64,000 nucleotides of DNA from NCBI GenBank assembly GCA_001662655.1, contig KV460215.1. One strand, 5' to 3'. Made by a program: the position numbers and the translations under genes. Below are positions 1-64,000 of this stretch, one piece after another (position 1 is the stretch's first letter; each line of letters begins with the position of its first letter). This stretch comes from Pseudogymnoascus verrucosus. Taxonomy: Eukaryota. The notes beneath the pieces were generated by a model. It did not search any database. It was not told the DNA's origin and saw only the letters and a program-made list of their open reading frames with translations.

Positions 1-794
1 CCCGACCGTCCATTAATCGGTGTCGTGTGTAGTCCTGTGTCCCTGATCGATCGCCGGGGTATAAACGGTTGTATGACCTCATTTCCTTCCCTCTTCTTTC
101 TCTCTTTCCCCTCTTCCTTTCTTTCTTATTTCCCCTCTCTTTCTTTCCTCTTTCCTTCTTTCCTCCTCTCTCCTCTCTCTCTCTCTCTCTCATTCTCGCA
201 CACAAAATAGCGACATCAACGTCAGTGTATCGACCTCGGACCGCCCACCGTAGCGACGGCGTGTATATATGTGTATCGTGTATCGACAACAAGCAAGTAA
301 AAATAAGCGCAGTAATAAACGTGTATACCGTGTATGATGTAGATGGTGTGTGGTGAGACATGATAGTCTAAAAAATAAAAAAAGTATCCGTAAAAAAGGG
401 AGCGGACGCCGCGCCCGCGCCGGCAAGTTTGTAGAGCGCTCGGCGCCGTCGTTTGTTTGGTTTGGTTTAGTTTCGTTTAGTTTGATTTGGTATGGTAAGG
501 TTTGGTTTAGTAAGGTGATGTGACGTGATGTGTTGTTCCCCGCTCAATGTAAGTGAGTGCGGAGTGGTGATTAGATGCGCGGGGTATTTTGCACATGAAG
601 GCTGTCGATTTCGCGATTTCGCGATGGTTATAAGTATCGTACCCGCAGCTGCCAGACAGCCAGACCCCTACGTGATAGCGACGTTGTGTGTATATATCGA
701 CACGACGCGTCGTGGGTATAAAATTAAGGGAGAGCAAAGACGGTGGTATGGTATGGCATGGTATATATCATACCCCCCACCCCACCCCCCCGCC

Positions 795-2720
795 TCACCT
801 CGGATCCTGCTGGTGCAACTGCGCGTGCTCGAGCTGCTGCTGCTGTCTGCCCTGACTACTCACTATCTCTCCCGCGCGAATAAGCGCCGACACCGGATCA
901 AGCGGGGCATTATCGTCGTCCGGGACCGTCGGATGCGGGTGTCTCAGCTGCAGCGGTATTGGCTGTGGCCGGTGCGGCGGGCGCGTGGGAGACAGGTAGC
1001 CGGTTCGCTGGCTGGCCTGGTTGATGGAGGAGTAGTCCATGGCGAGGATGCCTGGCTTTGTTAGTCTCGGTGTAGAGTGAGGTGGTTGTGGGAGCTCTGC
1101 GCGTAGACTCACCGGACTGGGAGTTGTACGAGATGGACGCGGGTAGCTGGGGGGAGAGCGAGGGGTGTCGGATCGGCGGGAGCGTGTCGAAGTGCTGCGC
1201 CTGGGCCTTGGAGGAGTTGTGCGAGAAGACGGGGTGCATGGGGAATGATGGCCTCTCACGTGATGGATCCAGGGGTATGCGAGGGGCGAAGTAGGTGCTC
1301 TGGCGCGGGTCGGCGGCCGTGGAGGACGAGGTAGATTGCTGCGTCGAGACGGTCGATTCGGATGTCAGTGATGGTGGGGAAAAAGAGCTAATCGACGACA
1401 GCGACGGGCGCGGCTGGTTGTGGAAGGCCTGCGCGAACGAGGTCGGCGTCTCGGGCGCATTCAGGATCCCGGACTGGTTCAGCTTCGGCTCGACCTGGCG
1501 ATTGTACTCGTGAATTGGGAGGTTTGGTGGGCGGGTGTGATCCCTCCACGCGAGCGTCTGCAGGTTCGGGTTGATGACTGTGTCGCGATATCCCGGCAGC
1601 GCGGTGCTGGGCCCACCCGGTGACGTCTGGGCCTTGGTGCTTGGCGGCAGCGGGGCCTGCAGTGCCGTGTCGGCTGGGAACCAGGGCGCTGGGATAGGGC
1701 CGAGGGATGGGACGCGTGTCCTCGAGTCAAGTGAGGCTTCACGGCTCAGGCTGGATGGGGTGCTGCTTTTCGTGGTGGTGCTATTGCTGCTCGTATTCAG
1801 ATTCTCGAGCTTTGGCCTCTTGGAGTTCTCATTAAGTGCTGTAACTGTCAGTTTTGGACCTTTGGGATCCGCTCTGGACATGACCCTACCCTCCTGATTG
1901 CTCTCTTGTAGCTGCAGCTGCTTGGCCTTGAACTCGATCAGATATTCCGAGTACGTCCTATAGCTCTCCGTGCGCCTGTATTCCGCCAGCTCGACCGTGT
2001 ATTTCTCCTTCGCCGCAAACGCCTGCTGCTCGTAGGGCTCCTTCTCGCTCGGCGTCAGGTTCTGCCAGTTCTCTCCTACCAGCTTCGCGATCTCGGTGAA
2101 GGATAGCGGCCGGCCCTTCAGATCCTCGCGCATCTCTGTCGTCGTTGTTAGCGCCTGGAAATCGCAGAGGCATGGAGCGCCTTACTATTGGAGAAGATGA
2201 CATATGCGGACGGCGGCCTCTCGGGTGCGTTCTCGTCCGGCTTGGGGTGCCTCCTGTATTTTCGTTTCCCGCTCGGCTGGGTCGACGCGTTTCCATCTTT
2301 GCCATCTGACCTCGGCGTCGCGCCCTTGTTGTCCTCGGACTGCTTGTCCTCCAGCGAGGGCGTGCCTCGCTTCGGTGATGCTAATGCTTGCGCATGGCTG
2401 ATTCCTCTCGTCGCTGCGATCTTCCTCTGGAGTTTCTGCGGAAAAAAAAGTCAGCATGGGCATCTCAAGTTTCGAGGAAGGGTCGCGCGCACCCTCCTGT
2501 GGCCAAGTTTCACGCCGAGGACGTCGCTGCGGAGAAGTTAGCATCCAGTCCCGTAAGTTCCGCCGTGAGATGCCAGTATTTGGGCGGCGCAGCAGCACAC
2601 GTACAAGTCCGGCTCCGTGATGTCAAGGATGGTGTCCCATGTGTCGAAACCCTGGTCGAGGAAGCTATCAAGATACTGGGTAAGGCCGAGCTCATCGAAG
2701 ATGTCCGCCAAGTCAGTCAT
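795..2720 (-). CDS. SAM-domain + HMG-box transcription regulator (multi-exon)
   Basis: Exons 2720-2605, 2526-2493, 2435-2186 and 2135 onward join in frame through GT..AG introns with GCTAAC/GCTGAC branch sites. The N-terminus is SAM-like (LADIFDELGLTQYLDSFLDQGFDTWDTILDITEPDFDVLGVKLGHRRKLQRKI). The HMG box reads KRKYRRHPKPDENAPERPPSAYVIFSNKMREDLKGRPLSFTEIAKLVGENWQNLTPSEKEPYE. Further probable introns near 1840-1890 and 1052-1110 lead to the stop at 795. Confidence 0.88.
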
Positions 2721-5700
2721 ACAGTAGTGCTATGTCTGGCCAACACGTCCAGAGTATGCCGTGAGGAGAGAGGGGCTTTATCTATTGGGCCCGCTTGGAG
2801 GCCTGTATTCGCGCAACGGCAAATCGATCATCGGTTCGCGCCAGGTTCGGCGGTGTTTTTCGTTGCGCTGCGATGGGCAGTGGCGGGTTTCGAGCGGCTT
2901 CTTAGAGATGTATATGTAGTTTCGAGGGGACCGCGGGGGACCTGGTGATCTGAGATGCCGAGGAAGGATAAGACCGTGGGGGGGGGTGTATTTCTCTGGG
3001 TGGTGGTGTGTCGTGTCGTGTGTCGTGGTTGCTGCCGTCGTCGGTGGCGTGTCTCGACAACTTTTTGCGGGCTGAGAGGAGGTGTAGTTCGGTCGATCGA
3101 GGATTGCGGATAGAGAGAGACGTGTAAATGGAGACAAAGGAGGAGAACCGGTCAGGATAAAAAAGGGAATTGAAGAGAAAGGCGACTTCTTTGCTTGTGC
3201 CTGTATGTGTACGTATAAAAAGGACTTCGTTGAATGAGGGAAGATCTATATAACTTGTTGCCGGGGGGTAAAAGGTAGGGGAGGGGAAGGGGAGGGGGGG
3301 GGGGAGGGATCAATATGAAAAGAGGAAAGAATAAACAAATCCGAGGTGGGTAGAGTTGGAGGTGTGGTAGTAGTAGGTAGTGGTGGAGATGGAAAAAAGG
3401 CGGAGGGGGAGGGATGATCAGATACGGGCTAGGCGAATTGGCGACAATTGACGAAAGACGTGAGTCGAAAGTATGGATCAAATGGATCAAATGGAGCACA
3501 AATGGAGCAAAAGAAGCACCGATGGATTTTGAGTTACAGAGTACGACAACTATACCTACAATAGCATTAGTTTAGTATTTTAGTAGTACTATAGTTACTC
3601 TACCGTAGTTATACCAGAGGGATGTATTTCGCTGTAGAGAGGGCTAGAGGGCTAACTAGAGGGGATAAAGGAACTAGAGGGACTAGAGGGATTAGATGAC
3701 TAGAGGGCTAAAGGACTAGACGATCATAGCGGAGATCCATCAATCGGGAAGGGTGGGAGGGGGAGGGGGAAAGGAAGAAACGGTGGCGGTATAGTGGATA
3801 AGGGTGGTAAAGATGGTGGTAGCAGCGGTGGAGTCGGAGAGAGTAGTGCAGTTTCTCGTAGCGGAGACACGGTTGTTGGTGGCAGATTAGGTGAGAAGTG
3901 GAGAGCGTAGAAGACGTAAAAGAACAAAGGACAACCAGAGTGGCAAACGGGGAGAAAGAGGGGGAAGGTTTAGGAGGAAGGAAGGAAGGGAAGGAAGGGT
4001 CTTGTACTCGTAGTAGCGGGATGAGGAGTAGGGTGAAGAGAATGGGTATGAGTAGAGAGAGTAGGGAGTAGAGATAATAGAGTATAGAGTAGGTTAGAGT
4101 AGTTGAGTTAGTTAGTCGCGTATAGTTGCGTATAGTTGAGTATAGGTGGGATATGTATTTTAGTGGCTGGTAAAGAGTTAGTAGGGGTGTTAGTATAGGA
4201 GCTGAGGAAGGTGATGGTCGAGTTGGTAGGAGCGGTGGTAGGAGCGGTATGAGCGGTAGGAGCGGTATAAGTGACGGAGGTGGCCGACAGGTGGTATTAC
4301 TGTGGTCTTCCTTTCCAGAGCCAAATTAAGTAAGTAAGTACCGCCCTCATGGTAGAAATCCAGTACAGCAGTCTCTAATACCGGTTAAAGTTGTGGTGGA
4401 GAGGAGAGTAGTGGTAGAGAGAGAGGCACAGCATCATCATCGTACACTATCATAGCCACAGCCAACAGCCACATGTATGTACAAGCTAGTGTGCCCGCCC
4501 ACACAGTTGTGGTGGTGGTGGTGGATATGTGGGAATGTGAGGATGCGAAATGCCAATATTCGATGGGATGGATGGGCAAATGCGGATCGGAGGGGAGGGG
4601 AGGGGGAGGGGAGGGGAGGGGTGGGAAAGGCTGGGTGGGTGGGAAAGAGTGGGAAAGGGTGGGAAAGTTGTGGTGGGAAAGGTATGTGGAAGCGGTGGAA
4701 GGGGGGGCATGACGGAATGATGCGCGGTAAGATGGTAAGGTGGTAATAGCGGTATATCGGTATAGCGGTATACTTCTAGGGTGATACTTCCTTCTAGGGT
4801 GGATGGTAGTGCGGTAGATAAGTTGCGGTAGTGTGGTAAGGGTCGAAATGCGGTAATGTGGGTGGACGGACGGGACATACGTACGTGGGAGAATCAAGGG
4901 GAGGAGAGGGATGTGTAAATCTGGGCGTCGGGGATTTTTGGGGAAGGAAGGGGGAGAGGTGGGTAGAGTCATGGTACTGTACATCTACTTGCCGGGTACA
5001 TAAACCTCTCCCATCTCTCATCCACCACCACCACATAACCATGCCCACAGCCACAGCCCGGTACAGCCCCTTCGTCAGGTCGTTGGTTCACCATCCAGAC
5101 AAAATCAAACCAGAACAAATCAGTCAGTCGGAAATCAGCACCAATTCTCGGCGCATGTCTTTGCGGCTATCCCTTGGCGCGTCTTGGCGGCTGCGTGTGT
5201 CATGTCATGGGTGCTTGCTTCGCTGTAGAACGAGTTACAGTATAATCCTAGTACGGTAAGCAAACGGCAGTAGAACCAGCCAGCCAGCCACCTCAGCCAG
5301 TGGTAAACGCGTGTACACAAGACATCCCCCTCTCCCTCCACATCCCCCATTTTATTCCCGCTCGTAACCCCCAATTCCCATATCCCGATCCCGATCTCAC
5401 CTCCCCCAATCCTCCCAGCAATCCCCGATTACCCCAGCCAGCAGTTCCCGTGTTCGCCGAGGGGGAGAGGACCTGGGCTACTACTGCCTGCTAACTGTTA
5501 CTGTCACTGTCCTACAAACACTGTTGTACACCCAGTCCAGCCCCTTCCAGTTCCCCCCCCCAGTGTGAGTCGTTCATGCACACACCTCGTCTTCCCCGTC
5601 CTCGTGCTCCCCCACGAGACAACCACGAACAACCGACCGACCTCCGCACCCACGATCCTACCTGCCTACCTGCCGTGTCCAACACGAGCCCGCCACGGCC

Positions 5701-6090
5701 CCCGCCATTGAAACCTCCCCAATCCCGCGCACAATCCCGCGCACAATCCCGTCCGTAGCTGACACCGAGCACCCGTTAGGTCAGAGTAGCTACCCGTGCT
5801 GTACGCCGTGTGTCACCCCAAGCTGCAGGGCTGCACTGCACTGCACTGCACCACAATCCCACGGCTGCACCGATGGCTGGGTTGGGTTGCTGTGGGTGCT
5901 GTGGTGGTGGTGGTGGACCTGCTGCTGTGCGACTGCGCTGCTGCATCGGCACCGCCGACGGCGTGTGTTGTGTGCACCGACGGTGCATGGGGTGGGATGT
6001 GCCGTGGTGGTGGGTGCAGTATCGGTGTGGCACGTAGCCTGGGCTCGGGGATGGGAGGGGGGTACGATGGGTTGGTTTGGTTTGGTTATC

Positions 6091-6208
6091 ATGCCGGGTT
6101 GCGGAGGGAGACACATGATGCCGGGTTACGGAGCGACTACGTTGGATGGAGAGCATGCCGGGTTGCGGAGCGCGTACACCAGACAGGACATCATGCCGGG
6201 TTACGGAG
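6091..6208. repeat. Four copies of the 16-bp motif ATGCCGGGTTRCGGAG separated by non-repeating spacers
   Basis: Copies lie at 6091-6106, 6118-6133, 6155-6170 and 6193-6208. Spacers are 11, 21 and 22 nt. Confidence 0.9.
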
Positions 6209-8259
6209 TCGTGGCGTACTGTTCCTCGGGGCGGGGTTCCTCGGGGCGGGGTGTTTAAGTCGCTCACTCTACTTAACAGCTCGCTGCTAATCAATCCACT
6301 CACTGACTGATAGCTAAAAGTCGCTCATAGCTATGGGTACAGTACAGTACATGACATGTGCCTCACACTGACATGATATGATGAGATGAGAGACAGGAAG
6401 GCAGAGGCAGCTCCGAATGGTAAGGTGACGTGCCACGACAGGAAAGGGGGGATGAAGGATTGAGGAGGCAGCAGGATGCAATGCACCAGCAGGCAGGCAG
6501 GCAGACAGGTCTGGTGCAGCTCCGAGAGACTGGCGTGGAGATGGTGGTGGTGGTGGTGGTGGTGATAGTGGAGGATGGGGCATGACAGAATATATGCGTG
6601 CCTGTCTGTATACAGAATACAGTGTATACGTATACGTATATACGGCGAATACAGCATATACGGCACGTACGATATTTTCACTCTGTTCTGTCTTTCACAA
6701 TGGACAATCCCCCTTCCTCACATGTATGTCATGCTATACACACTCATATTCCACTTACCCAATACTCACTCCACCACATTAGCACAGCACCCCCGTCAAT
6801 CCATCCTCCCAGCACCTCCTCACAGCCACAGGGCTACTATACGTACCCCCCTCCCCCTCCCCATCCACACCCCCATCACATCAACATGGGAAACTCAACC
6901 CAGACCCCCCTTCCCCATCCACATCCCCATCCCATCAACATCGATAGTCTCCCCCCATTAAGCTTCCCACCAAGCCCCCCCAAGCCCCCCCAAGCCCCCC
7001 CACGGCACAATCCCATCCCCCCATCCACCATCCACCATCCGCATATCTCCCATCTCCCATCCCATCCCACACTCTCCCATCCCGCCACCGCAAGCCTGCA
7101 TCACCACCCAACCCACCGTATCCCTCGCCGGTCCCCGCACATGTCTCACGCCAGCTCGCACCACGCCGGCGCGCTAACCCGAGGTGATGGATCCGTGGTG
7201 CTGCTGGTTGTGCGGTGCACCAACGGCGGAGACGGGGGTACGGCGTACGGCGTATGGCGTATGGCGTATGGGCTTGGCGCTGGGATGTCTTGGGTGTTGT
7301 TGGTGTTGTGCGTTGTGCGTGCTGGTGGGAGAGAGGCTGATGGAGGCTGAGATGTTGGCATGGGATGAGACGGAAGGGATTGCTCACACCGCTCGTGGGG
7401 GAGAGGGACGGCAGTTGAGGGCATGCGTGGGAGAGGTTGGGGTATCTCATAGCTGTGCCGCAGCTCCTGCTATTTCCATCCCTTCCTGTGTATGCCACAG
7501 TTACACAACGTCTTCAGCCGCCACGCCACGCCGCCACCTTTCAAAAAAATGACCTGTAGTCCCACAGATTCGGTAACTCCTTCCTATCCCATCTCCATCT
7601 CCATATCCACCACCCCATCTCCCACCTCACCTCTCACACACCCAAATCCTGCTTACATAACCCACCTACACCCTACACACACACCCCGGTTCCCAACTCC
7701 CGATTACGCTAAGCCCATAAATATCACTAGCGCTGAACTATCTCACTATCTCCCATCTCCACCCCATGTAGCATCTTCTCCGAGGGATCAAGAGAGGGAG
7801 CTCTTATCAGCCGCCACCACAGCTCTACATACACCAGCCAGCCAGCCTTACGGACGTACGTACTGTAGTGAACCCTGACGGACGACTAGACAAAACCCAC
7901 CCATTCATACCATCCATACTACCCTGCTTGTGACAGCGCCACCGCCGCCACCGCCGCCACCTCCGTCGTTGCTCGTATCGCATCGTATCGTATCGGATTG
8001 GATTGGATTAGGAGCGAGAGAGCGAGGGCTGTTAAGAGGGACCTGGCTTTGTGGATATCAAGTTTTTTCTTTTTCTTCTTGCTTTCTCTATTTTTATACC
8101 TGGAAGGAAAACTTTGGGGGGGGTTTTTTTTGGCTTGTGCCGACGCCGCCGCTTGTTATTACGGGACTGGGAAAGAGAGAAAGGGAGAAAGGGAAAGGCA
8201 AAAAGGGGAAAGGGAGAAAGGGAAAGAGAGAAAGGAAGAAAGGGAAAAAAGGAGAAGAG

Positions 8260-9114
8260 ATGGCGGACGCCGGGAAAGATCCTATCAATGATGAGGCGAA
8301 GAGGGATGCTGCTGCGAGTATAGCTAAGGTGAGCCCTTCTCCCCTCTCCCCCCTTCTAACTCTTCCTCCCCCATCATCACCCTCATTCATCAAACACCTG
8401 CCTCCTCTCTCTACCCCCCTTCATCTATCTACCCAAGACTTCCATCTGAGTCAAACCTCCCCCCCTTCCCTCGCCAGCACCCCCCCCACCTCCTCTCCTC
8501 GGTTCGGTCACCTCGGCTCGGCCTCCCTCCTCTTACTTCCTCCTCCCTCCTCTACTTCCTCCTACCTACCTACCCCACCACACCTCCCCGAAATTCCCGA
8601 ATACCCGGATACGAACCTTTAAAAACCACGTGCTCACATATAGACTTTTTTTTCAAACTAGGCTTTCCAAGATGTTCAGGCGTAAGTCACCTTTCGTTCC
8701 GGACCCCGAGGGGGATCCACTTGGGTGTTTTGGTGTGTTGGTGGTGTGGGAGGTGGTACCGAGGGGGTGGTTACTAGCTTGGGGAGGGTGTTAGGGGGGG
8801 GGCTAGGGGGAGCTAGGCGATTTGCGGCGGGGATGTGGGATGCCGAAGTCGGGGTTGGGGTGGTATGGGCGGAGTTGGGGTTGGGGGTTTGAGATGGGAG
8901 TAAGATGGAGAATGGGATGTGCTGACGAGATTACAGCGGCGAGGAAGCAGCGAGACAGGCGGAGGAGAGGTTAAGCAGGTTAGAAGCCAAGATTGAGGAA
9001 CTGCTTGCTAGTGCTGAGGCGGGGATTGAAGGGAAGGAGGGGTTGGGAGAGGAGATGGGGAGGGTGGTGGAAGAGTTGAGGGGGTTGGAGGGGGGGAAGG
9101 AGGAGAAATCGTGA
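8260..9114 (+). CDS. Small (88 aa) coiled-coil protein of unknown function, 3 exons including a 20-nt micro-exon
   Basis: Exons 8260-8328, 8662-8681 and 8937-9114. Donors are GTGAGC and GTAAGT, acceptors TAG and CAG, branch sites GCTCAC and GCTGAC. The spliced product is open: MADAGKDPINDEAKRDAAASIAKAFQDVQAGEEAARQAEERLSRLEAKIEELLASAEAGIEGKEGLGEEMGRVVEELRGLEGGKEEKS*. It does not appear as a unit in the ORF track. Confidence 0.75.
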
Positions 9115-9468
9115 TGTCTGGGATGGAAGGGGGATTATTGGTTATGGGGATTGCAGTGTGGATGGGGGGAATAAGAAGTCATCAACAACTTCTCTGAGGA
9201 TATCACATTCATGGAAATAACGACTGAGAGATGTAGACATTCGCTGGGATAGTAAGGTGGTCTGACTAGGAGAGACTCTACGCAGGAGTTTCTCCTGCTC
9301 TGACTACTATAGTATTCTAGCGAACGCCTGCGTCTGTCTCGCGCACAACTGGGATGGTAGTCGCTGAAAAAGGTTCTATAGCGCTGCCCTAATCTTAGCT
9401 CTGAAGCCGAAGATTGGGATTGGGATTGGAATACCCCTTGACAAACTCTACACCACCACTGCGCCAAT

Positions 9469-10684
9469 CTAAGCCTGCCAGATGACAATCCTTCCATCCA
9501 CACCACTCGCTGCACACATGTATTAGCCCACATCCTCCACACACCCATCAAACGGTCACAACAAAGAAAGGACTCAAACTCACTCGAAAACTTCCTCACC
9601 ACCCCCCCTTCCCCTTCATAGCTCCTAACCGTACTAATAGTATTCTGATGCACCGTCCCCAACACCGTATCATCCTTCGCCTTCCCCTTCAAATCCATCT
9701 GCCTAAACATATTCAGCGCGCTCTCCTCCCTCTCCGCTCCCCTCCCCGCCCCCTTCTCCTCCAGCGACCCCGCAATCGCCCACCCCTGTTCTCCGCCTTG
9801 GAAGCGGTACGCCTGGCAGTCGTGGCCCGCGGCGATGATCTCGGCTTCGTTGGTCCAGATCAAGCTCATGAAGGGGAGGAGTTGCGTGCTGACGCTTATT
9901 ACGGCGCGGGGGGGGGCGTCGGCACCGTTGGGGTACACGACTGTGATGCTGCTGTCGTGGGCGGCGAAGGCGAGGGCGTCTCCTGATGGGGAGAAAGCAG
10001 TGGCGTGGACCCAGCCAGCGGAGTTGTTAAGGTACTCTCCACACACGGTGTTAAACGGCAATCGCTCCCCCCACACCCCCGGCTCAGGACGCTCATCAAC
10101 GCCCTTAATGAAACTGGAGAACACGCGCGCGTGGGCATCGGTGGAGCCGGCGGCGAGGAGGACGGAGTTGGGGTGCCAGGCGACGGTGGTGATGGTGCTG
10201 CGGATGGGCTTCTTGATATGCTTGGATACCCACCAGTCGTTCTCCTCTTCGAAGTAGCAGACGGCTATGACGCGGGCGCCGGAGCCGACGGCGAATTTCG
10301 TTTCGGAGGGGGACCAGCGAACAAAGGTCGCGGCGCGGTTGATGCGGAGGAGGACGAGGGTGGGCTTGTAGCCGTCGGGGGTGGGCTCCCAGACGAGGGC
10401 GTTGCGGTCTGGGGGGGTGTTAGTGGGGGTTTGGGGGGAAGGTGGGGGGGTGTGTATGTACCTTGAGAGCAGGTGACGATTCTGCCGCTCTTGGGAGCAA
10501 TGTCCACGCTCGTGACGAGCTTGTCATGGCCCTTCAATTCATCCTTGAGCTTGAATGCATTTCCAACTCTGCCGTACAGATCAACCGTCGAGTCGCGGGC
10601 AACAGCCAACGTCTTGCGATCCGCCGAGAACGAGTGGTCCGCAATGGGATGGTGGAACAGGTGATGAACTTCTGGAGCTGCCAT
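9469..10684 (-). CDS. ARC40: Arp2/3 complex WD40 subunit ARPC1/Arc40
   Basis: Exons 10684-10462, 10408-9584 and 9509-9469. Motifs include [63 protein letters not shown], HQNTI and the C-terminal FSTSGVDGRIVIW. Confidence 0.95.
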
Positions 10685-11031
10685 GGTGAATTGTAGTTAT
10701 AATTGAGCGATAGGAGGATCTCTCTACTACCACTTTCTTCGAATGTGCTGACGTTGTATGTGTTTTGGTGAGGGTGAGGGGCACGGTGACGACGTCTCGG
10801 TTGACAAGGTCGAGATGTGGGGTGGGCCTGGGGGACTAAGGAATAAGCCGCAACATTCGAAGTCTTGGCATTGGAGATTCAAGCACAAGATCACGACTGG
10901 AAAAATAATCCAAGCTGCACACTCTCTCTGACGCGACCAACCCTCCCCCCAACGTGCAAAATCGCACAATCCGCCAAATCTATTAGCGCCAGCGACGACA
11001 GCACAGGTGTTTTGCGCGAGAGACAGAAGCA

Positions 11032-11775
11032 ATGCCTCCCAAAGCGCAGCCCCCCGCGCAAGTAGCCGGCAAGGCAGCTTCGACTTACCCCCCCAACCAA
11101 ACGTGCGTGCGCTCCCTAGGTGCGAGGTATGTGGGATGAAGACTGACGATGGGCAGATTATACATCACAAACCTTCCGTCCTCGAAGATCCAGAAATACG
11201 ACCTCCGCTTATCGCTCTACACACTCTTCTCCACCTACGGCCCTGTCCTCGATGTCGTCGCCATGAAGACTATGAAGATGAGAGGGCAGGCGCATGTTGT
11301 TTTCCGTGATGCGCAGACGGCTACGCAGGCTATGCGCGCGCTGAAGGGGTTTGAGTTCTTTGGTTACGAGTTGGTTAGTCGCCCCTGTGTTTCTGGTTGT
11401 GTGATTTGAAAGCTCACAAATGGATAGGAAATACAATATGCTAAGTCGAAATCGGATACGATCGCGAAGCTAGACGGAACGTTCCACAAGCCGGCTGCTG
11501 CGGCGGGCGAGGTCACGGCGACAGAACTACAGCAGAGTATCTTTAATGCCCCGCCGTCGGCAGCGTTTATGGCTGGGGGTGGAGCGCCGGGCACAGCTGG
11601 GGCAGCGGCGTTATTGAAGCCGCCGCCGGCGCTGGGGAGGGATACGGCGATGGAGGATGCGAGGAGTCCTACAACGAGTGTTGCGGGTGAGAAGCGGAAG
11701 AGGGACGAGGAGGAAGAGGAGGAGGAGGAGAGTGGGAGCGATGTGGCTATGGAGGAGGATAGCGATGATGATTAG
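11032..11775 (+). CDS. U1A/U2B''-family snRNP RRM protein
   Basis: Exons 11032-11102, 11157-11373 and 11428-11775. The sequence PPNQTLYITNL..KIQKYDLRLSLYTLFSTYGPVLDVVAMKTMKMRGQAHVVF..IQYAKSKSD is the U1A/U2B''/SNF RRM1 signature. It has a single RRM plus an acidic tail. Confidence 0.9.
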
Positions 11776-12252
11776 GGGGGTTATCTTCATATATGCATGT
11801 ATTGCAAGGCGTTTAGGGGGGCGAAGTGGGAATTCTATGGGGTATTGAGACGGGGTATTTGTCTCTGATCTAGACCAGGTCCGTTTGGACTGAAAGGAGG
11901 TAATCAAACAACACTGTGAACCTCCATCTCATTGTACTCGCATACAACTTTGCACTGTGACTCGAGACAATAATTAGGACGTATTACTGAATAAATCAAT
12001 ACACTTCCTACCTATTTATAATTCTACCTATCTATCGTCCTTCTCCCTGCCAAGACCGACACTTTTGTGAATTAGCGGAACTACATATTTCCGCCTCCTG
12101 CATTGTTGATCCGTGGCCTTGCTGTCTCCCCCGTCTTTTTGCGAGTATCCACAAAACCGGATAACCTGTAGCCCCAGACGCAAAGGCAAGGGGTTCGTTC
12201 CAATCTTCTCATCCTGCGCACACGACATCCCCACGATGCTCGCACGACGCCA

Positions 12253-14481
12253 ATGAATGTTCTCGACCCATTCAACCTCCGCCGCTCCCCCGCCTTTGCC
12301 ATCCTCAGAGGAGCAACCGCACAAACCGCCGCGAACATCACACGCCGCGCCATAGCAGCCAGCGCGACCGCATCACTTCTTCAATCGGGCAGGCGCATCG
12401 CAGAGGACATGGCGTTCTCGATACCCAAAAATGTGCCGGCGTTTACGGACCCCCAGAGGGAATTGGAGAATAGGGCTTGGGGCTCGTCAGGGGTGACGGC
12501 TAGGTCGTCGGCTGCGGGCCAGGGAAGCGGAATGCAGGATCGTCTTGGAGGCTACTTTGAGAGGAATAAGGATTACTTTGATCAGGGAAGGCAGCTGCCG
12601 CTCTACAAGGATAAGCCGTACTCGTCGTCGCGCAGGCGGCGGCCGCTGTGGAAATACAAGCGAGCTTTTGCCCTTATGGGACTGTTTGTCATGTTTGTAC
12701 TATACCTATTTGGCGTCTGGGGGAACGATGAGGAGAAGAAGACAGTGAAGAAGAAGGGCAAGGAAGGGTGGGGATGGCTGCAGAGCGCGGACAAGAAGGT
12801 GGATTGGCCGGAGAGACAGCAGAGGGTGGTGGAGGCGTTCACGCTGAGCTGGGACGCGTATGAGCGGTATGCGTGGGGCTATGACGAGTTCCACCCCGTG
12901 TCGAAGAAGGGGAAGCAGATGACGCCGAATGGAATGGGGTGGATTATTGTGGATGCGTTGGATACGCTGATGCTGATGAATTTGACGAGTCGGTTGACGA
13001 CGGCGAGGAAGTGGATTGGCACGAAGCTGGATTATGATCAGGATCAGGAGGTTAATACTTTTGAGACGACGATACGCATGATTGGTGGGTTGCTGTCGGC
13101 GCACTACTTGTCGACGGAGTTTCCAGAGATGGCGCCCATCTCGGACGATGACCCGGGGACTCCTGGGGAGGACCTTTACCTCGAGAAGGCGAAGGACTTG
13201 GCGGATAGGGTCATCGGGGCCTTCGAATCCGATTCTGGCGTCCCCTACGCTAGCGTCAACCTAAAAACCATGAAGGGCGTCCCTTCACACGCCGACGGCG
13301 GCGCCTCCTCCACCGCCGAAGCCGCCACGCTACAGCTCGAATTCAAGTACCTCTCCAAGCTCACCGGCGAGACATTCTACTGGGAGAAAGCTGAGAAGGT
13401 AATACAAGTAATCGACGACAACGGCATGGAGGACGGCCTCGTCCCCATCTTCCTGTACGCGCCCACGGGCGAGTTCCGCGGCGACAACATCCGTCTCGGC
13501 AGCCGTGGCGACTCCTACTACGAGTACCTCATCAAGCAGTACCTCCAAACCTCCAAGCAGGAGCCCGTCTACGAGGAGATGTGGGACCAGGCCATCGCAG
13601 GCGTCCGCAAGCATCTCATCACGTACTCCACGCCCTCTCAGTTCACCGTCCTCGGCGAGCGCCAGAACGGGCTTAAGGGCGCGCTGACGGGGAAGATGGA
13701 TCACCTGCTGTGTTTCCTCCCCGGGACCATCGCGCTAGGAGCCACGGGCGGGATTTCGGAAGCGGAAGCTCGTCGTGCGGGATCCTGGGGCGCGAAGCAG
13801 GATGAGGATATGAAGTTGGCGCGCGAGCTGATGCATACGTGCTGGGGCATGTACCAGGTGATGGCTACTGGGTTAGCAGCTGAGATTACGCATTTCAACC
13901 TCGATTCGCCGCCCTTGCCTGCGTCGGCGCCGCACAAGGCACCGAAGACGTTTGATCCGGCGCCGGAGGCGGAGTGGCGCAAGGACTTTGTGGTGAAGCC
14001 GAATGATCGGCATAATCTGCAGCGACCGGAGACGGTCGAGAGTCTGTTCTACATGTGGCGCATTACGGGGGATGAGATGTATAGGGAGTGGGGGTGGGAA
14101 ATGTTCAAGTCGTTTATGAATCATACGGCTGTGGAGCTGGGGGGAGGGTTTACGTCGTTGAGGAACGCGGATGTGGTGCCGCCCGAGATGGCGGATAATA
14201 TGGAGAGTTTCTGGCTGGTGAGTCTTCGCGCAATGTGTGGTTTGATGTGTATAGATACTAACATAAGACAGGCTGAGACCCTGAAATACTTCTATCTCCT
14301 CTTCGGACCCAACGACGTGTGGCCACTCGACAAGATCGTCATCAACACGGAGGCGCACGCGTTCCCGCGCTTCCAGATGGGGAAGCTGTTCAAGACGGGG
14401 TGGCAGCGGAAGCCGAGGGGGAAGGATGGGAATATTGTGAGGGATGCTGTGGTGGAGGCGGCGGCGTCGAAGGGGGCGTAG
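12253..14481 (+). CDS. MNS1: ER-type alpha-1,2-mannosidase, glycoside hydrolase family 47 (type II membrane protein)
   Basis: A TM segment (AFALMGLFVMFVLYLFGVW) precedes GH47 motifs AWGYDEFHP, IVDALDTL, FETTIR, GDSYYEYLIK, LQRPETVES and NTEAH. Removing the in-frame 54-nt intron 14218-14271 restores ESFWLAETLKY. An alternative start lies at 12409. Confidence 0.93.
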   Translation: MNVLDPFNLRRSPAFAILRGATAQTAANITRRAIAASATASLLQSGRRIAEDMAFSIPKNVPAFTDPQRELENRAWGSSGVTARSSAAGQGSGMQDRLGGYFERNKDYFDQGRQLPLYKDKPYSSSRRRRPLWKYKRAFALMGLFVMFVLYLFGVWGNDEEKKTVKKKGKEGWGWLQSADKKVDWPERQQRVVEAFTLSWDAYERYAWGYDEFHPVSKKGKQMTPNGMGWIIVDALDTLMLMNLTSRLTTARKWIGTKLDYDQDQEVNTFETTIRMIGGLLSAHYLSTEFPEMAPISDDDPGTPGEDLYLEKAKDLADRVIGAFESDSGVPYASVNLKTMKGVPSHADGGASSTAEAATLQLEFKYLSKLTGETFYWEKAEKVIQVIDDNGMEDGLVPIFLYAPTGEFRGDNIRLGSRGDSYYEYLIKQYLQTSKQEPVYEEMWDQAIAGVRKHLITYSTPSQFTVLGERQNGLKGALTGKMDHLLCFLPGTIALGATGGISEAEARRAGSWGAKQDEDMKLARELMHTCWGMYQVMATGLAAEITHFNLDSPPLPASAPHKAPKTFDPAPEAEWRKDFVVKPNDRHNLQRPETVESLFYMWRITGDEMYREWGWEMFKSFMNHTAVELGGGFTSLRNADVVPPEMADNMESFWLVSLRAMCGLMCIDTNIRQAETLKYFYLLFGPNDVWPLDKIVINTEAHAFPRFQMGKLFKTGWQRKPRGKDGNIVRDAVVEAAASKGA

Positions 14482-15841
14482 GGGGGAGAAAAGTATTTGT
14501 AGGGTGTAGTATATAGGATAATATTGATGAGTTGGCTTGGTTGAGCTCATTAATTGGGATGTTGATGCTGTGTTTGTCGTGCCCATTCTGTTGACTGTCC
14601 TGTTGTCCCTTCACATCTCACGTCGCCGTCATATGCTTCCGATGCACATGCGATACCGGGCTCTCACTTCACTCCCTCCTAGATCGCACCCTCCCCCCTT
14701 AAAACTAAGCGTATCCCATTCCAGCCGTCCCTGCATCCACGATAACCTTACTACCAACTACCATACCCCGATGTCTTCACAAAACACCCTCACCACACCC
14801 TCACCACGCATCTCCACGGACGATCCATCACACTGTTATAAACGACTTACGTACATCCAACTCCCCCTGCAAGCATAACCCATGAGATCCACTCCAATCA
14901 GATAACCGCTAACACTTGCCAGATTAACCCCCACCCCGGCCGATATAGCCGTCCTCCGCTCCTTCGCAGCCATCACAGAAGCCGGCGCCTGCCGCTCGCC
15001 GAAGAAGGGACGATGGATGGGGGTGGTGGTTGGCGTGGTGGTGGTTTTACTAGTTTTAGTAGCCATTTTAGCAGATGCACCACCAGCCATTTGCGGGTGC
15101 TTAGCAGCCACTTACAGCCTTACCAGCCACGCCTAGAAAATTTATTAGATTTATTAGCCACTTAGAAGCCGTTGCACACCTATCAACTGGTCCACTCTGG
15201 CAGCTATCAGCAACTTATTACCCCGCCAGCCATCAGAGCCCCTCACTCAGACCGTCAACAGCCAGGAAATGCGACGGAAAGGGCCATTTATCTCTCCCCA
15301 ACTAACCACACATACGCCAATTAGCTGGCCGCCATGGGCTCAACCCTGCATCAGACCTAGATCTGACCCTGATATCAGATAGATCTTTACCTACTCCAGT
15401 TAAGTATTCTTTCCTGCAGGTGCCCGCGGAAGTGTGTTTGTTGTTTAGTGCACGCCCTTTCGGAGTTCCACCCCATTTTTATTTATCATCCGAACCACAC
15501 CACAACCTCCAATTGACCCCGCAATCAACGATACACACTACGCTGCAAACTATGCTATCTAAGGTCTACAAGCGTGGGATCTAGAGGCCGGGAGATACCA
15601 TAAGACATGCCACGCGAGGAGGGGCTCATCCAATCCAATCTGCTGCCGAGTCATAAGTAGGTGCCAGTGGAACGACATCTCGTCTTTCCTTTCTTCTTCT
15701 TCTCGTCTTCTTCGATTTCCTCTCTTCCCCTCTTGCGCTGCTGTGCTTGACAACCTCCAATCCCCATCTAAGACACAGGAAGAGCTCCAAGACAAGCTTT
15801 AATAGCTTCAAAAAGCTTCACACCCACCACCACCACCCATA

Positions 15842-17308
15842 ATGCACGCCCCAACCTCTCTCTTCCTCCTCTCCCTCCTCCCCTTCGCCCTCGCCGCCGA
15901 CACCACCCTAGGCATCTACGTCTTTCACCGCCACGGCGACCGCACCTCCAAAGCCTGGACACCCACCCACCTCACCGACCTAGGCTACACCCAAGTCCAC
16001 GCCGCCGGGTCCTACTTCCGCACCAAATACATCACCGATGCCACCACAGGCATCTCGGGTATCGCGCCCTCCCTAGTCAACCTCGCCCAGCTCGACGTCG
16101 AGGCCCCCGTCGACACCGTCCTCCAAGTCTCCGCACAGGGCTTCACCCAAGGTCTCTACCCCCCCGTCGGCCCGACGCTTAACACCCAGACCCTCGCCAA
16201 CGGCACGAAGATCGAAGCCCCCCTAGACGGCTACCAGCTCATCCCCGTCAACCTCGTCACCTCGGCCTCCAAACCCACCGCCGACTCCGAGAACTCCCCC
16301 TGGCTCCAAGGCGCCAGCGGCTGCCCCGCCGCCCTGACCTCCTCAAACGAGTACCTCACCTCCGCCGAGTTCGTCGCGCTCGACAAGAAGACTCGCGCTT
16401 TCTACGCCGCGCTCGCCCCCGTCGTCGCTAGCACGTTCGACGCCGACTACCTCACCTTCAAGAACGCATACTCCATCTATGACTACATTAACGTCGCTAC
16501 CATCAACAACGCCACCATCCCCTCTTCTAACCTCCTCACCAAGGAGGTCCTAAGCCAACTCCGCACCCTAGCCGACGCCCACGAATTCGGCCTCGCCTTC
16601 AACGCCTCCTCCCCCATCCGCGCCATCAGCGGCGCTACCCTCGCGGCACAGGTGCTGGAGCACCTCAACGCCACGATCGCATCGAAGGGGAAGAAGAAGC
16701 TCGGGATCCAATTCGGCGCCTACGGAACCTTCCTCTCCTTCTTCGGCCTGGCTCAGCTACCGGCTGCGAACAACGATTTCACCGGCGTCGTGGATTATGC
16801 TTCTTCCATGACCTTTGAGATGTTCACTTCCAAGACTGTTGCTGCGGGCTCCTTCCCGGCGGAGGAGGATATCAGCGTTCGCTTCATGGCGAGCAATGGA
16901 TCGGCTGCGTATGTTGGGCAGACAGCCTACCCGCTGTTTGGACAGAAGGAGACCGTCCTCCCTTACAAGACCTTCGTGAGCGAGATGGGCAAATTCGCTA
17001 TTGGTGACCAGGAGACTTGGTGCAAGTCCTGCGGCAGGACCGATGGGGCCTGCGCGGAGTTCTCTGCCTCCTCGTCGTCGACCGATGCCGGTGCGGGTGC
17101 CTCGTCGAGCGATGGGAAGAGTGGAAGCGGTGGACCGATTTCTCTGCCTGTTGCGGGAGTCATTGGAGCGCTGGTTACGTTGGCTGTTGTCCTTGGGCTG
17201 CAGGCGCTGGTGATGGTTGCGGGTGGGTTGAGGGTGGTTAGTAAGAAGAGGCTTGGTGGGAGTGGTGGAGGTGGTGGTGGTGGGGAGACGAGCCAGGTGA
17301 AGGTTTAA
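15842..17308 (+). CDS. Histidine acid phosphatase superfamily protein (signal peptide, C-terminal TM anchor)
   Basis: Intronless 488-aa ORF with an N-terminal hydrophobic signal, catalytic RHGDR motif, Ser/Gly-rich linker and TM segment VAGVIGALVTLAVVLGLQALVMV. Confidence 0.88.
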   Translation: MHAPTSLFLLSLLPFALAADTTLGIYVFHRHGDRTSKAWTPTHLTDLGYTQVHAAGSYFRTKYITDATTGISGIAPSLVNLAQLDVEAPVDTVLQVSAQGFTQGLYPPVGPTLNTQTLANGTKIEAPLDGYQLIPVNLVTSASKPTADSENSPWLQGASGCPAALTSSNEYLTSAEFVALDKKTRAFYAALAPVVASTFDADYLTFKNAYSIYDYINVATINNATIPSSNLLTKEVLSQLRTLADAHEFGLAFNASSPIRAISGATLAAQVLEHLNATIASKGKKKLGIQFGAYGTFLSFFGLAQLPAANNDFTGVVDYASSMTFEMFTSKTVAAGSFPAEEDISVRFMASNGSAAYVGQTAYPLFGQKETVLPYKTFVSEMGKFAIGDQETWCKSCGRTDGACAEFSASSSSTDAGAGASSSDGKSGSGGPISLPVAGVIGALVTLAVVLGLQALVMVAGGLRVVSKKRLGGSGGGGGGGETSQVKV

Positions 17309-17477
17309 GTGGTGGTTGTTGTGTTGTTTAAAAGGGGTGTGGGAGAGAGATTTAATTAAATATATTGTCATATTGAGTTTGATGCTGGATATTACTTGAC
17401 GTGCGCTGTTTCAATGCTTGTAAGATGGATGATTGTGAATTACCCGGCCCCAATATCGGGAACAGACAGCTAGACTA

Positions 17478-18095
17478 TCGCTATTTCCCTCGTTCTTACC
17501 TTTGTTTTGTTAGATGATTGCTCTTTCCCTCCACAGGCGGCTTGGTCGTTCTATTGTTTACTAGCCGTTCCTTCCCTTTCTTCTAGTTGAGGTAGCTGGT
17601 CGTTCTTTCCCTCATTAATAGATGGGTCGTTCTTTCCCTATGTTGTAAAGCGCGCTTTCCCTCAGCAGCTGATCGTTCTTTCCCTCGTAGCTTGCCTTTG
17701 TTAGCTGGTCGTTCTTTCCTTCGTTAAGTAGCCGACCGTTTCTTCCATCGTTGGCTTGACTGTTCTTTCCCTTTTTAACTTGTTGCTGGTTCCCTCTGTG
17801 AGCGATTACTCTTTCCTCCAGTAGCTAGCCGTTCTTCCGTTCTTCCCTCGTTGGCCATACATGGTTGCTCCTTCCGTCGTTAGTGGATGGTAATTCTTTC
17901 CCTTGTTAGCTAATCGTTCCTTCCTTCGTCAGTAAATGGTCGTTCCTTCCCTCGTCAGCTAGTGATTCTTTCCGTCGGCAGATAGCCAGTTGCTCCTTCC
18001 CTGACCAGCCTATCAGTCCAGTCATCGTTCCTTCCGTTATTAACCATCGCCAGTTTCTCGTGCCTTCCCTCCCATTTAGCGAATCGTTCCTTCCC
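17478..18095. repeat. Degenerate minisatellite with core GCTGGTCGTTCTTTCCCTCGT, roughly 20 copies at about 25-30 bp spacing
   Basis: Variants recur throughout, for example gctggtcgttctttccctc, gatgggtcgttctttcccta, gctgatcgttctttccctcg, gctggtcgttctttccttcg, gctaatcgttccttccttcg and atggtcgttccttccctcg. Confidence 0.8.
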
Positions 18096-20862
18096 TGCCA
18101 TCCTAGACCTACGAAACGGGTGTACTGGCCGTTCTCTTCGCCTTACGTAAGTTGTCAGCCTAGCTGGTTTGCTATGTACGACGGCATTGCCCATCACTAG
18201 CCTTGGAGTGGGATGGATGAAGTGATACGGTAGGAGGGGTCTGTCAACACAACACGTCAACCGTGACAGTTGTCCCCCAGGCAGCCAGACACCCAGACGT
18301 GTGACATGAGTGAGATGGAATGCCTTGCACTCCATGTGCGACTGACTGATCTGAGCGCAGAGTCCAGCATCTCAACCGTTGCGGGAGAAAACGGCTGAGG
18401 CTGCGTTGGCGCAGATGTAGATGCAAGTAGTAATGTAATGTGTAGTGCAGCAGTAAGGGGGAGGAGCAAGGCTGCCAGGCTGCCATATGCAGGTTCATGG
18501 ACCTCAACGGGGGAAGAAGAAAGCAGAGGGCTGTCTATCACTCCTGTCTCTCTGTCTCGGTCGATCGATTGATGGGTGCCTGGGGATTGATTAATCACAC
18601 TGTCTGCTGTCCTCCTTGTATCACTCCCCTCCATTCCTAGCTGCTGGCTTCACCACACTCCATCTAACCCGGACAACACTCCGCTCCATGCTGTCCTGTA
18701 CTGGACCTCTTTTGCCTCGCCCTTACATCACCACCCCACCACTCACCACTGCGATCATGTCTCCACATCCCCCTCCCCCTTCCCCTCTCTTTAAACTTGC
18801 TTTTCTCCCGTTTCACCAACCACCCCCCCATAGCCTTCTTCCACCGCCCTTCTCGAAGCCGTGAGTGCCGCGTTAGCGTAAGATGAGGCGGACTGGGTGG
18901 GGAATAGGCGGGGTTTTGGGGGTTGGTGGTGGTGGTGGTGGTGAGCCTTGGGGCTGGGGCGTGCGGCTGGAGTGGAGGGGTAGGGGGGGTAAGGTGGCTG
19001 TGCGGGGATTGTTTGTGTGAGGACGGTTGTGGTTGTGGTGGTTGGAAATCGGGTGTGGAAGTGGCTGGTGGAGATGTGGTGGTTGAAAGAGTGGTAAGGT
19101 CGTGAGATGGGAAAGTTGGTAGGGATAGTTAGTGGGATTGCTGCCTGGATGAGGGGATAAGAGTCGAGAGAGTTGTTGTTGAGGTCGAAGTGGGAGGGAG
19201 AGTGAGAGATGTGCGATGGATGGAAAGAGTACATCGGACTGCACTGTAATTGTATGGCGCAGCAAGTACCATACAACCAAATAATCATGATCTCCAAGTA
19301 GCGCCTGTCAGTGTGGGTGGTGTACTGTCAAACGTCAAACCCACGGCCCGGCGACGGCCCTGACATGACTCGCACCAAGACAATGATGTGATGTTTCACT
19401 GAAACGTAAAAAGGGCTGACTGACTCTAATCCACAATGCAGTGTCCACAATCCAATCCACACCACACTGCGACCGACGGCATCGCGGGACCAGGAACAAG
19501 GGACAAAGGGGACCATTGAGCCCTGAACCACGAAAACCGCGAACCACGAAACAACAAACCATCGAACCCTCGTCGTCGAGCAACAACAACACATGGAGAG
19601 GCACATATGGGATAGCATATCTAGCATCCCCGCAGCGCATCTGCACCTGCATCAACACCTCCTCCTCTCCTGCACGTCCACCTGCACCGCCTCTAACGAG
19701 GCTTGATCATCGGCGCTGTCTAGACGACAAGACAAGTGAGTGGCCCAGTGCACTGCTGAGCTGTCTAGTTCTGGCGGAATGTTCTGGCGGAATGTCTGGG
19801 CCGGCGGAGGCTGTGTCGGCCTTGGACAGGGCAGGGTTTTCGGTGAGACTTTGTAGACGGCCAGGCAGTGGAGACGGCCAGCTGCTGGGTGCTAAGAGGT
19901 GCTAAAGAGGTGGAGGAGGACTGAACTGCTGAGCCAGTTAGCCTTTGCGCACGAGGCTGAGGGCGTAGAGTGCCTTTCCTGCCCTGCCGAGGTGGGGGGG
20001 GAGACGGGGGGAGACGGGGGAATGAGAAGAAGGTGCTTACGGTACTTGGGGCAACAGCACGATATAGACAAATGGATCATGATATTGGCTCATTCATGGA
20101 TCAATAATGGTCAATCATGGGTCAATCGATAAACCGACGAGGCTGTGTTGCGATGGGGAAGGTGCGAGAGTGAACTGTATGGTGGATATTCGCTCTAGAG
20201 TATAATATTGCTTCTTGCTTCTTACCTCTAGGTAGACTGATGCCATGGGGATACTATGCAGTTGTACCTTCTGCCTGTCCTATCTACATGTACCTCTTGT
20301 CCTTGCTTACTAGCTCTACCACACCACACTTTAGACACTAGGTACACTCTCCCACGACAGCTCTCAGGTACCCTAACACATTATCCCCACCCACCATCAT
20401 CACCATCTCCTCCTCCTCCACTTACTTGCACCACAACCACAGCATTATCGCTTAAGCGCGCCGCGCCCTGTACTCACTTCGCGCCCTGTCCCATCGCAGC
20501 AGCCACCTAGCCAGCCAGCCGCATCTAACCTCCCACCTTCAACGTCCACTTCCACTCCCATTCCACTTCAACCTCCTCCATATCCACCTCTCCACCTTCT
20601 CCAACTAAAAAAAACACTCTCCTCCATTGTACACGACGCCATCTGCGCATAACCACACGTGAAGCTATATACTCCAGTCCACTCTTCGACTCCAACTTCG
20701 ACTCCAACTCCACTACCCGCCGCGCGCAGGGCGCCAGCTCATCTCAAGGCTGCGAAACCATGTGCACCACCCCCACCGCTCTCTGACCTCCGCGCATAAA
20801 CCCCAAAGACGGATCTATATACAGCCCGTCCCGCCGTCCACCTTCTTTCCCCTCCGCGAAGA

Positions 20863-23800
20863 ATGTCCTCCAGTGTCGCCTCAGGCGCAACCCCCTCGCC
20901 CTCCATCGACCCGCGCCAGCTCGACGGCTCCTCGCCAGACTACCCTCACCATGCCCCGGCCGCGCCCCTAGACGCCGCATACCTCTCCTCCTACCAATAC
21001 CAGCACTACAGTAGCTCCTCGAGCCCCTCCGCTCTCACCCCAGGCAACCCCGTCTCCGAGAACAGCGGCTACAGCGAGTTCAGCGACTACGGCGCCGACG
21101 AGTTCTTCGGCGTCAACTTTGACGCAGACGGCCAAGATCTCATCATTGGCTCAGACTCCCAGGGACCGTCGCCGCCGCAGACGACAGGACTGGGATTCGA
21201 CCCGCTCCTGGATAACGAGGCCACGCCTGATACACCCCCAGCTGTGACCGCGCCGCTGATGACGCCCGACCCCACGAGGTCACGGAAATCATCGCCCAAC
21301 TCCAATCGACCACCCGCAGTGAAGACGTTTATCCCCCGCGTCTCTGCGCCAGAAGACGGGCTGAACAGCGCATCCTCGCCGTCCTCCTTCAACCTCTCCG
21401 TTAACACGGCGGAGCAACAGGCAACCCCTGATATGAGCGGCAACACGAGCCACACCAGCGCCGAGGGCGTCCCAAATAGCATGGGTGCCTTTGCTGGGCA
21501 CAGTCCCCGTGTGACCCTGACCACGTGGAACAGCACCGAGGAGCGCGAGCTCTCTACTGACCCGGAGGATCAGGGCACTACAGTCGGTGCTGCGAGCGAG
21601 CGGGGACTGCAGGGCTACTTCGCCCCGCGCGATGCGGAGCACTCGAGCGCCTACAACATCCAGATCTCCGTCGCGAAGAGTTCGAATGGGTCCTCGGTCG
21701 ACGACGATGAAGATGAAGGGGGCGCGCGCAGGGGCTTCGATCCGGTGCGCCGCAAGTCCTTCTCGGATGCCGAGATACCGAACTTCAAGGATAGAGCGCG
21801 CAGCGAGGAGATCGAGGCCAAGAGGCGCGAAGTAGAAGAGTGGCGGTCCCAGGCAGGCGACAGCTCGGATGAGCAGGACGATAGCCCGACGCGCCCGCCA
21901 CTTTCTGGCCTTTCGGCCCCAGCGCCTAATCGCGGGAGATCCCTGAGCACGGGCGCAGTGCCACATAGCCAGAACTCACCGCGTGGATTTTCGTCGTGGG
22001 CACCGGAGCCGCCGCATATCCAGACCTCGGCCCTAGACGCCGAGGCAGAGGAGGACAATATCAGGCCCGTGTCGCCGACGGCGAGTATCCGCGAGAACAG
22101 GTTACAGGATGGGCAGACCTACTTTAATAAGGGGGCGTCTAATATCACGGATGAGGATGTGATACTGATGCAGCAGTCGCGGCACTTTAGTGATGCGGCA
22201 ACTTTTCCGAATATCGTAAGCCCGTCGATTGAAGGGAAGGGCACTTCGGCGAAGGAGATGATGGAGAAGTGGAACGCAGCTGCGGACTCGTTCTCCATCA
22301 TCTCGCGCTCCGCGACGTGGGGCACGCGACGGCGTCGACTCAGTGCGCCGAGCGTCAAGGAGATCGAGGCCATCACGAGCGGAGGTTTACTGAAGCGGCT
22401 GTCCTTTGGCAAAGGGAACGAGAAGAAACCCGGTATCCTTAGCACGATAAACAACGCATTCGGGAACGTCGTACGGAAGAAGAGCGTGGGTGAGCCCGGG
22501 AAGCTGAAGCGCAACCGGAATATCGACGCTGTCGACCGTGGCCGCCCTCCGTCGTCGCCACTAGGCAAGAAGGAGAATAACACGACCAGTACGCTCGCGC
22601 CGCCTCGATCGCCTAGTGGCACCAGGGTACGGCCGCAGTCGCCGCGCCTGACTACGAGTTTTGGGAGGGAGTTGACGCCTGGGGATGGCGGCCATAGCCG
22701 GCGCGCGTCAGTAGGAAGCACGAACTCGGTTGGCGGCTTCTTCACTGGCGTGGGCAATGCCATCCGACGCAGTAGGAGTAAGAGTGAGCTCAGCACCGAG
22801 GCTGGGCTGACGGGTATAGCAGGCCAGTGGATGAAGATGGGCGGTCCGCCGGTGCCTACTCTCACCTCGCCACCTATTGATGCCGATGAGGAGTATGGGT
22901 TAATTGACGACCAGCCGATGCATGATGTGAGCGATATGGATTTGGATGCTGATGATGATGATGATGATGACCTTGCCGACGATGGCGACTTGCAATTTGA
23001 CCTTGATACCCCTATTGTAGCTACGATGGACGGCTTTCGCGACCATGTGCGCAAACTCAACCCGATGATGGAGCCAGGATACCTTGTGGACCGCCTCGCA
23101 CACCAGCAGATGGTGCGGTATAAGTGCCTGCTTGGATGGCGCATCAAGCACCAAGGCGCTATCAGCGACCGTGCCTGCAATGCTCAAGAATTCTGCCTGT
23201 CTATGGGCGGCGCGACCAAGTACTACGAGGCCAAGGCGAAGGGCCGCGCGGGAGCCAACAAGGCCCTACCTATCGACGGCGACGGGTCAGACTCGAACCC
23301 CGAGAATGCGCTCGGCGCGGAGAGCTTCCCTGACGGGGTGCCGAAACCGCCCGCCCTCTCGCTCCCGGCCGAGTTCGAGTGCCAGCTCTGCTTCAAGGTG
23401 AAGAAGTTCCTGAAGCCATCGGATTGGACGAAGCACGTCCACGAAGACGTGCAGCCCTTCACGTGCACATATCCCTCATGCCGCGAGCCTAAGTCGTTTA
23501 AGCGCAAGGCGGACTGGGTGAGGCACGAGAACGAGCGGCATCGACACCTGGAGTGGTGGACGTGCCAGATCGAAGACTGCAGCCACAAGTGCTACCGCAA
23601 AGACAACTTCCTGCAACATCTCGTGCGCGAGCACAAGCTCCCCGAGCCAAAGACCAAGTCCAAGGCTGCCATCCGGCGCGCTACCGGCGTCGAAGAGGAA
23701 GTCTGGGCGCGAGTCGCAGAGTGCCACCACGAGACCCTCGTGCGGCCCGTCGACGAACCGTGTAAATTCTGCGGCAAGGCGTTTGCGAGCTGGAAGAAAC

Positions 23801-24981
23801 TCACCGTGCATCTGGGGAAGCACATGGAGCAGCTATCCCTACCCGTGCTGCGCCTCGTCGACCAGAGAACCGTAGACGCCAACACTATCATCTCCCCCGT
23901 CGAGGCGCTGCCGGTGCGCAACCACCACCCTCTCACGCCTACGGGTCCGCAATCCGGTGGGCCGGGGGGGAATAACCTCTACCACGGCCAGGGCATCTCG
24001 CCGCCTTTCGCGCACTTCCCGCCTGGTATGGCTGGGTTCCCGCAGAACGGCGTGCGGGGGATTCCTGATTACGGCGGTGAGGGGATGTATCCCAACCCCC
24101 AGGCGCAGAATATGGCGTATGCCGGCGCCAATGGGGGAGGGTATGCATATGGCGATAACGCGGGGATGCAGGCACATCACCATATGCAGCAGCAGCATAT
24201 GCAGCAACAACAGCAACAGCAGGCTGACCTCCTCCGCTCAGCGACCACGTATAATGGCCTCACACCCCTTGAACACACGCCCCTAGTCGACCAATCCGGA
24301 TTCCCGTCGTATAGCCCACACTCCGTCACCCCAGGGGGTGGGTACGCGTACACCTCCGCATCGGATATCTCGCCCACTCCTGCTGCGTACCCGCCCGGGA
24401 CGGGGGGCCAGGGGTTTGGGTTCGTTCAGCAGCAGCAGCAGCATTTAACGCCTGAACCGTATATGCCTGCGGAGTATGGTGGGGGAGCGGGGATGGGTGA
24501 TAGTTTTGGCCTCGGTGTTGGTGTGACGGGGGGTGGGTACGGGGGGATGTCGCACCACGGCCTCCCCTTCTCTGCAGGGGGGCAGCAGATGAAGGTTGAG
24601 CAGACGAGCCCGTTTAGTGGTGCTTCTTCGTCGACGACGTCGCGCGGGTTTAATGGCGGGGGCGGTGGTGGATTAGGGGTTGAAGGGCTAGGCGTGGCGG
24701 GGATGGGGATGGTGAGGGATCGGAGCGGGAGTGGCGGGAGGCAGATGGCGCAGCAGGGGGGGTTGCAGTTGCAGATGCAGGGTTTGGTGCCAGGACAGCA
24801 AGGGGGACAGGGGGGGACGAGTCCGTATAGTGCGGGGAGTTCGGCGGGGGGGATGGGGCATCAGGGGGTCCAGGGGCAGGGACAGTTTGGGGGTGTGATG
24901 GGAGGACAGATGCAGGGCCAGCAGATGGGACAGTTGGGCCACCAGGGGGGGTATGCGGATGAGTATTATGGGGGGATGTAG
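20863..24981 (+). CDS. Large C2H2 zinc-finger transcription factor (1372 aa, intronless)
   Basis: Fingers read FECQLCFKVKKFLKPSDWTKHVHED, FTCTYPSCREPKSFKRKADWVRHENERH, WTCQIEDCSHKCYRKDNFLQHLVREH and CKFCGKAFASWKKLTVHLGKH. The N-terminus is S/P-rich and the C-terminus Q/G-rich. Confidence 0.92.
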   Translation: MSSSVASGATPSPSIDPRQLDGSSPDYPHHAPAAPLDAAYLSSYQYQHYSSSSSPSALTPGNPVSENSGYSEFSDYGADEFFGVNFDADGQDLIIGSDSQGPSPPQTTGLGFDPLLDNEATPDTPPAVTAPLMTPDPTRSRKSSPNSNRPPAVKTFIPRVSAPEDGLNSASSPSSFNLSVNTAEQQATPDMSGNTSHTSAEGVPNSMGAFAGHSPRVTLTTWNSTEERELSTDPEDQGTTVGAASERGLQGYFAPRDAEHSSAYNIQISVAKSSNGSSVDDDEDEGGARRGFDPVRRKSFSDAEIPNFKDRARSEEIEAKRREVEEWRSQAGDSSDEQDDSPTRPPLSGLSAPAPNRGRSLSTGAVPHSQNSPRGFSSWAPEPPHIQTSALDAEAEEDNIRPVSPTASIRENRLQDGQTYFNKGASNITDEDVILMQQSRHFSDAATFPNIVSPSIEGKGTSAKEMMEKWNAAADSFSIISRSATWGTRRRRLSAPSVKEIEAITSGGLLKRLSFGKGNEKKPGILSTINNAFGNVVRKKSVGEPGKLKRNRNIDAVDRGRPPSSPLGKKENNTTSTLAPPRSPSGTRVRPQSPRLTTSFGRELTPGDGGHSRRASVGSTNSVGGFFTGVGNAIRRSRSKSELSTEAGLTGIAGQWMKMGGPPVPTLTSPPIDADEEYGLIDDQPMHDVSDMDLDADDDDDDDLADDGDLQFDLDTPIVATMDGFRDHVRKLNPMMEPGYLVDRLAHQQMVRYKCLLGWRIKHQGAISDRACNAQEFCLSMGGATKYYEAKAKGRAGANKALPIDGDGSDSNPENALGAESFPDGVPKPPALSLPAEFECQLCFKVKKFLKPSDWTKHVHEDVQPFTCTYPSCREPKSFKRKADWVRHENERHRHLEWWTCQIEDCSHKCYRKDNFLQHLVREHKLPEPKTKSKAAIRRATGVEEEVWARVAECHHETLVRPVDEPCKFCGKAFASWKKLTVHLGKHMEQLSLPVLRLVDQRTVDANTIISPVEALPVRNHHPLTPTGPQSGGPGGNNLYHGQGISPPFAHFPPGMAGFPQNGVRGIPDYGGEGMYPNPQAQNMAYAGANGGGYAYGDNAGMQAHHHMQQQHMQQQQQQQADLLRSATTYNGLTPLEHTPLVDQSGFPSYSPHSVTPGGGYAYTSASDISPTPAAYPPGTGGQGFGFVQQQQQHLTPEPYMPAEYGGGAGMGDSFGLGVGVTGGGYGGMSHHGLPFSAGGQQMKVEQTSPFSGASSSTTSRGFNGGGGGGLGVEGLGVAGMGMVRDRSGSGGRQMAQQGGLQLQMQGLVPGQQGGQGGTSPYSAGSSAGGMGHQGVQGQGQFGGVMGGQMQGQQMGQLGHQGGYADEYYGGM

Positions 24982-26438
24982 ATGTGATGGCTGCTAGTTG
25001 TCGCTCTTGAAGACTTTCTCTGTTGGGGTTTAATTTTTTGGATTGCGATTTTGGCGGGTGGTTGATACACTTTTTTTTTTTGGAAATATTTAGGGGGGTG
25101 TAGGAAGGGGTTTCGGCGCCTTCGTCATTTTTTTTATATTTTTTCTCGATTTTATTGGCGCGCGGTGGTGGGAGAGGGGGGCTTTTTTTTAAAGGGGGGG
25201 GTCGAACGAAGGTGGGGTGATGAGTGGGGGTGGTGAGGTGGGAGGGGAGGGGTAAAGGGGTATATAGAAGATTTATTTGTTCTATCTATTGAAGTTGATT
25301 TTATATATTTTGTGGTATTGTGTGGTATTTGTTTGATGTGCTGGTTTTAGGAAGGGAGGTGTAGTAGAGTGGGTGGAGAGGGATGGGACGGGGTGAAGTG
25401 GTTGAGTGTATGTGGTATGGAAGAGTTGGGGAATAAGGGGCGGGAGGATTGGTATGTGTTTGGCTGGTTGGAGGTGGGGGTGGCGAATCAAGCATATATA
25501 TATTGATCTATAGACGCGAAATCGCCACTTCTAGCTAAATATATGGAATGATTGCACTACATGGAATGATTGCACTGCATGTGCTGGACGGAACATCTGT
25601 TTGGTTTTACAATCTCGTTGGCCTGTACCGACGAACAGTTTCATTTATATCAGAGTCTCAGCCAAGACGACGATGCCACTACTCTCCCACAAGCCGCCTT
25701 AGATCACCTACCTAAGGGAGGGCGCATTCAGTTGATGGTTGAGATAACTTTATGCGAAAGCAGACAAGGACCATTTTGTGGACGCAGGCTTGAAGCCGAG
25801 TAAGGAAGTTCTTCTCTGAATATGTATCTCACTCGTTGATCGTTGTTGCTGTCGTTACTCTTGTTGCCGTTGTTGTTGGCCCTTCTTGCTATCGTTTGGC
25901 TGTTCTTGTCGTTGTTGGACTATTCTTGCCGTTGTTGATATAATTCTTACTATTGTTGGTCGTTTTTTGCCCTGTTGGTTGTTCATCGGATAGCAATGTT
26001 ACTGGTGCTGCGTAATCGCTCACTTCTTTCTCATTCTTTCCGCAGCGTCTGGACTTTGTTTGCTTCCTTCTTCTAATGTATTTGGCGCGGAGCATTGGTT
26101 CTCAGGAGCTTTATAGAGACATACCTCTATCTATTCCATCTACTCTGCATCCATCTCTTCCATCTCACTGTGATATATATGCCTGAGCTAGTGAGTGTCA
26201 ATATCATAAACTCTCCTATGAATCACAACATGTCCTGTGGGGGGATTGTGGAATTTTGATATCTCGTGTGAAGATTCCGAGATTAGATGAACTACGAATC
26301 ACTGAGATGAGACGAGTGTGAAAAAAAGGAATAAAAGTATCATTGATAATTTCTCTCTAGCTCACTCCATTCTCTCACACGGTACTGACCAATACCACCA
26401 TCGACCCCCCTCCCCTTTATCATTTCAACCCCTTCCCC

Positions 26439-27041
26439 TTAAATCCTCACAACACTATAACATCCATACCCATACCCATACCCACACCCAAACCTCCCAC
26501 AATACCCGTTTATCACAACCACAAAAAACACCATCACCAGCATCATCATCAAATACCAAGGGCCCTTTCGCACAATAGCCGAAACAAGACGTTTTGCTGA
26601 CACTGGGCGCGGGAGAGTTCGCAGATGGCGAGGAGGTAGGATGCGGCGCGGGGCTCTGCGGAAGGGGTAAGGCGCCCATATCAATATCTTCTGTGCTGGG
26701 ACGCAGAGCTCTCGGCTGGAGGGTGTATGTTTCTCCTCGATCTTGTGTCCCCCATACTCCTCAGTCCCCGTGGTTGATTCCTCCATCCCCTCTCTCCCGC
26801 TCCGCCTCCGATGTTTCTTGCGTTTTCCCATCCGCGCGCTGCCTGTCTTTGACGGGGCGGGGACAGGGCCGTTGTGGAAGCGGCTCTGGGCGAGGTGTGT
26901 GGCGAGGGCGTGGTGGTTGAGGAAGCTGCGGTGGCAGGGGTCGCAGTCGGGGTGGGACTCACACCGGCGGATGTGGGAGCGGAGGGCGAGGCGGGTTGGG
27001 AAGGTGAGGGTGCAGGGGGAGCACGAAGTTTGGGGCGGCAT
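26439..27041 (-). CDS. Small C2H2 zinc-finger protein with a basic patch and hydrophobic C-terminal segment
   Basis: Two finger-like motifs, CSPCTLTFPTRLALRSHIRRCESH and CDPCHRSFLNHHALATHLAQSRFH, are followed by KRKKHRRR and by WYLMMMLVMVFFVVVI near the C-terminus. Confidence 0.65.
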   Translation of the reverse strand: MPPQTSCSPCTLTFPTRLALRSHIRRCESHPDCDPCHRSFLNHHALATHLAQSRFHNGPVPAPSKTGSARMGKRKKHRRRSGREGMEESTTGTEEYGGHKIEEKHTPSSRELCVPAQKILIWAPYPFRRAPRRILPPRHLRTLPRPVSAKRLVSAIVRKGPWYLMMMLVMVFFVVVINGYCGRFGCGYGYGYGCYSVVRI

Positions 27042-27441
27042 GGTTTGTTCCGTTTTTTTTTTGGTTTTGTTTTTGGAAAGGTGAATGGAATGATAGCTCT
27101 AGGGGCTCTGATGAGGTTAGAGGGCGGGGAGTGGACGGTTGATGTATGTTTCTGTTTTAGAAACGGGAGGGCCGATGGAGTGCTGATTCTTGTTTGAGGA
27201 AGAGACGGGAATGTTCTGTACGTAGCATGGAACGAGAAGCAGTGACGGGATAATGGAAATAAAATAAAAAACGACTTGGGATTTGCAGCGGATGGTTTCA
27301 GGATCTCTTCATTGGGGCCCTTTGTTCTTGCTGTTTCGGGGTTTTGGAATGCGATATTCTGGCGTGTATTCTGAACTCATTCTGTTTCTGGTCGTCCGGT
27401 TTACGCCTGCTCATATAGTAGATTAGGCCCTTTTAAGACGA

Positions 27442-28653
27442 CTAGTTTTCCTTGTTAGCCAACAAAGATTTTGTCGAAGGCCGTTCCCACCGCACAACAT
27501 GCTGTCCTTCAAATATGGCATTTTTTGCTTTTTTTATATGTCTAACACCACCCTCGATGTTGTAAGCCCTATCGCGAGACGTATAAAGAACTGGGGTCTG
27601 AGGTGGAAATCCCGGCCAATCCAGCTGGGATGTTGCGTTGACAGGTCCATTCTGTGCCTTCGAACGTCTTCCTGCCGCCCACTCTGCGAGGAAGCTCCTA
27701 ATTTCCTTGATTCCACCGTTACCTGCTTCGATGGGTATTTTCACGTCCCATTCTGCCATTTCCTCTATAGCCTTGACGTCTTGGTCCCAGCTTGCAATCT
27801 CGCGAAAATGAACATCCAGAGTGAGAATCTCGTATATGGTAAAGATAACCTGATCAATGTCGTTGCGGTAGATGTCCACGCTCGGGCTACCAATTTTTGC
27901 AGCGAACTCGAAATCGAAGAGCCGGATTTTCCCAGTGACTGGGTCAACCACAATGTTGCGCCCCGCGATATCCTGATGATAGATGCCGAACTTGAAATGC
28001 AACTCATCCACGAGAGACGTAAGTTGCTGCAACCAAGCGAAGCGGAACGGGCGCGTTTTGTTTTCATCAAAGGTCCCACCAGGTATGAAAGGGACGGTAA
28101 ATCCTAGGATTCGTGGCTCAACATCGTCTAACACGATACGTCCGAATGGAACGATCAATTCGTGTTTCGGGAGAGCCATCATAATTTGCAATTCATTCCA
28201 TATACGATCCAAATGAATATATATCATTGAGTACTTAAAGATGCCGAGCTGGCTTTTTCCGGGGCCATCTTCGTACCGCACCATATCAACTGAATGGCCT
28301 ACCCTGTCGACCTCCTCCATCTGGGTGCGCATCAAAGTCGTGTGGCCATTTGGCACATCTCGGGGGTCATATCGAGGGTAGTGAACGAACCATGCCGCCT
28401 CATCATTTGGGTGTGAAGAAATAGAGACGATATCTCCTTCGTCAGACACTGTGATCTTATGCACAGCAGGGTCAAGCTGGTCAATGTGTCGGCGGAGTAT
28501 CTTAATCGCATCCGGATCCCGAGGCACCGCTTTTGGTGATCCGGTAACTGTTACCCAGCGTCTCTGGTCACAATCAAGGATATGCCACGAGTAAGGGCCG
28601 CCATTAGGTTTATCTTCATATGGGCTCCAAAATCTATAGGTGGGGTCGATCAT
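27442..28653 (-). CDS. Atypical fungal protein kinase-like protein (intronless)
   Basis: Kinase-fold motifs are a beta3 Lys (GIFKY), alphaC Glu (WNEL), catalytic loop HQDIAGRN and a DFE variant of DFG. There is no obvious Gly-rich loop. The start is placed at MIDPTYRFWS (28653); an in-frame ATG also exists at 28683. Confidence 0.8.
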   Translation of the reverse strand: MIDPTYRFWSPYEDKPNGGPYSWHILDCDQRRWVTVTGSPKAVPRDPDAIKILRRHIDQLDPAVHKITVSDEGDIVSISSHPNDEAAWFVHYPRYDPRDVPNGHTTLMRTQMEEVDRVGHSVDMVRYEDGPGKSQLGIFKYSMIYIHLDRIWNELQIMMALPKHELIVPFGRIVLDDVEPRILGFTVPFIPGGTFDENKTRPFRFAWLQQLTSLVDELHFKFGIYHQDIAGRNIVVDPVTGKIRLFDFEFAAKIGSPSVDIYRNDIDQVIFTIYEILTLDVHFREIASWDQDVKAIEEMAEWDVKIPIEAGNGGIKEIRSFLAEWAAGRRSKAQNGPVNATSQLDWPGFPPQTPVLYTSRDRAYNIEGGVRHIKKAKNAIFEGQHVVRWERPSTKSLLANKEN

Positions 28654-29368
28654 GCTGTAGGTATAGTGTGAATATAATAGCATATAACGATAATTGCTGT
28701 TGAAAAGTGTACTTCAAATCGATTCAACATAGCTCATCTTTAAGTAGATGGCAGAACAAGGCTTTTGAAGTACGAGGGAATATCGAGTCTTTCTTTATGT
28801 GCTATGAGTAGGGGGTGGTAGAGCATGTTCATACCGTCCGAGGAATGAAAATCGTCGACGCATACGGATGAAGAGACAAACGAAACTTGCGTATAAAGAG
28901 GGAAGATCGAGCCTTTACATTCTTTATCTTGCGGAGTAATAAGGCGACTATCTATTCCCAGTGTATTGAAGCCGTCGAAGTCGACGCATGCAGCCATACC
29001 ATAGGGGCGAACAAAGAAATAGAGAGAGACCGACGGAAATATAGTCAGCAGCACTATTTCCAGCGATGCCATGATGTTTCCATGCCAGTGCTTGTTAGTG
29101 GTGTCATGAAGCCCCTACATATATATGAAATACACTTGATAGTTCGAGAACCTTTCGACACCTATCGACGAGGGCGGTGCCTTGGTGCCTGCAACATCGC
29201 TAACACTTGCCATTGTACTATGAAACAACGCTTGATGTGCCATAAAATACTTAAAAAAGACATGTGCCTTCTCCAGTGTAGCTCTTCAGTGTACCTCTCC
29301 AGTCCGGTCGTGTTTCCCAAGATACTATTACGTGGCTGCTCCCAAAGAAAACGACAAACAAACTCCAA

Positions 29369-29617
29369 ATGTCTCAGATAGCCCCTGGAAAAACCGGCCA
29401 GGATTTGTCAAACCACTTGGTTATAAACCCGGTAACAAATTGCTGCTGTGGCCATTACGCTTATTACTCGGCAATTTGTGGTCACCAATATCAGATGATA
29501 TCTCATCAATGCGGGAAGGTTACCGGTCCATCACTACATGCCGTATTTTGCAGGACTCCAGCCCCGATACATATCATACAAGGTGTTAAGGTTGACGCAA
29601 GTTGCCCGCTATGCTGA
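29369..29617 (+). CDS. Putative 82-aa Cys/His-rich metal-binding microprotein
   Basis: The ATG has good context (CCAAATG). Spaced ligands read CCCGH-YAYYSAI-CGH-x6-QCG-x9-VFC...CPLC*, and the ORF ends exactly on a CxxC. Confidence 0.5.
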   Translation: MSQIAPGKTGQDLSNHLVINPVTNCCCGHYAYYSAICGHQYQMISHQCGKVTGPSLHAVFCRTPAPIHIIQGVKVDASCPLC

Positions 29618-30000
29618 GCCTCCTCGCAAGTCAAAGAACCAGTCAAGCCAGTTTGTTTGGTCTGTTGGAGCTGAAAAGAGCTTGGATGAGCTTGATCACC
29701 GGAGGTAACGACTGTTTCCTTACTGTTCGCTTCTGGCATCTCACCTCTCAGCATCTGACACACGCAAAGCAGACGCCTCCATCATCGCCCTCTTCACTAT
29801 CCAGTCCATGCTCTGTTCCGTTCCTGTCGCCAGTTTTGCTGTTACATTTTTCCCACTCGCGTCAAGTTTGACTGGCGATCCGCTGTTTGTGCGTTTCGGA
29901 TTGGCAGTTATCATATCTCAAGTTCTATGCCTCGGCGGGAAAGGACATAGGCTATGAGCCCCATTACATCAGAAAATGGTTGGCAGAGGCTAACAACAAC

Positions 30001-30126
30001 ACGTTCTGGCAAGGGACGATTCTGGGAAGGGACGATTCTGGGAAGGGACGATTCTGGCAAGGGACGATTCTGGCAAGGGACGATTCTGGGAAGGGACGAT
30101 TCTGGGAAGGGACGATTCTGGCAAGG
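30001..30126. repeat. 16-bp tandem repeat AAGGGACGATTCTGGS, 7 full copies plus partial flanks
   Basis: Units start at 30011, 30027, 30043, 30059, 30075, 30091 and 30107. Only the last base (C/G) varies. Confidence 0.97.
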
Positions 30127-30890
30127 AATGAGATGGTTATGCTTTACATTAGCAATTAAATGCCAATCCCTCTATAACTACTGCTACTACCGGCAAAAAA
30201 ACCCCCCTGACGGCTTTCCTCCTCGTGAATATATACAAGCTAGTTTTTGCTACTCCTTTCTTTCACTGCTCTAAAAAAAAGCATTTGTGATCATTGTAGT
30301 ACCAGTCGTATGCAGTGATTGGAATGAGAGTAACAGGGACAGTAAGACTACCTGCTTACAACCCCCACCCCCCCCCCCCTTTTTTCTACCCATCAACATC
30401 CCCCCACCCATTCAAGCTCAGGCTCCCAGTGCTATCACCGTCCTCCCCAACCTCAGACACCGAGGTAGCCAAATACGAACACCCTCCCCGAGCGCGAGCA
30501 ATTACGAATGAGGTACCGGATATGTGCGAAGACGAGTTGTATGGATAAAAGACTAAAGTGCCCATACTTGCTTGTCCTGATAGTTATATTTATGTATGCT
30601 TTGGGTTTGAATATTGTGAATATTATCCTTTCGTCTTGAAGTCTCACATTTACCCTCTTCTTTCCCCTAACATAGCGATGAATGGCCGGCTACAACAAAG
30701 GTTTAAACTTTAAATAACGGTAATAAATAGCTTTATATTAACAGTTATAACAATCGCCGTGGTCATTACTTATTCCCTACCCCAAACGCCGTATACCGGC
30801 CCCGACCACGCCCCCAAAAAAGATATCGCTTCCACCCCAAAAAACATAATCCATAAAATCCCACACCAACCCCCCTTTTGAGGAGGTCCT

Positions 30891-32766
30891 TCAGCAAATA
30901 ACATGATAAACCCTCTTCCACCTCGGCCACTCCTCCCTCTCCGCCCTCTCCGCCTTCAACATCTCCGCCAAATTCAACTCCCTAATCCCCGTCTTAAGAT
31001 CCATCTCATGACACCTCCACACCTTCGTCCCATACGTCCACTTATACCCCACAAACATCACAATCACAATCGGCGCCGCCAGGTAACCCAGGAAGAAATT
31101 CCGCACCTGCGCGGCCATCGTCATGTTACCGTAGCCCACCGGCCATCCCCCGGTCCAGAATTGCGCCACGAGAACGAGGCAGTTGAAGATGAAGCCGATC
31201 CAACTCCCCACCACCCCGGGCTGGGATACAAACGCCAACTCGTCGAGCGAGTGTCCCTGGATGCGCCAGGCGCGGCGGAAGCGGATGTGAGCGAGGCAGA
31301 TGGAAGCCCAAGTGAAGATCGAGCTGAGTCCCGAGAGGGCAAGCATCCAACTCAGAACCGCGTTCTGCTGATCGGAGTTAGCAGCGTAGGCGATGAAGCC
31401 GAGGGCAGAGGAGGCGCAGATAGCGACCACAGGGCGGCCCTTGCGATCTACGTAGCCGAGGATCTTGGGAGCTTGTCCCTGGTCAGCGAGTGCGGCGAGG
31501 GTGCGTGAGGAGCCGAAGACGGAGGAGTTTCCGACGGAGAGGACGGCGATGAGGATTACAGCGTTCATTACCGAGGGGAGGACAGCGATGCCAGCGTCTT
31601 CGATGGCGATGACGAAGGGGCTGGAGGCACTGTCGCCGCGGTTTTGGTTGCTGGTGAGGAGGCGGGGGTCGTTGTAGGGGACGAGGAGGCCGACGAGGGT
31701 CAGGCTGACGATATAGAAGAGGGTGATGCGCCAGAAGACCTGCTTGATGGCTGTGGGGAGGGATTTTCGAGGGTTGGCGGTCTCGGCGGCGGCGAGGCCG
31801 ACGAGTTCGGTGCCGGCGAAGGCGAAGGCCGCGTTGACGAAGACGGAGCAGAGGCCCTTGAAGCCGTCGCGGAATGGGCCGGGGTCGACCCAGAATTTGC
31901 CGCCGATGTAGCCGGTGGTGGGTCCGCCGACGCAGTTGATGATGATGCCGAGGAGGATGAAGCCGATTACGGCGATGACTTTGACGATGGAGAAGAAGAA
32001 TTCGGCTTCTCCGTAGCCTTTAACGCCGAATAGATTGATACTGATGATGAGGAGTAGGAACACCGTCACAAATACCGAGGGATTGATACTCTTATTCCAA
32101 AACTCTATCGTTATCGTAGCTGCAATAATTTCCACCGGAAGGATAATAAGCCATTGCATAGCATAGCTGCTTCAATCAGTAAAAACTCATAGGAGGCGAA
32201 CAAGAGGTAACTCACTTCCAACCCATAGCAAACCCCCAAGCCGGATCAAGAAATCTCGACGAGTACGCTGAGAAAGACCCCGAAACAGGATACAACACAG
32301 CCATCTCGCCCAGCGCATGAACCGTGCAGTAAAGCATACACCCCGTCAACAGAAACGAGATAAGCAGCGACGCCGGGCCACCCGCATTGAGCGAGCGCCC
32401 CGACGCCACGAACAATCCCGTCCCAATACTCCCACCAATAGCAATCATCTGCAGATGCCTCCCCTTCAGCTTCCTCGCCAGCCTCGTATTCGCCGTCCGC
32501 AATATGGCCTGGTTCGGGTCGTAGACCCAGTCCTGGTGATCGACATCGCCGAGGTCGCCGAGAGGGTCGATGATATGCCGGTTCGGGTCGCGGCGGAAGC
32601 TGTCGATGAAGTGGTGGGGGAGGGAGCGGCGGCGGGGTTTCTCGTAGAAAGGCTCGCCGTTGAAGGAGCCGGGGGTGTCGTAGAAGCCGGGGGAGTTGGA
32701 GGTTAGGGAGGGGTTGGAGCCCTCGCCCTCTTTGGGGTCGGAGTGGTTGGGTAGGAGGCCTCGCAT
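30891..32766 (-). CDS. Amino-acid permease (yeast amino acid transporter / APC family, Gap1-like)
   Basis: Exons 32766-32216 and 32166-30891. Motifs include LARKLKGRHLQMIAIGGSIGTGLFV, GFAMGWNY across the intron, YGEAEF, FAGTELVGLAAAETANPRK and SPFVIA, with multiple TM segments. Confidence 0.95.
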
Positions 32767-33366
32767 GGTGGCGGAGCTGCGATTACGAGGTCGTGTGAGT
32801 GGTGATAGTTCCTTTGGGGAGTCGTGAGGGGGTTGGTGGTTTACTCATATGAAGCTTGAGGCGGTAGGTGGGCGGTCGGGCTGTGGCAAGTGCGGGGAGT
32901 GAAGTATGTGATGTCGGTGTATATACAATCCAAATAAATGGCGAATATGATAGACGGAGAGTTCGAGAGCGAGGACGGCGTGTATTGACGCTTATCAGTC
33001 ACCGCTTGGGCATGAAACCCTTGCGGGAGACTCGACGCGGGTTGTACAAGGCGAACTCAGAGAGGATCGGATAGCGTATGCTGCGAGTGTAGAGAGGGAG
33101 ACCGAGGGAGGGCAGACATCGACAGAGTGCGCAGAGGTGGCGTATGGGTATAGCGACCGATGAAGCAGCAGAGATACGCACGGCAATAAGGATTGAAGGA
33201 CGGCGATAGCAGAGAGGTTGTTGACGGTAGACTGGTTCAGTAGTAGTAGTAGTACGGCTACAGTAGTGCATTGTACCGCGGTGGATAACCAAAAGTATCT
33301 TTGAGGCGCGGGAAGTGTGGTGTGCGACAAGTTGGAGCGGGCGAAGCTAGGGAAGAGAAGACCCAC

Positions 33367-33594
33367 TTTAATACCCTCAATGGCCCCAAGGGTCGAGATA
33401 AAGCGATAAAAGCCATAAAAGCCCAGATATGACGTTAGCGAGCATGGGACCCGCTTATTTTTGTGCTGGCGATTAGAAATGAACGGCTGTGATTGGCTGA
33501 ATCCCCTTTTCCCCAGCTTCCATTTTTACGTGTCTTACCAATGTTGGGGTGCAGGTATATCAGGCACGTGAAAGATGGGGTCCAGGGGCACGTG
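33367..33594 (-). promoter_or_regulatory. Putative permease promoter with TATA-like box, clustered GATA motifs, CCAAT and two E-boxes
   Basis: TATTAAA lies on the minus strand at 33367-33373. GATA-type words are AGATAA 33396, CGATAA 33404 and AGATAT 33425. ATTGG is at 33492. GGCACGTG occurs twice (CACGTG at 33565 and 33589). Confidence 0.4.
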
Positions 33595-34132
33595 CTCATG
33601 GACTACAGTTTATCACTCATACAATATGGTCGTTATAAACATATAAACAAGCAAATATGACACCAATCTTACCCATTTTAACCTTGGCATCCTCGAAAAC
33701 ATCTCCACTCCAAGCGTGCGCCCTACACTCCCCGGTGGAGATCCGTTGCCGCCCCATCACGGAAGCCTCGTTAAGAAACTCCACGCCCTGCCACGCCGGC
33801 TCCACAATCTCCAAGAAATCCCGACCTTCCCAATCGGGCCTCAAACCACACGCGCGCACTTACCGTAAAAAGCAAACTCAGCAGAGAGCAAAAGATGAGT
33901 GTGTATAGTAAAGTAAGTGAGTGTAGTATTCGCAATATTCCATTGTACGTATATATGTAGCTGTTCGATTTTGGTATCAAAGTCGCCCCCTAATCTCTCA
34001 ACAAGAAAGTTTCTCGTGTGTAACGAAGAAGAAAGAAGAACCAAACGCCACCCTATCCTGCAATCCTGACAGGTCCCGTGTGTACAGAAGATACATACAG
34101 TATGTACCACATCTCCAAACCCCCCTTACTTC

Positions 34133-36838
34133 TTACTCTGCACCCTTCTCCTTCTCCTTCTCCCCCTCCTTCTCCCCCTCCTTCTCCTTCTCCTTACTCT
34201 CTCCCTCCTTAACCTCCCCCCCAACCACCACCTCCGGCTCCTCAAAAACAACCTCAACATCCACCCCCTCCCCCGTCAACGGCCCAAACGCATCCACTTC
34301 CTCCACCTCCTCCTCCTCCTCCTCAATCGTGGTCTGCTCCCCGCTCCTCCTCCCCACCGCGCTCGTACTCCTACTATGCCCATGCCCATGCGGCTTCTCC
34401 GGCTGTCCAGGCTGGACATTCAGCATAGGGCCCTTAAACACGCTCCTCTTGCGCTTCGCGAACACCAATCCCCCCATCCCCTCCCTACCCCACTGCGCGC
34501 TCTCATTGAAGCTGCTCATAGGCGGGTTCCGCACTAGTCGCACGTTGGTGGGGAAGGATGTCGCGGTTGGCGTGGCGGGGAGGACTTTGACGGAGTGGTG
34601 GGGGCTGCGTGCGCCGATGGGGGTTTTGGAGACGGCGTCGGAGCCGTTGGAGGAGGTAGAGGAGGCTTTGGAGTGCGAGTGGCGGTGGCGGTGGATGCTG
34701 CGGATGCTGCTGACGGAGCTGCTTGTTGATTTGCGCCCGCGGAGACCGCTGGAGCCGCGGCGGAAGGTGGAGCGTGGCGTTAGGGGGGATGGGGAGAGGG
34801 AGTGTCGCTTGTTGGATGAGGAGCCGGTGTAGATCCGGGGCGGGGCTCCGTAGCCTTGTTTGCCGTTGGCGAGGGATGGTCCCAGTGAGGCAGAGTGGGG
34901 GGGATTGGGCCTGGAGTTGGGCGTTTTGGGACCTCCTACATTTGGCGACATCGAGGACTTCGGCACTAGATTAGGCGTTGACGTGCTAGCTTTGGCGTTT
35001 GGAGATCGTCCGCGCTTTGTAGATGTGATGAGCCACTGTTTCCAGTGCGTGAGCTGTGCCAGGAAGGGGTACTGATGTCGACGGCGAGGAGCCCGAATTG
35101 CAGTGTTAGGATGGAGGAGGTCGGGGTTGGAGGAAGTAACTAGCTGAAGTGTGCTGCCGCGGCTTCTTGCACCTCGTATCGTTCCCTCCTTGGGCGGCGG
35201 TATGGGTCTGCGGTGACGTGACGAGCTGACTGAGCGGACATTATCCTTTTCGATGGGTGGCGGTGGGTTGCTACCGAGTGGTGAGTTAAGCAGTGAATTC
35301 TCAGGCAGACCAGGAAGGTCTGTGAGAACAAGTTCGGGGTAATGCGCGCTTCTCCTTTCTTTCCTGCCTCGGCCTTTCGGAGGATCTGGTCGAAGGGTCG
35401 AATCTCCATCTTCTTCATCAACGTCTCTGAGTGTAGGTGCATGACGGCTGCTGGCAGCGCTCAGCCTTCGATTTGCTCGTATCTCGGCTTCTTTCTCTCT
35501 CCGCTTCTGCTCTCGCCGCCTGTGTTTGCGTTCTTCCTTCTCCAGGAGGAGAGTCCACCATCCGCTTAATGGATCACAGCGCTTGGCCAAGACATTCTCT
35601 ATAACATGGTCTATTTCCACGCCAGCACTTCGCATGCGCTCTAAGACCTCTTTTTCTAATGGAGTCGAGAATGGAGAAGGTTGCTGCAGCTTCAGAATGG
35701 CTTGTTGTTGCGGTGCATGCTCCGCCAAAAACGGATCCGCAAGGATATCCGACAGAGTTGGTCTCAGTAGCGGCCGCTTCGACAATAGCTTCCCTATAAG
35801 AGCTCGTGCTTCTTGTGGTAGGTGGTCTGGGTATTTCGGGTCGTCCTTTAAAATCTTGGCGCGCATAAGTTGTTCGTCGTCTTCATCGAACGGCAGTTCT
35901 CCGCATAGAACTGCATATAAAATCACACCCAAACTCCAGATATCGACCTTCTCTCCGGCATATTTCTCTCCCTTCAACATCTCCGGGGCGCTGTATGCAA
36001 CCGTTCCGCAGAACGTCTGCAGATAGCTTGATTTCCCCTCATATTCGCGTGTAAACCCAAAATCGCAAAGCTTCACGTTTTCGTTCTTGTCTAGTAATAT
36101 ATTTTCGAGCTTGAGGTCGCGGTGTACGCAAGAGAGGTTGTGAACGTATGAGACAGCTCCGACGAGCTGTGCGAATATCTTCTGCACCTTGTCGACAGGG
36201 AGAGCGCCTTCTTTCAGGAGGTAGTTATACAATTCATCGCCTGCGGGCACCATTAGCTCTCGATTCCTCGCCCAAGCAAGGCTGTATACATACCAGGACA
36301 GTATTCCAACACCAACCATACTAGGTTCTCCGTAACTATGACTTCATATAATCGCGCGATATGAGGATGTAAGAACTGTCGATGGTGGTGTATTTCGCGC
36401 GCCAGATTCGAGTCATCCTTCTTCGCAGACTTCAACACAACCTATCCCAAGATCAGTAACCCAGTCCACAAGGATCATGCAAGATATACACACCTTCGAG
36501 CCATTCGTAAGCTTATGCGAGGCCAAATAGACCTTCCCAAAGCTCCCCTTTCCAATCAGCCTCCCCAGCGTATAATTTCCCACCGAGCGCAAGTCCTTGG
36601 ATGAGAACTCCCTACACGTAAGTCAGCAGTGGACTCATACACGTCGATATTTCGGGTCCAACTAACTCCAACAGCTGCTGGTACGAGTTCGCAAGCTACA
36701 ATCGCAAGACGTCAGCACTCCGTTGTCGGAAATCGCGAGACGGCGGCGGCCACCGCCACCACTACCACCCCCCGAGGATAAATTACACACCTTAGCTTTC
36801 CGGCCCTGGGAGTCAGCCTTCAGCTTAGCCGCCTGCAT
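34133..36838 (-). CDS. CAMK-group Ser/Thr protein kinase, S. pombe Ppk16-like
   Basis: Four short introns in the 5' part join MQAAK..LANSYQQLLEEFSSKDLRSVGNYTLGRLIGKGSFGKVY..VVLK..LAREIHHHRQFLHPHI..LEYCPGDELY. Later motifs are HRDLKLEN, DFG, TFCGTVAYSAPE and DIWSLG, followed by a long S/R-rich tail. Confidence 0.92.
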
Positions 36839-37438
36839 ACCAACGATCACCGTCTGCGCCGCCTAAAAGATCCTGTAGACGCCTGCGCGAACATTCAAGC
36901 CGCGTCGCCAATGCGGAGATGAGCCGAATTGGGGGTTCCAGAGCGCGCGGTTCGAGGATGGGTTCGGCACAGGACTTTGTTGGGTCTGGAGATTGCGGGA
37001 GCGTGCGGGGAATATAATATTTTCTAGAAGGGGATCGAGGTGTGTCTCGGGCTCGTACACGATTTATTCAACACGGAAAACAAATATACAGAGGTCATAC
37101 ACGGGCCCGTTGGTCGTTCGAAAGTGGCTTTGGGCAGGGATCCAACCCATGTGGTACGGTCTTCAAATGATAGGAGGTTTGGGCATGGTCCGAGCGTCTA
37201 GTGCATTTTAACATTATCGCTCCCGTCACGCGAACCGCGATTACAGGACGCAAATGGTCGTCGTAATCCATGCTATCATTGGCATTTTATAAATAATTAG
37301 TATTTCATTACAACCATACAGCTTCATACACTTGTTTTCGTGCGAATGCTAGTCTGCAATGCGAATAACTCCTCGCTGGCCCAGTTGATATAACGTCTAT
37401 GTTTTCCTTGTTCCAAACGCCCCGCCCCCTGTTCTCCC

Positions 37439-39792
37439 TTAAGCCCGATACTCCCGTCGATTCCTGTGAGCCCTCCCTGGCCTCGCAGATGATGATATGA
37501 CAATTGGTTCGCGATTAGGTCCGAATCGGTTACTTAAAATCGGTGGATCCAAACGGTATTGGGCTCGCCGACGCGATCTCGAAGGTGCTTCGATCCTCCG
37601 AGGGGCATCCCTTTGGCCTTCGTAAAGTGGGCTTTCACGAGCTGTTGCGTCCCTCAAGTCAGATTGATGTTGTGCAAACATCATACTAATCCGGGGGTCA
37701 TACTCTTGTGCAGGTGATATTTGGGCAGGACCTCCTCGCCTACGCCGATTTCTTGGGGCTGGAGGAGCAGCAGGTTGCCCCAACCATATGTCGGGATGGG
37801 GCAAAAAATCGTCCGGAGCGTTGTGGCTTAATAGGTCAGGCTCTGGAACACTGCCCCTCATACTCGATTTCGCGTCCATTTCGATATCTCCGTCTTGATC
37901 AGTGGCCTCGTTCTCGTCGTCCGAGGCGTCGTATCCAGGAGCGGGCGAGGATGACCGTTCCTCGTCATGGTCTTCTGAATTTTCCTCGAGGCTTTGCTCC
38001 CTGGAACTTTGCGGTCCCGCGGAGATTCGCTCACGCTGCTTCTTTGCCCTCGATCCGCTACGTCTGTGAAACGGACATCTTTGTGCCTCTGGTTCGCCAG
38101 CGCGGCGAGATACCGCAGGTCCATCATTGCGGCTTGCTGCACCCTCATCATCGACGTCGTCCAATTCGTGGCGCCCAACTGTAGTTTCAGAGTCGCTGTT
38201 GTCCGAATGGTGGTCCACTCCAGAAAACGGTTCACCTTCGTCGTTTTCGCTATCATCACCATGGTCCAAGGGACTGTAACCGCCATTCCTAGCAGAGCTA
38301 TCGGATTCGTGCTCGTCGCCTATGCCAGGGTGATTTGCTGCCTCTGGCTCCCCTTGACCATCTCCAGAATCTGCTGAAACTTCGGAGTCTGAGTCCACTA
38401 CAATTGGTCGATTGGGCCGCCTTCTCCTTCCCTGTTGGCGCGGTCTCGACGACACCACTTCCTCTTCTTCCTCTTCCTCTTCTTCGTCCGAGTCGTCACT
38501 GTCGCTGTCGCTGTCTATAATTTGAGGCCTTGACCTGCGTCCAACTGCAGGAGAGCTGTCATCTGGCTCAATGAAGTCCATCATTGATGATGTTGTCTCG
38601 TCTCCGTCGCTTTCTTCTTCCTCGCTCTCGTCTGAATGCTCGCCTCTTCCGCGAGACTCTCGGGCTTCCAAATGCACGGGGTGAAGAAATTGATGATAAT
38701 GAGGGTGGTGATGGTGGTGGTGGTGGTGGTGACCTGGGTGATCTTCAAGGAGCTGGCGGACATCTTCAACTTGGACGGCCCCATCGAATGGATTGAACCA
38801 ACCCATCCCATCTCGAGGGTCGAAGCCATGGAAGAAGTCATCATCATCCATATCATCTTCAGCCTCCTGTGCATCTTCATCTTCATCCTCTTCATCATCC
38901 AAGTCGAACTCCATTTCTTCTAAGTCGCTGAAATCGTCTCGTATAGCCTCGTCCTCTCCCTCAAAGTCCACGCCGCAGTTTTCGCACAACGGACCCCCTG
39001 TAAATTCATGCCCACAGTGAGAGCAAACGTGCATACGGTCCGCTTCGTCGTAACGTATATTACCCAGCCGGGCAGTGCTGAAACAGCCCTTGAATAACCC
39101 TTCGTCGGAAATCCTGTCGGTCTCAACTGCCTGGTTTTCTTCCTTTCGCCTTTTGACGTGCTGTTCCGCACTTTCATCGGCTGGCATAAGCTCAACGCGA
39201 TTCACGAATATCTCCGCCAGTTGCTTGATCTATAGCAGATTGTTAGAAATATGCTAGACTTGAGAATTATATAACACATACCACGAATGCCGGAGCAGGC
39301 ATTGCCTTAACTGCACTTCGGCAATCTGGGCATGACTTGGACCGTCTATTTGGCAAAAACCAGTTGCACAGACACTAGGGAAGTTAGTTTAACGCATTCC
39401 ACGGAACCTATCCCAGCAACTTTGATATGAACTGGTCGTATTGAGAAGACATACACTATAACAATATGTATGCCCACATGCGAGCATCCACGGTTCGTAG
39501 AGAAGCTGGTCACAAATGGTGCAAGTGACGAGCGATTTTATATTGTCAAGGTCGGCCTTGAAGATATCTGCGAGCTATTAGGTGATATACGTTAATATAA
39601 ACACGTACACATATAGGTCGGGGGCAAAAGAGAGAGTCTCACCTCCATACTTGGTGCTATCTCCGTTGCGAACTTCGCTATCGCAACTGTTGACGTGCCT
39701 GCTGTGTCGACTGATTCTTGGACAACTAAGCTTCTTTCGGGAGTATCCAGTGAAATTACGCTCTCCCTACGGGAGGTCCTTGAGGGCGCCAT
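37439..39792 (-). CDS. RING-finger E3 ubiquitin ligase, Psh1-like
   Basis: The spliced C3HC4 RING reads TCTICDQLLYEPWMLACGHTYCYS|CLCNWF...SCPDCRS. A second zinc ribbon CSHCGHE...LCENCG and long acidic tracts follow, which is the Psh1 architecture. The ATG is at 39792. Confidence 0.82.
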
Positions 39793-40708
39793 AATGGCCG
39801 TGTATCGTTGAGGTAGGTGGGGGATGAAGTGTTGTTGATGTGAAGAAGACTGCGTCAAAAGTGAGGCTGCCAAATAAAAAGGGTCCCCTGATGCGTGCCT
39901 TGGGGGTCTAAGGCAACTTTTCGATTTTCTGAGCAAATGATCTATCGTAATGACAGTTTAAATGCTCATATATGTGGATAAAGAGCAGGTGTCAGCTTCG
40001 ACAAGCCCGTTGCTTAAAGGAGGCGAACATGAACAAGGGCATGACAGTAGTTTAGGTGCCGACAACCCAACGTCGAATTGCCCACCATTATCGCGTGAGT
40101 ACTAGCGCGAGATTTCTCCAAACACGCCTGTGGTGCGGATTTAAGGTTTTGACGCTATCCACATATAGCTTAATGTGATGCTTACATAAGATACTTACTC
40201 AACAGTGACACCCTTCCTATGAAACCACAGTGCAGGTAGTACTACGGGTAACTTTGCCCTTGAAAAGTCTCAGAGAGGGGGCAATATAAATTGAACTTCA
40301 TTTGGAAAATCATCGGTGAACTCCAGAGATTAATGTATATACTAGCAATTAAACTTGCACTGTAACAATCATACTTTGCTCCTAGCGATAATCCCCTTAT
40401 CACGATATAGTCCCGACTGCGCCGGAGCTGTCTTGTCAAGCTGCATCGGCTTAAAGCAGCACGCGAAGCGAAATAATTGCAGTGGCTCATAAACACAAAA
40501 CATTATGTGGTTTTTTTTCGCGTTTATAGCCTCTTCTCTATCCAAACCAATTTGGGGTCAACGAACCATCATATCACCGATCTCATATTCCTACATTCAA
40601 CTGCTACGAAAGCTTGCTGGCTTTCGTTCGAGAAGCGTATGGTGCACAGTGTTCCTCTCATAACATTTTGTGTTGTCTCGGTTGGCGTCGTCGGCGCAGC
40701 AGCCCAAA

Positions 40709-43700
40709 ATGGGGGCCTTCTTCCCGGACCCGCGCACGCAGCAGCATGTCCCTATATGCAATGCCATTGAGGCCGGGGACTTCAGGCAGGCGTTGAAGCT
40801 TGTAGAGAAACGCTTAGCTAAGACCAGTGACACGTACTTGGTGGTAAGTCACTTTCACTCATCTGGGCATCCAATGGGTCGCCGCTTTAAGACACCCAGT
40901 CACGTGCACAGTCCTCCTTGTTATACTTCCCCTACAAGCGGTGGACACAAGCCAACACAAGCTGTCTAAATACTTGTTGGCCTTGCCAGAGCTGACCTTG
41001 CTAGGCTTTGAGGTGCTTTATACAATCACAGCACGATCTGGCTGTTCACAGAAACACAGCATACATTCGCCTTGCAACCTTGAGCCAACCAGGTTGCAAG
41101 GAGATCATCTCAGATATTGATGAGCTGAATATTTATGAAGAAGCTGCCGCAGCCATGTTTCCTAACCAAGAAGAAAAGAAGGCAGCTGCTTTCACTTCGA
41201 AGATGCGTCTCGCAGCTGTGAGGGCAAACCCGAAGAAAGAGAAACTCGCCCAAGATTGCTTCCATGTTTGTGTCAAGCGTTCTGATTGGGATTACGCACA
41301 ACAGGTATGTTCAGATCGGAAGTATTTCATTGGTCATTATTTAACGTCCCTCATCATTTGCTCCAATGTTCTTCAGGATCTGTTGCAACAGATTTGCGTC
41401 CATGTTCTGAAGATCTGTTTCAAACACGCAATATCATCAACAGACTTTATACTAACCGAGTGTCAGATTGCCACTGTCCTTGAGAAGAACTTCCCGGGAA
41501 ACCATGAGTATCCTTTTTGGAAACTCACTGCTATCCTTACCTTCACTGTGAGTATTTATCTATCTACATATGGAAATCAATAGCTGACCTAATATAGGAA
41601 ACCCGTGAATGTGATCCACAGAAGAGACATATTCTGCTGACCGTGGCAAGCCGCATCATGCAGACATTTGCAGATGCCACCATCGAAGCAGCTGTATGTA
41701 CCAAACCACATCAGTCATCGTGTACAGTCCATGCTAACGAAGTTTAGGGGAAATCCCCTCTCCCGGTTAGGTCTCTGCAAACCCCACAGGAGCTTTTGCT
41801 ATTCCACAGAATATTGCAGGCCACCGGCCAGACTGCAGCTCGTTTGAAGGCTTATAAAGACCCATATATTGGAGTCTCTTCAAAGATTGCCAAAGGAGAA
41901 TGGGTTTTCAAAAGGGATCATGTTCTTCTATTGGAGGATGAAGGAGAATGGCAGGAACTGGTTGATGTCTGTAACGATCTATTGGAGGGAGCACAGTCAA
42001 CGACTACGGGAAAAATGATTGATGCTAGAGGCGCTGATTGGAAAGTGTGGGAGGCATTTATCACTGCGGCGATTGCCCTCCAAACCAAAGAGTAAGTCAA
42101 AGAAAGGACCGCTCGAGAGACCCTTATTATACCAATCATGCACTAATTTGGGCAGGTCTCACGACAAAGTTCGTGATCAACTCAAAGCGCATCTAGCTCC
42201 TACTTCGGGCCTCAACAAAACATACAAGCGAAACGCTTCATTAGCGAATCTATCTTTCTGCTTCGAATTGCAGAAAGACGGCGAAAATCGTACCTTTGTG
42301 ATCCCGTCAGGATCTCGTTTCCCTGGAATTGACCCTAGACAAGCCGCTCTTATGACGCACCTATCCCAATATGGACATACAGCTTCAGCATTTGGCGATG
42401 TGAAACGCTATGTCGAGACGTTTTCACAGGGAGAGATCGCGGAGTTATTTGGCAAGGGCATTCCTATTCTGGGCCTTCGCTTTCCCTGGGCTTGGGTGGA
42501 TGAAGTAGAAGATGTGGAAAAGCCCGATATTGCACCACGAGAAGAGGTAAGCATCACAAACTCGCAGTCGAAATATCAGTGATCGTATTAAAAGTGACTA
42601 GTTATCGGATGTTGGGCTGCGTACGTCCCATGTTACAATGCAGAAGTTGGAAATTTTCTACCACAATTGCAACCTTCCTCCTATCCCAAATGGGGCCGAC
42701 TACGAGTCTATCGCGTCTACTGTCGAGTCTAATGATGAGTACACTACTTGCACTTGGTGCGGAAACAAGCGTTATGTGTGGTGCGAGCGATGCCAGAAAG
42801 CAAACGTCATGAGGCTCGTCAGAGATTATTCCACCGCCATGAAGGGTTTCAATATCGGAGGACCATGGGTTGAAGGACGTCCCATTGGGATACCTAAGCA
42901 TTTGAAGCTACTTCCAACTGATACCCACCCCCTTGATGACATGGCTATTATGGCTGCAATTAGCCTTATCAAGTTAACAGCAACCCCGTATCCTCGATTC
43001 TGGGCCAAACCACATGACTTTGAAATGAGGCATGGCCATCAGCGTCTCATTCAAGCGGCGGCCTTACTCGAGTTTGCTCACTCCAAATCAGCTGCGAATA
43101 CTCAAATCCTACTGCTGCTGGTCAAACTGTACTCCATGATGGGTGCAGGCTCTCTTGCTTTGAGGGCTTACAACAAGTTGAACATTAAGCAGATTCAAGG
43201 CGATACGCTTGGATACATCATCTTTGACAGAATTTCTTCTCTTCATCCACACCCAGTTCAAGATGAGATCAACGGCACTGCTCAGACTCTCGATCCAGCG
43301 GCTAATATCGCCAGCGTTCAGCGCATGTACGGAAATGTCCGCGGCCAGATCAACAACAACTGCAAGAGATCATTTGAAGCTGGAAGCTACGATTCAGTTT
43401 GCCAACTCGTGAATGCCTCTGACAAGTTGTCCCGCAGCATCGGAACTGCGATAACCGTCATTGAGCTGCGCAAGATAGTGCGTATGACAGACCAAAATGC
43501 GGTTTTTACTAAGCAGAGCCAGGGATATGATTTGCTTCGTAAGTTTGAAGAAAGCCGACAGTACGGATTAAGCTAACGATAGACAGCATCTAACCCAATA
43601 GCCAACCAGTTTGCCAATAACTTGGATTACAAGTGCTACCCCGATTTCGAGACCTCTAGTTGCCCCCCAGTTGAAATGTGGCTACGCTTAGGGCCAGCAC

Positions 43701-44540
43701 CAAGTGTAGGTCTAACACTTATATCGTAGACTGAATACAAGCCTTGCTAACACTTAATAGGATTTCCGTGCCCGTAGTGCTTTGCTGGTGGATGAGCTCT
43801 GGATGCTTTTCCGCAACCAAACTGATGGCAAATCAAAAACCAACTCTGCTCTCAAATCTCTCGAGAGATCGCTCTCCGTTATGGAAAGCCTCAAGGTGAG
43901 AGTTGATATGACTGGACATGAAATATGCCAGCATGCCGTCGCGGTTGCCCTCACCCATTTCATCGTCACCACCTGCCTCGAGAACCCAAAGCACGACGTG
44001 ACCCGCAACAGGAGCGTACGCCATCCTGTTACAAACATCACCAAATTCATGGGGAATCTCAAGAATGTCTGCAAAATCGACCTCGGTGCCATAAGATACT
44101 ATCCCAGCTTCATCGGGACATTGCACCCGCTGTATCTCGCGCACGAGACGACATCGCTGATCATCGCGGCGGCTAAGTTCGTCAACAGCAAGTCGGTCGA
44201 GACTCATCCCAAGACCTGCGAGGTAATGGATGGCCTGGCTGTCCATGCTAGGGAGGTCCAGCAATTGGTGGTCGACACCGCTGAACAGGTCAAGGTGAAA
44301 ATGAATGGCGGAGGCTGGATCGACAGGGTCATGACTTGGTTGTGGGAGGAACCAGTAGGTGACCCAAATGTTGCGATTATGGACTGGTGGCACCCCAAGT
44401 TTGCCCATACACCAGGACGTTGGGTTGCGCAAGAGCTCGGCCAGGAGTTTTGTGAGTGGTGGGTCGGAGAGTTGGTCGACAGCTGGAAGGAGTCGGTCAT
44501 CGGACTGGCTGCTCTTCGGGTCGACGAGATTAAGAAGTGA
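40709..44540 (+). CDS. MDM20: NatB N-acetyltransferase auxiliary subunit (Mdm20/NAA25), multi-exon
   Basis: The N-terminus reads PICNAIEAGDFRQALKLVEKRLAK. Later segments are QQIATVLEKNFP, DWKVW, TASAFGDVKRYV and AAALLE..SAANTQILLLLVKLYSMMGAGSLALRAYNKLNIKQIQGDTLGY. There are numerous GT..AG introns. Confidence 0.85.
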
Positions 44541-44759
44541 GAGATTCTGTTTGAGCGAAGTCATGAGCATGGTTATGGCGCGGTGCATAGCGAACTGAGG
44601 AAAACGCATGGCTAGCAGATGGGACGCGTTTGAGAATGTATGTCTAGTTCTGATGCACAGATTTCACACCACTCCACGGATAGTGTATATCGGCGCCTGA
44701 AAGTAACAGACATTCAATTAAATTAACGTGACAATTTCGTATCATTCGTGACATGTGTC

Positions 44760-45339
44760 TTACAACCGATCATCCTCCTGCGCCCTCTTTTCCTGCGCCT
44801 TAGCCAGCATATCCCTCCGCTCCTCCCTCAACGTAGTCCAAATCCAGAACCACGTAATCATCTCCACGAACGCCCACGTAAACAAAACTCTGTTCTTCAA
44901 GCCCTCGCCCCACGAGCTCGTTATATACCCGGACGTCTTATACATTGGCGACTTTGCGGAAAACAGGTAGCTATAGCCTGCCAAGGCGAAGAAGAGGACG
45001 AGACGGATGGGTGCTTGGGATGACCAGTAGTGGTTTGCGATTTCTTCGGGTTGGGAGACGGCGATGAGGTCGCTGAAGCCCCAGATGGCCAGTACAACTC
45101 CGAGGAAAGCGAGTGGCGGAGATGGAGAGTCGAACGCGCGAACGTGAGGCTAGAAGGGACATCAGTGGTGGCGCATAATAAGAAGGTGAGATGCGACGCA
45201 CAAGGCCCATAGCTTCACCCATGATAAAAACGAGTGTTTGGTCAGCCACGGTATGAGGCGACGTGAGGAAGAAGAATCCCAGGGTGATATGAAACAGGCA
45301 TATTGAGCGGATGATGGTGCCCGCGTTGATGAGAGCCAT
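44760..45339 (-). CDS. ILM1: Ilm1-family membrane protein (increased loss of mtDNA)
   Basis: Intron 45150-45201. The N-terminus is MALINAGTIIRSICLFHITLGFFFL..VFIMGEAMGL and the C-terminus LKNRVLFTWAFVEMITWFWIWTTLREER. Confidence 0.85.
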
Positions 45340-45658
45340 CGTAACTAGCTAGCAGTATTTTTCTGAGCGCGCGCGCACAAAATGGATATACGACGAGGCA
45401 GTAGATGATGAGAACAAGAGTTGAAGATCAAGCGATAAATGTTTGACACGGTTTCATTGTTGGCATGCGAGCTGCCGACCGGAAATGTTTGAGGCAGCGA
45501 CGATAAGGTAAGCAAACCCTTGCTCAGATCGGGCTTTTAGGCGTAGAGTTTATCCGTGCCGGGGTCGGCAGCTGCCATAGCGCACAGTCCGTGCATTCGG
45601 CTACGACGTCAGGTATTGGGTGAGCCAAGTGGTGATATCACGACTTGCTATTCACTCC

Positions 45659-46884
45659 ATGGTTAAAATGCAGTTCTCAGCAGTTTTTACGAGGGCGGCT
45701 TTGGCAAAAGTTTTCCTTGCTAGCTATGCCGTCTCAGCGCTCTCAATTAGCCCGCAAATGCCACTATATAACACAGACTCTGAAGATGAATCCTCCTCGC
45801 TCGTGGGCCTCTTGCTCCTCCACAAGTCCCTGGTTGAGATCCCCTCCATCAGTGGCGCAGAACATAATGTTGCCAAATGGCTGGCATCCTATCTAGAAGG
45901 AGAAGGCTTCACAGTCGAATCCCAAGTTGTGTCTACAGATCCACCACGAGAGAACATATTCGCATATATCGGCTCGGAACGCCATACACGGACGCTGATA
46001 ACGTCGCACATCGATACAGTTCCTCCATACTGGCCGTATGAACGCCGTGGTGACGAGATATGGGGGCGTGGCACCGTCGACGCAAAAGGCGCTGTTGCCG
46101 CACAAATCAAGGCCGTAGAAGCACTGCGTGACTCCAAGTCGATCTCCGAAGGCGATGTGGGTATGATGTTTGTGGTTGGTGAAGAGGTGAACGGCGCAGG
46201 AATGCTGAAGGTCAACGAACTGGGTCTCTCTTGGGAGACTGTCATTTTCGGCGAGCCAACAGAGCTCAAGCTTGCTAGCGGGCACAAAGGAATCTTGAAA
46301 TTTCGCATCGACGCCCACGGCAAAGGCGGTCACTCAGGATATCCTGAGGTCGGGCGGAATGCAAACGACATGTTAGTTCCTGCCCTGGCGGAACTGGCGA
46401 ACATTGATTGGCCGCGGAGTGAGAGATTCGGTAACACCACATACAACATAGGTCGTATGGAAGGGGGGGTGGCGGACAACGTTATTGCCGCTGACGCATA
46501 CGCGCTCGTGTCTGTACGTGTAGCAGACGGTGACCCTGAAGTATTGGAGAGGGCCATCAGTGACGCCTTGCTCGCTGTCGCGCCGGACCTGAAAATCACG
46601 ATGGCCCCCGGAGGCTATGGGCCAGTACCAATTAACCATGATGTTGAAGGTAAGCAGAGGTGTTAGCAAATGTGGAGCGACTGCTAATGAAGATGGCAGG
46701 CTTTGAGTCGATGGTCGTCAACTATGGAACTGATATCTTGCACCTGGATGGTGGTCACAAACGGTATCTGTACGGTCCTGGAAGTATCCTCCTGGCGCAC
46801 TCAGATCATGAACACCTGAAGATCTCTGACTTGGAAGAAGCAGTGGAAGGATATAAGAAGCTTTTGTTAGCTTCGCTAGACTAG
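45659..46884 (+). CDS. M20-family metallopeptidase / ArgE-like deacylase with a signal peptide
   Basis: Motifs are LVEIPSISGAE, SHIDTV, GRGTVDAKG, VGEEV, IFGEPT, GHSGYP, YGTD, GPGSILLAHSDHEH. Intron 46650-46699. The start is 45659 or 45668. Confidence 0.9.
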
Positions 46885-47117
46885 AATAATTTTAGATAGA
46901 ATTATATACCCATTTATGTAGCGCGGGACCCTTTATCACCTCATTACTATAAATGTCACGTGTTTTGAGGTTCGAATGAGTAAACTTCAATCAGAGTCAT
47001 AGAATCGCCTCATCCAGGTCAAAAATGCTCTGATTGCCTCCAAATGCGCATAAATGATCAGCCAGCGTCTAATATCGTTGACCTGGTCTTGCCGCCTCTG
47101 TTTCAGCCCTCAAACTA

Positions 47118-48346
47118 TGATCCTCTCCCCACGCCTGTATCTCGGAATCTTCGCTCCGGCATTTTGCCCAAGAGCTACGGTGCCAGCCTTGTCGCACCCT
47201 TTCACAACCCATAACTATTATTCGCCCATTATGCCCCATCACCGACTCCATCACCGATCTTTCCAGGTAGTCCTCGATTTCGATGGCACAATAACTACAG
47301 AGGATACCATCGAAGCCCTCGCCCAGTCTGCCATTGCCCTCCAGAATCCATCCCTACCACATTCTCAACTTAGCCAAACTCCAGCAGCCGAAGCATGGAA
47401 CAACTGTAAATCTCAGTACTTGGCTGACCTCTCGGCACACTATGAGAAGGAAAACCAAGAGCCCAGTGATGGCGGTGTAGTTACGGGACTCGGTGGGCTG
47501 GAGAGGGAACAAGGCTCCTTAGACGCACTGAGAGATGTCGAATGGGCTAGCGTGAAAAGAGTGGGACAATCTGGTATTTTTAAAGGACTTTCAAAGGAGT
47601 CTTTGCGGGAGAAGGGAAGGGCAGCAACAGCAGGTGACCCTCAGGATGGGAATGATTTGGCGGTAGTTGTAAGGGAAGGCTTCCCTGAATTTGTTACATG
47701 GATCGGGCAAATCGGGGGTCAATGGGGGATTGTGAGTGTGAACTGGAGTCGGATGTGGGTGCGAGGGGTATTAGATGTGGCTTTGGAAGAGAGATGGGTT
47801 CCGAGTCAAATCGATCTTTGCAATCTCACAACGAACGATATTAACCCTTTGACGGGCATGATTCTAGGTTGGCGGTTAGATAGGGTGTGTTATGATCTCT
47901 TGGAGACAACGATCAGTACTGATGACCACCAGTTGTCCGCTAAACGCACCCACCTCCTTACAACGGCTGACAAGCTCCTCGCCCAACATAAGATGATGTT
48001 CTACGGCTTCGACATTGGGGTCAGTTCCCCGGAGCCTCTCACAATATACATTGGCGATTCACCGACAGACTTGTCTCCCCTGCTTCATGCTGATATCGGA
48101 ATAATAATGAACTCTCCATCCTCCACTCCTGGAGCTCTCGGTGCTTTAATCGATAAATGCGGATATAGGGTTTTACCGGTGTCTGAATACGAGGAGTTGT
48201 ATCGTAAAGGGGAAGATGAAAAGGTGGCCATTTTGTTGAGTGTAAATAATTTCACAGAGATTATTGATAGTGGCATGCTACAAGACGAGGGGTGGGATCC
48301 AACGGCGGCAAAGAAGGCCTGGAAGAAAGCAGAATCGGAGAGTTGA
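47118..48346 (+). CDS. HAD-superfamily hydrolase (DFDGT type; Cto1 / thiamine-phosphate-phosphatase-like)
   Basis: Motif I is VLDFDGTITTEDT, motif II IVSVNWS, motif III TTADK and motif IV YIGDSPTDL..LLHADIGI. There is a probable in-frame intron at 47885-47932. The start is uncertain (47054, 47118 or 47231). Confidence 0.8.
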
Positions 48347-48520
48347 GGGTGTCGTATTTCATCATCTTCGACAACTGGTGCTTGAGCAAATGCTAATCCC
48401 TTGGGGGACGATTGCCACGGGAAGGTCGTTACTACATATGTTGATATATTCGCAATCTTATCAAATTTAACACTCCATGGCAACTTTCGGATTTGGGTAT
48501 CATTCATACAAGTCTATATC

Positions 48521-50104
48521 CTAAGTCTCCCCGCTCCACACATTTTGTGGCGCAAAGGGCTGGAATGGAAGGGTCCCCTCTTCTTTCATTTTCTTGTGCT
48601 CCTCCTCAGCATCAGTCCAGAACTTGGGAAACTTACCGTCCGAGACTGGGACCATATCTCCCATAAGAACAATGTTGTCCCACACAGACTTTCCTGGGGC
48701 ATCCGGCTCTAAGAATTCCGCGATGTCGCGTTCGATCTTAGATTTTGCCTCTTGGCTGGCACATAAGACAGGGTCAAAGGTCTTCAAGTGGGGCTCTCCG
48801 AGCATTGCTAATGTGCCCAACCCAAGATAAGAGTGGTAAATATCTGTCTTTATATTAGTGGCAGGTCAAACGATAGGCGGGCCAGAATGTCATACCAGGA
48901 GGGTATCCTGGCTCTTTGGCGAATCCCCCTATCATATGTTGCGTCTTTTCGATAAGCCAACGTCGCGAACCCTCTTTATTGATGAGCTTGGATTGGCCGA
49001 GGATCTTCGCTCATTAGTATACAATTATATCTTGTGAGACGTGTACTTACATAAAGAGATGCATCAACCCAAAAGCTGTAGCATGTATCAGGCCCCTTGT
49101 TGAGCCTGCCGTTGCACCCAATGGCATAAGTGTCTTCCAGAGATAAACCTGCCGCTGCCAGTTGCTCTATTTCGTTATTCGCGGGGTTTGAAGATTCTTC
49201 TGGTTTTGTTTGGGGTTCCTCGTCGTCTTCCTCGTCATCAGACTCTACATAGTTGACTTGTCGTGACATTAACCAGCGAATGGTATCTTGGAGGTTGGTA
49301 ACCCCAGTTAATTTTGAATCCGAAGGCTCAGCCCCCTCTTCCGACTTCGATAATGACCCTGGGAGACGGCCGAGGTTGCTCAAAGAAGCAATCCCACAGT
49401 ATGTATAACCAGCATGAGACTCATGTTCGAAGCTCTCTCCAAAACCTCCATCATAAGTCTTCAGGAAGTTAGCTTTATCCCCAGCTACGTGGACTCTAAC
49501 TTACCTCAGCCTTGCGTATATGCCCCACCAGTCCATTAACATTGATATCATCAACCTCCTTTTGGCTTTTTGACTTCAAATCCCCCCTTAGGATCCACCG
49601 TATTGCCGCAGCGCACTGACAATATCGCATATCCCGCCCTCCTTCAATCTTTCCATCCTTCCCCAACGTTTCTCCAAAACTGCCATCTTCTCGCTGCAGC
49701 TTCTGTAGCCACTTCAAACACTTTTTGCGGTCCACCTCGCCAACCTTGCCCACAAAGTTTAGGGCCATAAGTGCGAAGAATGTTGCTGGTAAATTTGCCG
49801 GGTCCATGTCAGACGGAGTGTCCGTCGCGGTCCGATAGTATGCACTGGGGTATTTGTGATTCGGGCTTCCACAAAACCCTCCGTTCGGGTGCTCGCAGTT
49901 GAGGATCCATTGCTTGAGACCAGCTACATCTTTGCGGTCTAGTTGGTCTCCACCGACACCGAGCAGGTCGAATGCAGATAGGATAAAGAAGCCCAACGAG
50001 AGTCGTGAGGAGTCGGTGCTGGTATATTCTGTAGGCAATACAGACTTAAGGCAGCGACGCCAGTACTTAATGTGTAGCTCCTTGTTAAATACCGGCTGCT
50101 CCAT
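48521..50104 (-). CDS. CDC43: Geranylgeranyltransferase type I beta subunit
   Basis: The N-terminus reads HIKYWRRCLKSVLPTEYTSTDSSR. Prenyltransferase repeats include GGFCG, LQREDGSFG, DMRYC, ESHAGYTYC and GRLNKGPDTCYSFW, with GGFAKEPGYPP|DIYHSYLGL across an intron. Confidence 0.9.
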
Positions 50105-50221
50105 TGTGGTGAATTTTTTGACCGTGGTGAGGTTGTCAATCCGCAAGGCTGAGGCCTTGGAATAGGTGCGGCGTTTCTGCCCCGCCATGGGGTCCGTGCA
50201 CGTTATGGCTGGTCGTCCCTT

Positions 50222-50268
50222 CCTCATAGCAGTTTAACTTCAATCCCTCATAGCAGTTTAACTTCAAT
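50222..50268. repeat. Perfect 23-bp direct duplication CCTCATAGCAGTTTAACTTCAAT in the CDC43/UBA4 divergent promoter
   Basis: Copies lie at 50222-50244 and 50246-50268. Confidence 0.95.
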
Positions 50269-50317
50269 AATACTCAATGAAGAAATAAAATAATGTCTTT
50301 AAGTTAAACATTTTAAC

Positions 50318-51815
50318 ATGGAGTCAGAAAACGATGAAGCACAAGCTTTGCGGCAGCTTATTTTAGCGACTGAGCTAAGACTGAAGAATCTCAAAGAAGA
50401 GCTTGCGGAGGTCGAAACGCGGGGTCCTCCTCACGGACGTGCTGAAGAGACGCCAAATGAACTCGAAAGTTTAAAGGATAGCAAGTGGCCTCTCACAGCT
50501 GAGGAATATTTACGATATGGACGTCAAATGATTGTACCAAGTATTGGTATCCAAGGTCGGCATTTTAATACCACTTCCAAAACCCATGACGAGACTAACT
50601 AAAGCAGGCCAACTACGCCTACATGCCGCATCCGTTCTCATAGTTGGGGCGGGAGGTTTGGGCTGCCCAGCCGCTGCGTATATTGCCGGAGCAGGTGTTA
50701 AATCTTTGGGAATAGTCGACGGTGACACAGTTGAGGTATCAAACCTGCACCGGCAGATCCTTCACAGCAGCTCTACCGTCGGGCTGTGGAAGGTAGACAG
50801 TGCTATCCACAACCTTAAAGGTCTCAACCCCAACGTCGAGTACAGGGCATATCGAGAGCACTTATCTCCTGAAAATGCGGCAGATATTGTCTCTCGTTAT
50901 GACATCGTCCTCGACTGCACGGATCATCCCAAGTCGAGATATCTCATATCAGACATCTGCGTCTTGCTCCAAAAGCCACTAGTGTCCGCTTCAGCACTGC
51001 GGACTGATGGCCAGCTTATGATTCTTAACCACCCAGCAGCACCTCCAGGATCCAATGCTGGCGGCCCTTGCTACAGATGCATATTTCCCAAGCCGCCACC
51101 CGCAAACCAAGTTGTCAGCTGCGGCGATGGAGGCATCCTTGGTCCTGTTGTTGGTGCCATGGGAGTTTTACAGGCAGTTGAAGCTATTAAGCTAATAACA
51201 GCCGGGCTAAAGGTTAGCCATACCTCTGATGATGCAGAACTTCAAGACCCGAAGGTTCTACCATCCCCTTCGCTTCTTCTTTTTTCAGCCAACAGCCCAA
51301 GTCCATTCCGCACTGTCCGATTGCGGCAAAGGCGACCGGATTGCTTTGCTTGCTCGTCCCAGGCGGGGTTGACACCAGAGTCTTTGACGTCAGGCTCATT
51401 GGACTATGTGGCTTTCTGTGGTTCCGCCGCGCCAGTTAATATTCTGTCCGCGGAGGAGCAGATATCTGCTGCGCAATATTCGGAGTTGAGAAATGATGAT
51501 TCCAAAAAGGAACATGTCCTATTAGATGTGAGGGAGAAGGTTCAGTTCGATATCTGCCATGTTGATGGGAGTATCAATGTTCCATTCTCAAAGTTGCAGA
51601 GGGATCTCGACACGACATATCCTTGGCTACCAGAGACATCTCCAGCTGATGCACCGATATATGTAATTTGCCGCCTTGGGAACGACTCCCAGGTCGTTAC
51701 GAGAAAGCTTAAGGAGAGCGGACTCGGTGACAACGGGAAGAGGTCAATATTAGACATAAAAGGGGGCCTGATGGCATGGAAAAAAGATGTTGACAGCAGC
51801 TGGCCAGAATACTAG
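50318..51815 (+). CDS. UBA4: Adenylyltransferase/sulfurtransferase Uba4/MOCS3 (ThiF/MoeB + rhodanese)
   Basis: Intron 50556-50607. Motifs are [38 protein letters not shown] and CFAC, plus rhodanese [20 protein letters not shown]. Confidence 0.96.
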
Positions 51816-52051
51816 AGGCATATAGACATATTAGTCACATTATAATAAATTCTTCTTAAATAGGAAATATAAATGAGTGATTGGATCTAGAGCCTTCTTT
51901 CCTCGGTAGCACCTCCGCTACTTCTTCGATATGCAGCTACAGGGAGAGACTCTAACGCCAGTGTAGCCTATTTAGCCACATATTTCAATTGTACATATGA
52001 GTTTCAAAATACTCATTTTATTTCAATGATGCCCCACAATCCTTACACACT

Positions 52052-52823
52052 TTAAGCAACATAAGTCGTCCGCTTCTTGTTGAACGCCCTTTGATCCTTG
52101 AGCCATTGCCTGTACCCAGCCACACTCGAGATCTTCTCTCCGTAGTAATCAGGCACCGGGTTCGCCATTGACGACGCCGAAGGGTCGACTCTGAACTTCT
52201 TGACGCGCCTATAAAACTCTACCTCTTTCTGTCGACAAATTAGCTTCCATTCCCCGATAGCCACCAATTCAAATGGTACTTACCGCCGCCATATCCGGTA
52301 TATACTTCCGGTTCATCGTATTGAAGATCCCCGTCCCAACAATAGGTCCAAGGAGCCACCCGACGCCTCCGCAGCTGAATGTGATCAAACCTAGCGTAAT
52401 GAAGGGATCCAACGGCACCTGTCCAACGAGGCTATCCATATCCGAGACAGCTAGAGCCTGTGCGCCAGCCAGCATACTACCGAAACTTGTTCCCACGGAT
52501 GAGCCAAGCTGTAGGCGCCTCCTTGTCTTGCGGAGCTTAAAGAACGCATTCCAGGTAAGCCGGTCTGCCGAGGAAGAGGGAGGTTGTGCTGTCGAAGCTG
52601 TGTTGTCCGTGGACGCAGTGGTCGATGCGTATCTAACGATCTGAGAAGTTGATTGCGAAGGAGATTTCTTGGATGTGAGGAGTCGCGGTCGGCTGGTTTG
52701 TGGGTATTGCGACTGGCTCTTTGACGGAATGGTCGTGTGATATGAGTTGGTAGCCGTGAGCGATGGCTGGAACCGGCAGTTCACAGCTGCTGTGCGCAGG
52801 CACAATTCGGTCCGGGCAAGCAT
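52052..52823 (-). CDS. PAM17: Mitochondrial import motor subunit Pam17
   Basis: A basic/Ser/Thr presequence is followed by LTWNAFFKLRKTRRR, LDPF, GWLLGP and FYRRVKKFRVDPS..SMANPVPDYYGEKISSVAGYRQWLKDQRAF. Intron 52229-52283. Confidence 0.95.
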
Positions 52824-53102
52824 CTTTGTAGGTTTAGACGTTGAGGCCGTAGAGAAAGGGTTGTGTTAGGGATGTTGTTGACGTCGTCGTTCGAAGCTTG
52901 TTGTAGCTTGGTGAACTTCCAAACTCGCCAGACGCATCGGGTGTTCGGCATTACTGTTAATCCGGTTACCGTGAATTGCCTCCACGGACAGACGGCATTC
53001 GAGGATTCATACTGGTAATTAAAACTGACATAATTTATTTCTTTATCCCCATGTCTAAATAGCTGTATCGTTAATTGTAGCTCTAAGTGGCTAAGAGCCT
53101 TC

Positions 53103-53486
53103 TTTTAATTTGTAGTTGCTGTAAACACCATATTTGTGTATAGTAATTAAGCGTCTCTATTTTAATCGCAGCGCAGTTTAGATAAACATCATATTTAGGG
53201 ACAGCGATTAAGAATCTATGCTTTAACTACAGATTGCTATAAACACTACATATATGTATAGTAATTAAGCACCTTACTTTTAATTGTAGTTTCTATGACT
53301 ATTATATTTATGTATAGTAATTAAGCGTCTATATTTTAATTTTAGTCGCTATAAACAATATATTTGTAAATAGTAATTAAATGTCTATATTTTAACCACA
53401 GTTGCTATATGAATTATACTTGTGTATAGAGATTGAGCGATTTAATTTTAATTATAGTTGCTGTAAATATTACTGTTATGCACAGC
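53103..53486. repeat. AT-rich tandem array of about seven degenerate 56-bp units, each with an internal inverted repeat
   Basis: Units start near 53103, 53160, 53221, 53278, 53334, 53390 and 53446. The approximate consensus is TTTTAA YYRYAG TYGCTRTAAAC AYYATATTT RTGTAYAGYRA TTAAGCGTCTATA. Confidence 0.85.
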
Positions 53487-53599
53487 CCGTCTCTTGACCT
53501 TTAGGTGGCACAAGTATTCTACTAAATTTCCGGTAGGATAGGATTTTATACTGAAATTGGCATATGAGAGACAGTAGCATACTACATAAGTCGTATAAA

Positions 53600-56500
53600 T
53601 CACTCTCCAAGAAGCACAACAGCCATATAAGCTGCCTGCGTCATAACCTCCTCCTGAGATATCCCCTGTGAGACGCCGATAATGGGGGTGCCTCCCACCT
53701 CCACAGTACAGGTATATTCCTGCCCCTCCTTTCCAAGCTTATACTCGACCTTCTGACCCCCAGACATTTCACCGAGCTTATTCTTCGGGTGAAGAATATC
53801 TATATCCTCATCCAGAATGCGGCGAAGATAGGCGATTAATCCAATATTCTCTGCGACTTTCTTGCATGCTGATAAATCGCCGCCTGCGTCTATGAGAACA
53901 GCGCCAATGATGCTTTCGACTATATCAGACAGGAACTTTGCTGGAGCTAGACTTGTTAACAGTACCCATGGATACTCATTTCCATGGGCAATAGCCGACG
54001 CAATGGCAGGCTGCAATTTACGGTATCTTTCCAAGCAGCTGCTCATTGCAGTGTTTATCTCCGGGTGTTGATGTCTCATTAACTGACATAGGTGCACAAG
54101 CTTTGAGCTGTGGACTTCTGTAAAGCCCGCCGAGTAGTGGTTTGGACTCAAAGCGACGTCCGTAACAACCTGCTCAAGCGATGAATCCATACAAAGATAG
54201 GCCAAAAAACCCGCATTAACCACAGCAGTCTTTGTCAGATGCATCCTGCCGTGTGATAACTCTGGTGCACTGTCGATCATGAAGGAAACGACTATCATAT
54301 CCAAAGTAGCGTCCCCAATGAATTCTAATCTCTGATACGAGCTTGTGTGCGAGTCGTGTTCGCAAGATGGGTGGGTTATAGCTTCTAGTAGGTAACCACG
54401 ATTCTTGAACTGATATCCAATTAAGTGCTCGACATCTGCAAGGTGACCGTTTGCGAGCGATGTGGGAGCAAAAACACTCTCTGCACCGAAACCTCTAGCA
54501 AATATATCTAGCGGGTCTGTTATCGGCATCTCAGGAAGGAAGCGGCTTATACAAGTTGCAGCTGCCTCGTACCCCCTATCAAGAAATGCACCGCCAATAA
54601 GCGCTTCCACGACGTCGGCGAGGACCTTGGTTGACAAGGTGCGCTTCTCTGGAGATGACGCAGCATCTAATATATCCCGAATATACGGTGGGGACCATTT
54701 GCGTGCTGTGAAGGTTTTCGTTACAATATAACGGTCCAGTCCTACAGCCAGGGCAGCACGCGAAAGGCGAGAGTTAGCAACAGCCTGGTCCTTGGCCCTA
54801 GACAGGTAGCCTTCAGGCCATGAGGGTTGAGTTGCGTATAAATTCACGCAGACGAGGTATTTTAAGACAGAATCCCCAATGAACTCCAAGCGTTGGTAGT
54901 TTGAGTTCTCGTTGGCTGAAGGGGCGTTTGTTGCCGTGATAACATAATCGAGGTTAAGAAACCCCTGATCTTCAAATACGGCGTTATACAAGTCCAACGC
55001 AAGGGCTTGCCTCCATAGTCGGTGCATAATCGAAGGAATGAGAAGAGAGCACTCCACATATTCCATGGGCAACTTGTCGACAGTGCTTGATTCTAAGGGC
55101 AGGAATAAAGCTGGCTTCTCAGAGCAATCTATCTCGTTTTCGGTATCTGACTTGCTTGCGAAACTGCGATGAAGGAAGTCTCGTCTTTTGGGTAAACGGG
55201 TGACTTTTATCGTCCCATCATCAGTAGTCTCTTTGAATATATGTGGGGCCGCATAACGTGCTTGGTCTCGGATGAGGCCATATGAAGCAGCGTTGGGATT
55301 CGCATTTAGTACCTCCGTGGCAGGCAAATTGCCAGCACTTTCTTCCAACCATGACCGAAGTAGCCCTTCACCAATATATGGTATAAAGAGCGCAAGAAAA
55401 TCATCACGTCCAGTTGGCATCCGGTTGAAATGGACCGCTTGAAAAATCGTTGATGTAACTTGCCTCATTATAGGAATGAATGGGGTGTCTGTGGGTGATA
55501 TTGGCGTAGTATCACTAATAGAAATCGAGTAGGTTATCTCATTATCCCAGTAAATTGTAAAGGTTTCGAGCGCAGGCAAGTCCTGAGGGAAAACGATGAC
55601 CAAATACAGCGTGGGACGGTCAGGCCTGGCGATGGATATAAGTTTCTTCTTCAGAGACTCTCCTGGCTCCATCCAACTTTTTGCAATACTTATCCAAGGA
55701 TTATAGATTTCGGAGACTTCCTCTACAGAAGCCCTGGTCTCTATATCAGGCGTAACCTCCTCATCCTTCCCAAGTAGCAGAGGTAGTAGGTTGTCATTAA
55801 TCAACCCCTTCTTATACAAGGCAACGTACGCCTGGAAAGCGGCATCTTTCTTGGCCATCCGTTCAGACTTCCATTCCCAGCCAGAAGTTGCCGTCCGTAC
55901 TGATGAATCGACACAGTTTGGTAATGTCACATTGCCAGTTATCAAGCCGTAGAAACTCTCTTGGAAATAGAACTTCGGTTGGAGATCCACGTAGGGCTGC
56001 GGGGGTAGAGTTGCGCAGAAGTGATGGATGTGAGCAACGGCAGTTTCAGGGGTGAGGAGGGCCCTGAGGAATTAGAAGATGGTCATAGTGGGCACAGAGA
56101 CTGACTTACCCGGTTGACTTGATCTCGAATCTAGCATTGGAACGCCCTTCAACATGCTCTTCCGTATCTTCCAGCTGCTGCAGCTTCTGACGCTTCGAAG
56201 CATCTTTTTGATACTCTACCCTCATTTGAATCTCCATGTCTCCCCATTCTTGTGGACCCAAAGAACGGTCATCCGAAGGGACTAGGAGGACAAAAATAGA
56301 ACGCCTTTTTCTTGCCCTTCCCCTTCGTTGGATGAACGACTTGAGATTGGGCGGTTTATTGAAGCATATAACTATGTTACAAGCTGATATGTCAATCCCC
56401 TCCTCAAGAACACTAGTCGCAATGATGAAGTTCTTGTCCTTCTTTCGAAAGCAATCGAGAGTATCCGTCTGCTCTAAAGGACTGAGCCAATCGCCAAGAG

Positions 56501-58105
56501 ATGACTTCCTACTAGAGAAGCTAGAAGTTCCAATAAATGTCCCGCACCTCAACATGCCCTTTGTCATGGGATGGACGGATAGGAGGTGGTGGAGGACGGC
56601 CACCGTTGCCCGTTGCTCAACGAATATGATCCCATGAAGATCACCGTCCCTGTAGCTTGTTAGGAATCGAATTAACTGTCGCACTTTTCGTGTTGTGTTC
56701 GTTTCATCCGGATGACCAGAGTTCAATGCCGAACTAGCACCGTGAACTTGAAGCAACAACTCGAGTACAGCATTGCTCCGTTTCCCATTATCAAAAAACG
56801 GGTCGCCGTTCCGTTTCGTTTCTGCGGCACTCCAGATATCTATAGATGTTTTAATATAGTAATCTGCAGCCCATTGGCCTAGCTCGTCGTATACATGATT
56901 TGCTTTCGTGCAAAATGATTTTAATTCGCGGAGGACCTTTGAGGTTTCCTTGATTAGATCAATGTCGTCTGAATCTCGGGACGTGCTCGAGTTCGTAGCA
57001 TCGGTATAGACAGCAATTAGGCTAACAAGCGCCAGAGAAGTATATTGCCCGTAGATTGATGGATTTGACAAGTAGGCAAGCCTCACGAATGTCGGCGGGT
57101 GGACATGTTCCAGCAGCTCCCCACGATGAACTCGTGGTGTTCGACATAGCGCATTGAGATCACGCTCGATAATTCTATTTAATTAGCGGCACGTAATACA
57201 GCAGGTTCGGAACACCCACTCTAGATCCGATGGTTTGGATCGAATAACTGGGCTTGCCGTTAAGCCGAGAATGTGTGGTACAGCATCTGGCCCTTTCAAC
57301 CCTAGGAGAGGATGATAGTAATTTTTCATTATCTTATTTGCGGGATGCTCGCCCGCGCAATGATGAGCTGTAATTGCTCAGCCTAAAGTCAAACTTTTCA
57401 CTTCATGACTCCAAGACGTACCTTCGTCAAACACTAAGAGCGCCAGCTCTTCTATTCGGACAAACCCGTGGCTGAGAGCATCTGACAGAACGCCATGAGT
57501 GGATACTACTATACGGACGTTTTCCAGCACTGCGTCCCATATCCTTTGCTCACTCCAACGGTCGACATTATCGGAACCCACGAGTAGGCGTGTCTGAACG
57601 TACGGGATGTTTGTGCGGAGAGTAGAGCATTGCTGCTCGCATAGTGCAACTGTCGGGGCAAGAAACCAGACACGCTAAATCCAAGAAGTTACATTACGAA
57701 TCCATTTGTTGATACATAAAATCTTATTTTATCTTACCTTCTGTGGCGGACATCTCTCTAGCTCGGCCTGTATGCGCATAACCGCACTATCACAGTCAGT
57801 ATATACTGTGCAAAGCTAGGCAACCCACGGGCCGCCAGCATCAGTTACACAGGGAGGGCAATTCACATATGAGTTTTTCCGCTGCCAGTATCCATCTATT
57901 TCTAAAGTCAGAATGATAAAATCGGCTGGGAATGAAGGAGCACTACCACTACAATTGTGTTGCGGGCCATGCTTGCTTCGAACATCTCTAGCTGGTACAG
58001 CCTAGACTGCTCATATGGTATCGCACTCGGTTTGGAAAGCTCCATCGCACCAGAGTTTGCTGGAGCATCTTGCAGGGCTACGCAGGTAGATTCTTGGGAA
58101 GTCAT
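53600..58105 (-). CDS. dcl2: Dicer-like protein, DCL2 type (DEAH helicase, Dicer dimerisation domain, RNase IIIa/b, dsRBD)
   Basis: About six introns. Helicase motifs are [45 protein letters not shown] and QRRGRAR. The dimerisation domain contains [10 protein letters not shown]. RNase IIIa reads [21 protein letters not shown] and RNase IIIb [21 protein letters not shown]. The C-terminal dsRBD starts HPKNKLG. The start is 58105 or 58045. Confidence 0.95.
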
Positions 58106-59024
58106 AATGCTCCATCCATTAGAGTGCAGCGTTTTATAGCAAGATGTTCTGGTTGAAGTGCGCAACGTGGCCGTCAATCCAGCACTGAAAACATCGGTGG
58201 TTTATCGCCAGCCTTGGAGCACATATATATGGTGCGTTCCAACCTCCGTATAATACTCTACAATACGCGGCGTGAGAGACTTGGGGTCCTCCTCAGGGTC
58301 AAAACCAACAAGGCAGGGCCCTCTATTAGCGCCGAGGAGTAGGCGCCAGTCTCGTCGGTTTCGGCTCAGTGCCTTAAACAAAGCCCTGTAAGGCTAATCA
58401 GCAAATGCCACGTTGGGGTCCTATACCAATCGAGAGAAGGCTCTGGCATTGTCGTAGCATTTGTGAATTTGATTGACGCGACGACGCTGCAAATAAAGTG
58501 ATATGTTGGTGCATGTAGCGACGTGCATTCCAGCCTTTCGTGAAGTGATTGGTGTTAGGTTAGGATGTAATGCCGCTGGCCGTCTTGACTCCGGTATGTG
58601 GGGCCTGATGATGGCTGTTTAGTCCCTCACTGGCCGATCAGCAACCAGCATGATGCTTGGTTTGTCTTCTTGCAACCACCACTCCATAGTCACAAACGAG
58701 GCTGGCTCTCAAAGTCACACGATTGCGCGTTGACACCAACAAGCATGGCCAGTCTATATCTGAACTCGCGTCCCCGCGTTTTCTACCTTTCACAGAATTA
58801 AGCCAGCAACGTGACACTGCTGCACAGGACTGACACTCAGGTTACTATCAGTGCGGCCTACAAGGTAAAGTTGCTAGCTTCAACATCAGGTAAGTAAGGA
58901 CCCATTCCTGAGTCTACAAATTCTACGACTGTGATGACGTACCAACCCATTACATAGACTCCCGAAGGGGCTTCAGGCCGCAGTTTCCAAAGAGAACCAT
59001 ACCCCGCACAAGTTCCGTTGAAAC
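58106..59024. promoter_or_regulatory. Divergent (possibly shared) Dicer-Argonaute promoter region, with a probable Argonaute 5'-UTR intron
   Basis: About 920 bp separate the two start codons. TATATAT is at 58224, and TTGGGGTCCT repeats at 58281 and 58413. CAG|GTAAGT at 58890 pairs with a TAG acceptor at 58957. Confidence 0.5.
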
Positions 59025-62000
59025 ATGTCTGTATTTCAACCTAGAGGCAGAGGAGTAGGAGGCCGAGGCGGGGGTGATCGTGGTAGAGGAGGAGGAGGCC
59101 GAGGCGGGGGTGATCGCGACAGAGGAGGAGGAGGTCGAGGTGGGGGTGATCGCGGCAGAGGTGGTGGTTTCCGAGGTGGTGGGAGAGGAGGCTTTCAGGC
59201 GGGGCCCGCTGAGGTGTTCGGGTGAGTCTGTTTCATTTCTATGTCATTTGCTGCTCTGTATTATACGTCTAACACAGTCTAACACTACCAGGGATGGAAA
59301 ATTTCCTCCCCCAAATCCAAATGTTACGAAGACGGAGGATAGCTACATGGCCCAGAAGCCAACACTCGCCGGTAGCATGGCTGGCATGTCTGTGACGGCT
59401 GATTTCCCAGCGAGGCCGGCTTATGGCACGAGGGGGAAGCCGGTTGTACTGTGGGCCAACTATTTTGAGCTTGCAGCGGCGAAGAACCTGATAATTTATC
59501 GGTACCACGTCGCCGTCTCACCTGAGGCAAAAGGAAGGAAGCTGAGGCGAGTCTTCGAACTGTTGCTCGAAGATCCTCGACTGAAAAATTCTGCCACCGA
59601 TTTCAAAGCCATCTTGGTTAGCCGGAAGAAGCTGCCCGACGTTGAACTAGAGGTTGCATATCGCTCCGAGTTCGAGGATGATGCTAAACCTGATGATAAA
59701 CCATACCGTGTCAAAATCCAACTTACTGGCGAGATGGACATCGATGCTCTCGTGAATCACCTCCGATCCGTCCAACCGGACCCGAATTTCCGCGCCGACA
59801 ATAGGATGCAGGTAATCCAGAGTTTAAATATTCTTCTGGGGCATTATGCGCAGTCAGATCCTCTCACCACCACCATCGCAAGCAACAAGCATTTTCTTTT
59901 TGGTGATGATAAGCCTGGGAATCGCTATCTGGTCGAACACAACCTTGGTAAAGGCCTCACTGCACTACGTGGCTACTTCCGTAGCGCTCGGCCGAGTACT
60001 GGCCGAATTCTAGTCAACGTCAACGTGAGCCACGCGGTGTTTTTCAAGCCAGGGCCTCTGATGGAGCTGATCAAGATCTTCGGCGCTGCATACGGCACCA
60101 ACCTTTTTCAACTAGAGAGATTTTTGAAGAAAGTTCGGGTGGAGACTAATCATCTGCCAGTAAAGAAGAACAAAGCTGGGAAAATAATCCCAAAGGTCAA
60201 GACCATCATTGCTCTCGCAAGTAAGAACGATGGCACAGGTTTACCTCACCCGCCAAGAGTCGGTAGATTCGGTGCCAATGCGACGGAAGTCGAGTTTTGG
60301 CTCGAATCAACTGATAAGAAGAAATCTGGGAATGGGAGGTATATAACTGTTTTTGACTTTTTCAAGACCCGTAGGTGACAATTCTCATATTCCATCCCCG
60401 CTTCAACTAACACAATCCAGACCACAAGAAACATTTAAACGACGCGTTCCCAATCATGAATGTTGGTACCAGAGCCAACCCGATGTACATGCCTGTCGAT
60501 TACTGCGTGGTTATACCTGGCCAGTCATCCATGAAAAAGCTCGACCCCGATCAGACCGCGGAGATGATTCGTTTTGCGTGCCGCAAACCGCATTTAAACG
60601 CCCAGTCTATTACTTCTGATGGGTTGGCAGTACTTGGGTTTGACGCCAAGTCCAAGTCTAATCTAGTAAGTGGCAATGTGGTTTTAATGTTACACAGTTG
60701 CTAATGCTCATTAGGGGTTGTTCGGAATCAATATGAACACGAACATGATCACAGTTCCTGGCCGAATTCTTCCACCACCGGTGGTAAAATACCAGGGCAA
60801 AAATACCGTAAGCCCAAAAGGCGGACAATGGAACATGATGGGCGTTAAATTCGCCCAGGGTTCGAAATTACCATCATGGACGTATATCTGGATTACGAGG
60901 AAGGGGAGGAGAGGCCTGATCAATGGGGAAGACCACATTTCTCGTATCATGGCTGAGTTTCAGGGTATGATGAACGCATCAGGCCTTGGGGCGCCGCCAC
61001 CTATGAAAGGCAAAGAGATCGTGATAGATGTTGGTCATAACGGACCAAGCAACGACGAGCTCATAGACAATATGTTCAAAATGGCGGCGACTGGGAAAGT
61101 CGGGTTGATGGTGGTTGTATTACCTGACCCCGACGCTGCTATGTACAATGCTGTCAAGTATGCTGGTGATATTAAGTATGGGATTCACACCGTCTGCGCC
61201 CTCGCTTCGAAGATCACGAAGGAGCAAAGGCGCGACCAGTATTTGGCCAACATAGCTCTAAAGGTCAACAGCAAGTTGCGTGGATCTAATCAGACGCTTG
61301 ATGCACAGAGACTCGGGATCATATCAGATGGAAAGACAATGGTGGTAGGAATCGACGTCACACATCCATCTCCGGGGTCCCTCTCGAGTGCTCCTAGTGT
61401 TGCCGCAATTGTGGCAAGCATAGACAGCACACTGAGCCAGTTCCCTTGTGAGCTTAGTGTTCAGGAGGGCCGGAAGGAGATGGTGACCGATTTGAGCGAG
61501 ATGATGAGGTCCCGACTTCAGCTGTGGAGGGACAGGAATAAGGCCTTACCTGAGAATATTCTCGTCTACAGAGACGGTGTTTCTGAGGGCCAATACCAAG
61601 TCCTGAAAGACGACGAGATCCCGTCTCTACGCAAAGCCTTTGACGGAATCTACACGGCCGATCAGAGGAAGAAGGGATTGCCAAAGCTTTCCGTTATTGT
61701 TGTTGGAAAGCGCCACCACACCAGGTTCTACGCCACGAAGCAAGACGAAGCTGATCGTTCTGGAAATCCGAACAACGGCACCGTCGTCGATCGTGGCGTA
61801 ACCAGCATGTGGAACTGGGATTTCTTCCTCCAGGCCCACACTTGTCTCCAGGGTACAGCGAAGCCAGCCCACTACTACGTGGTGCTGGACGAGATCTTCG
61901 GCAAGGGCAACTTGAAGACGCCTCATCCGTTCCCCAATGCCGCCGATACCCTTGAGGACCTGACGCACAACATGTGCTACCTCTTCACTCGCGCGACGAA

Positions 62001-62190
62001 GGCAGTCAGCATTTGCCCACCTGCATACTACGCCGACCTGGCCTGCGAGCGTGCCCGATGCTACCTACATAAGGAGTACGAGCCCTCGCATCCAGGGGGT
62101 TCGAGTGTAAGCGGCGGCGCGCAGCCGAGTACATTGGAATCCGATATTAAGGTCCATGATAGGCTCAAGGACTCGATGTTTTACATTTAA
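59025..62190 (+). CDS. qde-2: Argonaute, QDE-2-like (RGG N-terminus, N-L1-PAZ-L2-MID-PIWI)
   Basis: Exons 59025-59221, 59292-60370, 60421-60665 and 60715-62190. Motifs are RPAYGTRGKPVVLWANYF, GYFRSARP..LVNVN, GIDVTHPSP, QEGRKEMV, YRDGVSEGQY, KRHHTRF, GTAKPAHY, SICPPAYYADLAC and the C-terminal SMFYI. Confidence 0.96.
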
Positions 62191-62425
62191 TTTATATTTA
62201 TGACTTTGACGATGATTGATGATCTTTCTGGGAACTTTTGGGGGATTTCTTTGACTTGGAGTTTCGCGAATTGGAAATGGATGGAGGCTAGATTTAGCAG
62301 CGTTGGATTTTTGAATCTTACAACTTGGTATTGATTCTTTTAATGTGATGGTAATTGGTTTCCGTAAGAGTCTGTGATATCCGGTGCAATTGTGATATTA
62401 GAGCTTGAGCCATAACCCGCCCAAT

Positions 62426-63271
62426 TTACTCCAATCCCAAGATCTTCTCCGCAGCCTTCTTCAACGCAGCCATCGACTCCCTCCACAACGTCGGCCCAAC
62501 ACTAATCCTACAAACCCCAATCTCCTTCCACTCCGCAACCGTAACCTTCCCACCCCCACCACTCAACAGCACCGCTACCTTCCCATCAAGCTCCTTAACA
62601 AGCGTCTTCACATCATCCACCGTCACCGGTCCCCAAACAAAAAAGCTCGTCGCCCCGGCCTCCAAGTACGCCTTCCCCCTCCTCACCGCCTCCTTTAACA
62701 CGTCCTCGTGCCCCCACCCCTCAGGCAGTGGATCAAGCACGAAAAGATCCGTCCTGGCATTCACCACGAAATCAGGTAAGCCTTTCTCCTTCGCAACTTC
62801 AAACACGACTTTCAGCCTCTCTACCTGCTCCTCTACTGTCCTCAACCCTTCTAACCCTTTCCCATACCCCGTAGCGGGAATCCCATCCTCGATATTCGCC
62901 CCGACGACACCGAGATCAATAGCACCACCTATGCACTCACGTAGCTGGTAGCCATACCCATCCTGCAAATCCGCGCTGAGCGGGACGCCAGCAGCGCGCG
63001 CGATGGGAGAGATAAGGGACAGAGCTTCCAGGTTCAAAGGCAAAGTGAGGTCGGCGTCCGCGAGGCCGAGGGTCCCTGCTATGGCGAACGAACCCGTTGC
63101 GAGGGCGCGGACGGGGGTGGAGGTTGGGGTGTTGAGGGCGAGGACGGTGGTGGTGGAGGGGATGTCGTGGACGTTGCTGAGGACGAAGGGGGAGGAGGGT
63201 TGGTGGAGGGCTTTGAGTTTGAGGGCGTAGGCGTTGTCGATGGGGACGGGCTGGGGGGTTGGGGTTGGCAT
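62426..63271 (-). CDS. PEP mutase / isocitrate lyase superfamily enzyme (intronless)
   Basis: Motifs are LKALHQP..FVLSNVHD, ALATGS, PLSADLQDGYG, GVVGANIEDG, FVVNARTD, RGKAYLEAGATSFFVWG and GVCRISVGP. A TATATAA box lies on the minus strand near 63445. Confidence 0.88.
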   Translation of the reverse strand: MPTPTPQPVPIDNAYALKLKALHQPSSPFVLSNVHDIPSTTTVLALNTPTSTPVRALATGSFAIAGTLGLADADLTLPLNLEALSLISPIARAAGVPLSADLQDGYGYQLRECIGGAIDLGVVGANIEDGIPATGYGKGLEGLRTVEEQVERLKVVFEVAKEKGLPDFVVNARTDLFVLDPLPEGWGHEDVLKEAVRRGKAYLEAGATSFFVWGPVTVDDVKTLVKELDGKVAVLLSGGGGKVTVAEWKEIGVCRISVGPTLWRESMAALKKAAEKILGLE

Positions 63272-64000
63272 TGTGGTGGTGTTGGGTTGGGTGGAGAGGT
63301 TGAATGTGATAAATTGGGAGTCCTGTTAAACTTTCGGCTTGGGATAAAGTTTCAGTGGAGGATGATGTTATGGGTGCTTAGTTTGGATTTCAACTTAGAC
63401 TTTTTGAATACGTTTATAGAAACTATAAAGGAAGGGACCTTGTTATATATTACAGATCAGACAGGCGGGGTAGGCTGCGGGGTTCTGTGCGAACACCAAA
63501 GGATGACTCCGGTTCTCCGGTGTATATTTCAGGAAGGTGATTACTCACCAATCGTGAATACAGACACCAAAACGCGCCCTTACAGGATACCGAGATCTAG
63601 GCAGAAGTGTGCTACACAGAAAGTGGCGGGCATTAATCGAACCGTATTACTACCCTTATAAGGACAATAGTGCAGCTGTGGCGGTGGGTTGGTGAATGAC
63701 ATGTTTGGTATATGGTGGCGCATTTAATAATCTACTGCACTTAGATGAGCTTCATATATTTGCTTTGTAACCAGCGCTCTCTCTATCATCACACATGCTG
63801 TCAAGTAATAACCAAGAAATAGCTTTGGTAATAATAATTACACATTTGTAAGTTCGTTATAATGCCGTGTATGATAAGCAATACATCCCAAACCCGCGTA
63901 TACAAAAATGAACCGAACAGCCAGTCCAATGCAAATCGCTCGCTCATTCGCCTGGCTTAGAAATGAGATCCGGGATATCATCGACTGTGTTGTTTCCTTC

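Follow-up and report, generated by a model that had tools for sequence, protein, structure and literature searches.

Dicer and Argonaute must work jointly, and model ascomycetes induce both by virus or double-stranded RNA (dsRNA) although the two genes are unlinked. The closest described systems are DCL-2 and QDE-2 of Neurospora crassa, known from quelling, and the inducible antiviral DCL2 and AGL2 of Cryphonectria parasitica; in both species we take the Dicer and Argonaute genes to lie apart. The genes that we describe here from Pseudogymnoascus verrucosus belong to the same families and share the same domain layouts, but they differ from the Neurospora and Cryphonectria genes in being divergent neighbours and in being known here from sequence. 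C. parasitica DCL2 (P0347) is 33% identical to the linked Dicer over the RNase III half and falls in the same rooted DCL2 radiation, while the DCL2 line of the linked Dicer is separate from the line that holds the Sordariomycete and canonical Leotiomycete proteins.

A comparable arrangement has been described in a green alga. DCL1 and AGO1 of Chlamydomonas reinhardtii are reported to be adjacent and divergent, are kept in sister species and have been suggested to be functionally linked (PMC10226591, which credits Casas-Mollano et al. 2008 for the pair). The likeness to the locus studied here is a head-to-head Dicer and Argonaute; the Dicer and Argonaute subfamilies are unrelated, the hosts are an alga and a fungus, and co-regulation is only hypothetical in both, and the two pairs are surely independent in origin. 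Within fungi, PRA1 and ZRT1 are described as divergent neighbours of the same pathway that have long been conserved (PMC11185503). Shared regulation of PRA1 and ZRT1 is established in the cited literature, whereas for the Dicer-Argonaute pair we can only hypothesise it.

Results

A head-to-head Dicer and Argonaute pair

The window analysed here is a stretch of 64,000 nucleotides from contig KV460215.1 of the P. verrucosus assembly GCA_001662655.1. Gene models built with homologue guidance place a Dicer gene on the minus strand and an Argonaute gene on the plus strand, head-to-head and divergent, with 919 bp between the start codons (Table 1). The first-pass annotation had described two full-length, intact genes of DCL2 and QDE-2 type that diverge from starts about 0.9 kb apart, and this description held on every point: the frames are open, all nine introns (six in the Dicer, three in the Argonaute) are bounded by GT..AG, the catalytic motifs are in order, the interval is exactly the one it had given (58106-59024), and Pfam domains, motifs and named homologues are consistent with the two types.

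Table 1. Features of the Dicer-Argonaute locus and its flanks, in positions of the window.
Feature	Position	Strand	Details and evidence
Pam17 (mitochondrial import), beyond the Dicer 3' end	52269..52865	-	Pfam PF08566 at 52272-52865, E 2.2e-29
DCL2-type Dicer gene, 1388 aa	53600..58105	-	ATG 58105, stop 53600; 6 introns
Dicer exons	58105-57947, 57895-57867, 57786-57738, 57674-57422, 57367-57220, 57174-56110, 56063-53600 (stop included)	-
Dicer micro-exon, 29 nt, bearing Walker A	57895-57867	-
Spacer between start codons, 919 bp, holding both 5' untranslated regions	58106..59024	.	Direct read of sequence
QDE-2-type Argonaute gene, 998 aa	59025..62190	+	ATG 59025, stop 62190; 3 introns
Argonaute exons	59025-59221, 59292-60370, 60421-60665, 60715-62190 (stop included)	+
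36-bp tandem repeat, 3.2 copies, encoding the Arg-Gly-Gly-rich Argonaute N-terminus	59046..59161	+	Tandem Repeats Finder, translation
PEP-mutase/isocitrate-lyase-family enzyme, convergent with the Argonaute	62426..63325	-	Pfam PF13714 at 62429-63325, E 2.7e-60

On the minus-strand frames 53603-57674, Pfam recognised DEAD, ResIII, Helicase_C, Dicer_dimer (PF03368, E 8.8e-27) and two RNase III domains (PF00636, in two stretches). The spliced model carries GSGKT (Walker A) at residue 57 and DEAH at residue 162, that is, an N-terminal DExD/H helicase with its ATP-binding motifs as in fungal DCL2-type Dicers, and the dimerisation domain is followed by two RNase III domains with catalytic acidic residues: QRLEFIGD occurs twice, together with ADVVEALIG and SDIVESIIG, and both D..E pairs are intact. 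The model is 95% identical to homologue P0121. In homologue searches, for which the single large exon served as query, all the named proteins among the matches listed are called 'Dicer-like protein 2' or dcl2, including the Pseudogymnoascus destructans orthologue and C. parasitica DCL2.

For the Argonaute, Pfam found ArgoN, ArgoL1, ArgoL2, a weak ArgoMid and Piwi on the plus-strand frames 59059-62187, and PAZ was detected by Pfam on the 97%-identical homologue P0001, so that the protein has the N-L1-PAZ-L2-MID-PIWI architecture of a QDE-2-type Argonaute. The closest solved structure is the MID-PIWI part of Neurospora QDE-2 (PDB 2yhb, E 4.8e-95); aligned with it, the PIWI motifs DVTHP, RDGVSEGQ and PPAYYADL, which presumably house the catalytic tetrad, are the same in both proteins, and the slicer residues are present. 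Its matches bear the names QDE2 or 'RNA interference and gene silencing protein'. In a family tree built without SMS-2 sequences, several QDE-2-like lines can be distinguished, and Helotiales QDE2 is the sister group of the linked protein.

Contigs from public runs, spliced exactly at four of the nine predicted introns, indicate that both genes are transcribed and spliced, with uncovered parts being uninformative: the last Dicer intron (56064-56109) is skipped in a contig of run X1, and all three Argonaute introns (59222-59291, 60371-60420 with two odd letters, and 60666-60714) are skipped in contigs of runs X1 and X3. Run X1 contains spliced pieces of both the Dicer and the Argonaute, and a putative-RNA contig of run X2 starts at 58963, 62 nt upstream of the Argonaute ATG. 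Among public runs, none recorded as RNA was found to contain this stretch; the RNA nature of X1-X3 is our guess, and these contigs cannot rank expression. Finally, a DNA contig of 4530 bp from run X4, which shows 97 differences, spans 57306 to 61833 unbroken from one gene into the other, and thus a close relative shares the head-to-head layout.

The pair is adjacent in three genera

In P. verrucosus both genes lie on one contig. Consecutive locus tags or accessions further show that a Dicer and an Argonaute are neighbours in at least 12 Pseudogymnoascus assemblies (VKM F-4519, F-103, F-4246, F-4513, F-4515, F-4517, 24MN13, 05NY08, 23342-1-I1, P. australis and two of P. destructans), in Scytalidium lignicola (g6697/g6698) and in a Xylogone sp. 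(KAH8807748/KAH8807749). These cases establish gene order; orientation and spacer length are known for the studied locus and the X4 relative alone. Five more Pseudogymnoascus strains (VKM F-4281, 03VT05, F-4516, F-3557 and F-4514) have only one partner among the matches listed, which were the best 120 of 2724 for the Argonaute and the best 120 of 493 and best 120 of 159 for the Dicer. The first-pass annotation gave the two genes as not adjacent in the common model species. Adjacency is not the general rule: of the other ascomycete species, 16 occur in both match lists, and in 16 of 16 the two genes are on different contigs.

A metagenome scan with a Dicer alignment kept 80 loci, nearly all of them bacterial RNase III, with 10 fungal Dicers. 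One of these, L001, was the only fungal Dicer locus with enough upstream DNA, and no Argonaute was found in its 7.9 kb upstream; it encodes a canonical-type DCL2 with 40% identity and says little on the linked pair. In the literature, with subscription journals outside coverage, no report of fungal Dicer-Argonaute adjacency was found, and no paper was found that names the P. destructans locus tags of the pair.

Copy number and history of the two partners

We found no further DCL2-type protein from Pseudogymnoascus, Xylogone, Scytalidium or Leptodontidium among the best 120 of 493 and the best 120 of 159 Dicer matches, lists in which 20-odd canonical Leotiomycete DCL2s of similar score do appear. 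Likewise, no second QDE-2-type Argonaute of Pseudogymnoascus or Scytalidium was found among the best 120 of 2724 matches. In Xylogone a further QDE-2-like Argonaute (P0057) is encoded on a separate contig; in the tree it falls in another Argonaute line with a Lachnellula suecica paralogue. These genomes seem to have no DCL2/QDE-2-type pair besides the linked one, and a second canonical copy could exist below the best-120 lists, above all a DCL2 of at most 1441 aa.

In the trees, the linked Dicers and the linked Argonautes each form a fully supported clade, with Scytalidium and Xylogone at its base, and, in a tree rooted on Basidiomycota and built without DCL1 sequences, the linked Dicers fall within the Pezizomycotina DCL2 radiation. 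As for whether the two proteins are the canonical orthologues, a question raised in the first-pass annotation, the Argonaute groups with the ordinary Helotiales QDE-2 clade and the Dicer lies outside the canonical Leotiomycete DCL2s. The linked Argonautes and Helotiales QDE-2 form one clade (support 89 and 90.9), and the linked Dicers are sister to the DCL2s of Capronia, Eremomyces, Penicillium and Aspergillus (support 99, and 100 for the same split under a mixture model). In approximately unbiased (AU) tests under LG+G4, for groups named after the trees had been seen, grouping the linked Dicers with canonical Leotiomycete DCL2 was rejected (lnL 127 lower, AU p 1e-8), as was grouping the linked Argonautes with the sampled Eurotiales and Chaetothyriales Argonautes (lnL 167 lower, AU p 6e-5). 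The odd placement of the Dicer could result from long-branch attraction, given a stem of 0.34-0.47 and long sister rows. Taken at face value, the sequences suggest that the two partners differ in their deep history.

The spacer as a candidate control region

The divergent orientation and the short spacer are as expected for a bidirectional-promoter pair, and conservation across species extends to gene order in Pseudogymnoascus, Scytalidium and Xylogone, with the orientation known at this locus and in X4 only. We found no ORF of at least 80 aa wholly within the spacer, no Rfam family match on 52000-64000, and no internal repeats of the spacer above chance (for example, one exact 10-mer pair against about 0.4 expected); this repeat analysis found no shared promoter element. 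By eye only, a TATA-like run can be seen at about 58226-58233, and a putative 5'-UTR intron at 58889-57. The spacer is a candidate bidirectional control region and probably serves both genes. Coordinated induction of Dicer and Argonaute through it is a plausible hypothesis, to which we give slightly less than even weight.

Discussion

The linkage of this Dicer with this Argonaute is real and old, and probably functional. It could also be considered a neutral neighbourhood, in which a single rearrangement brought the genes together and the block was never broken, with separate promoters and with no regulatory or fitness effect. The absence of a shared promoter element from the spacer repeat analysis is compatible with this, and 919 bp is spacious enough for two separate promoters; moreover, dcl2 and agl2 of Cryphonectria, which we take to be unlinked, form an inducible pathway (PMC4182546), so joint induction needs no linkage. 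Given about 10,000 genes, we estimate the chance adjacency of one named gene pair at about 2 in 10,000 per genome, and across the many lineages of fungi a single coincidental case is possible, even to be expected. However, the pair is retained in three genera although between genera the Argonautes are 53% and the Dicers 46% identical, which argues against pure chance, and the separate contigs in all 16 other species of both lists weigh on the same side, as do the long stems under both linked clades, which would fit joint change. We therefore regard the neutral account as rather unlikely, and note that simple inherited synteny, flanking genes included, may apply across the genera.

Other accounts concern where the pair came from. 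The first-pass annotation suggested that these genes may be an additional, paralogous pair that was placed beside a housekeeping block, next to PAM17; the genome would then also keep its canonical dcl2 and qde-2. The position of the Dicer outside the canonical Leotiomycete DCL2 clade and the second Xylogone Argonaute (P0057) on another contig are compatible with such a reading, but the pair is common to the 12 Pseudogymnoascus assemblies, Scytalidium and Xylogone, and the linked Argonaute itself groups with the Helotiales QDE-2 clade. As no second Pseudogymnoascus DCL2 or QDE-2, nor a second DCL2 of the other linked genera, occurs among the matches listed, the extra pair is left unsupported and we hold it to be improbable. 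A cassette of two genes that moved as a unit into some Leotiomycetes, either through horizontal transfer or as a block duplicated long ago, would account for the patchy distribution, for the clustering of the Dicer with Eurotiomycete DCL2, and for members of the linked clades whose labels are foreign to the expected group (fungal sp. No. 11243, classified in Dothideomycetidae, and a Sarcosagium MAG) or point to Helotiales (Leptodontidium and Cadophora sp. DSE1049). Nevertheless, the partners have no common sister group, the Argonaute being rejected from the sampled Eurotiales and Chaetothyriales proteins by the AU test, MAG labels may be wrong, and the partner genes of the oddly labelled genomes are outside the matches listed, so that the adjacency counts exclude them; joint movement of both genes seems very improbable.

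We find it fairly probable that the locus holds an old, divergent DCL2/QDE-2 pair for the core siRNA pathway, the sole one in the genome, in which a Dicer of another line joined the resident Argonaute. From family membership, the Dicer would cut long dsRNA of viruses, transposons and aberrant transcripts into small duplexes, and the Argonaute would load one strand of each duplex and slice matching RNA. The adjacency would predate the split between Pseudogymnoascus, Scytalidium and Xylogone and would have been retained since. The Argonaute would have been inherited with the ordinary Leotiomycete QDE-2 line, and the Dicer would stem from a DCL2 line distinct from the one found in other Leotiomycetes. 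Most likely, therefore, the pair was assembled when the other-line Dicer arrived next to the resident Argonaute, with loss of the canonical DCL2. A stronger version, which we think unlikely, is that a foreign or long-separated DCL2 came to lie beside QDE-2, the canonical DCL2 was lost, and the two then co-adapted as a linked antiviral module with one control region; if true, fungi too would have a counterpart of the 'defence island', and one of its carriers would be the bat white-nose pathogen.

The adjacency leaves the known enzyme roles of Dicer and Argonaute unchanged. The separate descent of the Dicer is a hint that a core RNAi gene may have been replaced; such a replacement would bear on the turnover of the fungal RNAi toolkit. 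A lineage in which these genes are divergent neighbours offers a natural test between linkage for joint regulation and linkage for the joint inheritance of matched alleles. This lineage includes P. destructans; the bat white-nose pathogen reportedly harbours a persistent partitivirus (PMC7431587), and the pair is an obvious candidate for handling this resident virus.

A divergent Dicer-Argonaute pair with intact gene models

In the window, we found a DCL2-type Dicer and a QDE-2-type Argonaute, their exons mapped with full-length homologues, flanked by Pam17 at one side and by a PEP-mutase-family gene at the other (stop-to-stop frames and Pfam). These homologue-guided models agree with the first-pass annotation, which had described divergent genes starting about 0.9 kb apart, with canonical splice sites and intact catalytic motifs: 919 bp separate the start codons, and each of the nine introns is GT..AG. 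By the same frames and Pfam matches, the Dicer comprises DEAD/ResIII helicase, Helicase_C, Dicer dimerisation and two RNase III domains, and it retains GSGKT, DEAH, QRLEFIGD twice and both D..E pairs downstream; the Argonaute comprises ArgoN, L1, L2 and Piwi domains, with a weak MID match. Among solved structures, the MID-PIWI lobe of Neurospora QDE-2 (2yhb, E 4.8e-95) comes closest to the Argonaute, which does not differ from it at DVTHP, RDGVSEGQ and PPAYYADL. The closest homologues have complete layouts, namely DEAD-Helicase_C-Dicer_dimer-2xRNase III in P0121 (95% identical to the Dicer) and N-L1-PAZ-L2-Piwi in P0001 (97% identical to the Argonaute).

The Dicer GSGKT, the Walker A motif of the helicase, lies on a micro-exon flanked by introns of 51 and 80 nt, which a simple homology-guided splice search missed. 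Several public DCL2 models (P0138, P0219 and P0230) lack G[ST]GKT in their first 200 residues, perhaps through skipping of the same micro-exon. Argonaute orthologues within Pseudogymnoascus span 969-1035 aa, and the tandem repeat encoding the N-terminus is possibly the source of this variation. The other genes of the window are ordinary (prenyltransferase, ThiF/rhodanese, M20 peptidase, NatB subunit, kinases, amino-acid permease, GH47 and others), and a minisatellite separates the 3' end of the Dicer from the upstream region of Pam17.

Features of the Dicer-Argonaute locus and its surroundings, in window coordinates
Feature	Coordinates	Strand	Description
Dicer gene	ATG 58105 to stop 53600	minus	seven exons, 1388 aa
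Walker A micro-exon of Dicer	57895-57867	minus	29 nt
Spacer between start codons	58106-59024		919 bp
Argonaute gene	ATG 59025 to stop 62190	plus	four exons, 998 aa
Tandem repeat	59046-59161		36 bp, 3.2 copies; encodes Arg-Gly-Gly-rich (RGG) Argonaute N-terminus
AT-rich minisatellite	53103-53409 (wider ~53090-53470)		units ~56 bp, 5-6 copies, 68-80% matches, GC 0.29
Open frame	20800-24981	plus	1393 aa, no Pfam match at E 1e-5
Long frame	37442-39229		596 aa, no Pfam match
Long frame	47054-48343		430 aa, no Pfam match

Distribution of the linked pair

In P. verrucosus both genes lie on a single contig, and the nearest proteins, Argonaute V501_09952 (97%) and Dicer V501_09951 (95%) of Pseudogymnoascus sp. 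VKM F-4519, share one 15,009-bp contig. Consecutive locus tags or accession numbers place the two as neighbours in 12 Pseudogymnoascus assemblies (VKM F-4519, F-103, F-4246, F-4513, F-4515, F-4517, 24MN13, 05NY08, 23342-1-I1, P. australis and two of P. destructans), while five more strains have one partner only among the matches listed. They are also neighbours in Scytalidium lignicola (B7463_g6697 and g6698) and Xylogone sp. PMI_703 (KAH8807748.1 and KAH8807749.1). Adjacency in other genomes refers to gene order; orientation and spacer size were read in the window and in a 4530-bp contig of X4, a public DNA run. This contig spans 57306-61833 unbroken with 97 differences from the window, and therefore the head-to-head layout is present in at least one further strain. 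Dicer and Argonaute lie on separate contigs, of unequal sizes, in all 16 other ascomycete species with both proteins among the matches listed: two Geoglossum, Glutinoglossum, Lachnellula suecica, Tricladium, Paecilomyces variotii, Aspergillus germanicus, Claussenomyces, Cudoniella, Blastomyces percursus, Polytolypa, Lophium, Mytilinidion, Colletotrichum cereale, Conoideocrella and Peltula. Ophidiomyces was left out of this comparison, its two rows coming from different strains.

Ancestry of the two partners

Among the matches listed, identity to the window's Argonaute steps from 59-97% in close relatives to ~50% in general QDE-2, and for the Dicer from 44-95% to 36-41% in general DCL2. The 12 rows of linked Argonautes group in one clade with full support, in which Scytalidium/Xylogone branch at the base; its sister is ordinary Helotiales QDE-2 (support 89 under the mixture model, 90.9 under LG+G4). 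The linked Dicers likewise form a fully supported clade with Scytalidium/Xylogone basal, which also includes Dicers labelled Leptodontidium, Cadophora sp. DSE1049 and a Sarcosagium MAG. In the Basidiomycota-rooted Dicer tree, the 10 rows of canonical Leotiomycete DCL2 have Sordariomycete DCL2 as their sister group, matching species-tree expectation, and the linked Dicers are sister to Capronia/Eremomyces/Penicillium/Aspergillus DCL2 with support 99. Forcing linked and canonical Leotiomycete Dicers together was 127 log-likelihood units worse (AU p 1e-8), and joining the linked Argonautes to those sampled from Eurotiales and Chaetothyriales was also rejected (167 units, p 6e-5), in AU tests run under LG+G4 on groups named once the trees were seen.

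These differing sister groups, together with both rejected placements, thus indicate from protein phylogeny that the partners have different deep histories, which speaks against the arrival of Dicer and Argonaute as one cassette. Long branches mark both the stem of the linked Dicers and their sister rows, and the Dicer placement may therefore reflect long-branch attraction. The first-pass annotation had also considered an extra paralogous pair inserted near Pam17. No transposon adjoins the pair in the window's gene content and there is no sign of insertion; in the trees the Argonaute falls in with ordinary Helotiales QDE-2, and it is the Dicer that stands apart from canonical Leotiomycete DCL2. 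No second DCL2- or QDE-2-type protein of Pseudogymnoascus, Scytalidium or Leptodontidium was found among the best 120 of 2724, of 493 and of 159 matches, and no second DCL2-type Dicer of Xylogone among the best 120 of 493 and of 159. Canonical DCL2s of Leotiomycetes (more than 20) and numerous QDE-2s of Helotiales do occur in the same lists at similar scores. A further QDE-2-like Argonaute of Xylogone, P0057, is encoded on a separate contig and belongs to a different line in common with a Lachnellula paralogue. With moderate confidence, we take the linked pair to be the sole DCL2/QDE-2-type pair of Pseudogymnoascus and its Dicer to have replaced the canonical one, a conclusion drawn from best-120 lists below which a lower-scoring copy could lie.

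Two proteins sit inside otherwise Leotiomycete linked clades: the Argonaute P0011, of fungal sp. No. 11243, a record classified in Dothideomycetidae, and the Dicer P0138, of a MAG labelled Sarcosagium campestre. Their position suggests transfer, contamination or mislabelling. More broadly, several lines of Pezizomycotina QDE-2-like Argonautes are out of step with classes, e.g. Talaromyces with Cordyceps, and Geoglossum, Lachnellula suecica and Xylogone have two copies each, pointing to old duplications and differential loss.

Transcripts, the spacer and proposed roles

No public run recorded as RNA matches the stretch. Three runs of one study, X1-X3, guessed to be RNA, gave short contigs 90-99% like the window, in which four of the nine introns are exactly spliced out: Dicer 56064-56109 (X1) and Argonaute 59222-59291 (X3), 60666-60714 (X3) and 60371-60420 (X1, with two odd letters). 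These contigs confirm the four introns and show that a close relative transcribes and splices both genes, and they carry no information on expression levels or start sites; spliced pieces of both genes occur in run X1. One X2 contig begins 62 nt upstream of the Argonaute ATG. The two core promoters and the two 5' untranslated regions have to lie within the spacer, where we found no RNA family match, no ORF of at least 80 aa lying wholly inside and no repeats above chance. A more divergent X4 contig (record 26, placed on 57306-58707) matches the Dicer 5' exons at ~85%, and its matches in the spacer are limited to two short islands (~58304-58334 and ~58688-58707), which may hint at promoter blocks under conservation or may be short matches due to chance.

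Judging by family membership, the Dicer would cut long double-stranded RNA and the Argonaute would load and slice. This proposed division of work is like that of Neurospora quelling and of the Cryphonectria DCL2/AGL2 pathway, described as inducible and antiviral (PMC4182546). Shared control of both genes through the spacer is a plausible candidate for what the linkage does; it could equally serve to hold matched alleles together, or serve nothing.

The genes are already annotated in relatives, e.g. as 'Dicer-like protein 2' in P. destructans. In the full-text literature, with subscription journals outside its scope, we found neither a description of Dicer-Argonaute adjacency in fungi nor the P. 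destructans genes of the pair by name. The same layout is reported for Chlamydomonas DCL1/AGO1, head-to-head, kept in two sister species and said to hint at a functional link (PMC10226591, citing Casas-Mollano 2008). The pair is thus a fungal instance of an arrangement already in print for Chlamydomonas, and its one mildly surprising feature is the apparently separate ancestry of the Dicer.
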